Assembly: GCA_000004695.1 (NCBI GenBank)
Contig: CM000150.2
Location: forward strand, 4,859,597-4,923,596
DNA length: 64,000 bases
Direction of reading: 5' to 3'
Origin: Dictyostelium discoideum
Taxonomy: Eukaryota
Shown: positions 1 through 64,000 of the stretch, in pieces
How positions within the stretch are numbered: the first letter of the stretch is position 1
Layout: the number at the start of each line of letters is the position of its first letter
Made by a program: the position numbers and the translations under genes
The notes under the pieces: model-generated
Told to the model about the DNA's origin: nothing
The model's input: only the letters and a program-made list of their open reading frames with translations
The model's database searches: none

Positions 1-666
<666 letters not shown>

Positions 667-1104
667 ATGGATATGACTTTGTTTTTTTTTTTTTCTTTTT
701 TTTGTTTTTTTTTTTTTATTTTTTTTTTTTTTTTTGTCTGTGCCTGTTGTTAATAAAGTTGGTTTTAAAAAAAAAAATAAAAAAAAATAAAAAAAAAATT
801 AATAAGGTTAAAATTTAAAAAAAAAAAATAAAAAAAAAATAAAATAAAAAATAAAAAAAAAAAAAACAAATAAAAAAAAATAAAAAAAAAAAAAAAAAAT
901 AAAAAATAAAATAAAATAAAAAAAAAAAATATTTTTAAAAAAAAATTTGGAATAAAAATAGAAAATTAATTAAAAAATTAATGCAACATTTTATTAATAC
1001 CTTCACATTTTAGAAATATCAACTGTTGACATTTAAATTTGTCACCAATCAAAAAAAAAAAAAAATTTAATATTTATAAAAAAATTAATAATTAAAGTAA
1101 ACTA

Positions 1105-1135
<31 letters not shown>

Positions 1136-1980
1136 TTGATTTTTATTTTTTATTTAAACAGTTGAATAAATATTAAATTAAAATTATTGTTTATAATTTA
1201 AGTTATTTTATTAATTTGATGATGGAAAATAACAATTTAAATATCTCTTTTATCTGTGAAATTCTGCTGGAAAATTAATTTGCGATACCTCATTTAAACC
1301 TATAAAAAATCCATATAATTAAATGGCCCTATATTTATATAACTTTGATGAATGAATTAATTTATTTTGGACAAAAAATTAAAAACATTTAATAACCTAA
1401 AAATTTAATAAACTAAGAATTTATTATTTTTTTTTTTTTTCATTCTTTTTCATTTTCTTATTTTTATTATTTTAATTTGACGCATTATCACACCATCACA
1501 AAGGGGGGTCTTGTTTAATAATATTATTTTTTTTTTCTTTTTTTCTTTTTTATTTTTTTTTTTTATTGTTTTTTTTTTTTTATTTTTATTTTTATTTTTA
1601 TTTTTATTTATTTTTTTTTTTTTTTATAATTTTTTTTTTTTTATTTTTTTTTTATATTTTTTTTTTCTTTGTTAAGTGAAAATTGAAAAAAAGAAAGTAA
1701 AAAAAAAAAAATAAAAACAAAAAAAAAAAAAAAAAAAGGTGATAAGTCTTTTTTTTATTATTATAATTTTTTTTTTTTTAAAAATATATATTTATATACA
1801 CATTATATAAAAAGGTAAATATCATACATCAATAATCTATTATATCATATCGACATTATTTAAATAGTTTAAACTATTCTTTACACATATTTTAAACTCG
1901 AGCGATAGTAAATATTTATTTGTGTGTATTTTAAAAAAAAAAAATGAAAAATGCTCAAAAAAAAAAAAATTAATTATTTT

Positions 1981-2060
1981 TACAATTTTTTATTTTATTT
2001 TATTTTATTTTATTTTATTTTATTTTATTTTATTTTATTTTATTTTATTTTATTTTTTTA
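1981..2060. repeat. (TTTTA)n pentanucleotide microsatellite, about 15 units, in the NPC1-like gene upstream region
   Basis: attttattttattttatttt... seen directly. Confidence 0.9.
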
Positions 2061-2436
2061 TTATTATTTTATTCATTCACAATTTTATTTATTTTCATTT
2101 TTTTTTATTTTATTTTATTTTGTTACTATAATTGTATCATTAAACAATAAAATATTTAAATAATTATATATATGGGAAATTAGGTTTTATCAATTTTCAA
2201 AAATAAAAAAATAAAAAAATAAAAAAATAAAAAAATATATAAATATAATAATAATAAATAATAATACAACTTAATATCATAACCATAATCGTAGATTGTG
2301 CCAATCACAACGACACAAAGTGTCATTTTATTTTTAATTTTTATTTTTTTTAATTTTTTTTTTTTTTTTTTTTTTTCAATAATCCATTTCGTGCATGGCA
2401 AAATAAAGGGGTTGTTGTTCCCAATAATAATCTTCA

Positions 2437-2489
<53 letters not shown>

Positions 2490-2786
2490 TAAAATTGTTT
2501 TGACTTTTCAGTTGATTGAGATATTTTTGATTCGCACAAAAAAAGAAAATAAAAAAATATAAAAAAATAAAAAAAAATAAAAAAAAATAAAAATACTAAT
2601 TTTTTTTTTTTTTTTTTTTATTCGGGTTCAAAATTTTTTTTTTTTTTTCAAAGTTTACATATAACAAATAACAACAACAATACATTTTACATATATATTT
2701 AGAATATTCAAAATTTCTTATCGATACCCTTTATATATATACAGTTTTACAATATTGTTGTAAAATTAAGTCAGATACAAACAAGA

Positions 2787-3024
2787 ATGAATATAAATCA
2801 AATTATGTCTCTTTTTGTTTGTTTTTGTTTATTTTCGTCAATATACTTAATAAATACTGTTCATTCACAAGGACCTTTCCCATATAATACTACTGAGGGT
2901 TGTTCGATGAATGGTTTAAATGCAAGTTATATTGAAAGTGGTCTTTATCCACCTGTAAGTAGAGGAGAATAAAATAAAATAAAATAAAATAATTTTGTTA
3001 ATTTTTTTAAGCAAAAAGTATTAA

Positions 3025-3062
<38 letters not shown>

Positions 3063-6000
3063 TATCATAATCAAATTTTAGCTCCAGGTACATGCCAATA
3101 TTCACATCCAGAATATTCAGAAACATCATGTTGTACAAATGGTCAAACACTTGTTTTATTATCAAACATGGTAATGGGATCTGCAGTATTTGCACGTTGT
3201 CCAGCATGTTTATTTAATGTATGGGATTTGTGGTGTGCATCATCATGTTCACCATATCAACAATCATTTATGGTACCAACAAGTATCGATAGTAAAACAG
3301 GACAAATCTTAAGCGTTGATTTCGTCATTCATCCCGATTACGCTTGGGGTTTATATAATTCATGTAGTGGTGTAAATTCAGATGGTGCACCACCTTTTGG
3401 TACAATTTTTCATACACCTCAAGATTTTTTTAGTGGTATCTTTGCACTTAATCCAGCATTTTCAATCAATTGGGTTTTCAATGAAACAGGTTATATAAGT
3501 CCAACTGCTCCATGCGCTGAATCTTGTTCATGTGATCAATGTGGTGATGCTTGTGGTCCACCACCTACTGTTGGTGAAATTGGTTTATTTAATAATTCTT
3601 TACCACAAACTTATTTGTTTAATCATGAGTAAGTAGTATTTTTTTTTAAAAAAAAAAAAAAAAATCAAATGATTATCATTTTTAAATACTAAATTTAATT
3701 TTTTTTTTATTTATTTAATTAGAATTCCATTTTTATCAGTTTGGATGATTTGGACATTTATTATGTTTACATTAGTTTTAACATATGGTACTAGTATGGG
3801 ATTAGTTTTATTTGGAAATGTAAAGTTTTTCGATTCAACTAAAGTAAAAGTAATAGCATCATTAGTTTTATCAATTTCATTTATTAGTGCAATTTTAATT
3901 CCATTCATTTCTGGTAAAGTACCACTTCATGATAGTTCATGTCAATGGAAAATGCCATCCGATCAACTTTGGAATTGTTCATTAGCTTTGGGTGTTGGAA
4001 TTTATGAGCTTATTACTTTTATTTTCTTATTTGTCATCTCAATTGTTATCATTGTTCTTTATCATATTGGTTCAAATAATCGTCCAATTCCAGGTTCCTC
4101 TTCAAATGCCTCAGTTGTATATGATGCATTAATTTCTTCCAATAGTAGTAATAATGATAATAGTAATAGCAATAACAATGAACAACAACAACAACAACCA
4201 TCAACAATTATTCAAAGATTCTTTTATTGGTATGGTCATAAAGTTGCATCAAAACCACTTATTGTAATTTTAATTTGTATTATAATAACAGCAGGTTTAG
4301 GTATTGGTATTATAAAATTAGAAATTGAACAAGATCCAGTAAAATTATGGGTTGCACCAGATAGTAGAGCAGCATTAGATAAAACTTATTTCGATAATAA
4401 TTTTGGACCATTTTATCGTGTTGAACAAATTATTATAACACCAAAGAATCAAACTAAATATCCAACAGTTATAGAATATGATTTATTATTGGAATTATTT
4501 GAAATCGAATTATCATTAATGAGTTTAGAGGCAGAATATGAAGGAGAATTGATTACATTGGATTCACTTTGTTTCAAACCAACAAAACGTGGTTGTTTAA
4601 TTGAAAGTACATCTGGTTTATGGCAAAGAAATATTAGTAAACTTAATTATACCCAATCAGAGGAAGGTGTTTTAACCTATTATGAAAATTGTCAATCGAG
4701 CTTACTTCAACCAGATTGTATGGATTCAGTGGGAGCACCAGTTCAACCAAGAGTGGTCTTGGGTGGTTGGGAGAATAATAATTCCTCTGCTGCATCTGCT
4801 TTTGTTGTTACCTTCCTTTTAAATAATCCAACCGATATGGTAAATACCGCCATGGCATGGGAACAAGTTTGGTTGGATCATATCTCTGCCATTGCTGCCA
4901 CTTCTGAAATTTTCGATATCACATATAGTGCCGAGCGTTCAGTTCAAGATGAGTTATCACGTGAAGGTAATGCCGATATTCCAACTATTCTAATCTCTTA
5001 TTTCGTTATGTTCTTCTATGTCTCCCTTTCATTGGGTAGTTACTATCCATTCCCAACTCGTTTCCTCTCATTATTTGTCCGTTCGCGTTTTGCACTTGGT
5101 TTTTGTGGTATCATCATTGTAGCTGCCTCCATCGTCATTAGTGTTGGTGTTTGTAGTATGGCAAATTTAAAGGCAACCTTAATCATTTCCGAAGTAATTC
5201 CATTCCTTGTATTAGCAATTGGTGTGGATAATATTTTCATCATTGTTAATACCTTTGAATCATTACATGTCGTTCGTTATGATCCACATACTCGTGCTGC
5301 TATCCTTCCAACCTCTGAAGATTCATTAGCTCGTACCCTCGCAAAAGTTGGTCCATCAATTGCTTTAGCATCACTCAGCGAATCATTGGCTTTCCTATTG
5401 GGTTCATTAACAAAAATGCCAGCAGTTCAAGCATTCTCTTACTATGCAGCATTGGCAATTTTCGTTGACTTTTTATTACAGGTTAGTGCATTCTCTGCCC
5501 TATTGGTTTTGGATTCTAAACGTGCCTCCTCAAGACGTATCGATTGTTTACCATGTATTGCATTGGAGGATGGTGATAACTCTGATATGGAAGATGATGA
5601 TGATGAAGAAAATGAAAAATTACCATTTGCACGTGCCGACATTAATGCAAACTTTAAAAATTCTCAACCAACCTATTCCACTTCATCATCACCAAAGAAA
5701 ACTACCCTCCTTCAAGTTGTCTTCAAAAAATTCTATGCTCCCTTTTTATTACATCCAATCACAAAGATGTTGGTTATCATTTTCTTTGTTGGTTTATTGT
5801 TGACTGGTATAAACTTTGCCTTCCAAGTCTCGATTGGTTTAGATCAACGTGTTGCCTTACCAAGTAATTCTTATCTTCAAGGTTATTTCAATAATATGGC
5901 CAATCTTTTGGAGGTAGGTCCACCATTTTATATCGTTATCAAAGGTGATTACAATTATACCGATTTTGAATCACAAAATAAACTTTGTACAATGGGTGGT

Positions 6001-7017
6001 TGTGATAAAGATTCAATTGTCAATGTATTCAATAATGCACCATTCATCAATAAAGGTATTTCAAGTTGGTTGGATGATTATATTAGTTTTGCTCAAGCCC
6101 AAGGTTCTTGTTGTCTCAAATATCCAAATGGTAGCATTTGTTACAATGGTGCCGACCCTTCCTGTGCACCATGTTTCTCAAATAATGCACAAGGTCGTCC
6201 AGATCCACAATCATTCATACAATATTTACCATTCTTTTTGAATGTATCAAATACTGCCAGTTGTCCATTGGCTGGTTTGGCTTACACAAGTGATGCTCAT
6301 ATCGTCAATGGCACTATTGTTGCCTCAAGATTCGATGGTTATCATACAACTCTTAGAACTCAAGATGATTATATCAATGCAGTTCAAACCGCTTATTATT
6401 TGGCCGATAATTCCGATCTCGATGTAGAGGTTTATTCAATCATTTATGTTTACTTTGATCAATATCTAACAATCAAGAGTGTAGCAATAATGGATATCCT
6501 TTTGGCATTGGGTGGTGTATTTATTGTTTGTCTCATTTTACTATTGAATCCATTGGTTTCTTTCTTGGTTGTAATTTCCGTTGGTATGATTTGTGTCGAT
6601 TTATTAGGTATCATGGCATTATGGAACATCTCTTTGAATGCAGTTTCCGTTGTAAACGTTGTTATGGCCATTGGTATTGGTATCGAGTTTTGTGTTCACA
6701 TTGCTTCAACCTTTATCAATGCTCCAAAACATTTCTCAAGAGATCAAAAAGCAAAATATGCCGTCACTGAGATGGGTAGTTCCATCATTAGTGGTATCTT
6801 TATCACAAAATTATTGGGTGTCGTGGTTTTAGGTTTCTCAACTTCAGAAATTTTCACTGTTTATTACTTTAGAATGTATCTCAGTATAGTTTTCTTGGGT
6901 GGTTTACATGGTTTAGTTTTCTTACCAGTATTATTATCTTTATTTGGAACTGATACCCTTCAATTAGATCGTCTTTGTAAATCTAAAAAAAATAGTTATT
7001 CACTTAATGATGAATAA
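2787..7017 (+). CDS. Niemann-Pick C1-like sterol transporter (patched/RND family with sterol-sensing domain), 3 exons
   Basis: Exons 2787..2954, 3081..3628 and 3723..7017 are joined in frame by GTAAGT...TTTTAG introns (phase 0, then phase 2). Exon 1 encodes a signal peptide. Exons 1-2 encode the Cys-rich NPC1 N-terminal domain (CSMNG, CQYSHPEYSETSCC, CPAC, CDQCGDACGPP). Exon 3 encodes about 1090 aa with multiple TM helices and a sterol-sensing/patched core (GVDNIFIIV, two large luminal loops with conserved Cys clusters). Total is about 1330 aa. Confidence 0.85.
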
Positions 7018-7202
7018 AAAAAAAAAAGTAAAAAAAAAAATAGTTATTCACTTAATGATGAATAAATAAAAAAAAGTAAAAAAAAAAAAAAAATAATAAA
7101 GATTTGTATAGAATAATTTTGAAAAAAAAAGATCATCAAAAAAAATCAAGATTTAATTTTTAATTTTATTTCTCTCAAGGTCAAATTTCATATTTTTTAT
7201 TT

Positions 7203-7233
<31 letters not shown>

Positions 7234-7353
7234 GTTATTTTCAAATTTTTGAAAAAAAAAAAAAAAACCACCGTGTTATAATTTTTAATTTTTTATTTTT
7301 TATTTTTTTTTAATTTTTTTTTTGATTTGTCAGTGTCATATAATGATGTAAAA

Positions 7354-12972
<5,619 letters not shown>

Positions 12973-13496
12973 TAAAAATATTAAAAAATGAAAAAAATTA
13001 TTATTAATTAATATAATAATAAAAAATAAAATAATATTTAGTTTTTATTACTTTAATATTCAAAACTAAAAAATGAATAAATAAAAATTCTTCTTTTTAA
13101 TTTTTTTAACTAATTTATTCAAAATTTTTTTAGTTTTCCAAAATATATTTTCCTCTTTGGCAATATCTATTCATATCTTTTTTTTACAGATAAAAAACTT
13201 TTTTTTTCTAATATCTAATAAATTTAGTTATATTTTTTTTTTTTTTTTTAAGAATTGAAGTTTCCCTCTTTGAAATTTTTTTTTTTTTCTTTATAGGAAA
13301 ATAAATTTTAAAAGGAAGGAAAAAATTGATTTTTAATTTTTTTTTTACAGAAATAAATGTGGAATAATCACATGTTTTTATTTAAAATAAGTAAATTGTT
13401 TGTTTTTAAATATTTGAATTTGAAACTTTAAAGTAATTAGATTTTTTTTCTTTTTTTTTTTTTTATTTTTAATACAATATACACAAGAATAATTTA

Positions 13497-13537
<41 letters not shown>

Positions 13538-13540
13538 AAA

Positions 13541-15239
13541 TTAATTTAGAGATAAGAATTTGACTCGGATAAATTGATTTCCTTGAATTTTTTGTCCATC
13601 AAGATTTTGTTGAGCTAAAATTGCATTTTCTGCATTATTAAAAGATATGAAACATTTTGTTTTGTTACTATTTGGATTTATATTTATCTATTTTATAAAA
13701 TGATAATAATTAGTAACCAATTTGAAAGAAAAAAAAAAAAAAAAAAAAAAAAGGTAAATTCCAAATAAAACACTTACATTTATACTTTTTAAATCTCCAT
13801 ATTTTGAAAAAATCTGGATTAAATTTGAATATTCTAAACTTCCTTTAAATGTGCAAACCAAAATTGAAACTGAATTATTATTTATAGTTTTAGTATATTT
13901 TGGTGAGGATGGTGGTGATTGTTGTTGCGGTTGTTGTGGTTGTTGAGGTTGGTATTGTTGTGCGTATACAATTGGTTGTTGTGGTTGTGGAATATGATGA
14001 TGATGATGATAATAATATGATGTTGCTGTTGGATATACGTAATAATTTTGATCAGTTGGTTGCCATGAATAACTTTGTTGTGGGGAAGTGGAATGTAATT
14101 CCCCATTTGTTGAGTAAACACCATTTGAATAATGATCATAATAATTATTTGAGTATGAATTTGAATTATATTCCTAATTTTAAAAAAAAAAAAAAAAAAA
14201 AAAATTAATATTAAAATTAAAATTAATAGATAATCTATTTAAACTAAGAGAATATATTAAATATTTACTTGTGATGCATAATAACCTTGATATGGCTCAC
14301 CTTGATAAACATATGAATATTGTGGTGGTGGAGGAATTGATGGTAATGGTGGTTGTGGAATTGATTGTGGTGGTTGTGGAATTGATATTGGTTGTATTGA
14401 TTGTTGCTGCTGTTGTTGTAGTTGTTGAGATGATTGATTATTATTATATTTTTGTGGTTGTGGAGATGATGGACGTTGAGGTTGATTTGGAGAAGATGAA
14501 CGATTTGGAATATTTGTTAAAGAAGAAATTGAGTTAGTTGTGGGACTTGGTGTTAAAGAAGATGTTGATGATATAGATGAATTTGATAATGATAAATAAG
14601 GAATTTGAATTGATTGTTTTTTACCATTAGGTGCATACTTAACTATTTTTTTTTAAAGAAAATATATACATATATACGTACATATTAATATTTGTTTTTT
14701 TTTTTAAGGAATATAAAATAAAATAATATCTTACCAACTAAAGGAGTTTCACCTAAAATTAAAGAACCAGACATTGATTGTAAAGCATTTGTTGAATAAT
14801 GAATATTTGAGAATTTAATAACGCCGGCTCTCTTACTTTTTCCACTACTGGCATCAATTAAAACTTGAGCCTCAATAACTTCACCAAATTGAGAGAATGT
14901 TGAGTTTAAAATTGCATCAGTAATTGTTGGTGATAATACTCTAACATAAAGAGTATTTGATGGATCTCTTTGTTGTTCAGTTTGGGATGGTGAAGTAGTT
15001 GCACCACCATTTGAATCTGGTACACAACAACTAATACCACCATTTCCATTGTTACCTACAAATGGAGACACTGGTGGTGAATTTGATGGTTTCGATAATT
15101 TACATAAAAGTGTCTTATATCCAACTTGATATCTATTCATATTTTTAATTGCTTCACAAGCATTTTCTGGATTTAAAAATCTTACAAATCTATTTAAAAT
15201 ATATTATAATTAATATTTTGGATTTTTTTTTTTTTTTTT

Positions 15240-15282
<43 letters not shown>

Positions 15283-15425
15283 TCATACCCATATCCTAAG
15301 CTATTTCCAGTTTTAATATTAACCATAACTTTTGTATTTACAATTTCTCCAAATTGTTCAAATAGATCATATAATTCTATATTTTTTTATTTATTTAATT
15401 ATTTATTTTTTGGTGATTAAATAAT

Positions 15426-15471
<46 letters not shown>

Positions 15472-15624
15472 ATTAATAAATGAAAAATATTATTTTATTT
15501 AAAATTCAAGAGTATTACCTTTTTCTGAAAAATTACATGGTAAATATTTTACAAAAACATTACAAATATCAACTTCGGAATCTAATTCAAATTCTTGACT
15601 TATTGGTTCAACTTCCATTTTCAT
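13541..15624 (-). CDS. RNA-binding protein with three RRM domains (MSSP/RBMS-like arrangement), 6 exons
   Basis: Minus-strand exons 15519..15624, 15289..15376, 14735..15189, 14269..14642, 13778..14173 and 13541..13687. RRM1 has RNP2 NVFVKYLP and RNP1 GYGFVRF, the latter split by an intron and restored only after splicing. The LLCKLSKP linker resembles the RBMS EPLLCKFAD. RRM2 reads LYVRVLSP...SGKSKRAGVIKF. The middle is a P/Q/S-rich region, and the C-terminal RRM-like domain reads ...LVCTFKGSLEY...KCFISFNNAENAILAQQNLDGQKIQG. Confidence 0.75.
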
Positions 15625-15742
15625 TTTTTTTTTTTTTTTATTTTAAAATTTTATTTTAGGTTTCGGATTGAGGGTGTGAACTTTAATATTTTTTTATTTT
15701 AATATTTTTTTTTTTTTTTCTTTAAATGAAAAGTTAATAATA

Positions 15743-15781
<39 letters not shown>

Positions 15782-16695
15782 CTTATAAAAAAAAATAAAA
15801 TTAATTATAATAATACAAAATGGTTTTTTTATTTTTGTTTTGGTGATGTGTTGTGAAAATGAAAGTGAAAATAATTTTTTTTTTTTTGTTTTTCAAAAAA
15901 GAAAAATAAAGTAAATGTGATTATAATCACAAAAAAAAAAAAAATAAAAATAAAAAAAAAAATAAAAAAAAAAAATTAAAATAATAATAGTTTGATTGGC
16001 GAATGAAAAATATTTTAAAAAATCTAAAATTCTGTGCAAAGTGTATTTTTATTATTTTGATTATTTTGAAATGATTGAAAATTTTTAATTGGTTTTATTT
16101 ATTCGATTGGCAAAAAAAAAAAATAAAAAAAAAAATATAAAAAAAAATAAAAAAATAAAAAATAAAAAAAATAGAAAAAAATAATGGTTATTGGTTTGGA
16201 TATGGACTTATATGAATTAAAAATCTGACAGACGATCACCCTTTTTTTTCCAACCAATCAAATGACCAATTAACCATAATCAAAAGAAAAATATCTTAAA
16301 ACCGACAAAGACATTCGACAAAAAAAAAAATATGAAAAATAAAAAATAAAAAAAATAAAGTAAAAAAAAAAAAAAACTGCAAAAAATCCAAAAAAACGAT
16401 ACTTGCAAAACAAAAAAAAAAAAAATAAAATAAAATGTAATGACCGTTATGGGAGAGAAAAGGTATTTTTTTTATGGTGCACAGAAATATTATTGTTCGT
16501 TTCTAAACAGATTTAAAAAAAACCAAAATTTACCCTAACACTTAATTAATTAATTAATTAATTAATTAAATTATTTTATAGATTTCTGATATATTTGGAA
16601 TATGGTTTTGAAATGATTATTATAATTGATTTAATAAAAAATGTAAATGGTTTTTTCTAAACAATTTTTTACTTTTTTTATTTTTTTTTCAATTT

Positions 16696-16753
<58 letters not shown>

Positions 16754-17444
16754 TTATTTGATTATGGTGAATGTTGTTTAATTATTTTTTATTTTTTTTT
16801 AAAATAGGTTTTTTTTTTTTATAGTTTTTTTTTTTTTTATTTTTTTTTTAAAAAAAAAAAAATAATAACAAAAAATTAAATAAAATAAATTGTTTGAATT
16901 GGAAAGGGTTTTAAATATTTTTTAATATTTTTTTAATAATTTTTTTTTTTTTTAAAAAAAATGATTGCCACAGGAATCGAATAACCATATTTACTAAATT
17001 GTCAATTCGATCGGTTATAATTTTTGTGAAAAAAATGAAAAAAAAAAAATATATACATGCAATCTATGTTTCGAATCAAGATTCCAAAAAAAAAAAAAAA
17101 AAAAAAAAATATGAAAATAAATATCCGAGGTTTTTTTAACGAAACACAAATAACATGAAAACAAATCTAAGAATTAAAACCTCCAAAAACCCTTTTACGT
17201 ATTGGTATCTCTACTTTTTGTGATAAATAAGTTGATCGCATATATTTTTAATTAAAAAAAAAAAAAAATTTTAAAAAAAAATAATACATATGACTTTTAC
17301 TTTTTTGGATTTACTATGCACAAAGTTATTGATTAACTTTAAAATGGTTGGTTATTTTAATTATGTGATAGTTTTGTTATTGAATTTTATTTTGTTTTTA
17401 TTTTTATTTTAGTTATTTTCTTTCTTTTTTTTATTTTATTTTAT

Positions 17445-17475
<31 letters not shown>

Positions 17476-18197
17476 TTCTATCCTTATAAATTTTGTTTTT
17501 TTTTTTTTTTTTTTTTTTTAATTATTTATTTGAAATTATTTTTTATTTTATTTAAATGATTGTTTTAAAATGAAATGAAATAATTTTATTTTCCTTATGT
17601 CAAAAAAAATTTTTTTTTTTTAAAATTAAAAAAAAAAAAATAAAACCCACGAAAATGTATTTTGATTGTTTTGGGGCATTTATTTTAAGATACATGACCT
17701 ATTTTTGGCACCAAATTTTTTTTTTTACAAAAATAGTTTTTTTTCAAAAAAAAAAGACGAAAATTTTAAAATTGGGTTAATGCCCGCATGAATATTTAAA
17801 AACAAAAAATTGCGCCAATTCGATTAACAAGATAATAGGCCCGCCAACTATGTGAATGATATCTCACACCACGAGATTAATAAAAATTTGTGTGAATTTT
17901 AGATTTATTAAAAAAACCAAAAATAAAAAAATCAAAAAAACGAAAGTGCTAATAATATGAACCAATCAAATTTGGTCTTATTTTATATATCTAAATTTTT
18001 ATTATAAATATTTACTTTTATGATGTTTTTTGGATATTGATCACGGTATAATGGTGAATTAATTATCTATAATTGTAATACGAAGGGTTTGATGTAATTA
18101 TTATTTGTGGTGATGATTTAAGCTAATTATAGTTTTTTTTTTTTTTTTTTTTATAATTATAATAATTATTATTATTATTTTTTTTTGAAAATTAAAT

Positions 18198-18231
<34 letters not shown>

Positions 18232-18258
18232 ATTTATAAAAAAAAAAGTGAAGATAAG

Positions 18259-18307
<49 letters not shown>

Positions 18308-19489
18308 AAAAAAACTTACCCAAACATTACATTACGAATAATAAATTTTCTATTATTGATTTTAAAATCATTTAATACTATTTGAACCTTAACGAGAGAG
18401 AGGGGGTGCATTCTTAATTAATTCAATCCTTTTTTTTAACTTGCACTGACGTTCTGGGATGTTAATAATAGAGTGCAGAATTAATTTAATTTTATTTTAT
18501 TTTTTTTTTAATTTTTTTTTTTTTTTGTGAAATTTTTTATTTTAATCATTTCGTGATGGGTAAAAAAAAAAAAAACCACCATCAAAACGACTGTATAACA
18601 ACACAATGAGATAGATTTAATTAAACAAAAAAGCCAAAATTAAACAACGGTTTTTTCCTGGGGAATCTTTCAAAGGGTAAATCTATTAATATGTTTTTTT
18701 TTTTTTCAAACTTTTTTTTTAAATTTATTCCAGAAGATCTACATATTTGCCTTTATTAAGAATAAGAATCAAAAGAAGAGTTTTTTTTATTTTATTAATA
18801 AAAATAATTTCGGTGGGTGTGGGTTGATATAAAAAAAAAATTAAATATTAAAATTTAAAACTGAACCACATTTTTTATTTGAAAAAAAAAAATATCTTGT
18901 GGGTAATACGATTTTGGATATCATGGTGTTATTACTTTGATTATTAAAGATAAGATTTTAATCTCGTCTAAAAATTTTTTTTTTTTGTTTTTTTTATCTG
19001 TTTCTTATAATAAAATTGGAAATAAAAAAGATATATTTTTTTTTTAAAAAAAATAAAAAAAACACAAAAAACAAAATAAAAAAAAAAACATATTGCAATA
19101 TTAAAATCTTAATCTTTCACTGGTTGAATTTTTACTTTTTTTTTTTACTTTTAAAAATTCAACCAGTGAAAGACACGCTCACTTTAAAAATAATTATATA
19201 ACAACAAGATAAATGGTGAGTTTAATTAAAGATTTTATTTTTTTTTTTGGTTTTTTTTTTTTTTTTTTTATAATAAAATTGGAAATAAAAAGAAGTATTT
19301 TTTAAAATTAAGGTGATATTAAAAATAAACAAAGATATTAAATTGTTTATTGTTTTTTTTTATTAGTTTGTTAATTTATAGATTTATCTATAGTTAAATT
19401 ATATTAAACATCAATTGGTTCTTGAATTTCATCAGTTTGAATTGGTTCTTCTTTTGGTGGAGTTGATGGTAAAGTTGATGACAAATGAT

Positions 19490-21001
19490 CAGTATTCATA
19501 TCACTTTTATCAATTTCTCTTTGTTCAGTATGATTGAATTTACATTTTGGATTTGTACACTCTTTACCAAACTATACATAAAAAAAATAAAAAAAAGGAA
19601 AAATAAAAAGTTTAAAAATTAGTACCCTTTTGATTGGTTGATTGGTTGATTGGTTGATTGGTTGATTGATTGATTGATTTTTTAATAAAAGATACTTACT
19701 TTACAATCAGGTATTGGTTGTTCAACAGAATGATGAGCAAAAGTACAATTTGGAGTAACGCAATTTAAACCATAGAGACAAGGTTTACCATGACCGAATG
19801 GGCAAGCTTTACCCATATTACAACTTGTACCGAATTTACAAGCTGGTGGTGGGTGATAAAATCCACAACCAGTCTTTTTATTTGGACAAGCAAAACCATT
19901 TCTGCATGGAATTTCGTTCATTGCTGGTGGTGTAGCAACTGGTGCAGTGGGTCTTTGTGGATGATTATAAACACAATCTACATTTGTACAATTAATTCCA
20001 AATTTACATGGAATTGATGGATGAATATATAAACATTTATCGCCATATGTGCAATTTGGGAATAACCTATACATATTGTTTTTCATTTTTTTAAAAAACA
20101 TATTAATAAATTAATTTCAATTTTCTTTTTTTAATTTCTAAAAAATATTATTATGTTTCCATATGAAAAGATTGAAATATAAAATTAATACTTACAAACA
20201 TTGAGTTGTTGGATGGTGATATATACAAGCTTCAGCATTTCTACATAATGGCCAATATGAACATCTTTCTTTTTTTGATTTTTTCGGTGAAACTAAATCC
20301 AAGGGTATATTAACTGGATCATCAGTTGTATCATTGATTGTATTACTTTTATCGATTTCATCATCATCATCTCTATTTATATTTTTTCTTTTCTTTGATC
20401 CTGTATTTATATCATTCATTGTAATTGTAAAATTTGGTTGTTGTTTATTATTACTATTATTACCATTCTTTCTATTACTATTATTATTATTATTATTATT
20501 ATTATTATGTTTATCTTTTTTTATAAAATCTTTTTTACCATTACTATAGGTATTATTGCTACTATTGTTACTATTATTATTATTGTTATCAATATCATAA
20601 TGAGAATCATTTAAAGATTCTTCAGTCATTGGCACTCTAACATTTTTTGTATCTTCAGCAGCTTGTTTTACTGCATTTAAAATTAATCTTTGGGTTGGTG
20701 GTTTCTTTGCGGTTTGTTGTTGTTGTTGTTGCATAGTGGTATCGTTGATTTGTTTTTGTTTGTTAATGGATTCAAAATATGATGGTATATAATTCCAAAG
20801 CCATCCGGCAAATTCACCTGCTTTATCAATACCAATGAAATCTGATAAATCATTTGCCATCTCTTCTTTGGTTTTATTATTTCTTACCATAACTGATATA
20901 TACTCTGTTAAAATATTATCACACTCTAAATAATTCTTTACTTCATTTTGAATTGTATCCACGATCTCTGGTGTATAATTATATCCACCTAATGTTGTCA
21001 T
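19490..21001 (-). CDS. Nab2/ZC3H14-type tandem CCCH zinc-finger poly(A) RNA-binding protein, 3 exons
   Basis: Minus-strand exons 20196..21001, 19700..20066 and 19490..19570. The N-terminal region resembles the Nab2 N-terminal helical domain, followed by a poly-N/Q linker and then repeated CX5CX4-6CX3H fingers (CSYWPLCRNAEACIYHH, C..NC..C..H repeated several times). One finger is completed only across the exon1/exon2 junction (QC|LLFPNCTYGDKCLYIH) and another across exon2/exon3 (DCK|FGKECTNPKCKFNH), which supports the intron model. Confidence 0.75.
19632..19680. repeat. (GATTGGTT)n about 6 units, i.e. tandem ATTGG (antisense CCAAT) motifs, inside intron 2 of the CCCH finger gene
   Basis: ttgattggttgattggttgattggttgattggttgattgattgattgatt seen directly. 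Confidence 0.85.
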
Positions 21002-21318
21002 TTCTTTTTCTTTTTTTTTTTTTTTTTTTTTTGCTACTAAATGTTTTTTATTTTTCTTTTTTTTCTATTATAAAAAAATAAAAATAAAATAAAAACGTTT
21101 TTTAATTAAATAATAATATAACGAATGATTTATATTTAAAATAAACTAATCTGAATTGTTGAAAAAAAAAAAAAAAAAGTGTTTGTGTGTGGGATATTGT
21201 GGAAATACAAAAAATAAAAAAAAATATAAAAAAAAATATAAAAAAAAAAAAATAAAAATAAAAATTTAAAAAAAGAGAAAATTCAAAAAAAAAAAAAAAA
21301 AAAAAAAAAAAAACAAAA

Positions 21319-21369
<51 letters not shown>

Positions 21370-21620
21370 AATAAATTAATAAATAAATAACGAACGATTA
21401 TTTTGACCATCTTTTTTTTTTTACTCTTTTTTTACTTAACATTTATTTTTTTTTGTTTATTATTTTATTTTTTATTTTTTTTTTTTTATTTTTTTTTGGA
21501 TTAAAATTTTTAATTTTTTTTTTTTTTTTAATTTTTTTTTTTTTTGAATTTTTTAAATTTTTCATTTTTTGTTCAAATATCACACTCACAGTAATCACCC
21601 ACATACATATATATAAAATC

Positions 21621-22165
21621 ATGGAAAATAGATTAACCACTAGCTCAATTGTCACTAGACCATTAACCCCAAGATATCCAGTTATTATTAAAGATCCAAC
21701 AAATAAGGATGTTATATCTAACTTTAGATTAGGTGATCATTTCTTAGCTTTAGGTGTTACAACCATCCTTACATCTGGTTATTACTATTCAACTTGTAAG
21801 TAATATGACACATCCCCCCTGTCTACTTTAATTAATTTAGTAGTTATCTAATTTAATTAATAAACTTTTATCAATTTATTATTATTATTATTATCATTAT
21901 TATTATTGAAATTACAATAAATTATGATTGACAATTATCCAAATTTTATTTTCTATGGAAAATAAAATAATAATAATCATAATAATAATCAAAAGATCTT
22001 CATAAACCATCAACTATTTTATGGGGTGCATTTATTTTACCAACTATGTACGTTTTAAGTGGTGAACGTGTTTCACAAAGATTAAAGGGTGTACAAGAAA
22101 ATCAAAAAGATTGTGCTAAATATGGTATTGAATTCACTCAAAATATAACTCCATACAATTTATAA
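21621..22165 (+). CDS. Small hypothetical protein (about 115 aa) with one predicted hydrophobic segment, 2 exons
   Basis: Exon 21621..21795 (MENRLTTSSIVTRPLTPRYPVIIKDPTNKDVISNFRLGDHFLALGVTTILTSGYYYST) ends at a GTAAGT donor in phase 1. After an intron of about 200 nt, exon 21996..22165 reads (Y)LHKPSTILWGAFILPTMYVLSGERVSQRLKGVQENQKDCAKYGIEFTQNITPYNL*. Family was not recognised. Confidence 0.45.
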
Positions 22166-22536
22166 ATTACAATACAGAAAAAAAAAAATAGTAATAATAA
22201 TAATATAAAAAAAAAAAAAAAAAAATTTCAAGTAAATAATATAAAACATAATTGGTATAATAGCATAAAAAGGAAGAAAGAAGAAAAAAAAAAAAAGAAG
22301 AAATCGAATATAAACAAAACTATTTTTTTATAGTTTTTTTTTTTTTTTTTTAATTAATTTTAAATAAACTTTTTTTTTTATAAAAAAAAAAAATAAACGA
22401 ACGAAATAGTTTTTTTTTTTTTTTTTTTTCATTTTTTATTTTTATTTTTACTTTCCTTTTTTTTTTTTTTTTTTTAACCATAACTTACGGTCTAAACAAA
22501 ATAATAATATATACAGATAAATAAAAAAAAAAAAAA

Positions 22537-23137
22537 ATGGAAAATAATGAAGTAGAAATGAATTTCGAGGATAAAAGATACCAAAGTATCCAAGAAGCAG
22601 AAAAAAAAGTTTTAGAAATGGCAAAAGTTCAACTTTTTAATAGTTTTGAATCTTTAAAAGATAAAGCAAATGAGATTACAAAATTATTTGATGATTGTGT
22701 ACCAACAATACCAACAAATAATCCTCAAATTTATACTTTGGTTACAGTTTTAAATTTATTACTTAAAAATGAATTATCAACTTTTATTGTAAGTTTTTTT
22801 TTTAAAAAAAAAAAAAAAAAAATAATAATAATGAATATTAATAGTTTTTTTAATAATTTTTAAAAAATAGGATTCAAGAAAATCAGTTTGTTTAAATGGT
22901 AATACATTATTGAATGAAATGAAATCATTTAAAGTTGAACAAGTTAGCTTTCATTGTTATTCATTATTAAAAGGATATTTTGAAAATGTTCAAGATGATG
23001 TTTTAAATTGTGATTTTGTTTATGAAGAGATTGAAAAGTATGGTCAAATTGCAATTGATCTTTATGAATGGATCGATTCAAACTTCACAATAATATCTGT
23101 TAAATATAGTGAAGATATTTATGATGAAGAAATGTAA
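22537..23137 (+). CDS. Hypothetical protein of about 175 aa, 2 exons
   Basis: Exon 22537..22789 and exon 22871..23137 are joined by a GTAAGT...AAAATAG intron in phase 0. No recognisable domain. Confidence 0.5.
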
Positions 23138-23229
23138 TATTAATTAATAAAAAAAAAAAAGAAATATTAAAAAAAAGAAATATTATTAAAAAACTATAAT
23201 TATATTTGTTTTTGTTTTAAAAATTAAAT

Positions 23230-24669
23230 TTATTTTTCATCAATTGATTGATTTTCATTTTCTTTATTGTTTGATTGTTTTGCAGATTTCTTTTCTTCTA
23301 AAGTTTTATAATATTCCATACTTTGATCATAGAATTGATTTGGATGATTAATTAATTTTGTTAAAGTATTATTTGGATGAAGAAAATTGAAATGTTTTGT
23401 ACAAGCTACATTTGGAGAAGTTTTGGTTGCTTCAAGGATTTGAATTCTTTGGAAATCATCAATACCTAAATCCAAGAGTTTTTGTTCCAATCTCTCTAAA
23501 CTTTGTATATAAGGACAACCATGAACTAGTTTATCACCATTGTGAGGTGATTTTGAGATGATTCTAGGACAAGAGTATGGTGAATAATTTGTGGATTTAC
23601 CTTCTAACCCATAGTTATGACGAATGTTATAAAGATATTCCTTATCGAAATCAGTGTTTGAAACTCTCTTTGAGAAGGCAATTCTCCAAAAGTTGATAGC
23701 TTCATCATAGGGTAAACCAATACCCTTTAAAAAAGTTCCAAATTGTAAACGACCTTCATATTTAAGTGAACTAGTCTCAACCAATGAATCATACATTACC
23801 CTCATACACATTGGGAAAGATGTCTTTGATAATGGTGATACATCTTCCTTTCTAATATGTTTGGTATTTCCAAGTTGTGGTTTATTTGTACCATCACCTG
23901 CTTTTGGTAAGGTTGTAAAGAATTGAATTAACTCTGGAAACTCTTCTTTTATACGAGTTTTATCGGCTTTAATACGATCCAATGCAAAGTTCATATAGTT
24001 TTTAAATGTATGTATAACCATATCTTTAAAATTTGAAATATATATATATGCTTCACCTTTAATAATAATTGCTTTCTTTGTATCAATTAATTTTGGTATA
24101 TCTTGAAATGGTAACTTTTAAAATAAATATTATTAAATAAATTGTTCATTAATACCATCATCATCATCATCATCATCACACCCACCACAACAACCATCAC
24201 CAATAATAATAAATAAACAAATTAAATTAAAATACTTACTTTATAGAAATGAGTATTATTTACTTCATTTAAATTTAAATTTGCCTTCTTTACTAAATAA
24301 CCTAAATCATCTTGATATTGTTCATATTCTTCTTGTGAAACTGGTGACCAACCAAATCCTTTGAATGATGATATTATTGTTGTTAAATCTGATTGATTTA
24401 ATCTATTTGCTAATAATATTGACTCTGTTGTGATAAACCAATTCCTATCAGTCGAGTCACACATTGCCAATCTAAGACAATAATGTGATAATTCATCTTT
24501 AATCTTAAATTGTTCATCTTTAGTTGAGCCTAAAAATCTGCTTGATAAATTACGAAAATCTTCATTATCCTTACTTGTATTGGATTTTTGTGCTGAAAGT
24601 GTATCTTTTAATTTTGATACCTCATTTAATACTAAAAAACAATAATTTAAATAATATTAAAGAATTTTA

Positions 24670-24700
<31 letters not shown>

Positions 24701-24876
24701 TTTATTAAGAAATTATTATTGAATTTGGGTTGATACTTACAATTAAATCTATCTATACAATAGTTTTCAATTTGCGACATATTGCAATTGAAATCTGGAA
24801 CATTTATATATAATAAACTACAAGCATCATTTGATGTAGATGTTTGGCTATTTGTTTTTTTACCTGCTCTTAACAT
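23230..24876 (-). CDS. prim2: DNA primase large subunit (PRIM2/Pri2), 3 exons, about 470 aa
   Basis: Minus-strand exons 24741..24876, 24240..24631 and 23230..24114. The motifs SHYCLRLAMCDSTDRNWF, FPMCMRVMYDSL, GRLQFGTFLKGIGLPYDEAINFWR, YLYNIRHNYGLEGKSTNYSPYSCPRII, HGCPY and ACTKHFNFLHP...NHPNQF match the conserved PRIM2 4Fe-4S-cluster domain (human [68 protein letters not shown]). Confidence 0.9.
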
Positions 24877-24917
24877 TCTCTTTTTAATTAAGTATTATTG
24901 GATTAAAATAAAAAATG

Positions 24918-24948
<31 letters not shown>

Positions 24949-24953
24949 TTTTC

Positions 24954-24991
<38 letters not shown>

Positions 24992-25440
24992 GCCACCCGA
25001 AACATATTATTTATATTTTTAAATTTATTTTTGTTTTTTTAATTTATTTTTTTATTTATTTAATATCATTATTTTTATTTTTTTTTTTTTTCAATCTATC
25101 ACCCAAATCAATACAATGAAAAAATATTGGCAATAATTTTTATAAACAAAAAAAAAAAAAAGAACAAATGGTATTTATTTGGAAAAAAAAAAAAAAATTT
25201 TAAAAAAAAAAAAAAAACTTTACATGAATATGAAATTTGGATCAAAATGGCTATGAAGTTTCAAAATTTGTCGAAAAAAAAAAAAATTAAAAAAAAAAAA
25301 ATTTTCATTTTTTTTTGAATTTTTTGAAAAAAAAAAAAAAAAAATGAAAAATTAAAAAAAAAAAAAAAAAGAACAGATAGTCTCCACCAAACGATATTTA
25401 TATACATCCAATATATTTTTATATATTGAATTAAAATTTT

Positions 25441-27385
25441 AAAAAAAGAATGTCAAACAAGGTATTAATGATTGATGGTGATCGTATCAGTGGTAATGAA
25501 GTTAGAGCACAAAATGGTAAATAATTCAACTTTTTTTTTTTTCTTTTCTTCAACCACAATATTAATTTTTTTTTCTTTAAAACACCCACAACCAACATTT
25601 TGAATAAATTTTCTTTTTTATTTATTTTTCAACTACAAAAACAATCATAAATAATATTTTAATTAACTTTAAATCAAATATAATGAAAAATCAAACAATA
25701 ATATGAAAAATCAAACAATAATCATTGTCAATTATTATTATTTTTTTACATAAATTTTTATTTTTTTATTTTTTTATTTTTTTATTTTTTTTAATAATTT
25801 TATAGTTTTAGCAGTTACAGCAATTGCAAATATAGTTAAAACATCATTTGGACCAATTGGTTTAGATAAAATGTTAATTGATAATATTGGATCAATTGTT
25901 GTTACCAATGATGGTGCAACCATTTTACAAAAGATTGATATAGAACATCCAGCAGCAAAGATTTTAGTACAATTATCAGAATTGCAAGATCAAGAAGTTG
26001 GTGATGGTACAACTACAGTTGTAATTTTAGCAGCAGAATTATTGAAACGTGCCAATGAATTGGTAGCACGTAAAGTACATCCAACAGTTATTATTAGTGG
26101 TTTTAGATTAGCATGTACAGAAGCAATCAAATATATCAACGAAACATTAGCAGTTAAAGTTGAAACCTTACCAAAGGATTTCATTGTAAACATTGCCAAG
26201 ACATCAATGTCATCAAAGACCATCAATGACGATAGTGATTTCTTTTCAAAGATTGTCATTGAGGCAATCACTCGTGTGAAAACCATCGATTACAAAGGTG
26301 ACGTAAAATATCCAATCAATGCCATCAACATTTTGAAAGCCCACGGAAAGAGTGCAAAAGAGAGTACCCTCGTCGAAGGTTATGCCCTCAATTGTACAGT
26401 CGCTTCCGAAGGTATGCCAAAACGTATTCAAGGTGCTAAAATCGCATTTTTAGATTTCAATTTAGCAAAGACCAAAATGAAATTGGGTCAAAAGGTTGTC
26501 GTAACCAATGTAAATGATCTCGAAGCAATCAGAGATAGAGAGAATGACATTGTAAAGGAACGTATCTCACTTATCATTAAATCTGGTGCAAATGTTGTAC
26601 TCACCACCAAAGGTATCGATGATTTATGTTTGAAATACTTTGTTGAAGCTGGTTGTATGGCCGTTCGTCGTTGTAAAAAAGAAGATCTTAAACGTATCGC
26701 CAAATCATGTGGTGGTACAGTCTTAATCACACTTGCAAATCTCGAGGGTGAAGAATCATTTGATACCACCGCCTTGGGTATTGCCGATGAAGTTGTTCAA
26801 GATAGATTGGCCGATGATGAATTAATCATTGTCAAAAACTCAAATAAGAAATCAGCTTCAATCATTCTTCGTGGTGCCAATGAATTAATGTTGGATGAAA
26901 TGGAACGTTCCATTCATGACTCTCTCTGTATCGTAAAGAGAACTTTAGAATCTGGAACCATTGTTCCAGGTGGTGGTGCAGTTGAATCTGCCCTCTCTAT
27001 CTATCTCGATAATATTGCCGCCACAATGGGTAGTCGTAAACAATTAGCAATCTCTGAATTTGCTGAATCCCTCTTGGTTGTACCAAAACAATTGGCTGTA
27101 AATGCTGCTCTTGATGCCTCTGATTTAGTTTCAAAATTAAAAGCCTATCATCATGCCGCTCAAACTGATCCATCAAAGAAATCTTACGCATACTCTGGTC
27201 TCGATTTATTCAATAACAAAGTTAGAAATAATTTAGAGGCTGGTGTTTTAGAACCTGCCATTGCCAAAATCAAATGTATCAAATTTGCAACTGAAAGCGC
27301 TATCACCATCCTTCGTATCGATGATAAAATCACTCTTAATCCAAGAGAACAACAAGGTGGTGATCATGAAGGTCATGGACATTAA
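25441..27385 (+). CDS. tcp1: T-complex protein 1 subunit alpha (CCT1/TCP-1 alpha chaperonin), 2 exons, about 548 aa
   Basis: Exon 1 25441..25507 (MSNKVLMIDGDRISGNEVRAQN) ends at a GTAAAT donor in phase 1. Exon 2 25806..27385 is near-collinear with TCP-1 alpha over the full length (GPIGLDKMLIDNIGSIVVTNDGATIL, EVGDGTTTVVILAAELL, NILKAHGKS, VPGGGAVE, TILRIDD). It shares a 560-bp divergent promoter region with prim2. Confidence 0.95.
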
Positions 27386-27854
27386 AAAAAAAAAAAAAAA
27401 TAAAAAAATAAAAAAAAAAAAAAATAAAAAATAATATGATAACAAAAAAAAAAAAAAATATTAAAAAAAAAATAAAAAAAAAAAATTAAATAAATAAAAA
27501 AATAAACATAAATATGTATACCATTTTTTATTATTTTTTTTTTTATTATATTTTTTCTAATGATTTAAATGAATTAAGGGAACACTGTTTTTTTTTTTTT
27601 TAATCATAAAATTAAACCACCATGTTTAAGTGTCAAAAATATCTTTTTTTATTTTTTATTTTTATTTTTTTTTTATTTTTTTTTTTCAAATATAAAAAAT
27701 TCCGACTTTTTTTTTTATTTTTTTTTTTTTTTTTCTTCAATTTTTTATTACACACAACCAATTTAAAAAAAAAAAAAAAAAGAAACAAAAAAAAAAAAAA
27801 AAAGAAATTTATTTATTTTTTTATTTTTTGTTTTAAGCATGTATCAAAAAAGAT

Positions 27855-28073
27855 ATGGATTTGGATTATAGTAGTGACAATTCGAGATTAGTAGCTGACA
27901 ACCAAAACAATAAAACCAACACAAAAAATCAATCACAGCTATCTACATCTTCACAAATACCACAAACATCACAATCATATCAACAACAACAACAACACAA
28001 TCAACAACAACAACAACAACAACAACAAAAACAAAACTCACGACCTTCAAGCCCAAAAACGATTCAAGCAAAG

Positions 28074-28137
<64 letters not shown>

Positions 28138-28431
28138 GAGCAACAATATCTCACCCTCCAACATCCCAATCAAATGAAGATCTTTCAAGCTCTGCAGAGA
28201 TTCACCACGATGATTCGGCACAATTAAATTCTAATATATTTGAGAATTTAGGCTTCGTTATTGATATTACTATAAATTTAAAGAGGAAGATGGAATTGGT
28301 TAAAATAATTAAAAAAAATGGAGGCAAAAGTTGTTATTCTTGTACAAAGGTATGTTTTTATTATTATTTTATTACTTTTTTTTTTTTTTTTTTAACAACA
28401 CTAATCTTTTATTATTATTATTATTTTATTA

Positions 28432-28466
<35 letters not shown>

Positions 28467-29146
28467 GCTACTCACTTAATTACAACTAAACAAGGGTATC
28501 TAGAAAAAACACAAAAAGTAACACAAGCAATATCACTAGGTATACCTATTTTAGTAAAAGAGTATGTTCATTATTGTGCTTTTAAAAAGGAATTACTCGG
28601 AGTAGAAAATTATTTGGTTTCTTCTTTAATTTTGGTATGTTTATTTTTTTTATTCTCATATTTATTATTTTCCTTTTTAATTTCTGACTTTTTTTTTTTA
28701 TTTTTTTTATACCTTAATATAGAATCCCACATCTACAACATTAAATAGTTCTCAAGATTTAATTGAAAAACCAAATGAAGAGGAACCTCAAAATGGAACA
28801 ATCAATGAACAACCAATAGCAATGACAATCGATAATACTTTGGAAAGTAATAAACCAATAGAAACAATACAGCCTTCATCTTTAGAAAAACAGGAACCAA
28901 AAGAAACTGAATTACAAACACAACAACAGCCACAAACAGAGTTAAAATCAGAATTAGAACCACAACAACTTCAATTAATACAAGAAAAAGATAAAAATAT
29001 AAACAATTTATCAATTGATTCAAATCATATGGATACATCGAAAATAGAAGCAGGCAATAATATTTCAAATCAAACCCAATCGAATATTATAAGCTCTGTA
29101 GTTCAAACAATTGAACCTCTTAAAGAATGTAACAAGATCGATCTTG

Positions 29147-29239
<93 letters not shown>

Positions 29240-30330
29240 GTAGTAGTAATAATAAAAATAAAAATAATGTAGATGAAGCACAAGAAGGATTAAATATAAA
29301 TAGTGTAATGGATGTTCATTTAACATCATCGACATCATCAACTTTATCATCATCAGATAATCAAGACAATGAATTATTGAGAGATGAGGGTACAACACCT
29401 AAATCTAAAAAGAAATTCTCACAAAAAAAGAATCATCTTTTAAATTTAAAGAAAAGTTATCAAGATCCAGAGATTATAGCACACTCAAGACCAAGAAAAA
29501 GTAGTGGTGGTGTTTCTTTGGTAGAGGCACTATCAGATCATGCAAATTATATTTCAAATTTAGATGGTTTTAAATATTATGCCAGAGCTAATAAGAGTAG
29601 TCTAAATAGTAATGCTACTACATCAGGAGGCAATAATAGATCAATCAAATTAAACGAGTATAAATATGATGATGAAGAGGAAGATGAAGAAGATGAGGAT
29701 GAAGAAGATGAAGAAGAGGATGAAGAAGAGGAGGAGGAGGAGGAGGAGGAAGAAGAAGATTATGATGATGAGGATTTAAATGATGAGGAAAGTGATGAAG
29801 ATGATTTTGATAGTGATGAAGATGTTTCAAGATTTATTAAAGGAAAGTTATTACAAAAACAACAGAAAATCTATAAAGATTTAGAAAGATTCGAGCATTC
29901 TCGTCAGCAGCAACATCATCACCACCAATCAAGTCAAGTCAATAGTTCAAAACCAAGATCTAGATCACATTCTAGAGATTATATCGAAAGTGAAATTGCC
30001 AAATATCTCCTCAATAATAGTGAGAAACAAATACCTTTATCACCAACAAAGAAGAGATCATTATCAAATCAATTTCACCAAGATGGAGGTAATAATACCA
30101 CCGATGGTAACTTGTTTAATAATTTTAGTACCAATGGAGGAGGTAATAGAACAAATATTGATGATTCCATAAAACAATCAATATTGGAATCACCATCATC
30201 ATCATCACTCAAATCTAGTAAAAGTAAAAAATCAAAAAAACCATTCTTACCTCCACTTTCGACATTAGTTCATATCTTAGTTACTTTTATCATTCTTAGT
30301 GCATTTTTTATGTCTTTACCCTCAAATTAA
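27855..30330 (+). CDS. BRCT-domain protein with long poly-N/Q, acidic low-complexity regions and a C-terminal hydrophobic tail anchor, 3 exons, about 756 aa
   Basis: Exons 27855..28349, 28467..28634 and 28723..30330 (GTATGT donors, phase 0). A BRCT fold is suggested by FENLGFVIDITINLKRKMELVKIIKKNGGKSCYSCTK|ATHLITTKQGYLEKTQKVTQAISLGIPILVKEYVHYCAFKKELLGVENYL, split by intron 1. The C-terminus PPLSTLVHILVTFIILSAFFMSLPSN is a single TM-like tail. Confidence 0.65.
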
Positions 30331-30345
30331 AAATGTAAAATTAAT

Positions 30346-30391
<46 letters not shown>

Positions 30392-30755
30392 AAAAAAAAA
30401 AAATATCCACATATAACCAATAAAAAAAAATCTCTTTCCCCAAATTAAATATCTTTTTTTATCACATTATTTTAATTTATTTTTTTTTTATTTTTTTTAT
30501 TTTTTTATTTTTTTATTTTTTGGTTTTGAGGACAGGAAAAGTGCGTTGAAATTTATTTTTGATTTTTTTTTTTTTTTTTAGTTTTTTTTTTTTTAGTTTT
30601 TTTTTTTTTTTTATTTTCTTTTCGTTGAATTTAATAACCAATCAAAAAAACAAAACAATTTAGTAATATATAATAAATAAAATATAATAAATTAAATATA
30701 ATAAATAAAATATAAAAGGAAAAGAAAAAAAAAAAAAAAATTAAAAAATTAAAAA

Positions 30756-31620
30756 ATGGGAAACCAACAAAGTTCTGGAATTGAAGGATCAAAACCAATT
30801 TCAGCATTTTATTATAATAATATTAGTACAGTGATATCAAGGGATGGATTTTATTTTTTTAATAATCAAAGTCAAAGATTTGAATCATCTAAAAGACCAA
30901 TTACATTTGTAATTTATGATGAAGAAGGAAATCAATTTATAACAGGAGAAGATGATTTTTTCATTCGTTTATATAATGAAGATGGTACATATATTAAACA
31001 ATTACCAAATTTACAATCAAATATAACAACAGATGTAATTGCAATTTCACATCAAGATTTTATTCGTGTTTTATTTCCAATTAGAAATATTGATTTCCAT
31101 CAAATAAATTCAAATTCAAATAATAGTAATACAATGTTATTATCAGGTGGTATGGATGGAACAATTAGATTATGGCAAGTTGAAACAGGTAGTTTATTAG
31201 CAGTATATAATCAAGATATTTCAAAAGTAACCATGAATGGTATTATCGATACAACATCAGCAGGAATTACAGCATTAACATTTGATCCAACCAATTTATT
31301 AGTTATATCTGGTACATCCGATGGTATAGTTCGTAAACATTCACTAAGAGAACGTGTTATAATGGGTACTTTTATTGGTCATAGTAGAGGTGCAATTTTA
31401 AATTTATTACTCACAAAACATGGTCATCTTTTATCATCTTCAATGGATAGAACTATAAGACTTTGGGATATTGATTCAGGTAAACAAATAACTGGTTGTA
31501 AATATTTCTCTCAAACTATGGTTTATGATCATCATAGAGATATTGTTTTCGCTGCTTCTGATACTGGTACAATAGCTGTAATTCAAATTGTTAAAGATTT
31601 AAATAATTCTTGTATGTATA

Positions 31621-31661
<41 letters not shown>

Positions 31662-32015
31662 TTTATATAATTGATTAACTTTTTTTTATTTATTTTTTAT
31701 TCATAGGGTCATTAAAAAAGATAAAAGTATTAGATTTAAAGAAACCAGCGATTTTACATTTACATTATAATACATATGTTGATCAATTAACGGTTACATC
31801 AATTGAAACTAATATTGCAAGTGTTCAAAATGCAACAGGTATACCATTTGAATCTGTTGAAAATGATTATAAAAAACAAGTTAATCTTGTTCAAGGATTA
31901 TGGGAAACAACAAATAATAGATTAACAATTACACCTTCACAATCTAATAATTCTTTAGCAAAATCACAATCAATTAATAATCAATTAAATCAATCAACAA
32001 CATCAACAATCAATC

Positions 32016-32081
<66 letters not shown>

Positions 32082-32145
32082 ATGAAGATGAGTTTGAAGA
32101 TGAATATATTGATAACCAAATAAAAGAAAAACAACAACAACTACT

Positions 32146-32179
<34 letters not shown>

Positions 32180-34933
32180 AATGAAGAAGAACCAATTGAA
32201 GATTATATATTTTCAAATGAAATTTCAAGTGAATTAACAGAAGAATTTATTCAATTATCAATTGAAGAATTAAAAAATATAAAATTAACAAATATGATTG
32301 AAAATACATTAAATAGTGATCAAATGATATTAATTGATAGGTTAAAACAATTGGAATTTTTAGGTAATGAATTATTTGAACATCAAAGTTCACAAGAGGA
32401 AAAAGAATATAATGAAGCAAGAAAGTTAAAATATGTAAATGGTTTAACACAATTCCAAGATTCAATTGAGGAAATGTCAGAAGATTATGTATCTTGTATG
32501 AGAATGTTAATTAAAACCAATGATGCTGATATTGTATTAGATACTGATAATTGCAAAGATATTAAAATCAGATCATTGGAACAAAAGAGAATGGAAATTC
32601 TTGAACGTCATCGTTTAGAGTTGGAACAATTCCAAGGGGAAGTTGATAGGGAGCTATCGGTATTCTCTGATCAACAATTACCATTGATAACAAAGAAAGT
32701 TGCAAATGAATGTTTTGAAAATAAAAAGAGATTATTAAATTCTCAAGAATCAATTGAAAAATCAATTCAAACTTATCTATCAAATACTTTTCCAGCTGTT
32801 AATCAACGTTATCATTTGGGTCCATTAATTTCAGAGAATTCAACAACAGTTTTTCGTGCTTTCGATTGTAAATCTTTAATTCCAGTTGCTGTTAAAGTTT
32901 TACCACCTGTAGCTTTAAATATACCTGTACATGAAAATTTAACAAAAGTTTATCAAGTTTGTCAAACACCACAATCAATCTATGTCATTATGGAACCTTC
33001 AACTACAAGTTTAAAACCATTAGTTGAATCAATGGATCAACATCAATTACCAATTTCAATGGTAATTTCAATTATGAAACAACTTTTACAATGTCTTTTA
33101 TTTTTACATTCATCAAGTTTAGTTTATCGTGATTTAAATCCATCAAGAGTTTTATTAACTACCACCACCACCACTGCTAATGATGATGTTGATTGTGAAC
33201 TACAACAACAACAACAACAACAAGTAAAAGTTAAATTAACTCATTTTGGTATAATGAGATCATTACAAGGTAATGTTGATTCAGAACCAGCTGAAGATGG
33301 TATGATTTATGGTTCACCAGAAATTTTTGGTAGAGTAATTAATACTGAATCCGATATTTGGTCTTTGGGTGTAATTTTCATTTATCTTTTACAAACAAAA
33401 CAAGAAAGAACAAAACCATTATTCCATGGCCACAATAATAAATCTGTAATTGAAAGTATTGTTAAAATCGTTGGTAGACCTTTCCAAAAGGATATTGATA
33501 GAATGATTGCAAATGGTAATATGACATCTGATGCAATTCAATTACTTCAATATGCAGCAAGTTTACCTGTACCATTTGAAGATTCTATTGATAATTTAAG
33601 ATCACATTGTTCATTAGCTTCTGATTCCGCTTTGGATCTTTTAACTCAAATGTTACAATTTGTACCACATAAAAGAATTTCAATTGAACAAGCTTTATCT
33701 CATCCATTCATTTTAAATTTACCAAAACAACAACAACAACAACAACAACAAAAACAACAACAACAACAGCAACAACAACAACAACAAGAAATAATCCCTA
33801 AAGATGATTCCTTAACAGATATTAGTAGTAATAAACAAGAAACTGTAGTTTATGATGCTAATATTCAAATTAATCAAGAGGATTTAATTTCTAAAATAAA
33901 AGAGAATGAAATTCAAAAAGAAATTGATTTCAAAGAAAATCAAATTAATGAAGAAATTAAAGAAGATGTTAAGGAGGAGATAGAAGAAGATATTAAAGAA
34001 GAAATCAAAGAAGAAATCAAAGAAGAAAGTAAAGAGGTTCAAGAAGAGGCTAAAGAGGAGATTAAAGAAGAAATCCAAATAGAGACACAAGAAGTTAAAG
34101 AGGAGATTAAAGAAGAAGTCCAAGTGGAGATTAAGGAGGAGAAGATTAAAGAGGAGATTAAAGAGGAGATTAAAGAAGAAACTCAGGAGGAGATTAAAGA
34201 AGAAAATAAAGATGAAATCCAAGAGACAATTAAAGAAGAGGTTCAAGTAGAGATTAAAGAGGAAATAAAAGAAGAAACTCAAGAGGAGATAAAAGAAATT
34301 CTAAATGAAGTCCAAGTTAAAGAAGAGGTCAAAGAAGAAATCCAAGAAGAAGTTAGTCAAGAAACCCTAAGTGAAATCCAAGAAGAAGTTAAAGAAGAAA
34401 TCCAAGAAGATATAAAAGAAGAAGTTAAAGAAGAAATCCAAAATGAAATCAGAGAAGAAATCCAAAATGAAATCAGAGAAGAAATCAAAGAAGAAATCAA
34501 AAAAGTTAGTGAAGAAATTCAAAATGAAATCCAAGAAGAAGTTAAAGAAGAAATCCAAAATGAAATCCAAGAAGAACAACAAGATACAATTAAGGAAGAA
34601 ATCCAAGAAATTAAACAAGAAATAATTTCCGAAAGAGATACAAATCAAGAAGGAGAAATTAGTGATACAATTGTTTCAGATTCGAAAGAAGCAGACTCTA
34701 TAATAGAAGGACCAGTTACTTTAGAAAGGGATAATAAAAATGCAAGTGATCATGATGATGAGCAACAATTTGTAGAGGAAGAAATTGAAGTAGAGGAAGA
34801 AATTGAAGTAGAGGAGGAGATTGAAGTAGAAGAAGAAATTGAAGTGGAGGAGGAGATTGAAGTAGAAGAGGAGATTGAAGTAGAAGAAGAAATTCAAGTA
34901 GAAGATGATACCGATAAATCAAATGATTTTTAA
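30756..34933 (+). CDS. N-myristoylation-signal (MGNQQSS) WD40-repeat protein fused to a C-terminal protein kinase domain and an acidic E/K/I-rich repeat tail of about 350 aa; 2 exons, about 1360 aa
   Basis: Exon 30756..31611 and exon 31707..34933 are joined by a GTATGT...TCATAG intron (phase 1, restoring a Trp codon). WD40 signatures include GGMDGTIRLWQV and SSSMDRTIRLWDI. The kinase domain has AVKVL, VYRDLNPSRVLL, HFGIMRSL, GSPEIF and SDIWSLGVIF. The tail is (EEIKEE[VI]Q)n plus seven EEEIEV units. Confidence 0.8.
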
Positions 34934-35032
34934 GAAAACATTTATAAAATAAAAAATAAATGTTAAGATGATTGGTTTTTTTTTTTTTTTCTATATACAA
35001 AATTTTTTTTTTTTTTTTTATTATTACTTTTT

Positions 35033-35444
35033 TTATTTCTTTACAGTTGGTGTCGAACCTATATAATTAAAATCATCATCAAAACAATCATTTAAAATTG
35101 ATTCATGGTCTTGTCCAGATTTACTTTTTGCCCTCACTAAAAATAAATATTAAATTAGTTTTTAAAAAAAAAAATAATAATAATAATAATAATAAAAATA
35201 ATAATAACTTACATTCATGAAAATCATTCATTGATTTTAATTCTTCTTCACCTTGTTTAAGAAGGTTTTCAATTGTTTCGAAATCTTTTTGGTGAATTTC
35301 TTTATTTGATCTAAATTTTAATTTAATATATGATTCCATCATCATTTGATTCTGATATTTTGGACACCTTTTTGCTGAATATAAACATCTTTTATATAAA
35401 TCTAAAACAAGTCTTTTATTTTCTTTTATAATTTTAGATGACAT
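35033..35444 (-). CDS. LYR-motif (Complex1_LYR family) small mitochondrial-type protein, 2 exons, about 112 aa
   Basis: Minus-strand exons 35213..35444 and 35033..35136. LDLYKRCLYSAKRCPKYQNQMMMESYIKLKFRSN is a classic LYR/LYRM motif region. Donor GTAAGT, acceptor TTTTAG. Exact acceptor position is uncertain by 1 nt or less. Confidence 0.6.
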
Positions 35445-35708
35445 TTCTGTTTTTGCTTCTGTTGCAACACGTTTTTTTTTTTTTTTTTTTGGAAATGATA
35501 AATGTCACAAAATTTTTTATTTTTTTTTTTTTTTTAATTTTTTTTATTTTTTTTTATTTTTTTATTTTTAATTCCCTTTTTTTTAATTACAAATTTAAAT
35601 TATATTAAAATTATCACTATTGGCTATGAATTTTAAAGAATAAATAATAATAATAATTATATATATTAAATAATTTTTTTATTTTTCATTCAATAACTAT
35701 TTTATAAA

Positions 35709-38334
<2,626 letters not shown>

Positions 38335-38443
38335 ATTATATACAATTATTTTTTTTTATATTTTTTTTTTTTTATTTTTAGTTTTTTTCTGCCCAACTAA
38401 AATTTTTTTTTTTTTTTCATTTTTTGTATTTTTAACTAAAGAT

Positions 38444-40291
<1,848 letters not shown>

Positions 40292-40329
40292 ATTTTTTAT
40301 TATTTTTTTTTATTTACAAAATACTTTAT

Positions 40330-43415
<3,086 letters not shown>

Positions 43416-43502
43416 TCTTTTTGAATAATTATTTTATTTTTATTATTTTTTTTTTTTTATTTTGAAAATATAAATTAAAAAAAAAAAAAAAATTGGAAAG
43501 TG

Positions 43503-43553
<51 letters not shown>

Positions 43554-43645
43554 CGTGTTTTTGGTAAAAATAGTTTTTTTTTTTTTACTTTTTTTTTTTT
43601 AGGTTTTAAAATATAAAAACTAGTTAATAAAAAAAAAAAAAAAAA

Positions 43646-45225
<1,580 letters not shown>

Positions 45226-45326
45226 AAAAAAAAAAACAAATAAATAATTAAATAAATAATAAAAAAGAAAAATTGATTGGATCAATTTTTGTATTTTTTT
45301 AAAAAAAAAAAAAAGTAAATAATTTA

Positions 45327-46481
<1,155 letters not shown>

Positions 46482-46616
46482 TTAAAAAATTTCAAAAAAA
46501 AATAAATCTTTTTTTATTTTTTTTTATTTTTTTTTTTTTTCTAAAAATATCTATTTATTATTTTTTTTATTTTTTTTTTTTTTATTTTATTTTATTTTTT
46601 TTATTTTTTTTTAAAC

Positions 46617-49225
46617 ATGGAACAACATAATATAAATATTATAAAAGAAAAAGGGGATGTTGGTGATATTTATTTTAAAATTAGTAACAATTTAATAATT
46701 GTAAAGGAGATAGTATCAAATTTAGATGTATTAGATTTAGTTGGTATTCAATATGTTTGTAAACAATGGAATTCAATTGCAACGTCCAATGTAATTTGGT
46801 TAGAGGCAATATGTAAACATCTACTTACAGTTTATTGTTTAATGTACTCTGTAGAGGATGGCCATTTATATTCCTCTCAATATTCAAAAATTGAATCGAT
46901 AATAATAAAAAATAATTGTAATAATATCAACAACAACGGCAACAACTATTGTAATTTGGTTAAAAAGTATCAACAAATAGATAGTGTTGAAAATTTTAAA
47001 AAAGTTTTTGGATGCGACTTTTCAACAAATAGAGTTCAAATTTCAAAGGTATTAACTAAAACATCACCACTTTTACCACAAAACCATTATAAAACTGTAT
47101 TTATGAAATTATTTTATCAATATTACCAAGCAATAGTTTTGGTTGATAAACATAGAGAATTTTTCAAACAAAAAATATTTTGTTCAAGTTTTGATATCAT
47201 TTTTCCAAATATTTTTATCTTACCAAATTCAAACTTTTTAAATAATAATTCGACATTTATAACAAATTCAATAAATTCAACAAGTTTAACAAATTCAACA
47301 AATTTAACAAATTCAACAAATTCAACAAATTCAACAAATTCAACAAATAATTTAAATACGAATACAGGCTTTTATAATACATTAGATGATTTAACAAGAA
47401 TATCATCACCTGTATACTCTCAATTTAGTTTATATAAAACAAATTTTAAACAAAGAGAGTTATATTTTAAATCTAATGGAAAGAATAAAAATAAAAAAAC
47501 AACTTTATTTTTTTTACTTTTAAATAATAAAAAAAATCAATTGCAAGATAATCAAAATTTTAATAGTTATTCAGTTTCAACAGAGTTTATATTATTTGAT
47601 CCATTTGATAATGAAAGTAATGAAAGTAATGAAATTAACAATAACAATAACAATAACAATAACAATAACAATAACAATAACAATAACAATAACAATAACA
47701 ATAACAATAACAATAACAATAACAATAACAATGACAATAGCAATAACAATAACAATAACAATAACAATAACAACAACAATAAAAATAATTATTGTGATGG
47801 AGATGATAAAATTAAATCGATATCATCATTAAAATCTGTCCAATTCAAAGTTGAAATTTTCGTTAACTATAAATTATCAAATCGTTCGATCACTGAAATT
47901 TCTTCAAATTGTAAATTTAAATTAAATGATTATAGTAATTTAAACTTTATAGATTTTAATTGTAATGAAGATAATGATAATCAAAATAATATTCAAAATA
48001 ATACTCAAAATAATACTCAAAATAATACTCAAAATAATAAAAATAATAAAAATAATCAAAATAATCAAAACAATTGGATTGAATTATATAAATTTAATGT
48101 AAATTTAAAAGAAAATAATGGTAAAGATGGTGTATTTATAGGTGGTTTTAGTAATAATGATAATAATTTTAAAAAGAATGAAAACAAATCCAGCAACAAT
48201 TATATGATTTCTCAATATGAATCACCTGGAGAGTTTTCATCGATTCACTTTCCAGTCAATTCATTTAAAACAAAACAAATCGGTAAGTTTCTAAGGGTTA
48301 AAGGTTCAGAAATTATTAATACAATAAGTGCAGTTTTAGAGCACCGAAAGTTTGAAATTCCTCAACCAAAGAAAGCTTTGTTATTAAATTATCAATTGAC
48401 TTTAGATTTATTTATTTCTGAATTTTATACAAATAAATTACTATTTGGTGATCATAAAAATTTTGTATGTATTTTTTTTTTTAAAAAATAATAATAAATA
48501 GTAATAAATATTAATAAATAATAATAAATAAAAATTATAATTTTATTAATAGTGTTTATTTATTTATTTATTTATTAAAGCCAGGAATTTTTAATTTTGA
48601 TCATTTAAATTGTATTGGATTTTCATTATTAAAATTAATATATATTAATGATGAAATTATTTTATGTAATGGATATAATGTTGTAGATGGAGGACAAATT
48701 AAAAAGGAGATGACAATTGATATATTGGGCGATCTTTATTTCATATGTTCCGATATTAAGAAATCAAATAATGGAACATTTTATGAACTATCACTAACTG
48801 TATCTGATTTTAAATTCATTGATAAACCAATTGAAATTAATACAAGTGTTATAGCCAATAGTAGTGGTAATAGTAGTGGATGTGGTAATGGTGATGCAAG
48901 TAATTGTGGATTATTATTTTCTGTCTCTTTTATTGAAAATTCAATTTTAAAACTTTTAAATCTTAAACACCTAATAACAATTGCATGCGATGATAAATTA
49001 AAAAAGTCAAAAACATTGGTTTCAACTTTACAACTATTATTATTCATTTGGAGGTTAAATCAATTCATTAATGTTGTTTTAGTTGATAATGATAAATTTA
49101 AATTTATTTTTGCAAATCAACAAACTGATCATTCTTTCACCAAAAAATTTAAAAAAAGGTTAAATTCTCCTGTTTTACCAAAAAATAATGAAAATCATAA
49201 TAGATCTAATAAAAAATTAAAATAA
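46617..49225 (+). CDS. F-box-like domain protein with very long N/S/T low-complexity repeats, 2 exons
   Basis: Exon 46617..48464 and exon 48581..49225 are joined by GTATGT...TTAAAG in phase 0. The N-terminal LIIVKEIVSNLDVLDLVGIQYVCKQWNSIATSNVIWLEAICKHLL looks like an F-box. Internal repeats are (AACAAT)n 47641..47780 and (TTCAACAAA)n 47270..47345. Confidence 0.6.
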
Positions 49226-49289
49226 TCAATAGATAAATATTTTCAACTTTTAATATCTTAAATAAAATAAAAAAAAAAAAACTATTATT

Positions 49290-49336
<47 letters not shown>

Positions 49337-49878
49337 GGAGATTTTGTTTTTTTTATTTTTATTTTATTTTTTTTTATTTTTTTATTTTTTAAATTCAAAT
49401 CGGTAATCACTTGAAAAACTACCACCAACAACATCAGTATTAAAATCCACAAATAATGACAACAATCCAATTTTAATAAACCAAAACCAAATTCTACACC
49501 ACCACGTCATTGGGATTGTAGTAATGGAGCTATTCCATTTCACTCTGTACTTTGCTTATACCACCACCAGTAGGCAGTAGTTCCCTCAATTGGTACACAT
49601 AATTGTAGTTCAACTATGAAACCTCATTATTAAATTTTTTTTATTAAAAATGGTTATAACAAAAATAAATTATTTAAACAATTAAGGTGGTTAATAAATT
49701 TAAATCCGATTAGCTAAAAAAATAAAAAAATAAAAAAAATAAAAAAATAAAAAATTTTAAAATAATTCAAACAACCACCAAGGTTTTTTTTTTTATTATT
49801 ATAATCAATATAAAAATAATTACAGATAGCATTCATTTATATTATTATTATATTATTATCATCATATCTTATTAATAG

Positions 49879-49911
<33 letters not shown>

Positions 49912-49914
<3 letters not shown>

Positions 49915-50367
49915 AAACATAGCAAAAATCAAATAGTTTATATAACATTTTTTATTATAATACTTATTGTTGTTAAACCAATAGAATCAGTAGAATGGAA
50001 TGATTGTAGTGATCCAAATGATTCATTTAAAATTGAAAAATTAGAATTTTCACCAGAACAACCAATTGCAGGACAGGATTTAATAATTTCAATATCAGGA
50101 TATTTAAATAAAGAAATTACAAATGGCGAAGCATATTTATCAATTACATTTGATAGAATACCAATTATAAAATTAAAAGGTAATTTATGTAATGGTATGG
50201 GTGTTACTTGTCCAATTCAACAAGGTAATTATTCAACAACAACTATTAATCAAGAAATACCTGAAAATGCTCCACAAGGTTATTACTATGTTAATTTTGT
50301 ATTATATGATCAAGATGATTTGCAAATCACTTGTATTGATGTCCAAATGAATATTACACAATCATAA
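49912..50367 (+). CDS. Secreted ML-domain (MD-2-related lipid-recognition, NPC2-like) protein, 151 aa
   Basis: Signal peptide MKHSKNQIVYITFFIIILIVVKPIES, then a fold of about 125 aa with spaced Cys pairs (WNDCSD...GNLCNGMGVTCP...ITCIDV) typical of the ML/NPC2 family. Confidence 0.65.
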
Positions 50368-51328
50368 AAAACAAAATTAATAATCCATAATATTTTTTAA
50401 CCTTACAATTAGTATATATATTATTATCTGTTTAAATAAATAATTTTTTTTAACCTTACAATAGAATATAAATAGTATTTTTTTTTTTTTCTTTTTTTTT
50501 TTAATGATTGTAATTGATGGAAAATAAAAAAATAAAAAAAGGTTGTTTTACAATAAATACTTTAACATATGTTTTAAAAAAGAAAATAAAAAAAATAATT
50601 ATCAAAATTAAAATTTTTTTTTTTTTTTCTTTTCAATGGAACTATCAGTGGATAATTGAATTAATTCTGAATAAATAAAGTTATTTTGGAAAAGATCGAG
50701 TTATCCCGGAATAAATTCAGTTATTTCGAAAAAAGTTTATTTTCTTTTGAAAAATTTTTCACTTTTGGTATGTTTTTTTTTTTTTTTTTTTAATAAAACA
50801 CATTATTTAAAACAAAAATTTTAAATAATATTAAACAATATTTGTTAAGACCTATAGTAGAATTTGGTTGTATTTATGGAGAAATAAAGAAAATATAAAA
50901 AAAAATGAACTTCGAAAAAAAAAAGGAACATCAAAAAAAAAAAACTACATATAAAAAATAAATCCTTTATTTGAACCCCGGTATTTTTGTTTTTTTTGTC
51001 AATCATACTATTAATTTTATTTATTTATTTATTATATTTTTTATTTTAATTGTGAATAAATGAAAAAAATTAAAAAAAAAAAAAATAATATGGCCAATGA
51101 AAAATTTTTCGCCAAAAGAAAACTGTAATTAAAAAAAAAAAAAAAAAAAAAAAAATAAATTAATTATTTTGTAAATTTTGATTATATTAATTTATACACA
51201 CAATTTCATTACCAAAAAATACTTGGCTATCGGAAATATAAACTTTAAGATTGTGGTTTTTTTCACCATTTGAATAAATGGCTAAACTGTCAGCTACTTT
51301 TGTTCTTGTGTTACTATCCTTATTACTT

Positions 51329-51700
51329 CACAGCAAAGAAAAATGCACCTTTAAAGCCAATTTCAAGCAAATACAATTTAAATTTGCTTTAAATTGGCTT
51401 TAAATTTGCTTTTTAAAAAGGTAATTTTAAAGATATTTTTAAGGTCATTTAAAATTACATTAAAAATGACCTTTTAAATTTATTATAAAGCGGTTTTTAA
51501 ATAATGTTTTAATCACTTTATAATAAATTTAAAAAAGTTATTTTTAATGTAATTTAAAATTACTTATCAATCCTTTTTTAAGCTTTTATTAATTATATTT
51601 TTTAAAATACATTTTAAATGCATTTTAAATACATTTCAAATCAATTTTTACACTATTTATTTCAAATTTATTAAAAAAAAAAAAAAAAAATAAGAAAATA
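51329..51700 (+). repeat. CACTA/EnSpm-like transposon terminus, copy A: TIR CACAGCAAAGAAAAATGCACCTTTAAAGC followed by degenerate TTTAAA-rich subterminal repeats of about 10 bp
   Basis: The same 30-bp terminus recurs at 53270 (same orientation) and inverted at 53875..53904. The subterminal block is made of tttaaa(g/t)g..-type repeats. Confidence 0.55.
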
Positions 51701-52360
51701 AAAAAAAAAAAAAAAATTAAGAAAATTATAAAAAAAAAAATTAAAAAGATAACCAAATTAATTTTAATTCTTTATTTATTTGTTTCAGTGGCAATTGAAT
51801 TCTATTATTATTATTTTTATTAATTAATAATAAATAAGTGTTTCAGTTGCCTTGGGTTTTATATTATTTTATTTTAAATTTTACTTCTCATTTCAAAAAG
51901 CGAAAAATATCAAAAAAAAAAAAAAAAAAAAATTTAATTATTTGTTTTGCATATTTATATTATAAGTATAAACATACATATAAAAAAAGATTTTTTATTT
52001 TTTATTTTTTATAATTAATAAACAATTAACGAGTGCACAGGTATATTATTGCATTAGTGTAGTTTTACAATAAATTGGGCAGATTTTATAGTTTTTTTTT
52101 TTAATATTTTAAAAAGAAAAAGGTATAGACAGGGTCATAGGTTCCCCGTCATTTTTTGAAAATGGGGTATATCCCTCTAAATATAAAATTCTAAGTACTA
52201 AATCATATATCTACTTGCTATAATGCTAAAATTTGAATAAAATGAAAAAAAAAAAAAAAAAAAAAAACGTAAAAACTCGAGGAAAAAAAAAAAAAAAAAA
52301 TATTATTTTTAATTTCCAGCCAGCAAACAAAATGAATTTAAATAACATATCATGCATTAA

Positions 52361-53269
52361 TTGCAGAGAAAAATTAAAGAATTTAAAAATATTATTATTC
52401 ATTATATTATGCATAAAAATATATGTCCATTTTGTCTTGCATATTACCGTTCTTATAAACAATTTTATGATGTAAATGGACATTCCAACACCAAAAAATG
52501 TAAAAATGAACAAAATAAAATTATTACAAATAATCAAAAAAGAGATAGCTTTTATAAAAAATTAATGGATATTACTGGTGAAAAAATAAAATATCCAACA
52601 AATGATCCAGATGACCCATGTAAACATTTATGTAACCAAAACCAAGATGAAATTTTTTATCAAGAAAATAATGAAAATAATGAAAATAATCAAACAATTG
52701 ATAATGAAGAAAATCATGATATAATTGGGTTGGTACATAGTGAGGATGAAAACAATGAAATTAGAATAGATGAAAATGAAGCAAACATTAATAATGAAAA
52801 TAATGAAAATAATGAAAATGAAAATGCTCAAAACGAACCAATAAATAATAATCTAAATAATAATTTAGATAATGAAAAATCAAAAAAAAAATTAAATGAA
52901 ACTGAAATTGAATTTTTAATGTTGGGAATTGAAAACTCAATAAGTTTAAAGCTACTTGAAAAATTTAAAAGTTTTATTGACAAAAATAAAACCAATTTAA
53001 ATCAAATAAGATACACACCTCAATATATGGATAAATTATTTATGGAAGATTTTCAAATAAAAGGAGAAACATTTATAAATAAAAATTATGATCACTCAAT
53101 TTTTTATTTTGAAATTAAAAAAGTATTAGAAACTTTATTAAATAAAAAGCAATTTTTTGAAAGAATAGATTTTGATACAGATTTTGAAACTGGAATTTAT
53201 ACAAATTATAAAAGTGGTCAACAATTTAAAGATTTAAAAAATAAAAATAAAAATAAAATTGTTTTACTT
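52361..53269 (+). pseudogene. Transposon-associated ORF (Cys-rich N-terminus, N/E-rich middle) truncated by the TIR-bounded insertion at 53270
   Basis: ORF ...ISCINCREKLKN / CPFCLAYYRSYKQFYDVNGHSNTKKC...; a frameshift links it to the 52233 ORF. Its reading frame runs straight into the TIR CACAGC at 53270, where the last residues are encoded by TIR sequence. Confidence 0.4.
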
Positions 53270-53904
53270 CACAGCAAAGAAAAATGCACCTTTAAAGCAA
53301 ATTTAAAGAAAAGTTGATTTAAATTGGATTTAAATTGAATTTAAAGCCGCGTTTAAAAAATTCATTTTTAAGGTAATTTTTAAGGTAATTTTTAAGATAT
53401 TTAAAAATGCCTTTAAAATTTGCTTTAAAATAAATTTTTAAGCAATTTTAAAGGTGATTTTAAAGGTGATTTTAAAGGTGATTTTTAAGGTAATTTTTAA
53501 GATAATTTTTAAGATATTTAAAAATACCTTTAAAATTTATTTTAAATTAATTTTAAATAGGATTTAAAGTAGATTTAAAGTAGATTTAAAGTGAATTTAA
53601 ATTTCCTTTAAACATAAATTTAAGGTTTTTAAAAAAAAAGATCTAATTTTAGAACAAAAAAATGGGGATAAAATATTCTATCATTTTTAAATTTTCATCA
53701 AAGCAATCAAATGGTGTAATGGTTGATGAGACTACCCTTTGATAGAGGGTCGGGGGATCGAATCCCTTTTGGTAATTTTTGAAAAATTAAAAAAAAAAAA
53801 TTTTAAAAATTTATCCGTTAAATAACGGCTTCGAACTCAGGGACTTTAAAGCAAATTTAAATTTAATTTAAAGCGAATTTAAAGGTGGTTTTTTCTTCGC
53901 TGTG
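53270..53904. mobile_element. 635-bp non-autonomous (MITE-like) element bounded by about 30-bp imperfect terminal inverted repeats (CACAGCAAAGAAAAATGCACCTTTAAAG ... CTTTAAAGGTGGTTTTTTCTTCGCTGTG), carrying subterminal TTTAAA repeats and a tRNA-like gene
   Basis: Left and right termini are reverse complements (24 of 28 positions). The interior is (ggtgattttaaa)3, (gtagatttaaa)3 and similar. It lies between two transposase-like ORFs. Confidence 0.55.
53703..53776 (+). tRNA. tRNA-like gene or pseudogene (candidate anticodon GAU, Ile-like) with an imperfect cloverleaf and a downstream extra-B-box-like motif
   Basis: D-loop AATGGTT with GG; anticodon arm ACCCT-TTGATAG-AGGGT (5-bp stem, U33, GAU, A37); T-arm/B-box GGGGGATCGAATCCC. 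A second B-box-like GGCTTCGAACTC lies about 55 bp downstream (53830), as is typical of dictyostelid tRNA genes with ex-B boxes. However, the variable region is only 1 nt, and the D stem (GTGT/AGAC) and acceptor stem (AATCAAA/TTTGGTA) have mismatches, so it may be degenerate. Confidence 0.35.
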
Positions 53905-53909
53905 TTAGA

Positions 53910-54722
53910 ATATTCACTGATAGTATGCAGTGTCAAAACAAGAAAGATTATACTATAATGCTGGATATAGAAAATTATATTGGAAATGAATTTAAAAATA
54001 ATAAATTATTATTATTTGTAGTACCAAATGATTGGTTACTTAATTTTCATCAAACAATTAGGGCATTGTTTTCATCTTTTATTGGTAATGGGTTTAATTT
54101 AATTATTGAAAATGAACAAATAGATGTTGTACCGTTTGGACTGACAATGGATATTCCAGAATTTAGAGCATCGTGTAAACTTAATGGACATAATTCAAAT
54201 GAATATGCATGTCACACATGTGACAAACCAAGAGATGGTTTATTTATTTGCAAATCAGGTACATTAAGAAAACAAGAAGATATTACAAATTTTCACTCCA
54301 CCAAACCAAATTATGCTGAACTAAATGCTGATATAGAATTAAAAAAAGTATGGGAAAAAAAAGCAAAAGATATTGGTATCAAAGGTGTGGACAGAGGGTG
54401 GGTCGAACCTTTGTCCATTAATTATTTAAAAACACAACCAGACATTTTACATAATATTTTATTAGGTGTCGCACAAAGATGTTTAAATTACATTTTTGAT
54501 AAATATAAAAATAAAATTGCAAATTTTTTAAATAATTTAAAAAATGCAAAAATAATAGATAACAAACCAAAACCATCAATTTCACTATTTGCAAATAAAA
54601 CAAGGAAAGGAAGAGAGAATAGATCAATATTATATTACTTTTTAATATCAATTAAAAATCAAATATCAAATGATGATTTTTTAATTATGGAACAATTAGT
54701 AACTATATGTTTTAAATTTTAA
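53910..54722 (+). pseudogene. EnSpm/CACTA TNP2-like transposase fragment
   Basis: ...FRASCKLNGHNSNEYACHTCDKPRDGLF... and KGVDRGWVEPLSINYLKTQPDILHNILLGVAQRCLNYIF resemble the plant/fungal tnp2 transposase core (D[VI]MH[IV]EKN...). The ORF has no ATG until 53925 and begins in frame immediately outside the right TIR at 53904. Confidence 0.45.
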
Positions 54723-54929
54723 TTATAATAGTAAATATTGGTAGAAGGGCTCATTTTAACCTATATTTAATATTGGAAGAAGTATTAAATAGTTTATTAC
54801 TTTAATTTTTTTCACAAATTTTTAAATTTTTTTTCCAAAATTTTTTTTTTTTTTCCCATATAAAATAATTAGTTTTTACTTTTCTATTTATTTTTTTATT
54901 TTAAATAAAATTTTGATTACGTTAATACA

Positions 54930-55530
54930 AAATGTGTAAAACAGGCCAGATTTAAATAATTATAAAGTTAAATTTGTTGAAAATGTAATTTCTCCATTTA
55001 AATAAATAGTTTTTCAAAATATGATTTTTTTAAAATTTTCCATATTAAAAGATTTTTTTTTAAAAATAGTTTTTTTTTTCATTTTAAATTCAAATGTTTT
55101 GAAACTGGCTTAGATAACACAAAACAGGCCAGATTTTAGTTTAGTGAAATTTGGATTATTAAAAATTAAAATTTAAATACAAATTCTATAATTTACTGAA
55201 AAATGATTTTTTCCATTTTTTTTCAAAATTTTTTTTTTACATATAAATATTTACTTTTTTAAATTTAGCTTATTTTTTTATTTTACTTTAAATTTTACTT
55301 TAAATATGTAAAAGTGTGTAAAACAGGCCAGATTATAGTTTTGTAAACTTTAAATTTATTTAAATTAAAGTTAAAATAACAAATAGTATAATTTACTGAA
55401 AAATGATTTAAAAAATTTTTATTTTACTTATAAAAATTTACTTTTTTAAAATTATTTTAAATTCATATTTTACTTTAAATTCAACTTTAAATATGTCAAA
55501 CTATGTAAAAGAGGCCAGATGATCGATTTT
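54930..55530. repeat. Four tandem repeats of about 190 bp, each containing AAAACAGGCCAGAT (units start at about 54931, 55121, 55311 and 55497)
   Basis: Direct comparison of the four units; typical of transposon subterminal tandem arrays. Confidence 0.75.
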
Positions 55531-56246
55531 TAGTTTCTTAATTATTTTAAATTGAATTTAAGAAATTAAATAGTGTGATTTTGTAAAATATGTTTTTTAT
55601 ATATATATATTTTTTTTCCCTATACAAAACTATATAAAATAAAACTCTGTTATTTTTTTTATATTATTTTAAATTCCATATAAACAATGTTATATGTCCC
55701 ATGCCAAAATTACCATATTAATTTCAGCAGCCATATTAATTTTGGCATGGGACTTAGGTCTGCCAAAATTACCTTATTAATTTCAGCAGCCATATTAATT
55801 TCAGCATGTACATAGCTGCCAAAATTAATATGGTAATTTTGGCATAGAAAAAAAAAAAGTCAAAGTCATTTAATTAATAATCATCTCAAATATAAACAAA
55901 ATTTTAGTACTAAAATTAATATTATTATTATTTTTATTTTAATAATTATAATAATAAAAAAAAAAAAAAAAATTTTCATATTATTTTATTTATATCTTTT
56001 ATTTATTTTTATCTTTTTATTTTTATTATTAATTTTATAATTTATTTTCATTTCTTTTTTTTTTAGTTGATATATATTTTTTTATTATTCATTTATTTCT
56101 AAGGCTAACAAAAAAAAAAAATTAAAAATAAAAAAAAAAAATAAAATAAAAAAAAAAAAAAAAAAATTAAAATAATTTTTTTTTTTTAATTTTTTTTTTT
56201 TAATTATCTACTCTTCTACTTACTCTTTTGTTACTAACAGATGAAG

Positions 56247-56449
56247 TGTTGTAGGGAATTTTCCATAAAATTTCACTACAGTAGCGTAGTGAATTTTATT
56301 ATTTAATTTCACTACAGTAGCGTAGTGAAAAAAAAAAATCACTGACCTTAAATTTTTTTTTTTTTCAAAAAACAAATAAAGTTTATTAAATTGAAATTTT
56401 ATTTTTTGTTTTAATTATTATTTTATTTATTTTTATTATAATTATTGTT

Positions 56450-56482
<33 letters not shown>

Positions 56483-59400
56483 CAATTTTTTTTTTTTAAA
56501 TTTTTTTCAATTTTTATTTGTTTATTAAATTGTAATTTTATTTTTTGTTTTAATTATTATTTTATTTATTATTATTGTTAATTTTTTTTTTTTTTCAATT
56601 TTTTTTTTTTTAATTTATTTTTATTAATTTATTTTTATTAACTCCCTGAGTTGTTCAATTGCTTGATTTACCATATCACTGTAAACACTGCACACAATTG
56701 AATTTTTTCTAGCTTTGTTACCTCTGGTGCATTTGATGTTTTTGCATTTTCCTTTGTATACAAAAAAGTCCAAATATAATTCGTTTTCTATTACAGTTTT
56801 TACACAATGTTGGTGAAATTGTTTTGATTTTAATTCTAATGCTTCTAACATCATATTTGAATTTTTAACGATTAAAGCATCACCACTATTTACATATAGT
56901 ACTTTGGCTGCTTTTTCGAGGAATTTAGTCAAATTTTCCTCTGAATCTAACTATTCTTCATTGCCATATTCAATGGCTAAATTTCTTAAGAGTTTTATCG
57001 AATCTATTAATTCTTCGATCATTCTTTTTTTTTGAAATTTTTTTTTATTTTGTTTTTTCAATTTTTTTTTTTTATTTTGTTTTTTCAATTTTTTTTAAGT
57101 TTTATTTTTTTTTATTTTTTTTTATTTTTTTTAACAAATGTAATTTTTTTTTATTTTTTTCAATTTTTTTTTTTTTTAATTTTTAATTTTTTTTTTTTTT
57201 TTTAATTTTTTGTGTTGATTTGTGTTTTTTTTGTTTTTTTGATTTGGCCACTTGTTTTTATTTTCTAATTTCCCCATACCCCCTTCTATTAATTGCAACC
57301 AAATCAAGTTCTAATTTTTGTGTCCTTGTTGACTTTGTTTTTGCAACTTTTTTTGAAGGTATCACATTAACGATTTTTCCTATTGATGGTGATTTGGAAG
57401 GTGATTTAAATGGTGATTTAAATGGTGAATTGGAAGGTGATTTAAATGGTGAATTGGAAGGTGAAATGGATGGTGATTTGGAAGGTAATTTAAATGGTGA
57501 TTTGGAAGGTGATTTAAATGGTGATTTAAATGGTGAATTGGAAGGTGAAATGGATGTTGATTTGAGAGGTGATTTGGATGTTGATTTGAGAGGTGATTTG
57601 GATGGTTTAGAATGTGATTTTAAAGGAGGTTTATTAACAATTGGTATCTTATGAGGACGGCCTCTGAGACGTTTAACAGTTGTTACTATACCACTACCAG
57701 ATTGTGGTATAGTATATGATGGTATTATTTGCACTTGAGGTATTGGTGGTACTATTTCTTTTAAATTCATATCCTTTCTCAAACAATTCATTAAATTTGG
57801 CGCTGTTGGATTATTATTTAAAAATGGGAGTATTTCTTCTTGTTCCATTTCATTATTGAGTTTGTGTTGAAATGGATTATCGTTAATGATAGGTGGAATA
57901 TTTGATGGATTGTTAAGAGCATCTTCCAAAACCCTAAATGGATCATTTTGTGTTACCAATTGATGCAAGTTGAAATTGGATAAATCCTTACCAAGATTTT
58001 TAATAAACTGAACCAGAAATTCAATAACTTTCCCATCATTATTTAAATAAAGACCAGAAGTAAAAGAATCAATATCTTTTTGTATGTTTGGCGATGTTCT
58101 AAAAATATCAACTGTTGATTGTTTATAAAGAACCAACTTGTTACCTCCTACAAAACCAGAGTATAAACCTTTTTTTTGAAGGCTATTGATTCCATCTTCC
58201 AAAAATTCAAGTTTATAAAGTTGTTTAGTGTCTTCCTGTATTACCTTATGAATTTTACACAAAATCAATATTTTCTATTAGAATTAAATATAAAATTTGT
58301 TAATTATTACTGTTTCATATATTATTAATCTTTATGTTTTAATTACTTACATTATTTTTTTTAATTTCTAGAAAGAGTACAGTATCACCAACTTTCAATC
58401 CCTTTGGTGGTTTTGAATTCCATTGATTTTGGTAACTTGTGAGATTTTCAAGAATAATAGCTGTTATTTCTTCTTTTGAAACATCTGAAACACCAATTGA
58501 TTGAGAGTCTTGTTCTGATTGCACATTAATAAACAAAGGTACAATACCAACAGCTTGAGATGGTGTCATTTTAATTGTTCTTGTTTTTGTATTATTGTAA
58601 TCATACAAAGCTTGTTTTAATAGTTCAGAAAGAGACCTAGAAGTACCATCAAGAAAACTAAAATTTATTTATAAATGATTAATTAATAAACATATCGATA
58701 ATTTATATTGTTCAAAATATCATACTCTTGTTGTTTTAATTTTGAGATCCTCTCCTTGATAGTTCGATTCAATCTTTCTACCATACCTTGAGTTGTTGGT
58801 GTACGAGGAGCTCCATGTGCTGACTTGGAGCCTGGAAAAAGTTTTAGGAATTCTTTTTGGACTTTGTTTTTAAATTCACGTCCATTATCGCAGTGCCATA
58901 CTTTCACAGAGTTTTAATATAAAAGTTACAAAACATCATATAAAAAATGATTGATACCAAACCTTTTATTCTATTTCGTTGGCAAATGTCACACGTATCT
59001 ACTGCATCAGATACAAAAGAATACAATCCCATATTATAATATTTAGTCTTGTAGTTCCCATAGGTTGCATCTCTTCCTATATGACCTTTATGCATTTCTT
59101 CCCAGAGTGATACCATTCTATAATCATTAATTACTTCTAAACACACTTCTTTTGATATATTTCTATCTCCGCCACAATTCATGACTTTTTTTTCAATTCT
59201 AAATAATTTTTCTTTTCTGTTTCTGTTTTTTATTGGTCAGAATTTAAAAAATGATTGTGTTATGGTAAGGAAAAATATTTACTCATCATGTAAAAATTTA
59301 TAATTTTTATGTTTAGTATTTTCAAAATTATTATCTTCAATAAATTTTAAATAATTTATTCTGTTTCATTTTGGGGAAATGAAAATAAAAAAAAAAAAAA

Positions 59401-59692
59401 AAAAAAAAAAAGTTTTGTTGGGGAAAAAAAAAAAAAATTTTGGCGCAAAAAAAAAAAAAAAAAATAAAATAAAAAAAAAAAAAAATAAAATAAAAAAAAA
59501 AAAATAAAAAAACTTAAATAGAACTAATAATCAAATAAAAGATAATAATTTAATAAACTTTATTTGTTTTTTGAAAAAAAAAAAAATTTAGGGTCAGTGA
59601 TTTTTTTTTTTCACTACGCTACTGTAGTGAAATTAAATAATAAAATTCACTACGCTACTGTAGTGAAATTTTATTGAAAATTCCCTACAACA
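56247..59692 (-). mobile_element. Tdd-4/Ginger2-type DNA transposon (retroviral-integrase-like transposase, TIR-bounded), 3446 bp, with a 5-bp TSD TGAAG
   Basis: TIRs of 100 bp or more run TGTTGTAGGGAATTTTCCATAAAATTTCACTACAGTAGCGTAGTGA..., present at 56247.. and inverted at ..59692, each with an internal direct duplication of AATTTCACTACAGTAGCGTAGTGA. TGAAG lies at 56242..56246 and at 59693..59697. Size, TIRs, introns and the integrase gene match what is known of Dictyostelium Tdd-4 (3.8 kb, 5-bp TSD, integrase-like ORF). Confidence 0.7.
57258..59182 (-). CDS. Integrase-like transposase of the Tdd-4-like element (HHCC zinc finger + DDE core + C-terminal tail with SPxK repeats); interrupted by short introns
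   Basis: Zn finger H..GH.G...C..C (HKGHIGRDATYG...CDICQRNR). Core WHCDNGREFKN...HGAPRTPTTQGMVERLNRTIKE. C-terminal region ...GLKVGDTVLFLE. Tail (SPLKSTSK/SPFKSPSK)n. Junctions fit GT...AG introns (for example, donor GTATGA and acceptor TTTTAG between 58683 and 58608). Confidence 0.65.
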
Positions 59693-59697
59693 TGAAG

Positions 59698-60317
59698 TTT
59701 CGTTTGAAAATCTTTTGGTGAAAAAATCAGCATCAGATTGTAATTGATTAGCTCTTTTTTTACCCGTTTTGTTTTTGTTTGATTGAGTTGTGATTCCACC
59801 ATTATTGGAAGTTGTTGCAGCTTCATGTGTTGATCTAACTTCGGTGGTAGAGTGCTCGATTGCTTTTCCAACTAGGTCATCTGTTGATTTTCTTTTGGTT
59901 ATTTCGATATCCCTTTGCAATTTATTTTTACTTGAGAGTTTGGTGGCCTCTATTCTAGAAGTAGGCTCAGTATTGTAATAAGCCTTTATAATAGCAGAAT
60001 GATTATCTGCTTTATAATGATTACTGATGTGCTGTTGACACTGGTTTTGATTAATCATATGAGAGACACCATCTTCATCTTTGTTAAGCCTAACCTTCTC
60101 TATAATCTTCACTAAGTCTTTTGGGTACCAATTTTTTCTTTTTATCTTTATCAATATAAAACACTTCTTTAATAGTTGCCGTACCATATTCTACATTCTC
60201 AACAACATACTGTTTATCCAAAATGTTTTTCCAATAGCTTATATTTTGTCCACTCAATTTGGTATTATGAAATTTATAATCTATTTTAAATTTTACATCT
60301 TCGTCATATTTTTCCAA
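59698..60317 (-). pseudogene. Frameshifted ORFs of the host TIR element (unrecognised protein)
   Basis: ORFs 60090..60317 and 59698..60187 overlap with a frameshift. The downstream one reads through into the Tdd-4-like TIR, meaning the gene was disrupted by the insertion. Confidence 0.35.
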
Positions 60318-61119
60318 GAGTTTTTTTAATTTATTTTTATTATTTTTTCAATTTCTGTTGCAGAAAGTTGATTATTTAATTTATTGTCTTTACTGAAGAC
60401 CATTTTTTGGAACGAAAACTTTAAAAAAATAAAAAAATAAAAAAAAAAATACTTTTTTTTTTTAATTTTTTTTTTTATATTTTTTTTTTTATATTTTTTT
60501 TTTTTAAATTTTTTTTTTTAATTTTTTTTTTTTATTTTATTTTTTTAAAGTTTCGAACAATTATATATAAAAAAAAAGTAAAAGATATCCCTTCGGTTAA
60601 TTAAATAATAATAATAATAATAATAATAATATAATAATAATAATAATAATAATACTTATTTCGAAATGTTTAAACAATCATACAGTTTAAAATTAAATAA
60701 ATTGTTTTAAACCACCACTTTTTTTGAACACATGAAAATAAATAAGATATAAAAATAATAAGATAAAAAAAGATTTTTTTTTTTTTTTTTTTTTTATTTT
60801 ATAATTATTCTTGTCGTCAGTATTGTTACTATAATTAATCCCATGAGTTTTTTTTATTATTATTTTTAATTCTTTTATATTTGAGATGATTATTATTAAT
60901 TAAATGACTTTGAGTTTTTTTTTTTATATTTCTATGCCCAAAATTACCATATTAATTTCAGCAGCCATATTAATTTCAGCCTAAAATAGTTGGTCTGTGC
61001 ATGCCAAAATTAATATGGCTGCTGAAATTAATATGGTAATTCTAGCAGACATAAGTCCCATGCCAAAATTACCATATTAATTCCAGCAGCCATATTAATT
61101 TTGGCATGGGACAGTTATA

Positions 61120-61930
61120 CAGACCATTTTAAATAATTTCCATTTTTGTAAGTTCTAAAAACTTCCATTTTTGGAAATTTCCTTTTTAGAAATATCCTTA
61201 TAAGATAATATCCTTTTTAGAAATTTCCTTATATGGTAATTTCCTTTTTTAGAATTTTTTTTTCATTAAACTATTTTTTATGCGTCGATCAAACAAAGTT
61301 TGGGATTTTTTTTTTTTATAAAATTTTTTTTCTAAGTCAATTTTTTTTATAAAAATTTTATTTTTCTTCACAAAAACAACTTGGTTTATATAAAAAAAAT
61401 GTTTAAAGTGTTTTGAAACATTTTTTGTTTAAAAAAATAAAAATTTAAAAAAATTTCCTTTTTAAGAAAAAAAAAAAAAAAACTTGAAAGTTCGATTTCT
61501 TCATAGATCTCGTAAAGGCAAGCATTATTTTTTAAAAATTATTTTTTTTGAAAATACCGTATTTGGAGAGATCTCAGGAATGAGAACTTTCACTCGCGTT
61601 CTAAATCTATATTTCCGTAAGGAAATATTACTATATATGGTAATTTCTATAAAATGAAATTTCCTTTTTTGGAAATTTCCTTTTAAAGTAATATCCTTTT
61701 TAGGAAATTACTAAAAATAGATGTCCCTCTGTCGATATGTCTCCGAAAAATCTTAAAAATATCTCCGATACATCTCCAAAAAATCTCTGAAAAAATCTTG
61801 GAATTTCTCTATTTTGTGTACCCCCTACCTCCCTAGATCCCAGGTTGAAACCCAGGGAATGTAACCTTACACAAAACCCCAGGGATATAACCTTACACAA
61901 AACCCCAGGGATATAACCTTACACAATATA
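61120..61930. repeat. Tandem-repeat block, possibly LTR-like: (TTTCCTTTTTAGAAAT)-type units, then three copies of CCCCAGGGATATAACCTTACACAAAA
   Basis: Repeats seen directly. It lies immediately upstream of ORF 62058, which could be a gag-like ORF of a retroelement. Confidence 0.4.
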
Positions 61931-62057
61931 ATTTTAATTTTTTTTAATAAAATTTATTTTTTTTTTAATTTTTTTTCAAATATATTTTTTATTTTTTATT
62001 ATTTTTTATTTTTTTTTTTCATTATTATTTTTTTTTTTTAAATTCGTAACTATAAAA

Positions 62058-62750
62058 ATGTCGCATAATAAAAGATTAATTAAACAAACTTCTAGAACAA
62101 CACCAGATTTTAGTTCTATTAGAAAAAAACAATTCATTAAAAAGATTGTATATGTTAAAAAACAAGAAGATGTATCTTCATCATTAAAAGATGTATCCTT
62201 ATCTTCATCACCAACAATTAATAATGATCTTATTACTAATTTTGATCAAATTGCAGTGTTAATTGAAGATATTTCTATTTCTAATCACCAATTTGAAAGT
62301 AGTGACAGTGATTGTAGCAGTGGTGACGGTTTCAATGGTGGTATCTTGAAAAATAGTGACAATGAATTTGAAGGTGCACTTGACCATCAACATAATTTTT
62401 CTTATAGAAAAGAGGAAAAAAATGAATCATCAAAGTCAACAAAATTGGTTACTGAATCAAGTATTGAAATTGATAGTTCAAATCCAATTTCTACAAAGTT
62501 TAATAGAAGTTATCCAACAATCAATTCATTAAATGATGTTAATTTTAACAAAGAATACTTGATTCGTAAAGATTCTAAAGTCAAATCAATTATTTATTCT
62601 TCTGATGATGAAAAAATTGGTAGTGGTAGTGGTAGTGGTAGTGGTAGTGGTAGTGGTAGTGGTAGTGGTAGTGGTAGTGGTAGTGGTAGTGGTAGTGGTA
62701 GTGGTAGTGGTAGAATCCATCTTCTTTGCCCATCTCTCCCATATTTCTGA
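62058..62750 (+). CDS. ORF of 230 aa, S/D-rich, ending in a (GS)n tract; possibly a retroelement gag-like or spurious ORF
   Basis: Clean ATG, no introns, higher complexity than the surrounding sequence. No recognisable domain. Confidence 0.25.
   Translation: MSHNKRLIKQTSRTTPDFSSIRKKQFIKKIVYVKKQEDVSSSLKDVSLSSSPTINNDLITNFDQIAVLIEDISISNHQFESSDSDCSSGDGFNGGILKNSDNEFEGALDHQHNFSYRKEEKNESSKSTKLVTESSIEIDSSNPISTKFNRSYPTINSLNDVNFNKEYLIRKDSKVKSIIYSSDDEKIGSGSGSGSGSGSGSGSGSGSGSGSGSGSGSGRIHLLCPSLPYF
62620..62710. repeat. (GGTAGT)n hexanucleotide microsatellite, about 15 units
   Basis: Seen directly; encodes (GS)n on the plus strand and (TT)n on the minus strand. Confidence 0.9.
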
Positions 62751-62830
62751 AAGGAATCTTGGATCTCTATCGGAGACGATTGTTCTTGGATAACCATGGA
62801 GTCTGAACACATGATTCAACAATAATTGAG
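62712..62830 (-). pseudogene. Fragment of a Ty3/gypsy-type (LTR retroelement) integrase catalytic core
   Basis: The minus-strand reading LLNHVFRLHGYPRTIVSDRDPRFLSEIWERW matches the conserved h.HG.P..IvSDRD..Fts.FW block around the catalytic Glu of gypsy/Ty3 integrases. The upstream sequence is not integrase-like, so only about 35 aa remain. Confidence 0.5.
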
Positions 62831-63305
62831 CAGTATGTTGGGCATCATACGGCCATTTGTCAATAGTAGGTCGGCGGTGGTGGTCATCAGCTGATGACAG
62901 AGGACCGTTTGCTCATAGTGGGCTTACTGGGTGACTTAGGCTACTATGTTGTAATTCTCTCGATTTGTCACTGTCATTCGGCTAGCATTTAGAGGTTAAC
63001 GTAATCAATATACATTGGTCACAAAAAACTTTTTAATGGTGGAAGGTAAATTTAATGTCACTAATAATCGGTCCGTCAAATTGGTTAGTTAGAGGGCATT
63101 AAGCGTGCTGAAAGCTATTAGAAAGGATCAATTGTGTTGATTCGACCTATCTCTAATATGTTAGTCGGGTATGTCCGGCAGTTTAGCGGCAGGGGGAACG
63201 GTGTACGCGCTGGGTTTCTGGCCACCGTTGCAGTAGCAGGTAAGATCTGCGTAATACTAGTACTTGTCCGAAAGATTATTCTAATTCCGCCTCACCTTTG
63301 TAAGA

Positions 63306-63635
63306 TTACCCGCTGAACTTAAGCATATCAGTAAGCGGAGGAAAAGAAACTAACTAGGATTCCGTCAGTAACGGCGAGTGAAGACGGAATAGCCCAAGGT
63401 TCAAACCTGGATCTCTTCGAGGTTAGGTGATGTGACCTATGGACTGATGGAGCCCGCTGTTGTGACTGCTAATTCCGTTTGGAATTTCGAGTCGTAGAAG
63501 GTGATAACCCTGTTCGCAGTATCACAACAGTTGGACTTTGCCATTAGCTCCACGAGTAGGAATGTCTGAAATTGCATTCTGAATGGGTGATAAGATTCAT
63601 CCAAGGCTAAATATATGTTAGGAGATCGATAGCAT

Positions 63636-63666
<31 letters not shown>

Positions 63667-63900
63667 TTTGAAAAAAGGTTTAAAAGTATTTGACACCGTT
63701 TATGTGGAAGCGTTTACTTGGACCCCGATTAATGACGTCGGTTTAGCTCTAATTCTTAGGTGGCCAAAGTAGAGTGTTACGTGCTGATCAAAAGGGAACG
63801 GACATTTGATTCATTGGTTATCGACGAGGAAGGGACTCTAAATCGGCCAGTTACTAACGGGTGAGATCTGATGTCTATAAAATGGAGGATGAGGCTTATC
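63306..63900 (+). rRNA. 5' end of large-subunit (26S/28S-type) rRNA gene, partial (runs into the N gap)
   Basis: TTACCCGCTGAACTTAAGCATATCAGTAAGCGGAGGAAAAGAAACTAAC is the universal eukaryotic LSU 5' terminus. Downstream ...AGTACCGTGAGGGAAAGGTGAAAAGAAC is the conserved D1-region motif. Confidence 0.9.
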
Positions 63901-64000
63901 NNNNNNNNNNNNNNNNNNNNNNNNNNNNNNNNNNNNNNNNNNNNNNNNNNNNNNNNNNNNNNNNNNNNNNNNNNNNNNNNNNNNNNNNNNNNNNNNNNNN
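63901..64000. other. Assembly gap (100 N)
   Basis: Run of N characters. Confidence 1.

Follow-up and report, generated by a model that had tools for sequence, protein, structure and literature searches.

A probable nest of three dead copies of one cut-and-paste transposon family, very probably DDT, in a Dictyostelium discoideum chromosome-end cluster

The window analysed in this study, a stretch of 64,000 nucleotides of Dictyostelium discoideum DNA (contig CM000150.2, positions 4,859,597 to 4,923,596 of the forward strand), holds between 51142 and 54721 a set of transposon-derived features in which one element lies inside another. These are, with the evidence on which each was delimited:

51142-51328, minus strand: fragment of another copy of the same family (blastn, 90.9% over 187 bp)
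51329-54721, plus strand: 5' half of an autonomous-type element, positions 1-2566 of a 5,034-bp reference (colinear blastn blocks)
51329-51357, plus strand: left terminal inverted repeat (TIR) of this larger element (exact CACAGCAAAGAAAAATGCACCTTTAAAGC)
51358-51650, plus strand: subterminal region with 11-12-bp TTTAAA-type repeats in both orientations (TRF, repeat families)
52332-53269, plus strand: N-terminal part of a transposase pseudogene, ATG at 52332 (translations, alignment)
53268-53269, no strand: target-site duplication (TSD) TT, left copy (paralogous empty sites)
53270-53904, plus strand: non-autonomous short element of 635 bp inside the transposase gene (TIRs, TSD, near-identical copies)
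53713-53770, plus strand: tRNA-like block in the short element, A-box-like TGGTGTAATGG and B-box-like GGGATCGAATCCC (read from the sequence)
53905-53906, no strand: TSD TT, right copy (paralogous empty sites)
53907-54722, plus strand: catalytic-core part of the transposase pseudogene (motif equivalences from hhalign and a joint alignment)

The 29-bp terminus CACAGCAAAGAAAAATGCACCTTTAAAGC occurs exactly at 51329(+) and 53270(+), with 0.00 matches expected from shuffles, and a third, inverted terminus CACAGCGAAGAAAAAACCACCTTTAAA ends at 53904(-). All three had been marked in an earlier note on this DNA; two are exact, and the third is a diverged copy that matches in 24 of its first 27 bases. Beyond each of the three lie the TTTAAA-rich subterminal repeats also described there, with a period of 11-12 bp and 14-17 TTTAAA per 500 bp near the termini versus a window mean of 2.5. 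The subterminal region of the larger element contains TRF arrays at 51377-51412 and 51601-51648 together with members of the repeat families D1, D6, D11 and I22. The same left-type terminus opens full-length or gene-bearing copies in the loci L001, L003, L004 and L005, and CACAG...CTGTG termini are found in all copies.

The larger element was aligned by blastn to a complete A-type copy of 5,034 bp (L005:5218-10251) that is flanked by a TG/TG TSD. Colinear blocks of 84-96% identity relate reference positions 1-412 to 51329-51777, 380-1752 to 51915-53269 and 1751-2566 to 53905-54721, with an interruption at 53270-53906. Homology to all four paralogous loci stops at 54718-54721; the element is cut at 54721 and is therefore without a right terminus. 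On its other side, the fragment 51142-51328 equals reference positions 3943-4129 in the region of the second ORF, and comparison of the junction at 51328/51329 shows the reference running on past the break. Judged from the sequence, this fragment would be the target into which the larger element inserted; with the right end and the second TSD gone from that element, insertion into an older copy is read from one junction only.

The segment 53270-53904 has imperfect TIRs (53270-53298 and 53876-53904), and its first 29 bp are those of the left end of the host element. The loci L001, L003, L004 and L005 provide paralogous empty sites, colinear across the insertion point, that read ...gttttacTTagaatatt... 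with a single TT. The segment is about 99% identical to two 759-bp copies (L006:4043-4801 and 4841-5599) that have different flanks and a TT TSD each, and likewise to the undeleted 759-bp form present at the orthologous locus L007. We take it for a probable DDT-S copy that has lost 124 bp internally, at 53841. Termini common to a coding element, a TSD of its own, several near-identical copies and the failure to find any ORF of at least 60 aa within 53270-53904 make it MITE-like. Its tRNA-like block is kept in all short-element copies, including the diverged one in L001, and gave no tRNA call by ARAGORN or by Rfam at E<=1. On the short element, Rfam returned only sub-threshold miRNA-hairpin noise from palindromic repeats.

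What had been taken for two separate ORFs, one zinc-finger and one TNP2-like, are instead the two halves of one gene split by the insert at 53270-53904. The observations behind that reading hold at both edges: the upstream ORF (52361-53269) continues as far as the terminus at 53270, and on the other side the frame opens at the TIR boundary, from 53907, three bases past the inverted terminus. Once 53270-53906, the insert plus one TT, is taken out, the frame is restored; homologues read KIVLLRIFTDSMQCQ without interruption, and in three paralogous copies the reading carries on across the same point. The N-terminal part encodes a zinc-finger-like CxxC...H...CPFC segment and an Asn/Glu-rich linker. 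It carries a frameshift from a 1-bp deletion in the T run 52382-52384, where L005 and the orthologous locus L007 have one T more; the homologues P0003, P0033 and P0036 read MNLNNISC..KLKNFKNIIIHY at their N-terminus. The catalytic-core part retains the first Asp in RIFTDSM (codon 53919-53921), the second in TMDIPEF (54150-54152), C(2)C as CHTC (54210-54221) and DxxH as PDILHNILLG (54438-54467). The window frame closes just past the breakpoint, short of both the H(3)H motif and the catalytic Glu, and full-length relatives go on ...ICFKLYSDSF...NFHLLLHYP..SAETFEAQ, with NFHLLLHYP as H(3)H. The H(3)H motif is missing from the window copy for the sole reason that the gene is cut at 54721, and the catalytic Glu was lost by the same truncation. 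The window contains no sequence capable of encoding an active enzyme.

Based on the collective evidence, the locus is understood, with high though not full confidence, as three nested dead copies of one cut-and-paste family, very probably DDT, whose transposase is a DDE enzyme of the CMC/CMCT type, the clade of CACTA/EnSpm, Mirage and Chapaev to which Transib and RAG1 are structurally related. A 5-kb autonomous-type copy would have entered an older copy that survives as 51142-51328 only; the short copy 53270-53904 would next have landed within the 5-kb copy's transposase gene, duplicating TT, and the 5-kb copy would later have lost all beyond its position 2566 (window 54721). The short copy lies 13 bases, or four codons, ahead of the codon for the first catalytic Asp. 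The earlier note had left the choice between nested and abortive transposition. The nesting stands, with three layers present, and the abortive reading stands as a rival only: that the three termini arose by abortive or aberrant transposition or by ectopic recombination, and not by simple successive insertions, we regard as unlikely. The hexamer TTACTT precedes both plus-strand termini (51323-51328 and 53264-53269, six bases identical) and the larger element is broken at 54721 without a recognisable terminus, as such an origin might leave it; but in the empty-site paralogues TTACTT is already at the 53270 target, and the reference copy has TTATTT at the other one; the short element possesses both of its ends together with a clean TSD, and a second strain shows the arrangement fixed as well.

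The family comprises an A-type form of 5,034 bp, a B-type form with its own TIR and a short form of 759 bp. B-type copies carry B-box-like motifs 310-390 bp from the left end; other insertions interrupt the copies in L002 and L006. The TSD check that the earlier note had proposed for genomic copies of the terminus gave 2-bp duplications in 9/9 complete relatives (TT, GA, TC, TA, AT, AA, TG, TT, TT), at a chance expectation of about 0.1 per element, and readings of three bases mismatch (CTT vs TTA in the window, TTG vs TGG in L005). In the full-length copy, the second ORF has three exons and showed neither a Pfam match nor detectable similarity to anything; full-length copies also have an apparent, predicted BAH-like C-terminal domain, at about residues 710-815 of P0033, where the DDE core takes up about residues 300-650. 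The 27-38 protein homologues are all multi-copy D. discoideum hypothetical proteins, and word-indexed homologue searches gave no relatives beyond D. discoideum, even with the mixed alignment as query.

Placement of the transposase in a superfamily required a longer path. Direct comparison with Pfam Transposase_21/tnp2 and DUF4218, on which the TNP2 assignment was to have been decided, gave no match at E<=10 for the window ORF or for the full-length relatives P0033, P0031 and P0036; the same was found with DUF4216, and a profile search of PDB sequences returned low-complexity noise only. Of the 19 distant relatives to which an exhaustive profile search led (E 1e-8 to 1e-3), two pass the Pfam Transposase_21 gathering score and others match DUF4218 or DUF1258 below threshold. 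In hhalign the family aligns to these proteins with a probability of 99.3% (E 4.5e-20, 396 columns), D, D, C(2)C, DxxH, H(3)H and E all being matched; since the distant relatives were chosen by the family's own profile over the C-terminal half, that part of the comparison is partly circular, the sole independent portion being where the alignment reaches on to D1, D2 and C(2)C. The supposed equivalence of DILHNILLG with the DxMH motif of tnp2 proteins is borne out in the same alignment. In full-length P0033 the residues lined up with the tnp2-type D, D and E are D310, D387 and E636, and a joint alignment of Dictyostelium and distant proteins shows no variation at H612, H616 and E636 and hardly any at C407 and C410. 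The predicted fold, from a model of 16 sequences and of moderate quality (mean pLDDT 56, core 70-90), is closest to RAG1L, RAG1 and Transib, with RAG1L and RAG1 scoring well above Hermes; an AlphaFold model of 13 sequences from the family alone reached a pLDDT of 37.9, too low for use.

The CMCT clade is defined by C(2)C, H(3-4)H, CA..TG termini and 2-5-bp TSDs (PMC12730594). The window family shows the DDE triad, C(2)C, H(3-4)H, CA...TG termini and a 2-bp TSD. Of the EnSpm-type assignment first proposed, the homology to tnp2-type transposases holds, in transitive form, and strict EnSpm does not: with a TSD of 2 bp and CACAG ends, the element fits the wider CMC/CMCT group. Sequence and predicted structure thus support a CMC/CMCT-clade transposon, CACTA-like with a 2-bp TSD, the link to tnp2 being transitive. 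Membership of another superfamily, be it hAT, P, Transib proper or one not yet recognised, with the tnp2 resemblance reflecting general DDE-fold similarity, appears very unlikely. hAT and P elements produce 8-bp TSDs and Transib 5-bp ones, against 2 bp here; among the distant sequence relatives the matches are to tnp2 or DUF4218 and not to hAT or P; C(2)C and H(3)H stand at the CMCT-diagnostic positions; and the margin of RAG1L and RAG1 over Hermes in the fold comparison points the same way.

Two further readings concern the insertion itself. An intronic nature of the 635-bp segment within the transposase gene is rejected with little room for doubt: automatic gene models at related loci do splice around such insertions (P0001 spans 2,592 bp for 653 aa), but the junctions offer no in-frame GT...AG boundary, and the segment is wholly absent from other gene copies and is found on its own elsewhere. 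That the terminus and its TTTAAA repeats form a tandem or dispersed satellite with unrelated ORFs alongside is refuted by the empty-site comparison, leaving this reading next to no probability and the earlier note's transposon ends in place. The subterminal regions are indeed tandem arrays of 11-12-bp units in a genome of 77% A+T, but the short element is bounded by inverted ends and a 2-bp TSD, its precise empty site is seen in four paralogous copies, near-identical 759-bp copies sit in unrelated flanks with a TSD each, and the flanking ORF halves join in frame.

With successive insertion of a CMC/CMCT-type element as the preferred explanation, a working scheme may be outlined. The transposase consists of a zinc-finger-like N-terminus, an RNase-H-like core D...D...C(2)C...DxxH...H(3)H...E and a C-terminal beta domain. 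It would bind the termini or the TTTAAA-type subterminal repeats, possibly joined by the second-ORF product in analogy to En/Spm, excise the element and integrate it by way of a staggered cut of 2 bp; transposase made elsewhere would move the short element in trans. More tentatively, and with considerable doubt, DDT could represent a distinct amoebozoan branch of CMCT in which the BAH-like domain acts as a chromatin reader that steers insertion to heterochromatic, centromere-proximal transposon clusters, while the tRNA-like A/B-box of the short forms could recruit Pol III or attract TRE retrotransposons. If true, such steering would explain DDT landing in DDT.

The window itself is of little importance. 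It also holds a Tdd-like element and LTR fragments next to the contig-end gap, and it is a typical chromosome-end transposon cluster, in which dead DNA transposons lie nested along the border of the repeat region; nested broken copies of a known transposon family are ordinary for the D. discoideum genome. For annotation, the cluster is to be masked as repeat and not entered as two hypothetical genes. The analysis may be of more use in that the DDT transposase becomes assignable to the CACTA/Mirage/Chapaev-Transib-RAG1 group with its catalytic residues identifiable; superfamily assignment, 2-bp TSDs and the apparent BAH-like C-terminal domain offer testable handles on DDT's centromeric target choice. 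In the Dictyostelium literature consulted, DDT transposases are said to resemble nothing known, and our literature search found no paper placing DDT in a superfamily; the placement, like the BAH-like domain, is perhaps new to that literature.

Compared to known systems, the family resembles plant CACTA/En-Spm (TNP2/TnpD) elements in termini starting with CAC, short subterminal repeat arrays, a second ORF in the full-length element, at most a putative TnpA counterpart, and abundant non-autonomous deletion derivatives. It differs from them in the 2-bp TSD and CACAG ends, as opposed to 3 bp and CACTA, and in that the Pfam tnp2 models give no direct score on its proteins. With Mirage/Chapaev it has the motif set and CA..TG termini in common, and a 2-bp TSD is a Mirage hallmark; some of its distant relatives match the Pfam family DUF1258 weakly. 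Transib and RAG generate 5-bp TSDs; from Transib/RAG1/ProtoRAG the Dictyostelium protein is set apart by sequence relatives that are tnp2-type, not Transib, and by the absence of a RAG2-like partner. The earlier note could name no family, yet one can be given: the elements are very probably DDT, with the large copies as DDT-A and the short copy as DDT-S, an assignment that is indirect. Only three DNA transposon families, Tdd, DDT and thug, are described in D. discoideum (PMC5633606). Nested insertions have broken DDT elements into pieces, and these elements gather together with Tdd at chromosome-end centromeres (PMC2665215); the DDT-B consensus of 5,471 bp carries an A/B-box motif (PMC9012585). 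With no known point of difference from DDT, the window family corresponds in its host, in having two coding forms of about 5 kb and one short non-coding form, in the A/B-box-like motif of its B form, and in nested, fragmented copies that co-cluster with Tdd near chromosome ends.

The two open reading frames that the earlier note had listed separately are halves of a single transposase gene. Removal of 53270-53904 together with one flanking TT restores one frame from 52361-53269 and 53907 onward, and the joined protein (...NKNKIVLL|RIFTDSMQCQNKK...) runs across a point that is uninterrupted in every homologous protein. The paralogous loci L001, L003, L004 and L005 are colinear over the site at the DNA level and have a single TT (...gttttacTTagaatattc...). 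Given the single TT and the colinearity in these four copies, the 635-bp segment has been inserted, duplicating 2 bp of its target (target-site duplication, TSD). The same colinear empty sites rule out its reading as a satellite and likewise as an intron. The inserted short element is ∼99% identical to 759-bp copies at another locus, L006, which lie in unrelated flanks and have their own TT duplication each. It is structurally complete save for a 124-bp internal deletion relative to these copies that another strain lacks at the orthologous locus; the deletion, at 53841, falls between short CAGGAC repeats. All short-element copies keep a tRNA-like block (53713-53770), containing motifs that resemble an A box and a B box, and a second B-box-like motif in opposite orientation (53826-53843, GGCTTCGAACTCAGG); no tRNA was called by ARAGORN or Rfam.

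The repeated terminus described in the earlier note was borne out. Exact plus-strand copies of the 29-bp CACAGCAAAGAAAAATGCACCTTTAAAGC start at 51329 and 53270, against none expected by chance, and CACAGCGAAGAAAAAACCACCTTTAAA, an inverted and diverged copy, has its end at 53904. Arrays of 11-12-bp units based on TTTAAA follow each of the three termini, with a TTTAAA density of 14-17 per 500 bp around them compared to a mean of 2.5 in the window, whose A+T content is 77%. The suggested search for TSDs of 2-3 bp gave matching 2-bp flanks in all nine complete elements across the loci compared, each match having a chance of ∼1/10 at this base composition; 3-bp readings do not match.

Complete elements and their TSDs
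Window, short element, 53270-53904: TT
L001, 8904-19187: GA
L001, 15674-18515: TC
L001, 15996-18076: TA
L001, B-type, 11470-14325: AT
L004, 7227-9148: AA
L005, 5218-10251: TG
L006, 4043-4801: TT
L006, 4841-5599: TT

A hexamer TTACTT lies directly 5' of both plus-strand termini (51323-51328 and 53264-53269) despite two different targets, the empty sites of which read TTACTT and TTATTT. In P0003, a homologous protein from another locus, the Leu-Leu of ...ELL|HSKEKC would fit the same hexamer, judging from the protein. No similar motif occurs at the other seven insertion sites, and the shared TTACTT may reflect a weak target preference or coincidence.

The host of the short element is itself a fragment. 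The complete coding copy at L005 (5,034 bp, TG/TG duplication) contains the transposase gene and a second ORF, and 51329-54721 corresponds to its positions 1-2566 at 84-96% identity, with nothing beyond 2566; the right half, right terminus and second duplication are absent. The T run at 52382-52384 has lost 1 bp compared with both L005 and the orthologous locus, which shifts the reading frame at the transposase N-terminus. The window copy is thus disabled in three ways (frameshift, insertion, truncation) and retains one end only. Both the 1-bp and the 124-bp deletion occur only in this assembly as compared with the 99.65%-identical orthologous locus (L007), and are either true strain differences or assembly errors. 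To the left, 51142-51328 abuts the terminus and matches positions 3943-4129 of the L005 copy on the opposite strand (91%). As the L005 sequence runs on uninterrupted at the 51328 break, the host element itself lies within what is left of a third copy, and the three termini listed in the earlier note represent nesting in three layers.

Nesting is seen elsewhere in the family, which comprises A-type and B-type coding subfamilies. The A-type element at L001 8904-19187 harbors insertions with their own 2-bp TSD each, namely a B-type derivative (11470-14325) and a short element (15674-18515), whose tRNA-like block in turn contains a 2.1-kb deletion derivative (15996-18076). Both ends of the L005 copy are intact, but its frame shifts around element position 2200, and the DxxH motif is spliced out in the corresponding gene model P0036, which has 20 identical members. 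The only uninterrupted A-type protein seen is P0033, from D. cf. discoideum.

The direct Pfam check proposed for the transposase (Transposase_21, DUF4218) returned nothing significant, nor did any other Pfam family, for the window protein or its intact relatives P0033 (831 aa) and P0031 (818 aa). Word-indexed searches for homologues retrieved D. discoideum proteins only, forming two subfamilies ∼47% identical to one another, and a profile search of PDB sequences had no match. An exhaustive profile search of 1.84 billion representatives recovered a further 19 proteins of more distant relationship (E 1e-8 to 1e-3, DxxH-to-E region); for two of these the Transposase_21 (tnp2) score exceeds the Pfam gathering threshold, and several have weak DUF4218 or DUF1258 matches. 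Profile-profile comparison aligned the Dictyostelium family with them over 396 columns (99.3% probability, E 4.5e-20), reaching upstream of the region by which they were selected.

Core motifs, Dictyostelium family and distant relatives
D1: RIFSDSM; LNTDGIQ
D2: TMDIPEF; VADAPAR
C(2)C: CHTC; CNTC
DxxH: PDILHNILLG; AEYLHSVLKG
H(3)H: NFHLLLHYP; NIHQLTHMV
E: SAETFEAQ; SAFSFEGF

In a joint MAFFT alignment, H612, H616, G625, F635 and E636 (P0033 numbering) do not vary, and C407, C410 and H487 are almost invariant. The DDE core is of the CACTA/EnSpm-Mirage-Chapaev with Transib (CMCT) type. A structure predicted from the family-only alignment was unusable (pLDDT 37.9); the mixed alignment gave a model with an overall pLDDT of 56, rising to 70-90 for the core, for which Foldseek ranked RAG1 top (E 2.7e-7). 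Since no CACTA-type structure was among the PDB matches, the nearest relatives of known structure that were found are RAG1 and Transib. The CACTA-like, nested reading of the earlier note was essentially right; all that needed correcting was its separation of the gene halves and its view that the family had no name.

Termini, duplication length and nesting are evident from the elements themselves. By analogy with the superfamily, transposition would be cut-and-paste, the target being cut with a 2-bp stagger. The CACAG termini, and perhaps also the subterminal repeats, would be recognized by the transposase. The second ORF's product might assist recognition, as in En/Spm, and the short element would be mobilized in trans.

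Further repeats extend to the end of the window.

Neighboring features
54722-55690, straight after the host-element breakpoint: repeat of ∼190-bp units, each with GTGTAAAACAGGCCAGAT; no match among the related loci fetched
55690-56012 and 60732-61113: inverted repeats of ∼320-380 bp, 69% identity, cores of 43-62 bp at 92-98%, with hairpin-forming units TGCCAAAATTACCATATTAATTTCAGCAGCC
56247-59692, genes on minus strand: Tdd-4-like DNA transposon whose rve-type integrase gene contains an intron; inverted ends TGTTGTAGGGAATTTTCC, TSD TGAAG (56242-56246 and 59693-59697)
62586-62822, minus strand: LTR-retrotransposon integrase fragment HGYPRTIVSDRDPRF, overlapping a perfect (TGGTAG)16 microsatellite (62618-62713)
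63901-64000: 100-N gap closing the window

The Tdd-4-like element is missing from L007, where a single TGAAG marks the exact empty site; the insertion is thus strain-polymorphic and hence recent. The inverted repeats bracket this insertion with its surroundings and may be the ends of another element.

Three families of DNA transposon, Tdd, DDT and thug, are described in D. discoideum, their transposases stated to resemble nothing known (PMC5633606). The earlier note could place the elements in no named family; they fit DDT in all four respects compared. DDT comes in forms A, B and S; here there are likewise two coding subfamilies, plus a short form of 759 bp. The DDT-B consensus of 5,471 bp has an A/B-box motif (PMC9012585); in B-type elements, which have their own terminus CACAGGGGCGAAAATC and 13-bp AATAAGTATACTT repeats, B-box-like motifs lie 310-390 bp in from the end. 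An A/B-box motif similar to that of the short element is reported in DDT-B as a TRE5-A target. DDT constitutes ∼20% of the centromeres at chromosome ends. Subsequent insertions have left it highly fragmented, and it occurs in clusters together with Tdd (PMC2665215); similarly, the last 10 kb of the window, up to its terminal gap, are transposon debris including the Tdd-like element, and the orthologous locus is on a 3.2-Mb contig, 20-41 kb short of its end. Matching by published descriptions rather than consensus sequences, we strongly infer that the family is DDT-A/DDT-S, the nested copies being an ordinary, previously described part of the D. discoideum genome.

Follow-up and report, generated by a model that had tools for sequence, protein, structure and literature searches.

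How does a tRNA-like sequence come to lie within a small repeat element, and does anything still make use of it there? The question is raised by a 635-bp unit at positions 53270-53904 of the window, by which we mean the whole stretch of 64,000 nucleotides of Dictyostelium discoideum DNA analysed here. The initial annotation had read this unit as a mobile, MITE-like element with a tRNA-like gene as its payload or, alternatively, as a resident tRNA gene that had gained transposon ends. We identify it as a DNA transposon, short and without coding capacity, that ends in 28-bp inverted repeats and is flanked by a 2-bp target site duplication (TSD), TT, the copies of which lie at 53268-53269 and 53905-53906. 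The left terminal inverted repeat (TIR; CACAGCAAAGAAAAATGCACCTTTAAAG, 53270-53297, plus strand) is invariant across 13 aligned copies and identical at 24 of 28 positions to the reverse complement (CACAGCGAAGAAAAAACCACCTTTAAAT) of the right one (53877-53904, minus strand). The left-terminus 28-mer never occurred in 100 shuffles of the window, and the imperfect TIR proposed at the outset stands. So does the TTTAAA-type repeat interior: between the ends lie 11-12-bp TTTAAAG-type repeats, which form a left subterminal array (53298-53640, plus strand), have counterparts of the same style at the ends of a partner element described below, and are presumed to be transposase-binding sites.

Alignment places the junction of an internal deletion of about 125 bp, particular to the window copy, at 53839-53845. 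The deletion is bounded by two TCAGGAC repeats and takes out a perfect hairpin of about 41 bp, which in the canonical form (13420-13560 of locus L002) folds with z = -9.6. It had been missed in the initial annotation, as had an exact second copy of the left terminus at 51329 and the interruption of an ORF with a 2-bp TSD. We also considered whether the unit is a miRNA-bearing thug-S repeat and rejected this identity, since mir-7131 at 61010 belongs to an unrelated element and the canonical unit has no Rfam match at the gathering threshold.

That the unit moves is evident from its distribution. Within about 160 kb (the window and loci L002-L004 and L008) there are 16 full-length copies (about 760 bp) in addition to deletion derivatives, of which the window unit is one, and the sizes range from 635 to 774 bp. 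The same core and the same ends recur at about 20 separate sites, where a 2-bp TSD of its own flanks every copy; these duplications match in all 17 copies checked (TA, AT, AA, TT, AC, AG and TG). For the window copy the empty site is preserved in three paralogous copies, which read ...TTTTACTTAGAATATTC... without the unit and define both copies of the TT duplication; excising the unit together with one TT restores a frame of 574 codons. With its 635 bp, the window unit is one copy of a small mobile DNA transposon that is abundant in D. discoideum, and it has the properties of a non-autonomous MITE: short and non-coding, with TIRs, TSDs, many copies and termini in common with an autonomous partner. 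The tRNA-like part, for which constant presence had been in question, is found in all full-length copies.

The empty sites and the multi-copy distribution refute the alternative in which transposon ends were added later to a tRNA gene already in place. A related view, with the unit as an intron-like stretch of a host gene, draws on public gene models, in some of which a copy is annotated as an intron or the gene is broken in two there (P0006, P0044 and P0013). Set against this are the uninterrupted site in paralogs, the recurrence of the same core and ends with individual TSDs, and termini that read CA...TG and not GT...AG, and we give these two readings practically no credence.

What, then, moves a unit that codes for nothing? 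The window copy lies within a dead copy of a partner element of about 5 kb (51329-54722, plus strand). The left 28 bp of the unit are identical to those of the partner at 51329-51356 and at position 8844 of L002, and the right ends are homologous. The transposase ORF of the partner is split by the unit into 52361-53269 and 53907-54722 (plus strand), at a point five codons ahead of the first catalytic Asp (..IVLL|RIFTD..), and this partner copy is truncated at 54722 by another repeat, before the H(3)H motif. A full partner of 5,034 bp with the TSD TG is present in L001, and the transposase has 35 paralogs in D. discoideum; the source names of the AX4 proteins are all 'hypothetical'.

Pfam returned nothing meaningful for the interrupted ORF and five full-length paralogs, a profile search with the transposase against PDB sequences gave no match, and an AlphaFold model from a 15-sequence transposase alignment was unusable at a pLDDT of 36. 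A profile search from the transposase reached Pfam through intermediates, namely proteins bearing PF02992 Transposase_21, to which it aligns in hhalign with 98% probability (E = 6e-14, 534 columns). In P0003 the residues D325, D405, C(2)C (CHTC) at 425, H(3)H (HLLLH) at 595 and E616 follow the order that defines the clade of CACTA/Mirage/Chapaev (CMC) transposases (PMC12730594). The termini CACAG...CTGTG and the 2-bp TSDs agree with the 5'-CA..TG-3' ends and TSDs of 2-5 bp of this superfamily (PMC12730594), as do the subterminal repeat arrays with CMC elements. Judged by its sequence, the partner transposase belongs to the CMC superfamily. The initial likening of the CACAG-type terminus to EnSpm/CACTA elements holds at the level of the superfamily, while canonical CACTA elements differ: the termini here are CACAG and not CACTA, and the TSD is of 2 bp (Mirage-like) and not of 3 bp. 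In the mechanism that we propose, the CMC-type DDE transposase of the partner would move the unit in trans, the two having their termini in common, with 2-bp target duplications as the result. The window unit has landed inside the transposase gene of a partner and killed that gene.

We take the unit to be, most probably, the short form DDT-S of the DDT family and the partner to be of the DDT type. DDT-A, DDT-B and DDT-S were reportedly described as D. discoideum DNA transposons by Glockner and co-workers in 2001. The host is the same, and the likeness extends to two autonomous subfamilies with ORFs of about 800 aa that are about 50% identical, to an additional short non-coding form, and to an abundant occurrence clustered with other repeats. 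The DDT family is mentioned in PMC4559204 and PMC5633606, and in the latter it is put at 0.9% of the genome. Its transposases are described as being without recognisable relatives (PMC5633606), whereas the partner transposase here aligns to the CMC/Transposase_21 clade.

The unit is not a simple internal-deletion derivative of this partner, an origin that we rejected because a core of about 200 bp is lacking in the L001 full partner as well as in a partner right end in L003. With two partner right ends lacking it, the core must be regarded as foreign. CACTA elements are known for capturing host fragments, and the core may have arisen by the capture of a tRNA gene. What is left of such a gene? 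The tRNA-like cassette (53705-53775, plus strand), delimited by Rfam alignment, motif scan and family-wide presence, reaches 14.8 bits with RF00005 against a gathering score of 29, which corresponds to E = 0.66-6 over the full set of 4,227 families and to a per-family E of about 1e-4 to 1e-3. The alignment recovers 6/7 of the acceptor, 3/4 of the D stem and 5/5 of the anticodon stem with the loop UUGAUAG, and together with the A and B boxes and the T runs downstream this might be taken for a working tRNA-Ile gene (anticodon GAU) multiplied by the transposon.

We regard such a gene as very unlikely. The T stem of the cassette is shortened, the variable region has 2-3 nt only, and a T4 run at 53767-53770 falls within the 3' acceptor strand; a T5 run follows downstream of the cassette at 53776-53780. 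ARAGORN made no call in any of about 20 unit copies and, when relaxed, got to the cassette only at thresholds that also give spurious tRNAs in AT-rich repeats. RNA folding of the cassette revealed no preference for a cloverleaf (z = -0.1). Substitutions that break the stems and the anticodon are present among the copies, and in the sibling lineage, D. cf. discoideum, the acceptor keeps only 3/7, next to a rearranged anticodon arm, and Rfam gives no match to the cassette. GAU is moreover not known as a usual eukaryotic cytosolic Ile anticodon, which we counted against the tRNA-Ile reading. Among the D. discoideum copies, conservation of the cassette does not exceed that of its surroundings (0.76% substitutions versus 0.8-0.9% in neighbouring parts), a comparison that has no power because all copies are young and differ by at most 3%. 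Read from its motifs and alignment, the core is a decayed, tRNA-gene-derived Pol III promoter cassette and no working tRNA gene; of the payload first proposed, the tRNA-like stretch is real and family-wide, while the status of a gene falls with the low Rfam score, the silence of ARAGORN and the unkept stems.

The promoter motifs have fared better than the stems. In Dictyostelium the A box reads TRRYNNARYNG and the B box GTTCRANNC (PMC5391098), and for a tRNA-type Pol III promoter we looked for an A box at +8 with a B box 30-60 bp downstream. The A box of the cassette (TGGTGTAATGG, 53712-53722, plus strand) matches its motif perfectly and lies at +8. It is followed with a spacing of 44 bp by a B-box variant at +52 (GATCGAATC, 53756-53764, plus strand), which is one base off GTTCRANNC, so that no strict match exists on the plus strand. 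The GATCGA form of this variant is the natural form of the ex-B boxes after real tRNA-Thr and tRNA-Asn genes. Between the two lineages a block of 25 nt around the B box is identical at 25/25 positions whereas the arms are just 41-68% identical, a pattern with a probability of roughly 0.05-0.1 of arising by chance. The core can be understood as the remnant of a tRNA gene locus, with a 5' flank, an A box at +8, a GATCGA-type B box at +52 and T-run terminators, which may still act as a Pol III-type promoter cassette.

A second B-box-like motif (GGCTTCGAACTC, 53827-53838) begins 51 nt past 53776, after a small hairpin, CCGTT-AAAT-AACGG, with which it occupies 53815-53838 in the motif scan. It had been described as a dictyostelid-style extra B box, a label that does not hold: it fits GTTCRANNC solely on the minus strand, as GTTCGAAGC (53828-53836), whereas real ex-B boxes, located roughly 10-35 bp past the tRNA gene, have plus-strand sequences of GGTTCGATTCC or GGGATCGATTCCC. 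The sibling lineage keeps the hairpin stem and the second motif, with changes confined to the loop and the two N positions of the motif.

Is the cassette still recognised by anything? In three copies of the unit (L006, L007 and L008), which come from two lineages, L008 being from D. discoideum, an LTR retrotransposon of the DGLT-A type lies 14-15 bp upstream of the cassette +1. In L008 the junction reads ...AAATTT|TG..LTR..CA|ATTTTTCATCAAAGC|+1, the LTR ending 15 bp upstream of +1, and the split unit keeps its own TA duplication. In L007 and L006 it reads ...AAAATTT|TG..CA|ATTTCGTCAAAGCA|+1, though L006 differs in its genomic flank and has an LTR that is divergent. The L007 element is 4,961 bp long and has TG..CA LTRs of 389/390 bp that are 99% identical, a PBS 2 bp past the LTR and a 4-bp TSD, ATTT. 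It encodes gag (CX2CX4HX4C), PR, RT, RNH and IN without a chromodomain, and its ORF is broken once. Relatives of the retroelement are annotated merely as hypothetical proteins. The same family lies upstream of tRNA-Leu, tRNA-Thr and tRNA-Asn genes called by ARAGORN, at 12, 13 and 15 bp respectively and in the same orientation, and a search for real tRNA genes in L006-L008 found none. The name DGLT-A-type rests on the Ty3/gypsy domain set lacking a chromodomain, on the position of the PBS and on the upstream spacing at tRNA genes. The published window for DGLT-A is 13-33 bp upstream of tRNA genes with a mean of 15 (PMC5006619). As the same retroelement family keeps a similar spacing at true tRNA genes, the cassette serves it as a target in the manner of a tRNA gene, and the suggestion that a mobile element spreads insertion targets gains backing from these three copies.

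The window copy itself carries no retroelement, and the search for one at the expected distance succeeded only in the three other copies; its candidate landing site, ATTT at -14 to -11 (53691-53694, plus strand, located by the junctions in those copies), is empty. Of about 21 sampled copies, the retroelement is present in only 3, and 16 D. discoideum copies, the window's included, are empty, a sample biased towards a retroelement-bearing copy because L008 was fetched via the retroelement's own protein. No insertions of TRE5 (at about -50) or TRE3 (at about +100) were seen in this sample. Two further candidates for targeted insertions were rejected: the break near the cassette at 11839 of L004 is a rearrangement with an inverted partner piece, and the 2.7-kb insert in L003 (600-3308) contains a Dam-methyltransferase-like domain, which is characteristic of DIRS-type elements, a group that does not target tRNA genes (PMC5633606).

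Could the insertions be mere coincidence, or reflect a sequence preference of the integrase, in an ordinary MITE with a core that was captured but is inert, or that resembles a tRNA by chance? The sub-threshold Rfam score, the fold without thermodynamic signal, an ARAGORN match at noise-level settings only, the lack of extra conservation in D. discoideum and the 16 uninterrupted copies all fit such a view. A sequence preference is conceivable because the target ATTT with the flank ATTTT(T)CATCAAA resembles the flank at one real target, tRNA-Asn. However, the three insertions share their relative position to the nucleotide, in two unit lineages that have diverged, and involve clearly different LTR variants, and a random insertion into the 21-bp window of a 760-bp unit has a chance of about 3% per event. 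At real tRNA genes, moreover, the family holds its distance of 12-15 bp though the flanks differ (GATTCATCC, AAAATATTT). The A box exactly at +8, the B box in its natural ex-B form and the low per-family E of the tRNA match point the same way, and we judge an inert core improbable.

We therefore favour as likely the reading in which the window holds a slightly deleted non-autonomous DNA transposon with a decayed tRNA-gene cassette that still serves as a landing pad for retrotransposons. DGLT-A-type elements would insert upstream of the cassette +1 as they do at real tRNA genes, and with the cassette retained as a target each transposition of the unit would plant a new tRNA-gene-like landing pad. 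The published mechanism for DGLT-A involves a contact between its RNase H and Tfc4 while the tRNA gene is transcribed (PMC6101501); given this Tfc4-dependence, the insertions at -14 to -15 suggest that TFIIIC and Pol III may assemble on the cassette.

A bolder version is possible, though we lean against it. Here the DNA transposon would spread functional Pol III/TFIIIC sites as mobile safe havens for DGLT-A and possibly for TRE5-A, TRE3 and Skipper-2, with the B-box block kept by selection. TRE5-A, TRE3 and Skipper-2 are tRNA-gene-targeting retrotransposons that are still active. Selection of this kind might act for the landing-pad role or for another TFIIIC-dependent role, such as effects on chromatin or insulation, and the landing pads may be of benefit to the host or to the elements.

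Several known systems resemble parts of this arrangement. [quoted passage not shown] They are, however, retroelements that need the promoter for an RNA intermediate, whereas the unit is a DNA transposon whose movement does not depend on transcription. In the Dictyostelium rDNA palindrome, A/B-box loci without a tRNA context are targeted by TRE5-A (PMC5391098), which shows that A and B boxes outside tRNA genes can be used by tRNA-gene-targeting retrotransposons at tRNA-like distances. Those loci are fixed, with TRE5-A at about -47, in contrast to a cassette that is mobile and multi-copy and has DGLT-A-type elements at -14 to -15. DGLT-A and Ty3 themselves (PMC5006619, PMC6101501) provide a further likeness, an LTR element about 15 bp upstream of +1, with a 4-bp TSD and with the same orientation in all the cases examined here. 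The difference lies in the target, which here is a pseudo-tRNA cassette within another transposon and not a host tRNA gene.

Dictyostelium is the textbook case of retrotransposons that survive in a compact genome by directing their integration to tRNA genes. The partner transposase, of the presumed DDT family, for which the literature names no known relatives, finds its place in the CMC superfamily. On the practical side, the units mislead gene annotation, as public models take them for introns and read through them, or break genes up at them. A mobile, multi-copy pseudo-tRNA target would constitute a natural experiment on two questions: which minimal Pol III promoter is enough for targeting in vivo, and is the set of landing sites itself mobile? 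If the bolder version holds, one class of elements would make the niche of another, in what would be a three-way transposon ecology.

The unit at 53270-53904, a short non-coding DNA transposon of 635 bp, ends in 28-bp inverted repeats (53270-53297 versus 53877-53904, 24 of 28 positions matching). Its interior is made up of 11-12-bp repeats of the TTTAAAG type, together with a tRNA-like stretch (53705-53775, here called the cassette, with +1 at its start) and a GGCTTCGAACTC motif, so that the architecture described in the initial annotation is present. The window has about 20% G+C. The exact 28-mer terminus occurs twice in it versus never in 100 shuffles. The unit splits one open reading frame into two flanking halves, and removing it with one TT restores a continuous frame of 574 codons. 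Where the window has ...TTTTACTT(unit)TTAGAATATTC..., the sequence in three paralogous copies (two at L002, one at L001, both being other genomic loci) is ...TTGTTTTACTTAGAATATTC...; the comparison thus reveals an empty site and a 2-bp target site duplication. The element is, as had been proposed, mobile, and here it has been caught inside a gene.

Compared with the canonical form the window copy is about 125 bp shorter, the missing stretch lying between two TCAGGAC repeats (around 53841). With it went a perfect hairpin of about 41 bp (-56.8 kcal/mol, z = -9.6; L002 13450-13535), which TCAGGAC direct repeats flank in the canonical unit and which could be a source of small RNA or a fragile palindrome. 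The second 28-bp terminus of the window, at 51329, is the left end of a larger, ORF-carrying element, the partner. The hexamer TTACTT precedes both left termini (51323-51328 and 53264-53269), and upstream of other copies there is only a weak A/T-rich, ACTA/AGTA-like tendency; the hexamer may reflect chance or a weak target preference.

Among repeat-rich loci reached through protein look-ups, 16 full copies of the unit were found in the window, L002-L004 and L008, each of about 760 bp and with 92-99% identity to a consensus of 759 bp; deletion derivatives and fragments occur in the same places. Each complete copy lies in flanks of its own between matching 2-bp duplications (TA in six; AT, AA and TT in two each; AC and AG in one each), with further duplications at split units in L007 (TG) and L008 (TA) and at L005 (TT). 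In the sibling lineage D. cf. discoideum the units measure 699 bp, their arms being 41-68% and their left terminal repeat 86% identical to the D. discoideum consensus. Every full copy contains the cassette, in the window in its consensus form. The initial annotation had also considered that transposon ends might have gathered around a resident tRNA gene; the empty sites and the recurrence of one core within many separate flanks refute this.

We take the unit and its partner to belong, almost certainly, to the catalogued DDT family, in which A and B are autonomous and S is the short form. All 35 relatives of the partner ORF (52361-54722, protein family P0003) come from D. discoideum or close kin. 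The window copy is dead: relative to the protein P0044 it is frame-shifted near its start, it is interrupted five codons ahead of the IFTD motif, and another repeat cuts it off at 54722. A full partner at L001 5218-10251 spans 5,034 bp, with a TG duplication, an ORF of about 814 aa and subterminal repeats of about 400 and 600 bp. The insertion of units into this gene has left its mark on public models: an 865-aa model (P0006, L003 10001-14552) spans a unit at 12519-13277 as an intron, and in AX4 the transposase gene is split in two at the insertion (P0044/P0013; DDB_G0294224, DDB_G0294226).

For the partner transposase, Pfam, PDB sequences and AlphaFold returned nothing informative. With a profile of 15 paralogs as query, about 60 distant proteins were recovered from 1.8 billion representatives, and four of the ten scanned contain PF02992 (Transposase family tnp2) above the Pfam cut-off. 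hhalign matched the two alignments across 534 columns (98% probability, E = 6e-14), and the catalytic landmarks fall in register. P0003 has D325, D405, C(2)C at 425, H(3)H at 595 and E616, the residue order that defines the CMC(T) clade, for which CA..TG termini and duplications of 2-5 bp are also described (PMC12730594). The earlier guess of a CACTA-type element was therefore right at the superfamily level, although the CACAG termini and 2-bp duplication differ from canonical CACTA. The unit itself represents an already known kind of element, a non-autonomous DNA transposon of CMC type. A 2017 review found Dictyostelium DNA-transposon transposases to be without recognisable relatives and put DDT at 0.9% of the genome (PMC5633606); the alignment with CACTA/Transposase_21-type proteins contrasts with the former statement.

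The sequence that truncates the window partner (54723-56100) contains 187-bp tandem repeats at 55225-55561 with a recurring GTGTAAAACAGGCCAGAT motif. Further along, retroelement-type ORFs on the minus strand (56624-59182) have integrase-like motifs (HCDNGREF... and GMVERLNRTIKE); at the nucleotide level they do not resemble the DGLT-A-type element of L007 and so belong to a different family. At 61010-61098 Rfam calls a palindromic mir-7131 hairpin, with 96 bits on one strand and 91 on the other; the repeat that holds it has no relation to the unit. A related tandem motif of 59 bp (TGCCAAAATTACCATATTAATTTCAGCAGCC...) follows shortly after the truncated partner (55702-55827). Multicopy miRNAs have been assigned in the literature to the thug-S repeat. 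An rDNA fragment adjoins the transposon cluster, the 5' part of eukaryotic LSU rRNA (model positions 1-613) at 63287-64000 and continuing past the window end; upstream of it Rfam makes no 5.8S or SSU call at gathering threshold.

Is the cassette a tRNA gene, as first proposed? It is not. ARAGORN makes no tRNA call in the window or any copy-holding locus, and under relaxed settings it reaches the cassette only at noise level. The Rfam tRNA model scores 14.8 bits where 29 are required, aligning the acceptor (6/7), D stem (3/4) and anticodon stem (5/5, loop UUGAUAG), with a shortened T stem and a variable region of 2-3 nt. The E-value that Rfam reports is scaled to 4,227 families; counted for just the tRNA model it would be about 1e-4 to 1e-3, which suggests a resemblance beyond chance at the level of a pseudogene. 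Shuffled sequences fold just as well (z = -0.1), a T4 run falls inside the 3' acceptor strand, and in D. cf. discoideum the cloverleaf is not maintained and Rfam finds no tRNA match. The cassette is missing from the full partner (L001) and from a partner right end (L003), and is thus an acquired sequence.

The cassette does retain promoter features. A scan of the unit consensus with published D. discoideum motifs (PMC5391098) gives a single strict A box, TGGTGTAATGG at +8, while the cassette B box GATCGAATC at +52 is off the motif by one base. The one perfect B box, GTTCGAAGC, is the proposed extra B box, and it reads as such only on the minus strand, whereas the ex-B boxes of real tRNA genes (GGTTCGATTCC and GGGATCGATTCCC; L009 12226-12345 and 20402-20500, L010 11489-11610) lie on the gene strand, roughly 10-35 bp past the gene. 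Two of these are GGGATCGATTCCC, whose GATCGA form is shared with the unit's internal B box. Three of four real tRNA genes have a TTCA(T/A)C..AA-like 5' flank, and the cassette flank TTCATCAAAGC is of like kind. Cassette identity between D. cf. discoideum and D. discoideum is 79%. A block of 25 nt surrounding the B box matches throughout (25/25), and in the minus-strand B box the only differences fall at the two degenerate positions. In this one lineage pair, the pattern is suggestive of a conserved promoter rather than a conserved tRNA. The payload of the unit is a putative Pol III promoter cassette that probably derives from a tRNA gene.

The cassette serves retrotransposons as an insertion target. 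At L007 in D. cf. discoideum, a unit with its own TG duplication is split by a 4,961-bp LTR retrotransposon with LTRs of 390 and 389 bp (TG..CA ends, 99% mutual identity), a primer binding site TGGCGACATCGG 2 bp past the left LTR and a 4-bp duplication ATTT. It codes for gag (CX2CX4HX4C), protease, RT, RNase H and an integrase core, the chromodomain being absent, and its 3' LTR ends 14 bp upstream of +1; the uninterrupted site is seen in L005. At L006, a different genomic site in the same lineage, a unit shows the identical junction. The LTR there is set apart by large indels (78%) while the unit parts are about 98% identical, which makes two independent insertions the simplest reading. In D. 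discoideum proper, at L008, a locus selected through the retroelement's own protein, a unit with its own TA duplication is split in the same place, 15 bp upstream (...AAATTT|TG..CA|ATTTTTCATCAAAGC|+1). A real tRNA gene was looked for at all three loci and none was detected. The same retroelement family also ends upstream of real tRNA genes, at distances of 12 bp (tRNA-Leu(TAA), L009), 13 bp (tRNA-Thr(AGT), L009) and 15 bp (tRNA-Asn(GTT), L010), in constant orientation and with differing flanking sequences.

Such nesting also occurs in other forms. Two more full units sit back to back (L008 13806-14553 and 14554-15273) in the right LTR of a DGLT-A-type element that is itself inside a unit, which implies repeated mutual insertion of both types. 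At L005 8830-14558 (D. cf. discoideum) a full partner, the big DDT-type element, splits a unit at a point (...TTTTTCTATT|CACAG) that precedes the DGLT-A landing site by about 12 bp, and in L005 two unit copies in opposite orientation have one left flank in common, indicating an inverted duplication. Two other breaks near the cassette were rejected as targeted insertions, one being a rearrangement and the other a DIRS-type fragment with a Dam-like domain (E = 1.6e-5).

DGLT-A integrates 13-33 bp upstream of tRNA genes, with a mean of 15 (PMC5006619), its RNase H contacting the TFIIIC subunit Tfc4 during tRNA-gene transcription (PMC6101501). The retroelement at the cassette has the published hallmarks, including the upstream spacing, and together with the Tfc4 mechanism this argues that Pol III factors would assemble on the cassette. 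Among the sampled copies neither TRE5 nor TRE3 was seen at -50 or +100, and most copies, 16 in D. discoideum including that of the window, are empty. Although the cassette is not a tRNA gene, DGLT-A-type retrotransposons treat it like one, and three insertions in two lineages support the proposal that a mobile element spreads insertion targets.

Follow-up and report, generated by a model that had tools for sequence, protein, structure and literature searches.

An internally deleted Tdd-4 transposon nested within a thug-S element on chromosome 1 of Dictyostelium discoideum

Given that one inverted-repeat structure encloses another at this locus, we asked which elements the two represent, in what order they arrived, and whether the outer one belongs to a family already described. 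The window (the whole 64,000-nt stretch analysed, from contig CM000150.2) lies in a transposon cluster near rDNA-like sequence on D. discoideum chromosome 1. It was assigned to AX4 because its protein matches are exact or collinear: a neighbouring gene, at 49912-50367, matches DDB_G0270454 exactly, and DDB_G0270824 (P0184) was placed collinearly on 60187-57261 by tblastn, crossing the junction between the two elements. The nested inverted-repeat elements reported in a preliminary description were recovered on recomputation, both concentric pairs and both target site duplications (TSDs) being present far above chance expectation. We read the whole stretch as an internally deleted Tdd-4 integrated within thug-S, with the anatomy and order of events given below, and put the probability of this reading at roughly 93%. 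The nesting is genuine and recent, while neither family is new and this very locus has been catalogued before, as gene DDB_G0270824.

The inner element had been placed at 56247..59692, and these positions proved exact; the TGAAG duplications lie at 56242-56246 and 59693-59697. Its parts are as follows.

56247..59692, minus strand: Tdd-4, internally deleted 3,446-bp version, Ginger2/TDD superfamily, TGT...ACA termini (97% identity to the L003 reference)
56242..56246, unstranded: left copy of the 5-bp Tdd-4 TSD, TGAAG (same pentamer at right; single TGAAG at the orthologous copy, L004)
59693..59697, unstranded: right copy of the 5-bp Tdd-4 TSD, TGAAG (same pentamer at left; single TGAAG at L004)
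56247..56515, unstranded: left terminal inverted repeat of Tdd-4 (repeat detection, 269-nt arms)
59424..59692, unstranded: right terminal inverted repeat of Tdd-4 (repeat detection, 269-nt arms)

The ends read TGTTGTAGGG...CCCTACAACA and fit the pattern TGTNR...CA. Terminal repeats described as 100 bp are indeed present but longer, with only 2 mismatches within the first 146 nt and 84% complementarity across arms of 269 nt. Outside a 388-bp gap, the copy is 97% identical to the cleaned L003 Tdd-4 reference, and its length corresponds to full length minus those 388 bp and small indels. Its H2C2 block is residue-for-residue identical to TDD4 XP_629668 (Bao 2010 Additional file 1), and the remaining aligned blocks (D-N-G...E and downstream) differ from that protein by two substitutions. 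Published features of TDD-4/Ginger2 are TGTNR termini, a 5-bp TSD, terminal repeats of ~260 bp and a length of 3,839 bp (~3.84 kb) (Bao et al. 2010, PMC2836005). The window copy shares the termini (TGTTG...CAACA), the 5-bp TSD, the long terminal repeats (269 nt vs 260) and an intron-containing HHCC integrase gene, but differs in being shorter (3,446 bp vs 3,839 bp), in a 388-bp deletion that takes the first catalytic Asp, and in being non-autonomous. Judged by its sequence, the inner element is thus Tdd-4 (Ginger2/TDD) by descent, albeit a defective member, in agreement with the initial Tdd-4/Ginger-type assignment.

The preliminary description also credited this element with a retroviral-type integrase gene, of which the following could be traced.

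57261..59332, minus strand: Tdd-4 integrase gene remnant, several exons (tblastn of DDB_G0270824, P0184, collinear from 59332 to 57261)
57350..57637, minus strand: tandem repeat with a 12-bp unit, coding for the SPxK/SPxx tail (repeat detection, period 12, and translation)
56624..57022, minus strand: coding block of Tdd-4 further downstream, reading MIEELIDSIKLLRNLAIEYGNEE up to a stop at 56951-56953 and continuing with a 102-aa ORF (ORF)
58908..58914, unstranded: deletion junction, 7-bp microhomology AGAGTTT (alignment to the clean L003 copy)

The remnant retains an HHCC finger (Pfam Integrase_H2C2, PF17921, E = 3.8e-9), the last two residues of the DDE triad (second Asp, Glu), a GDTVLF motif and an SPxK tail; the downstream block was recognised from gene model P0016, which has the C-terminal end ...RRGMIEELIDSIKLLRNLAIEYGNEE. 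Finger, GDTVLF motif and SPxK-type tail therefore stand as first described, but the DDE core is incomplete and the gene is not intact. Relative to the clean L003 copy, the 388 bp that are absent run from the 3' part of intron 1 through the whole of exon 2 and intron 2 into the beginning of exon 3, and the deleted exon 2 encodes ...EEYSRLVYDLTS... with the first catalytic Asp (…LVYDLTS…). When a complete DDE core was looked for in the window's Tdd-4, this first Asp was absent. Because the exon that carries it is deleted, the copy is predicted to be incapable of making an active integrase, and would need one supplied in trans. The protein junction created by the deletion (CQRNRIK/VWHCDNG) is common to at least six other proteins on several different contigs (DDB_G0292352, DDB_G0292954, DDB_G0276645, DDB_G0282083, ACTFIT_007128 and ACTFIT_009202), at least four other AX4 genes being among the carriers, and this recurrence identifies an amplified non-autonomous Tdd-4 variant. 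The abstract of Wells 1999, the paper that defines Tdd-4, is said to describe a 3.4-kb deleted Tdd-4 with 145-bp repeats and SPXX repeats, which would match the window copy exactly.

On the right, the outer element ends at 61113, as first reported, but its left end is at 55695 and not at 55706.

55695..56246, minus strand: left part of thug-S (3' relative to the ORF), ending at the Tdd-4 insertion point (alignment to L001 and L004)
59698..61113, minus strand: right part of thug-S (5' relative to the ORF) (alignments to L001, the long L003 copy and L004)
55689..55694, unstranded: left copy of the 6-bp thug-S TSD, GTTATA (identical hexamer at right; L004 flanks alike)
61114..61119, unstranded: right copy of the 6-bp thug-S TSD, GTTATA (identical hexamer at left)
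55695..55896, unstranded: left terminal inverted repeat, begins TGTCCCATGCC, bears the repeated motif CCATATTAATTTCAGCAGCCATA (aligns with 60874-61113 when that segment is reverse-complemented)
60874..61113, unstranded: right terminal inverted repeat, final letters GGCATGGGACA (alignment to 55695-55896)
61010..61098, plus strand: pre-miRNA hairpin in the right repeat, mir-7131 / miRNA_can_D3 type (Rfam RF03716, fold, published arms)

Between boundaries 55695..61113 the element thus runs from TGTCCCATGCC to GGCATGGGACA, and the identical GTTATA hexamers noticed earlier flank it at 55689-55694 and 61114-61119. Its inverted repeats are real, but they are alignable over ~200-240 nt with indels included and do not form the clean 280-bp repeats originally proposed. 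The repeated motif was found at 55713 and 55772 in the left repeat (0 expected by chance) and at 60947, 61014(-) and 61072 in the right one. The hairpin-capable palindromes were borne out by folding (z = -5.7 to -13): the right end (61000-61113) gave -65.2 kcal/mol with z = -13, and the other terminal palindrome stretches gave z = -5.7 to -9.9. Rfam RF03716 (mir-7131), whose gathering score is 74, recognised the hairpin at 96.2 bits (minus strand) and 90.7 bits (plus strand). Both arms published for miRNA_can_D3, 5p and 3p, align to the repeat inexactly, with 1-2 mismatches, and within the window the published thug-S miRNA and probe match the outer terminal repeats only (0 expected by chance). 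The thug-S miRNAs (mir-7131 family) are known to derive from the palindromic terminal repeats of thug-S.

The coding sequence of the outer element is divided by the Tdd-4 insertion.

59698..60403, minus strand: thug-S ORF remnant, ATG at 60403-60401 (matches P0001/P0185, 'thugS element')
56200..56246, minus strand: 3' end of the thug-S ORF with its final codons and stop (...SSVSNKRVSRRVDN*), separated from the rest by Tdd-4 (in-silico excision)

In this remnant, which carries two frameshifts at A-runs, the N-terminal region of the transposase is fused to its C-terminal tail, the DDE core having been deleted; in-silico removal of Tdd-4 recovers the C-terminus found in P0001/DDB_G0271172. The preliminary description had proposed an undescribed family of terminal-inverted-repeat transposons, possibly Dada or IS3EU, and several observations lean that way, namely the unusual 6-bp TSD, a Pfam search that returned no significant family for the ORF remnant in the window, and one review that finds Dictyostelium DNA-transposon transposases unlike any known transposase. 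Yet the ORF clusters with DDB_G0271154 at the 90% level, has at least 90% identity to both that gene and DDB_G0271172, and is multi-copy, being carried by at least seven AX4 genes; the terminal motifs carry the published miRNA arms and match Rfam mir-7131; and the rve core of full-length relatives excludes the Dada option. We consider an undescribed family very improbable, and on these sequence comparisons the outer element is thug-S. It was referred to thug-S rather than thug-T because of how dictyBase names the gene, together with the miRNA tag and the Rfam match. The family was reportedly named and defined by Glockner et al. 2001, and the locus, annotated as DDB_G0270824, had been noted in print for its homology to Tdd-4 and thugS, as a Tdd-4/thugS chimera, so the host element is not new. 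DDB_G0271154 bears the dictyBase name 'thugS element' (PMC12405889). Apart from its interruption by Tdd-4, the window copy shows no substantive difference from other thug-S elements.

Other genomic copies with the same termini or TSD length were sought and found (L001, L003 and others), and these bear on the order of events. After in-silico excision of Tdd-4, thug-S aligns at 97.1% identity along its full 1,968 bp with L001:5061-7040, an uninterrupted copy with the TSD ATTAAC. At the orthologous locus of GCA_054883475.1, the same thug-S sits between the same GTTATA flanks but lacks Tdd-4 and has TGAAG only once, an empty site of the kind sought for the TGAAG duplication; thug-S shows zero substitutions over 1,955 bp between the two genomes, and the left flank one substitution in ~16 kb, making them near-isogenic. 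This single-TGAAG site is the pre-insertion empty site, although footprint-free excision is conceivable in principle. The insertion of thug-S first and of Tdd-4 afterwards is thereby shown. That the two instead form one composite transposon, moving as a unit via the outer ends, might be suggested by L003, where a Tdd-4 likewise lies inside a thug-family element; that insertion is a separate one, however, elsewhere in the element and with the TSD GATGA, and thug-S occurs alone at L001 and at the orthologous locus. The TSDs of Tdd-4 and thug-S also differ in length, and we regard a composite as extremely improbable. There is likewise very little chance that mis-assembly of a repeat-rich reference produced the nesting, with the near-isogenic assembly showing the true state. 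Subtelomeric repeat clusters are difficult to assemble, and the genomes differ by ~1 substitution in 16 kb yet by a 3.4-kb insertion, but a mis-join would not yield a perfect 5-bp target duplication around complete TGT...ACA termini, and the annotated gene DDB_G0270824 crosses the junction.

The nested insertion accordingly arose in two steps. A 1,968-bp thug-S first inserted at GTTATA, duplicating 6 bp. This element is a non-autonomous internal-deletion derivative of a ~3-kb thug-family transposon; it has kept both terminal repeats and a fused N-/C-terminal ORF but lost ~1.77 kb with the catalytic core. In the long L003 copy (3,775 bp, 759 bp of which is a secondary insertion), its positions 1-1182 correspond to 1-1191 and its positions 1180-1968 to 2964-3775; that long copy contains an intact 470-codon ORF with rve matches. 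Later, the 3,446-bp deleted Tdd-4 integrated into the thug-S ORF, in its 3' portion, duplicating TGAAG. Full-length Tdd-4 integrase must presumably have moved it in trans, by acting on its intact terminal repeats, because the copy is not expected to supply active integrase. The underlying chemistry is probably cut-and-paste, to judge from DDE integrases in general.

The intact relatives of thug-S also inform its wider placement. Their transposase is a 591-aa protein of the DD35E integrase (rve) type (rve at 3.4e-16; residues D186, D245 and E281) with no Integrase_H2C2 match and a single conserved Cys upstream of the core, and all thug copies examined begin TGTCCC and end GGGACA. The 6-bp TSD claimed for the outer element was reproduced in four independent family copies (GTTATA, ATTAAC, AATAAG and TATGGA). 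The combination of an HHCC-less DD35E integrase-type transposase in longer thug relatives with 6-bp TSDs in four copies is possibly new. An exhaustive HMMER search with this transposase returned generic rve-core similarity only (E 1e-17 or weaker): the best non-Dictyostelium match (E ~1e-17) covers the core only, and the nearest neighbours are eukaryotic retroelement integrases, not IS481. The best NCBIfam match is IS481, at 83 bits against a family cutoff of 224 bits, and identity to the Tdd-4 integrase is only 28% over 106 aa. Dada elements have a non-rve transposase, 6-7-bp TSDs and insert in small-RNA genes; Dada was set aside as a candidate because full-length thug members encode an rve DDE core, and their targets are AT-rich non-genic or TE sequence. 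Ginger2/TDD was also rejected for the thug family, since an HHCC finger and a 4-5-bp TSD would be expected there, as opposed to no H2C2 match and a TSD of 6 bp. The chance that the outer family is a Tdd-5 deletion derivative is close to nil. The long L003 copy (3,775 bp) is close in length to published TDD-5 (3,783 bp), terminal repeats are of similar length, and the identifier of DDB_G0290953, a thug-like ORF, adjoins that of a gene listed as Tdd-5 by dictyBase; against this, 759 of the 3,775 bp are the secondary insertion, and the TDD5 integrase (AF298206; Bao 2010 Additional file 1) is Tdd-4-like (HWDEMHKGHIGRDATY...CDICQRNKIKN...) and unrelated to the thug transposase, which refutes the derivation.

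Among known systems, IS3EU/GingerRoot elements have a 6-bp TSD, a DDE integrase core without HHCC, and TA...TA termini, occasionally TG...CA in GingerRoot (PMC6839031, PMC10045372). By these described features, the thug family resembles them in its 6-bp TSD, integrase-type DDE, lack of HHCC and long terminal repeats, so that the IS3EU-like candidacy held for TSD and finger but failed at the termini (TGT...ACA vs TA...TA); the families differ further in their targets (AT-rich vs GC-rich), and the HMMER search brought up no close sequence relative of the thug transposase. IS481EU, reported only from parabasalids, has TSDs of ~4, 15 or 25 bp (PMC10045372), unlike the 6 bp seen in 4/4 thug copies. 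The thug family does, however, resemble prokaryotic IS481 in its TG..CA termini and in the 6-bp TSDs found in most prokaryotic IS481 elements.

Reading of positions 55400-61400 and recomputation of the repeats bore out the two nested transposons proposed in the preliminary description of this extremely AT-rich window, with two concentric repeat pairs and a target-site duplication (TSD) for each:

55695-61113: thug-S, the outer element; termini TGTCCCATGCC...GGCATGGGACA, GTTATA at 55689-55694 and 61114-61119
55695-55896 and 60874-61113: thug-S terminal repeats, built from the motif CCATATTAATTTCAGCAGCCATA in both orientations
56247-59692: Tdd-4, the inner element; termini TGTTGTAGGG...CCCTACAACA, TGAAG flanking each side

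The coordinates and TGAAG flanks first given for the inner element were exact, as were the GTTATA hexamers and the right end (61113) of the outer one, whose left end moved from 55706 to 55695. Both repeat lengths needed correction: those of Tdd-4, initially put at 100 bp, have 2 mismatches in 146 nt and reach 269 nt at 84% complementarity, and those of thug-S, put at 280 bp, occupy the two spans listed. The palindromes noted in the latter folded into very stable hairpins (z-scores down to -13).

In-silico removal of Tdd-4 together with one TGAAG restored a 1,968-bp outer element carrying a frameshifted ORF of ~250 codons on the minus strand. This ORF matches AX4 proteins, including DDB_G0271172, which runs uninterrupted across the Tdd-4 insertion point and whose 90%-identity cluster also holds DDB_G0271154, the 'thugS element' of dictyBase naming (PMC12405889). 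The repeated motif of the terminal repeats matches the thug-S-derived miRNA_can_D3 with 1-2 mismatches (5p UAUGGCUGCUGAAAUUAAUGUGG, 3p AUUAAUUUCGGCAGCCAUAUU, Northern probe CCACATTAATTTCAGCAGCCATA; Meier et al. 2016, PMC4894637), which had no match in the window outside these repeats, and Rfam mir-7131 matched at 61010-61098 above its gathering score. Given both matches, the palindromes are known miRNA precursors. The earlier suggestion that the host element might be undescribed was therefore wrong, and the outer element is identifiable, from its clustered ORF and miRNA-bearing repeats, as thug-S.

The Tdd-4 exons code for an HHCC finger, recognized by Pfam as Integrase_H2C2, together with a GDTVLF motif and a tail of SPxK type. 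Against the TDD4 reference XP_629668 (integrase alignment of Bao et al. 2010, Additional file 1, PMC2836005), the H2C2 block matches residue for residue, and the VWHCDNGREF...GMVERLNRTIKERISKLKQQ block and the block downstream match apart from two substitutions. The stretch ITKDFAPIVDTEEYSRLVYDLTS...FGKPVK, which contains the first catalytic Asp, is missing, so that the finger, C-terminal motif and tail of the integrase gene first described stand and its DDE core is incomplete. At the DNA level, 388 bp are absent relative to a copy at comparison locus L003, from another assembly, after removal of three secondary insertions from that copy; a 7-bp microhomology lies at 58908-58914. Published TDD-4 is 3,839 bp long, ends in TGTNR termini within terminal repeats of 260 bp, and makes 5-bp TSDs (PMC2836005), all of which fit the window copy once the deletion is allowed for. 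With matching protein blocks and TSD and termini as published, the proposed Tdd-4 affiliation is secure.

The protein junction created by the deletion (CQRNRIK|VWHCDNG) also occurs in DDB_G0292352 and DDB_G0292954 (3.60-Mb contig), DDB_G0276645 (8.48-Mb contig), DDB_G0282083 (6.36-Mb contig) and two genes of another assembly. Because the same junction is found elsewhere, the deletion is older than the window insertion, and the copy belongs to an amplified non-autonomous variant. Wells (1999) reportedly described a deleted Tdd-4 of 3.4 kb, with repeats of 145 bp and SPXX repeats, which would be exactly the variant in the window.

The locus itself is also on record. A window gene at 49912-50367 exactly matches AX4 DDB_G0270454 (4.92-Mb contig), and the 769-aa DDB_G0270824, on the same contig, is collinear with window positions 60187-57261 (minus strand) and carries a window-specific residue (DDLVGKAIEH). 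Annotated as 'Integrase catalytic domain-containing protein' (RefSeq/dictyBase), this model splices a thug-S ORF remnant across the transposon junction into Tdd-4 exons, and published work has already identified it as chimeric between Tdd-4 and thugS (Strasser et al.). It is a transposon chimera, and such models should not be taken for host genes. The nesting is thus already known for both families and for this locus, and is an ordinary insertion involving two catalogued Dictyostelium transposons.

We assessed the order of the insertions in a second D. discoideum genome, GCA_054883475.1, which aligns with window positions 40000-56247 and 59692-63900 at 99.5-99.8%. Nearly all differences are homopolymer lengths, with one substitution in ~16 kb of left flank. 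This genome carries the same thug-S between GTTATA flanks (0 substitutions over 1,955 bp), and its Tdd-4 site, ...aacagaTGAAGtttcg..., contains TGAAG once and lacks Tdd-4; this is the orthologous empty site that the preliminary description had proposed seeking. It follows that thug-S inserted first and Tdd-4 later and very recently, and that the two do not form a composite transposon. The difference between two near-isogenic genomes is direct evidence for very recent movement of the deleted, non-autonomous variant. For thug-S, two more divergent D. discoideum assemblies (~92% identity) provided no empty site. They are syntenic with the window only to ~50.6 kb (position ~50,600), and within 10 kb they hold no counterpart to any of the transposon-rich sequence that fills the rest of the window.

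Copies elsewhere, retrieved by BLAST with low-complexity filtering in AT-rich DNA, support both TSD rules. thug-S stands alone at locus L001 (97.1% over 1,968 bp, TSD ATTAAC), and L008 holds a diverged thug-family member of 3,797 bp (TSD TATGGA). At L003, a long thug-family copy (TSD AATAAG) holds an independent Tdd-4 insertion at a different position (TSD GATGA).

Other repeats surround the nested pair. Directly upstream of the thug-S insertion site (54838-55593) are three tandem copies of a ~187-bp unit, 60-78% identical and each containing AAAACAGGCCAGAT. Further upstream lies a MITE-like DNA transposon of 759 bp, with termini CACAGCAAAGAAAAA...TTTTTTCTTCGCTGTG and 2-bp TSDs of differing sequence (AT, TC, AA, AA, TA, TT). 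It includes tandem repeats of the GGTAATTTTTAAG type as well as an A/B-box-like segment resembling a tRNA, and may be DDT-S; a tRNA scan of the window found none. Its copies and other features of the region are:

53270-53904 (+): window copy, 635 bp
51329-51631: diverged relative in the window
3322-4081, 9149-9907, 11018-11777, 12829-13586 and 15018-15777 of L003: five copies, ~99% identical, within 17 kb
52361-53317 and 53925-54722 (+): window ORFs of 318 and 265 aa on either side of the window copy
63287-64000 (+): match to eukaryotic LSU rRNA in Rfam at 294 bits, covering model positions 1-613 and truncated where the window ends

Three of the L003 copies lie within one Tdd-4 copy and another within the long thug ORF, and 6/6 copies are in the sense orientation of the ORF that each interrupts. 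Relative to the window copy (at 53841), locus L005 of GCA_054883475.1 has an extra 122 bp inside the element (13914-14037); either its internal tandem repeats truly vary in length or the assembly has collapsed them. Because the 318-aa ORF reads at its end into the 759-bp element (...HSKEKCTFKANLKKS), the two flanking ORFs, in which Pfam detected no family, are probably a single transposon ORF split by it. About 2.2 kb separate the rRNA match from thug-S, and at the orthologous locus a contig end is 11.6-32 kb away; the region resembles a subtelomeric cluster of transposons bordering sequence derived from rDNA.

What novelty remains lies outside the window's own sequence, in evidence for current mobility of the deleted Tdd-4 between near-isogenic genomes and in an integrase-type transposase of the thug family. 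Aligned with the long L003 copy, the window thug-S covers positions 1-1191 and 2964-3775 and skips what lies between, so that it derives from a longer element by internal deletion. In the long copy a 470-codon ORF is intact, and removal of a 759-bp secondary insertion joins a second coding block to it to give a 591-aa protein. A length coincidence (3,775 versus 3,783 bp) had suggested Tdd-5 as the outer family, an assignment refuted by the TDD5 sequence (Bao 2010 supplement) and by this secondary insertion.

The 591-aa protein matches Pfam rve (3.4e-16), rve_3 and rva_4, with a DD35E arrangement (D186, D245, E281) and no Pfam match to the H2C2 finger. Its best NCBIfam match, IS481, scores 83 bits, far short of the 224-bit cutoff. 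A PDB sequence search placed retroviral integrase cores nearest among solved structures (PFV, E = 5e-9), and the protein shares 28% identity with the Tdd-4 integrase over just 106 residues. When 1.84 billion representative proteins were searched exhaustively with HMMER, only four reached E <= 1e-30, all from Dictyostelium where identified; the matches that followed, at E ~1e-17 or weaker, were generic ones to the rve core of retroelement and Ginger1-like integrases. Only recently submitted assemblies of D. discoideum and D. cf. discoideum yielded DDE-bearing thug-family proteins, none with a DDB_G identifier. AlphaFold, from a 5-sequence alignment, gave a mean pLDDT of 32. The Dictyostelium literature consulted lists thug among DNA transposons that lack a recognisable transposase, and a review likened Dictyostelium DNA-transposon transposases to no known transposase (PMC5633606). 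For thug this statement is at least outdated, and Repbase may already classify the family. If unpublished, the integrase-type transposase would supply mechanism and superfamily context for thug and, with a consistent 6-bp duplication, would aid its classification.

Long thug members measure about 3.0-3.8 kb, with 6-bp TSDs and TGT...ACA ends. It is possible, though we consider it rather unlikely, that these features and the HHCC-less DD35E rve core mark a third integrase-type family in the species, an orphan lineage. Dada, an initial candidate for the outer element, is ruled out by the rve core, and a literature search combining IS3EU and Dictyostelium returned nothing relevant. We set thug against superfamily features by description (PMC10045372, PMC6839031). 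It departs from both the HHCC and the TSD rules of Ginger2/TDD, and from the TSD rule of IS481EU. IS3EU/GingerRoot shares with thug the 6-bp TSD and the absence of an HHCC finger; however, its usual termini are TA...TA, whereas the TGT...ACA termini of thug resemble those of Ginger/IS481.

Follow-up and report, generated by a model that had tools for sequence, protein, structure and literature searches.

A thug-S transposon interrupted by Tdd-4 in Dictyostelium discoideum probably carries the decayed gene of an integrase-type transposase

The element thug-S was reportedly catalogued as a DNA transposon of Dictyostelium discoideum by Glockner et al. in 2001, and the thug family is said to have been listed since then as a separate class with no recognisable transposase. 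The microRNAs and gene models of this species give some further information. A thug-S-derived miRNA pair was ascribed to thug-S by Meier et al., and its loci were placed in thug-S (PMC4894637, PMC6161686). The gene model DDB_G0270824 is homologous with tdd-4 as well as with thugS, and is described as a tdd-4/thugS chimera (PMC3386910). According to a 2017 review, no DNA transposon of Dictyostelium has a transposase with significant similarity to a known one, and Thug forms a family of its own (PMC5633606). Among the integrase-type transposons, Ginger2/Tdd elements make target duplications of 4-5 bp (PMC2836005, PMC10045372), while IS3EU/GingerRoot elements make 6-bp duplications and have no HHCC domain (PMC10045372, PMC6839031). 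TG..CA termini are only occasional in GingerRoot (PMC10045372).

Here we analyse a window of 64,000 nucleotides of D. discoideum DNA. It belongs to chromosome 1 of strain AX4, as shown by the mapping of DDB_G0270824 onto it, and contains no tRNA genes. The element described here occupies positions 55695-61113, and its features are collected in Table 1. Its boundaries and the duplications that flank it can be read directly. Without an inner insertion of Tdd-4 it is 1,968 bp long, with ends TGTCCCATGCCA...TGGCATGGGACA and TGT..ACA termini. The terminus TGTCCCATGCCA is the same in all copies, including a 3.8-kb relative at locus L004. The terminal inverted repeat (TIR) at the 3' end of the gene contains repeated motifs of about 39 nt (CCAAAATTACCATATTAATTTCAGCAGCCATATTAATTT) in both orientations, and the outer 119 nt of the TIR at the 5' end form a microRNA-like hairpin, with a calculated fold of -77.8 kcal/mol and z = -14.7.

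Table 1. Features of the host element and its Tdd-4 insertion, in window coordinates.
Feature	Position	Strand	Basis
Target-site duplication GTTATA, left copy, 6 bp	55689..55694		read directly
thug-S TIR, gene 3' end, first bases TGTCCCATGCCAAAATTACC	55695..55850		inverted match to 60732-61113
thug-S ORF end, last 14 codons and stop (SVSNKRVSRRVDN and stop)	56200..56246	minus	reconstruction
Tdd-4 insertion, 3,446 bp, TG..CA termini, TIRs of ~269 nt	56247..59692	minus	TIR match, TDD4 identity
ORF MVRQLL...NWYPKDLVKIIEKVRLNKDEDGVSHMINQ...	59633..60187	minus	184 aa, ORF listing
Transposase C-terminal tail segment, parent residues 498-577	59693..59932	minus	tblastn 97.5% over 80 aa; alignment
Breakpoint of ~1.14-kb internal deletion, residues 161-497 lost	59932..59933		alignment with L002
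N-terminal region, residues 100-160	59933..60115	minus	tblastn 98%; alignment
Second ORF	60090..60317	minus	75 aa, ORF listing
8-bp deletion, CAAAAATT in parent, frame-shifting	60123..60124		DNA alignment of window, L003 and L002
N-terminal region, residues 33-84	60153..60308	minus	tblastn 100%
A-run with 1-bp deletion, first frameshift	60343..60348		DNA alignment
Original ORF start, MVFSKDNKLNNQLSAT, ATG 60403-60401	60356..60403	minus	sequence and tblastn
A+T-rich leader and subterminal region	60404..60937	minus	collinear, 96.5-99% with L002, L003, L006, L007, L008
thug-S TIR, gene 5' end	60938..61113		outer 119 nt (60995-61113) a near-perfect hairpin
Target-site duplication GTTATA, right copy, 6 bp	61114..61119		read directly

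A sequence-only reading of this stretch had suggested that the host could define a new element family. It is instead probably thug-S, a name that comes indirectly, from gene-model mapping and a miRNA match. The ORF in the window is the first exon of DDB_G0270824 (769 aa; P0161), which maps to 60187-59663 and 58274-57261; its residues 1-175 lie on the thug-S ORF, and residues 432-769 are the Tdd-4 ORF at 58274-57261 (100%). When the frame-corrected ORF was searched against proteins, the AX4 protein DDB_G0271172 came up at 94% identity, and the 90% cluster of this protein also contains DDB_G0279895, G0282907, G0282703, G0271194, G0271154 and DDB_G0270824. In the right TIR, mir-7131 (Rfam RF03716) is found at 61010-61098 and scores 96.2 bits, where the gathering score is 74, and miRNA_can_D3-5p and -3p each match the right repeat with one mismatch. 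The left TIR gave no mir-7131 match at E < 0.01.

The ORF is not unique to this locus: nearly the same one is held by at least seven further gene models of AX4. Uninterrupted thug-S copies were taken from assembly GCA_054883475.1 (loci L003, L006, L007 and L008). The five thug-S copies, including that in the window, are 1,955-2,001 bp long and 96.9-99.4% identical. L007 is the orthologous locus, being 99.7% identical over 5.4 kb including the flanks, and has no Tdd-4. Perfect 6-bp duplications flank each of five independent insertions (GTTATA, ATTAAC, GTTGCA, TATAGT and TATGGA). Four differing ones belong to the thug-S copies (the window, which is the L007 locus, L003, L006 and L008), and TATGGA belongs to the 3.8-kb relative at L004, which has repeats of 124 nt that are 98% identical. 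TIR lengths range from these 124 nt to about 150-380 nt.

The minus strand at 59633-60403 contains three overlapping stop-free stretches. The 184-aa and 75-aa ORFs overlap in different frames, so that the gene is frameshifted, and a third, short stretch lies farther upstream, from an ATG at 60403. This ATG is the original start, and lies upstream of a further frameshift. The 184-aa ORF crosses position 59692 into the TIR of the inner element. The ORF listing and the TIR arms thus bear out the sequence-only reading, which had described two frameshifted minus-strand ORFs running into the Tdd-4 TIR.

The inner element is Tdd-4. Its arms (56247-56515 and 59424-59692) are 269 nt long and 84% complementary, and it is flanked by a 5-bp duplication, TGAAG, at 56242-56246 and 59693-59697. 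Its minus-strand ORFs have 96-98% protein identity to TDD4 (XP_629668; the reference was the integrase sequence given in the Ginger paper's supplement), with residues 52-149 missing, and it has an internal deletion of its own, of 388 bp at 58908-58914, relative to another copy. When Tdd-4 is removed in silico, the thug-S ORF gains just 14 codons, ending in ...FSNETSSVSNKRVSRRVDN with the stop at 56202-56200. DDB_G0271172 (P0001) has a C-terminus that matches this segment, as have L003, L006, L007 and L008, and these four loci have exactly the same junction, with a single TGAAG. The empty site is observed directly in L003 and in the orthologous L007. Since L007 is the same locus without Tdd-4, the insertion is a strain difference, and its absence there indicates that Tdd-4 has moved recently. 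The TIRs, the TGAAG duplication and the empty site all agree with the proposal of a host TIR element with a gene interrupted by Tdd-4. The further claim, that a longer gene was split by the inner insertion, is true but minor: the interruption is real, but it costs just 14 codons of a gene that had already been gutted by a deletion of ~1.14 kb and two frameshifts.

This internal deletion is the main damage, is older than the Tdd-4 insertion, and took the whole of the DDE core and the domain after it. It is directly visible on alignment with the fuller copy at locus L002: the match runs from 61118 down to 59932, and then resumes 58 nt past the missing segment. L003 has the same breakpoint at 59932. 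The window ORF corresponds to parent residues 1-160 and 498-591, with the middle absent. The most conserved block in what remains is INQNQCQQxISNHYKADNHSAIIKAY, within residues 100-160. Three lesions, namely the large deletion, the 1-bp deletion and the 8-bp deletion, are common to the window and L003, which implies that the copies descend from one already defective element that spread later.

Fuller copies of the gene were also compared. The protein search found, in assemblies of D. discoideum other than AX4 and of D. cf. discoideum, proteins with a matching N-terminus followed by a PF00665 rve core. No AX4 protein with the thug core was found in protein searches. L002 has the TIR, leader and N-terminal coding DNA of the window at 96.5% identity, then ~1.14 kb extra, and then the tail found in the window; its 5' end matches that of the window element at 97.9% over 383 bp. 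The reconstructed L002 ORF is a single one of 591 aa, obtained by removing a 631-bp insertion and taking the C-terminal ~50 residues, beyond the Tdd-4 site, from DDB_G0271172. Pfam identifies in it rve (PF00665) at 59.7 bits (cut-off 32.6) and 3.6e-16, and rve_3 at 1.2e-9. The best relative of solved structure is the integrase of prototype foamy virus (PFV), at 7.8e-8, and hhalign against integrase cores gives a probability of 99.8%. The catalytic residues are D186, D245 and E281, with a spacing of 35 between the second D and the E. The parent enzyme was thus an integrase-type DDE transposase, with an rve core of D-35-E type. This core lies in frame between the two pieces retained in the window, and the suggestion that the ORFs represent a new kind of protein falls away.

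Copies bearing the rve core are found at L002, L004, L001 and L005. Among the copies fetched, none is demonstrably intact and autonomous: L002 is interrupted by the 631-bp element and by Tdd-4, L004 has N-terminal frameshifts, and L001 and L005 have internal deletions. It is because recent assemblies of other strains keep core-bearing copies that the link between thug and integrases has become visible.

A Pfam search with the window's reconstructed ORF of 251 aa gave nothing, other than sub-threshold DUF424 and Phage_Y01A, and both Pfam and tblastn show that the catalytic core is absent from it. The N-terminal region has no similarity in Pfam, in PDB or to H2C2 domains, and in hhalign comparisons with H2C2-bearing integrases solely the core (residues 176-342) aligns. 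An exhaustive HMMER search returned no more than five representatives of the family and then generic integrases at ~1e-16. Outside D. discoideum and D. cf. discoideum, neither this nor the protein search found relatives of the N-terminal region. The sequence-only reading was therefore correct in seeing no DDE, HHCC, BED or tnp2 signature in the retained sequence. AlphaFold2 was run on P0002 with a family alignment of eight sequences, and gave a mean pLDDT of 36, which is unusable. It is worth adding that the terminal repeats of two subfamilies contain conserved blocks, TGTCCCATGCCAA and ATTAATTTCAGCAGCC. Because of these blocks, and because the N-terminal region lies upstream of the core, its putative role is most likely recognition of the terminal repeats, or DNA binding.

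Different explanations of the ORFs need to be considered. The surroundings are A+T-rich and of low complexity, and the frames are broken, as would be expected if they were accidental open frames within non-coding repeat DNA. However, the longest stop-free stretch is of 166 codons, while in 2000 shuffles of the region no stretch came to 163 codons (the maximum was 148), and the probability of finding no stop in 163 codons is ~5e-7 at the local composition. A length unmatched in 2000 shuffles means that the open frames are not due to chance. Diverged relatives moreover keep conservation at the protein level, with 57-81% identity, and the likelihood that the frames are accidental is negligible: the ORFs are real coding remnants, as had been supposed. 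Another reading is that they encode the protein of a new, unrecognised element family without any known transposase. The 2017 review found the transposases of Dictyostelium DNA transposons to be unlike known ones (PMC5633606), and this reading fits the failure of the Pfam, PDB and H2C2 comparisons on the retained sequence and its restriction to D. discoideum and D. cf. discoideum. The rve DD35E core found in frame between the retained pieces in fuller copies argues strongly against it, as does the existing entry of the element as thug-S, and we regard it as very improbable. It has also to be asked whether the leftover ORF of 178 aa is a working gene, regulating or inhibiting the transposition of thug in the manner of truncated P-element or Ac products. 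Its product would be part of the end-binding region together with the basic tail, and this idea is compatible with an origin from thug-S, to which it adds a function. Intact versions of the 178-aa ORF are present in DDB_G0271172, G0279895, G0282907, G0282703, L003, L006, L007 and L008, and its C-terminal motif QLQSDA(D/E)FFTKRF is kept in relatives at 57-71% identity. On the other hand, its first 18 residues come from a reading frame other than that of the parent, residues 1-99 are missing, and the copy in the window has been shortened further by Tdd-4; the intact ORFs are uninformative on selection, the copies being 97-99% identical. Since these copies spread from an already defective element, the ORF cannot have been needed for their spread. 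A regulatory role is unlikely, and we infer that the leftover ORF has no function of its own.

The affinity of the parent transposase raises a related question, namely whether it is a diverged member of the Ginger2/Tdd group, to which Tdd-4 and Tdd-5 belong. The parent comes from the same genome as these two and, like them, ends in TG..CA, has terminal repeats that are long, and combines an rve core with one ORF of about the same size. In addition, the thug tail ORF DDB_G0290953 adjoins DDB_G0290955, which is annotated as Tdd-5, and for this reason Tdd-5 was suspected as the parent. This was ruled out, because the identity of the TDD5 integrase is 53.5% with TDD4 and no more than 31% with thug, the latter over 105 aa. 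More generally, the thug core is 27-31% identical to TDD4 and TDD5 over about 110 aa. The parent has no HHCC/H2C2 domain by Pfam (Integrase_H2C2) or hhalign, and the duplications in the five independent thug insertions are of 6 bp, and not of 4-5 bp. In a small neighbour-joining tree (110 columns, no GingerRoot sequence included), TDD4 and TDD5 fall with Ginger2, in a different branch from thug, which falls with IS481, IS481EU and IS3EU; TDD/Ginger2 is sister to thug in just 25 of 300 bootstraps. A Tdd-4/Tdd-5 parentage is thus quite improbable.

When the thug core is compared with labelled reference cores, taken from the supplement of the IS481EU paper, it comes closest to IS481EU-2_TV (53.9 bits, with 37% identity over 86 aa), all others scoring 39.7 bits or less. 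The motifs IDxxSR, DNGxEN and NGKIERW are common to thug, IS481EU and IS3EU. In the same tree, the sister of thug is purely IS481-like in 219 of 300 bootstraps, and the exact clade that joins thug with a mixture of IS481, IS481EU and IS3EU has 39% support. The NCBIfam IS481 profile was also tried; it gives thug 83 bits, but Gypsy-type integrases 107-116, and so is not discriminating. A placement of the thug parent near the IS481/IS481EU/IS3EU transposases is therefore suggestive, with weak to moderate support for the grouping.

On the basis of these observations, we consider that the ORFs are very probably the decayed transposase gene of thug-S, a non-autonomous, internally deleted derivative of ~2 kb of a larger thug DNA transposon. 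The parent encoded one protein of 591 aa, with an N-terminal region of ~170 aa, the rve core, a further domain and a basic C-terminal tail. An ancestor of thug-S lost residues 161-497 in the ~1.14-kb deletion and acquired the 1-bp and 8-bp frameshifts, while keeping both long terminal repeats, with their TGT..ACA ends and repeated motifs of ~39 nt. Ends kept alike with those of a coding parent are the usual signature of a non-autonomous derivative that is mobilised in trans. The shared ends suggest that thug-S was moved in this way by transposase from full-length copies, making 6-bp target duplications, and that near-identical copies were spread as a result. Later, in the AX4 lineage, Tdd-4 entered one thug-S copy, 14 codons before the stop, and gene prediction merged the thug-S and Tdd-4 ORFs to give DDB_G0270824.

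The element, its multicopy ORF and the gene model DDB_G0270824 are already known. The link of thug to integrase-type transposases appears to be unreported in the literature searched. It provides thug-S with a plausible parent that was autonomous and with a catalytic mechanism: DDE cut-and-paste of the integrase type, in which the target is cut with a stagger of 6 bp. It also suggests a second integrase-like lineage in Dictyostelium, distinct from Tdd-4/5. We propose, tentatively and at somewhat less than even confidence, that the thug family represents an amoebozoan branch of the integrase-type DDE transposons that are IS481/IS3EU-like. It would be marked by duplications of 6 bp, the lack of an HHCC domain, an N-terminal region specific to the lineage, and TIR hairpins that have turned into microRNA precursors. 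If this is true, the IS481/IS3EU-like group extends to Amoebozoa and thug-S gains its missing autonomous partner. As regards annotation, DDB_G0270824 is a transposon remnant, being a fusion of two unrelated elements, and so are at least seven further AX4 genes annotated as "hypothetical protein". This is a modest, specialist-level clarification of a small open point, and leaves the general understanding of transposons unchanged.

Comparison with thug-S as already described shows that the window element agrees with it in ORF cluster, TIR miRNA, length of ~2 kb, multiple copies and the presence of TIRs, and no sequence difference was found from the available descriptions; the addition made here is that the ORF is recognised as an internally deleted gene for an integrase-type transposase. 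The relationship of thug-S to its parent resembles that of Ds to Ac, or of deleted P elements to complete ones. In each case the ends are shared with the coding parent and the catalytic part is deleted, and near-identical copies have each their own target duplication. For thug-S, movement in trans is inferred, and no fully intact parent is among the loci fetched.

Like Tdd-4 and Tdd-5, whose genome it shares, thug is an integrase-type cut-and-paste element that ends in TG..CA and has long TIRs, but it has neither the HHCC zinc-binding domain nor the 5-bp duplications of these elements. No named eukaryotic group agrees with thug in every defining feature. IS3EU has TA..TA termini, whereas those of thug are TGT..ACA. 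IS481EU, for which parabasalids are the sole known hosts, duplicates ~4, ~15 or ~25 bp of its target and mostly has TIRs below 50 bp, whereas thug has 6-bp duplications and longer TIRs. The N-terminal region of thug has no counterpart in IS481, IS481EU or IS3EU/GingerRoot. With all of these, however, thug has in common an rve-type DD35E core without HHCC, and it shares its TGT..ACA termini with IS481EU and IS481, and its 6-bp duplications with IS3EU/GingerRoot and most IS481.

The AX4 gene model DDB_G0270824, to which UniProt gives the name 'Integrase catalytic domain-containing protein', is an artificial fusion, which joins the remnant ORF of the internally deleted transposon thug-S to the integrase exons of the Tdd-4 inserted within it. 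This Tdd-4 (56247-59692) is absent from the orthologous locus L007 in another D. discoideum assembly, which is 99.7% identical over 5.4 kb and has a single TGAAG, the target duplication of the window copy, at the insertion site. Because of this absence, the sequence comparison indicates that the insertion is strain-specific and of recent date. The window copy is itself missing 388 bp (junction 58908-58914), and the region of the first catalytic aspartate has been lost with them.

Locus L004, from assembly GCA_054859355.1, carries at 4026-7822 a 3.8-kb element related to the thug parent, with 71% protein identity; the surrounding DNA is rich in genes and not repetitive. The element has terminal repeats of 124 nt that are 98% identical, and the 6-bp target sequence TATGGA is perfectly duplicated on its two sides. 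The insertion looks young, and its N-terminal coding part is frameshifted. In AX4, the gene model DDB_G0290953 (P0003; chromosome 5) contains thug coding sequence (VEFNQSDEFGVLFNEVTIDKNDLKYKVNVEFREAE) that lies past the point where the thug-S deletion ends on its 3' side, so that AX4 possesses at least a fragment of a fuller thug copy. The gene adjoins DDB_G0290955, annotated as Tdd-5.

Of the two terminal repeats of thug-S, the right one (60995-61113) alone has a mir-7131 match at gathering level and the long perfect hairpin. The left repeat (55695-55850) gave no mir-7131 match at E < 0.01, even though the mature-miRNA-like words of the right repeat occur in it too.

A MITE-like element of about 635 bp, whose terminal inverted repeats (CACAGCAAAGAAAAA...TTTTTTCTTCGCTGTG) are 51 nt long, is present both in the window and in L002, a locus with a fuller thug copy.

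Positions of the fused gene model and of the MITE-like element
Feature	Location	Positions	Strand	Description
DDB_G0270824	window	57261-60187	minus	AX4 gene model, 769 aa
~635-bp MITE-like element	window	53270-53904, 51329-51932		
~635-bp MITE-like element	L002	1321-1953, 7149-7779, 9146-9816, 10957-11586		

In the window the element divides an ORF pair (52361-53317 / 53925-54722) for which Pfam gave no match. L002 has four copies in 13 kb, among them insertions within the thug transposase ORF and within a Tdd-4; other transposons seem to be ready targets.

Immediately to the right of thug-S, a 26-bp unit is repeated three times in tandem (61848-61926, AAACCCCAGGGATATAACCTTACACAA). The last part of the window is taken up by the initial ~610 nt of a gene for large-subunit rRNA (63287-64000; Rfam, 293.7 bits), adjoining the transposon cluster, an arrangement that agrees with the rDNA caps described for Dictyostelium chromosome ends (PMC2665215).

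Follow-up and report, generated by a model that had tools for sequence, protein, structure and literature searches.

A stretch of 64,000 nucleotides of Dictyostelium discoideum DNA (the window), which we take to lie on chromosome 1 of strain AX4, runs from protein-coding genes into the 5' end of a large-subunit rRNA gene and there stops in a gap. Is this a true chromosome end, and if so, how did rDNA come to be attached to it? A first-pass annotation made from the sequence had described the locus as transposon debris joined to rDNA, most likely at a chromosome-end junction or a scaffold join.

All chromosome ends of this species carry sequence of the rDNA palindrome, according to Eichinger et al. 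2005 as summarised in Glockner & Heidel 2009 (PMC2665215), and the published order at such an end is chromosome, junction, palindrome, palindrome end (PMC2665215). The rDNA is present at ~100 copies per nucleus (PMC6759168), the palindrome terminates in A(G)n repeats bearing a 3' overhang (Rodriguez-Centeno et al. 2019, PMC6759168), and recombination with the extrachromosomal rDNA has been proposed as a route by which chromosome ends are maintained (PMC6759168). As a kind of structure, rDNA caps are already known, having been published in 2005 and 2009. The analysis reported here indicates with good confidence that chromosome 1 here meets its rDNA cap, at the end that is gene-rich and non-centromeric.

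Anatomy of the probable chromosome 1 end

The window is gene-dense and contains no tRNA genes in its 64 kb, and it therefore represents a non-centromeric end region (Table 1). Two wild D. discoideum isolates (L003 and L004), from the set of assemblies that also supplied the independent contig described below, share synteny with the window, at 92-97% identity, only as far as about 50,600; past that point their sequence is different, and the flank examined contains no rRNA. Synteny is lost ~12 kb before the junction in both isolates, and the last 12 kb before the cap are therefore lineage-specific.

Table 1. Features of the window that bear on the rDNA junction
Feature	Position in window	Strand	Basis
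DDB_G0270454 (D. discoideum AX4)	ORF 49912-50367		exact match; ~12 kb upstream of junction
mir-7131	61010-61098		Rfam
Last chromosomal ORF, 230 aa	62058-62750	+	ORF list; same 230-aa product on independent assembly
(TGGTAG)16 microsatellite	62618-62713		TRF: period 6, 16.0 copies, 100% matches
J1, microsatellite/retroelement	62711-62713		3-nt microhomology TAG; window vs continued repeat vs L006 copy
Integrase-core internal fragment, Skipper-type (chromodomain-bearing Ty3/gypsy) LTR retrotransposon	62711-62846	-	phmmer, DNA-copy match
J2, retroelement/26S-downstream repeat	62841-62846		6-nt microhomology GGCATC
82-bp piece of GC-rich repeat array downstream of 26S	62841-62922	+	81/82 vs L001 15380-15461
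J3, 26S-downstream repeat/ITS2	62920-62922		3-nt microhomology GGG
ITS2, 3' 386 bp	62920-63305	+	collinear with canonical rDNA contig L002 from L002 643
26S (LSU) rRNA, 5' ~600 nt	63287-63900	+	Rfam RF02543 (LSU_rRNA_eukarya), cut by gap
Run of 100 N	63901-64000		only N run in window; assembly edge inside multi-copy rDNA

The last chromosomal ORF is an orphan: a word-indexed search of 5.8 billion proteins returned no homologue, and its exact sequence is absent from the protein collection searched. Its C-terminus consists of a (Gly-Ser)n tail, then 12 codons inside an antisense retroelement fragment, and then the stop. The tail is encoded by the (TGGTAG)16 microsatellite, which is the final native sequence of chromosome 1. 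A microsatellite had been recorded here before, correctly as to its presence; the array is a perfect (TGGTAG)x16 and precedes the integrase fragment rather than following it.

The sequence that succeeds the microsatellite matches the integrase core of a retroelement. The minus-strand peptide, DAQHTAQLLLNHVFRLHGYPRTIVSDRDPRFLSEIWERWAKKMDS, finds no match in the word-indexed protein search and is recognized weakly by Pfam rve (E 0.0014); its identification as a retroelement comes from a full HMMER scan alone, with 1548 matches at E<=1e-3. The best phmmer match is D. discoideum DDB_G0294358 (96% identity, E 1.7e-21). RVT_1, RNase H, Integrase_H2C2 and rve domains are found in relatives, the closest of which has a Chromo domain as well. 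Two families of LTR retrotransposons have been described in D. discoideum, with a chromodomain in Skipper only (PMC5633606). At the DNA level, the fragment is identical at 133 of 136 nt to an element copy elsewhere (L006 4351-4486, minus strand). It has no LTRs and no target-site duplication, its flanks are microsatellite and rDNA, and the 64-kb window has no tRNA gene, LTR or further retroelement piece to hint at a resident insertion. On its sequence, then, the ~130-136-bp fragment is best regarded as an internal piece of a Skipper-type integrase gene and not as a genuine insertion. The first-pass annotation had rightly reported a minus-strand integrase fragment, with too short an extent (62712-62830); its phrase "transposon debris" overstates what is a single ~130-bp internal fragment.

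Between this fragment and the 26S lie ~470 bp, described earlier as about 480 bp of moderate-GC sequence. The length is close to that estimate and the sequence is not a single block, being made up of an 82-bp piece of the repeats that lie downstream of the 26S, followed by 386 bp of ITS2. The counterpart of the 82-bp piece is one unit of an array, rich in GC, in which some ten repeats of ~45 nt lie 0.1-0.75 kb past the 26S 3' end. The piece is oriented centre to end, as is the main rDNA block. Assignment of all ~470 bp to ITS2 was considered and rejected, as canonical ITS2 diverges upstream of 62920.

Canonical rDNA for these comparisons came from contigs of several sequencing runs, namely L002, which was retrieved through a 60-aa spurious ORF across the ITS2/26S border and carries 5.8S at 287-444 and LSU from about 1029, and seven more. 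Four of them span position 62920 (L002 and L007-L009, the latter three being Logan rDNA contigs that reach upstream of the breakpoint), and the start of collinearity at 62920 is seen against each. Of the 584 bp of ITS2, 386 are kept; the first 198 bp are missing, as are 5.8S, ITS1 and 17S. From 62920 to 63900 the window agrees with canonical rDNA at 977 of 981 positions, and all four differences are found in the window only.

The LSU rRNA 5' terminus is at about the position originally given for it, 63306. Rfam RF02543 matches 63287-63900 over model positions 1-611 (299 bits, E 3.6e-79; gathering score 50), and the conserved LSU start ACCCGCUGAA lies at about 63306. The reported lack of an upstream 5.8S gene is also borne out, with no Rfam match in 62000-63900 even at E<=10 and with the D. 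discoideum 5.8S core motif, taken from the canonical rDNA contig, absent from the 64-kb window at up to 3 mismatches. The first-pass annotation had allowed that collinearity with the rDNA unit might begin upstream of 62700 and include an overlooked 5.8S gene; canonical collinearity begins only at 62920, and no 5.8S is present.

As had been noted, the sequence stops in an N gap. This gap is the point where the reference stops inside multi-copy rDNA, with chromosome 1 halting 595 bp into the 26S. The four window-only mismatches fall in the last 105 bp before it, at 63796, 63834, 63875 and 63886 relative to L001 (the same locus in a second assembly, described below) and eight canonical contigs, and suggest the low-quality tail of a read. 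That they mark a diverged chromosomal copy was rejected, as the chromosome 1 copy of the other assembly is without them.

The junction itself, which had been called not determinable by eye, can be placed to the base. Breakpoints were set by side-by-side comparison of the window with three donors (retroelement copy L006, the 26S-downstream repeat and ITS2; at J1 the continued microsatellite was compared as well), and rDNA collinearity proceeds from 62920 in ITS2, after the 82-bp 26S-downstream piece. The neighboring segments overlap by short identical stretches at all three joins (Table 1). At J2, the continuation of the retroelement is ...GGCATCTATTG, against ...AGCTGGCATCATACGG in the rDNA repeat; at J3, that of the repeat is ...GTGGGTCGG, against ...GGGGGGGCTTAC in ITS2. 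Were the joins random, microhomologies of at least 3, at least 6 and at least 3 nt would arise together with a probability of ~3e-6 if base frequencies are equal and of ~1e-4 if the per-base match probability is 0.35, and the lengths entered in this estimate depend on the true donor copies, those used here differing at 3/136 and 1/82 positions. Logan contigs with the 26S 5' region were screened for further junctions, and all are canonical rDNA; a 25-nt deviation in L011 was rejected as a junction, as it is Illumina adapter. A word-indexed search with an antisense 26S ORF, aimed at other rDNA-bearing contigs, gave no match.

The microhomologies also bear on a more conventional explanation of the retroelement piece, namely that it is the remnant of an ordinary chromosome-end insertion, cut on both sides by unrelated deletions, with the shared nucleotides a coincidence. 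Published junctions are often of the palindrome/transposon type (PMC2665215), and Skipper copies are mostly fragmented (PMC5633606), both of which agree with such a remnant. However, both edges of the fragment share microhomology with their neighbors, and all that is left of the presumed insertion is ~130 bp of mid-integrase sequence: the 64 kb contain nothing else of the element, and LTR and target-site duplication are both lacking. Moreover, Skipper-1 is reported as fragments in centromeric clusters, i.e., at the opposite chromosome end (PMC5633606). A remnant insertion is therefore considered unlikely.

The same join in an independent assembly

The identical 230-aa product of the last chromosomal ORF identifies the same locus (L001) on JBTAPE010000039.1, a 3.2-Mb de novo long-read contig of assembly GCA_054883475.1. 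The assembly set to which it belongs consists of de novo Nanopore plus Illumina genomes and includes that of the laboratory strain AX2-214 (PMC12745789); given its near-identity to AX4, GCA_054883475.1 is most likely AX2. L001 is 99.7% identical to the window over 59692-63900, with differences that are mostly homopolymer indels, and over 62560-63795 there are zero differences, the copy number of the (TGGTAG) repeat included. The assembly is independent of the reference; its contig is without the 3.4-kb transposon of the window and differs from it at many homopolymers. Since the same join is found in an independent contig in which L001 contains no N, the join is real and an assembly chimera very unlikely. 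The two assemblies are of nearly the same genotype, so this agreement establishes that the join is real in the NC4 laboratory lineage and says nothing of its age.

L001 also extends past the point at which the reference halts. It contains a complete 26S (11230-14976, 2729 bits with Rfam) as well as a 5S gene (16610-16728); from the start of the 26S to the end of the contig there are 21 kb. On the + strand of L001 the order is genes, junction, ITS2, 26S, 5S and contig end, in which the succession of 26S and 5S gives the centre-to-end direction as taken from published maps. This order matches the published one of chromosome, junction, palindrome and palindrome end (PMC2665215), and the join thus fits a genuine junction. 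It fits too in switching abruptly between unique or transposon sequence and an internal point of the rDNA (62711-62713, 62841-62846 and 62920-62922). The earlier proposal of a chromosome-end rDNA junction is supported by the identical join in the independent contig, followed by complete 26S and 5S genes and then by the contig end. A terminal position of the block, and its collinearity beyond the 26S, are suggested by where the 5S lies, by the end of the contig and by published work. Neither an A(G)n run nor a proposed telomere motif is present in the initial 10 kb of JBTAPE010000039.1 that follow the last chromosomal ORF (about 9.4 of the 21 kb past the 26S 5' end). Over 4128 of 4128 positions, the cap rDNA of L001 is identical to canonical L002, and this perfect identity could in part come from polishing dominated by palindrome reads.

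One alternative to a terminal cap is an rDNA-derived insertion within the chromosome, or a former cap that has been buried, with more chromosome lying beyond it. Interstitial relics do exist: one is known inside the chromosome 3 centromere (PMC2665215), and another is present at L006 7265-8607, where sequence 94.6% identical to the 26S 3' end and its downstream region lies in transposon-rich DNA. The L006 relic, clearly the older of the two, is 5% diverged, whereas the block at the chromosome 1 end matches canonical rDNA at 100% of positions over 4.1 kb. This block also extends for at least 9.8 kb in cap orientation with intact 26S and 5S, the contig stops 21 kb past the start of the 26S, and the reference has only a gap beyond. 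An interstitial position is thus distinctly improbable.

The possibility of an assembly artefact, in which chromosome 1 sequence was falsely joined to abundant palindrome reads or merely met a scaffold edge, is raised by the reference itself, with its N gap 595 bp into the 26S, the four errors that set its last 105 bp apart from every other copy, and the ~100 rDNA copies per nucleus (PMC6759168). It is very hard to maintain against an N-free contig that repeats all three junctions base for base while differing elsewhere; a chimera would not recreate a three-part, microhomology-bearing patchwork. The first-pass annotation had named a chimeric join as the finding that would count against it, and the long-read contig speaks to the contrary. 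The least credible alternative, a chromosomal rRNA gene copy, whether a functional or "master" unit or a decayed one, can point to 26S and 5S genes that are complete in the other assembly and identical to canonical rDNA, but the block lacks 17S, ITS1, 5.8S, the initial 198 bp of ITS2 and any promoter region, the upstream neighbors are an antisense retroelement fragment and a protein-type ORF, and a 26S without 5.8S and 17S cannot derive from a normal pre-rRNA. Without 17S, 5.8S and a full ITS2, the block cannot function as an rRNA locus.

A possible origin of the cap

With the locus read as a chromosome-end cap, the patchwork at its inner edge points to a putative capture of extrachromosomal rDNA primed by microhomology, whether all at once or through repeated re-capping. 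The mechanism outlined here is drawn from a single junction. The chromosome end would have been broken or eroded inside the (TGGTAG)16 microsatellite, and the broken end would then have been healed by microhomology-primed copying or joining. Two histories may be envisaged. First, a single event of template-switching break-induced replication could have passed from the microsatellite to a retroelement copy, to the 26S-downstream repeats, to ITS2, and from there on to the palindrome end. Second, successive rounds of erosion and re-capping could each have left a short remnant; an earlier cap would have begun in the 26S-downstream repeats, been eroded to 82 bp, and been re-capped at ITS2. Both histories fit the junction anatomy equally well; the 82-bp piece, oriented as in a cap, tips the balance slightly towards the second.

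The rDNA block would serve as the distal palindrome arm that supplies the A(G)n telomere, and not as a working rRNA gene. Its upkeep would be as at other chromosome ends, through the telomerase-like TERTHP and/or recombination with the ~100 extrachromosomal copies. As a tentative proposal, which we consider possible without giving it the better chance, the three-junction patchwork may be a fossil of cap acquisition, in which 3-6 nt microhomologies primed synthesis and template switching or re-capping went on until a palindrome arm had been copied to its telomere. If this is true, and if the same signature is present at the other eleven AX4/AX2 ends and in wild isolates, then capping would be a form of healing that recurs and is driven by microhomology, and not homologous recombination. 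If the proposal holds, the final 12 kb of chromosome 1, which are strain-specific, would be a by-product of capping.

Comparison with known chromosome ends and repair systems

To our knowledge, few eukaryotes besides Dictyostelium borrow their chromosome ends from an extrachromosomal rDNA element. A base-resolution reading of one such end makes cap acquisition testable by comparison of all ends across the new long-read assemblies. For users of the genome, the reference chromosome 1 stops 595 bp into the 26S, with errors in the final ~100 bp ahead of the gap, and the 26S at this end should not be taken for a functional rRNA locus.

Chromosome breaks can be repaired by microhomology-mediated break-induced replication, a form of template-switch repair, and by alternative end joining with templated filler DNA. 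The likeness to repair of this type lies in the 76-136 bp pieces stitched together by 3-6 nt microhomologies, with the last template copied for many kb. At the Dictyostelium locus the resemblance is one of sequence, and several independent rounds of erosion and re-capping would produce an identical result.

The closest comparison is with the palindrome caps already described in D. discoideum (PMC2665215, PMC6759168), which share the species, the order of elements and a junction with unique or transposon sequence at an arbitrary breakpoint inside the rDNA, and from which the chromosome 1 end shows no difference in kind. What is added here is the breakpoint in ITS2, the 82-bp filler, the ~130-bp Skipper-type filler, and microhomology at 3 of 3 joins. 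Such base-level junction anatomy is not given in PMC2665215 or PMC6759168, and it may already be recorded in Eichinger et al. 2005 or its supplement.

Two systems outside Dictyostelium offer partial parallels. The HeT-A, TART and TAHRE telomeres of Drosophila (PMC6759168) are likewise non-canonical ends made of a repeated element, and a retroelement piece is present at the Dictyostelium junction. However, the Drosophila end is made by transposition, whereas the Dictyostelium end is made by rDNA and its ~130-bp retroelement piece has no role in extension. In the HAATI-rDNA survivors of S. pombe (PMC6759168), rDNA at chromosome ends provides end protection and is kept up by rDNA recombination, as is proposed for the Dictyostelium cap. 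Those survivors represent an escape after the loss of telomerase and use tandem chromosomal rDNA, whereas in Dictyostelium the rDNA-capped end is the normal state and derives from an extrachromosomal palindrome with A(G)n repeats of its own.

Lineage-specific subtelomere and a terminal-inverted-repeat element

Two wild D. discoideum isolates (GCA_054859385.1 and GCA_054859355.1) are syntenic with the window at 92–97% identity until just beyond DDB_G0270454 (window ~50,600), after which they carry unrelated genes. In AX4, the subtelomeric sequence that forms the last ~12 kb of chromosome 1 is specific to the lineage.

A 3.4-kb element lies in the window (table), with terminal inverted repeats of ~269 nt that end in GTTGTAGGG...CCCTACAAC. 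It is flanked on both sides by a 7-bp duplication, ATGAAGT, and is missing from the AX2-like assembly, where a clean empty site is present; its inner ORF codes for SPFKSPSK repeats. The element looks like a DNA-transposon insertion that is polymorphic among NC4-derived laboratory strains, and because of this polymorphism it may have been recently active.

Coordinates of features near the end of chromosome 1 and at related loci (L001, AX2-like contig JBTAPE010000039.1; L006, a second locus of GCA_054883475.1)
Feature	Sequence	Position	Strand
62-nt repeats, first pair	window	55692-55812	
3.4-kb element	window	56248-59692	
Inner ORF of the element	window	57258-58268	-
62-nt repeats, second pair	window	60926-61112	
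mir-7131 match	window	61010-61098	both
26-bp tandem repeat	window	61851-61926	
Last ORF before the cap	window	62058-62750	
Single-base differences	window	63796, 63834, 63875, 63886	
Empty site of the element	L001	7644-7650	
Array downstream of 26S	L001	15083-15703	
26S relic	L006	7265-8607	

Hairpin repeats and the last ORF before the rDNA cap

An Rfam match to the mir-7131 precursor, scoring 96 and 91 bits on the two strands, is a palindromic hairpin that belongs to a 62-nt repeat family. Since this family comprises four copies, arranged as two pairs ~5 kb apart, the miRNA locus looks repeat- or transposon-derived.

The final ORF ahead of the rDNA-derived cap is coding-like in composition and follows a typically AT-rich upstream region, and its stop codon is supplied by an antisense fragment of a Skipper-type integrase. 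It is not among the annotated AX4 proteins, and a word-indexed search of 5.8 billion proteins returned zero homologues. It may have arisen by chance or be a gene that has been truncated. On the upstream side of the promoter-like poly-T region of this orphan ORF, at a distance of ~130 bp, the sequence is locally C-rich and contains a tandem repeat with a 26-bp unit, CCCAGGGATATAACCTTACACAAAAC (2.9 copies, 96% matches).

26S-associated sequences in the cap and elsewhere

Comparison with the AX2-like chromosome 1 copy and eight canonical rDNA contigs reveals four single-base differences in the window, all ≤105 bp from the N gap within 26S; the reference probably carries errors here that stem from low-quality read ends. 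Downstream of 26S in the AX2-like copy, about ten degenerate, GC-rich repeats of ~45 nt (core CGGCCRTTTGYYCATAGTRGG) are accompanied by a (TGGC)n run and form an array of 52–58% GC within AT-rich spacer. The position of this array suggests a candidate Pol I termination region.

A 1.3-kb relic, consisting of the 26S 3’ end and its downstream repeats at 94.6% identity to the canonical sequence, lies right at the beginning of the 6.4-Mb chromosome record CM142509.1 (GCA_054883475.1), within its first 9.5 kb. Surrounded by retroelement genes and directed into the chromosome, the reverse of the cap orientation, this relic may represent a buried or inverted former cap.
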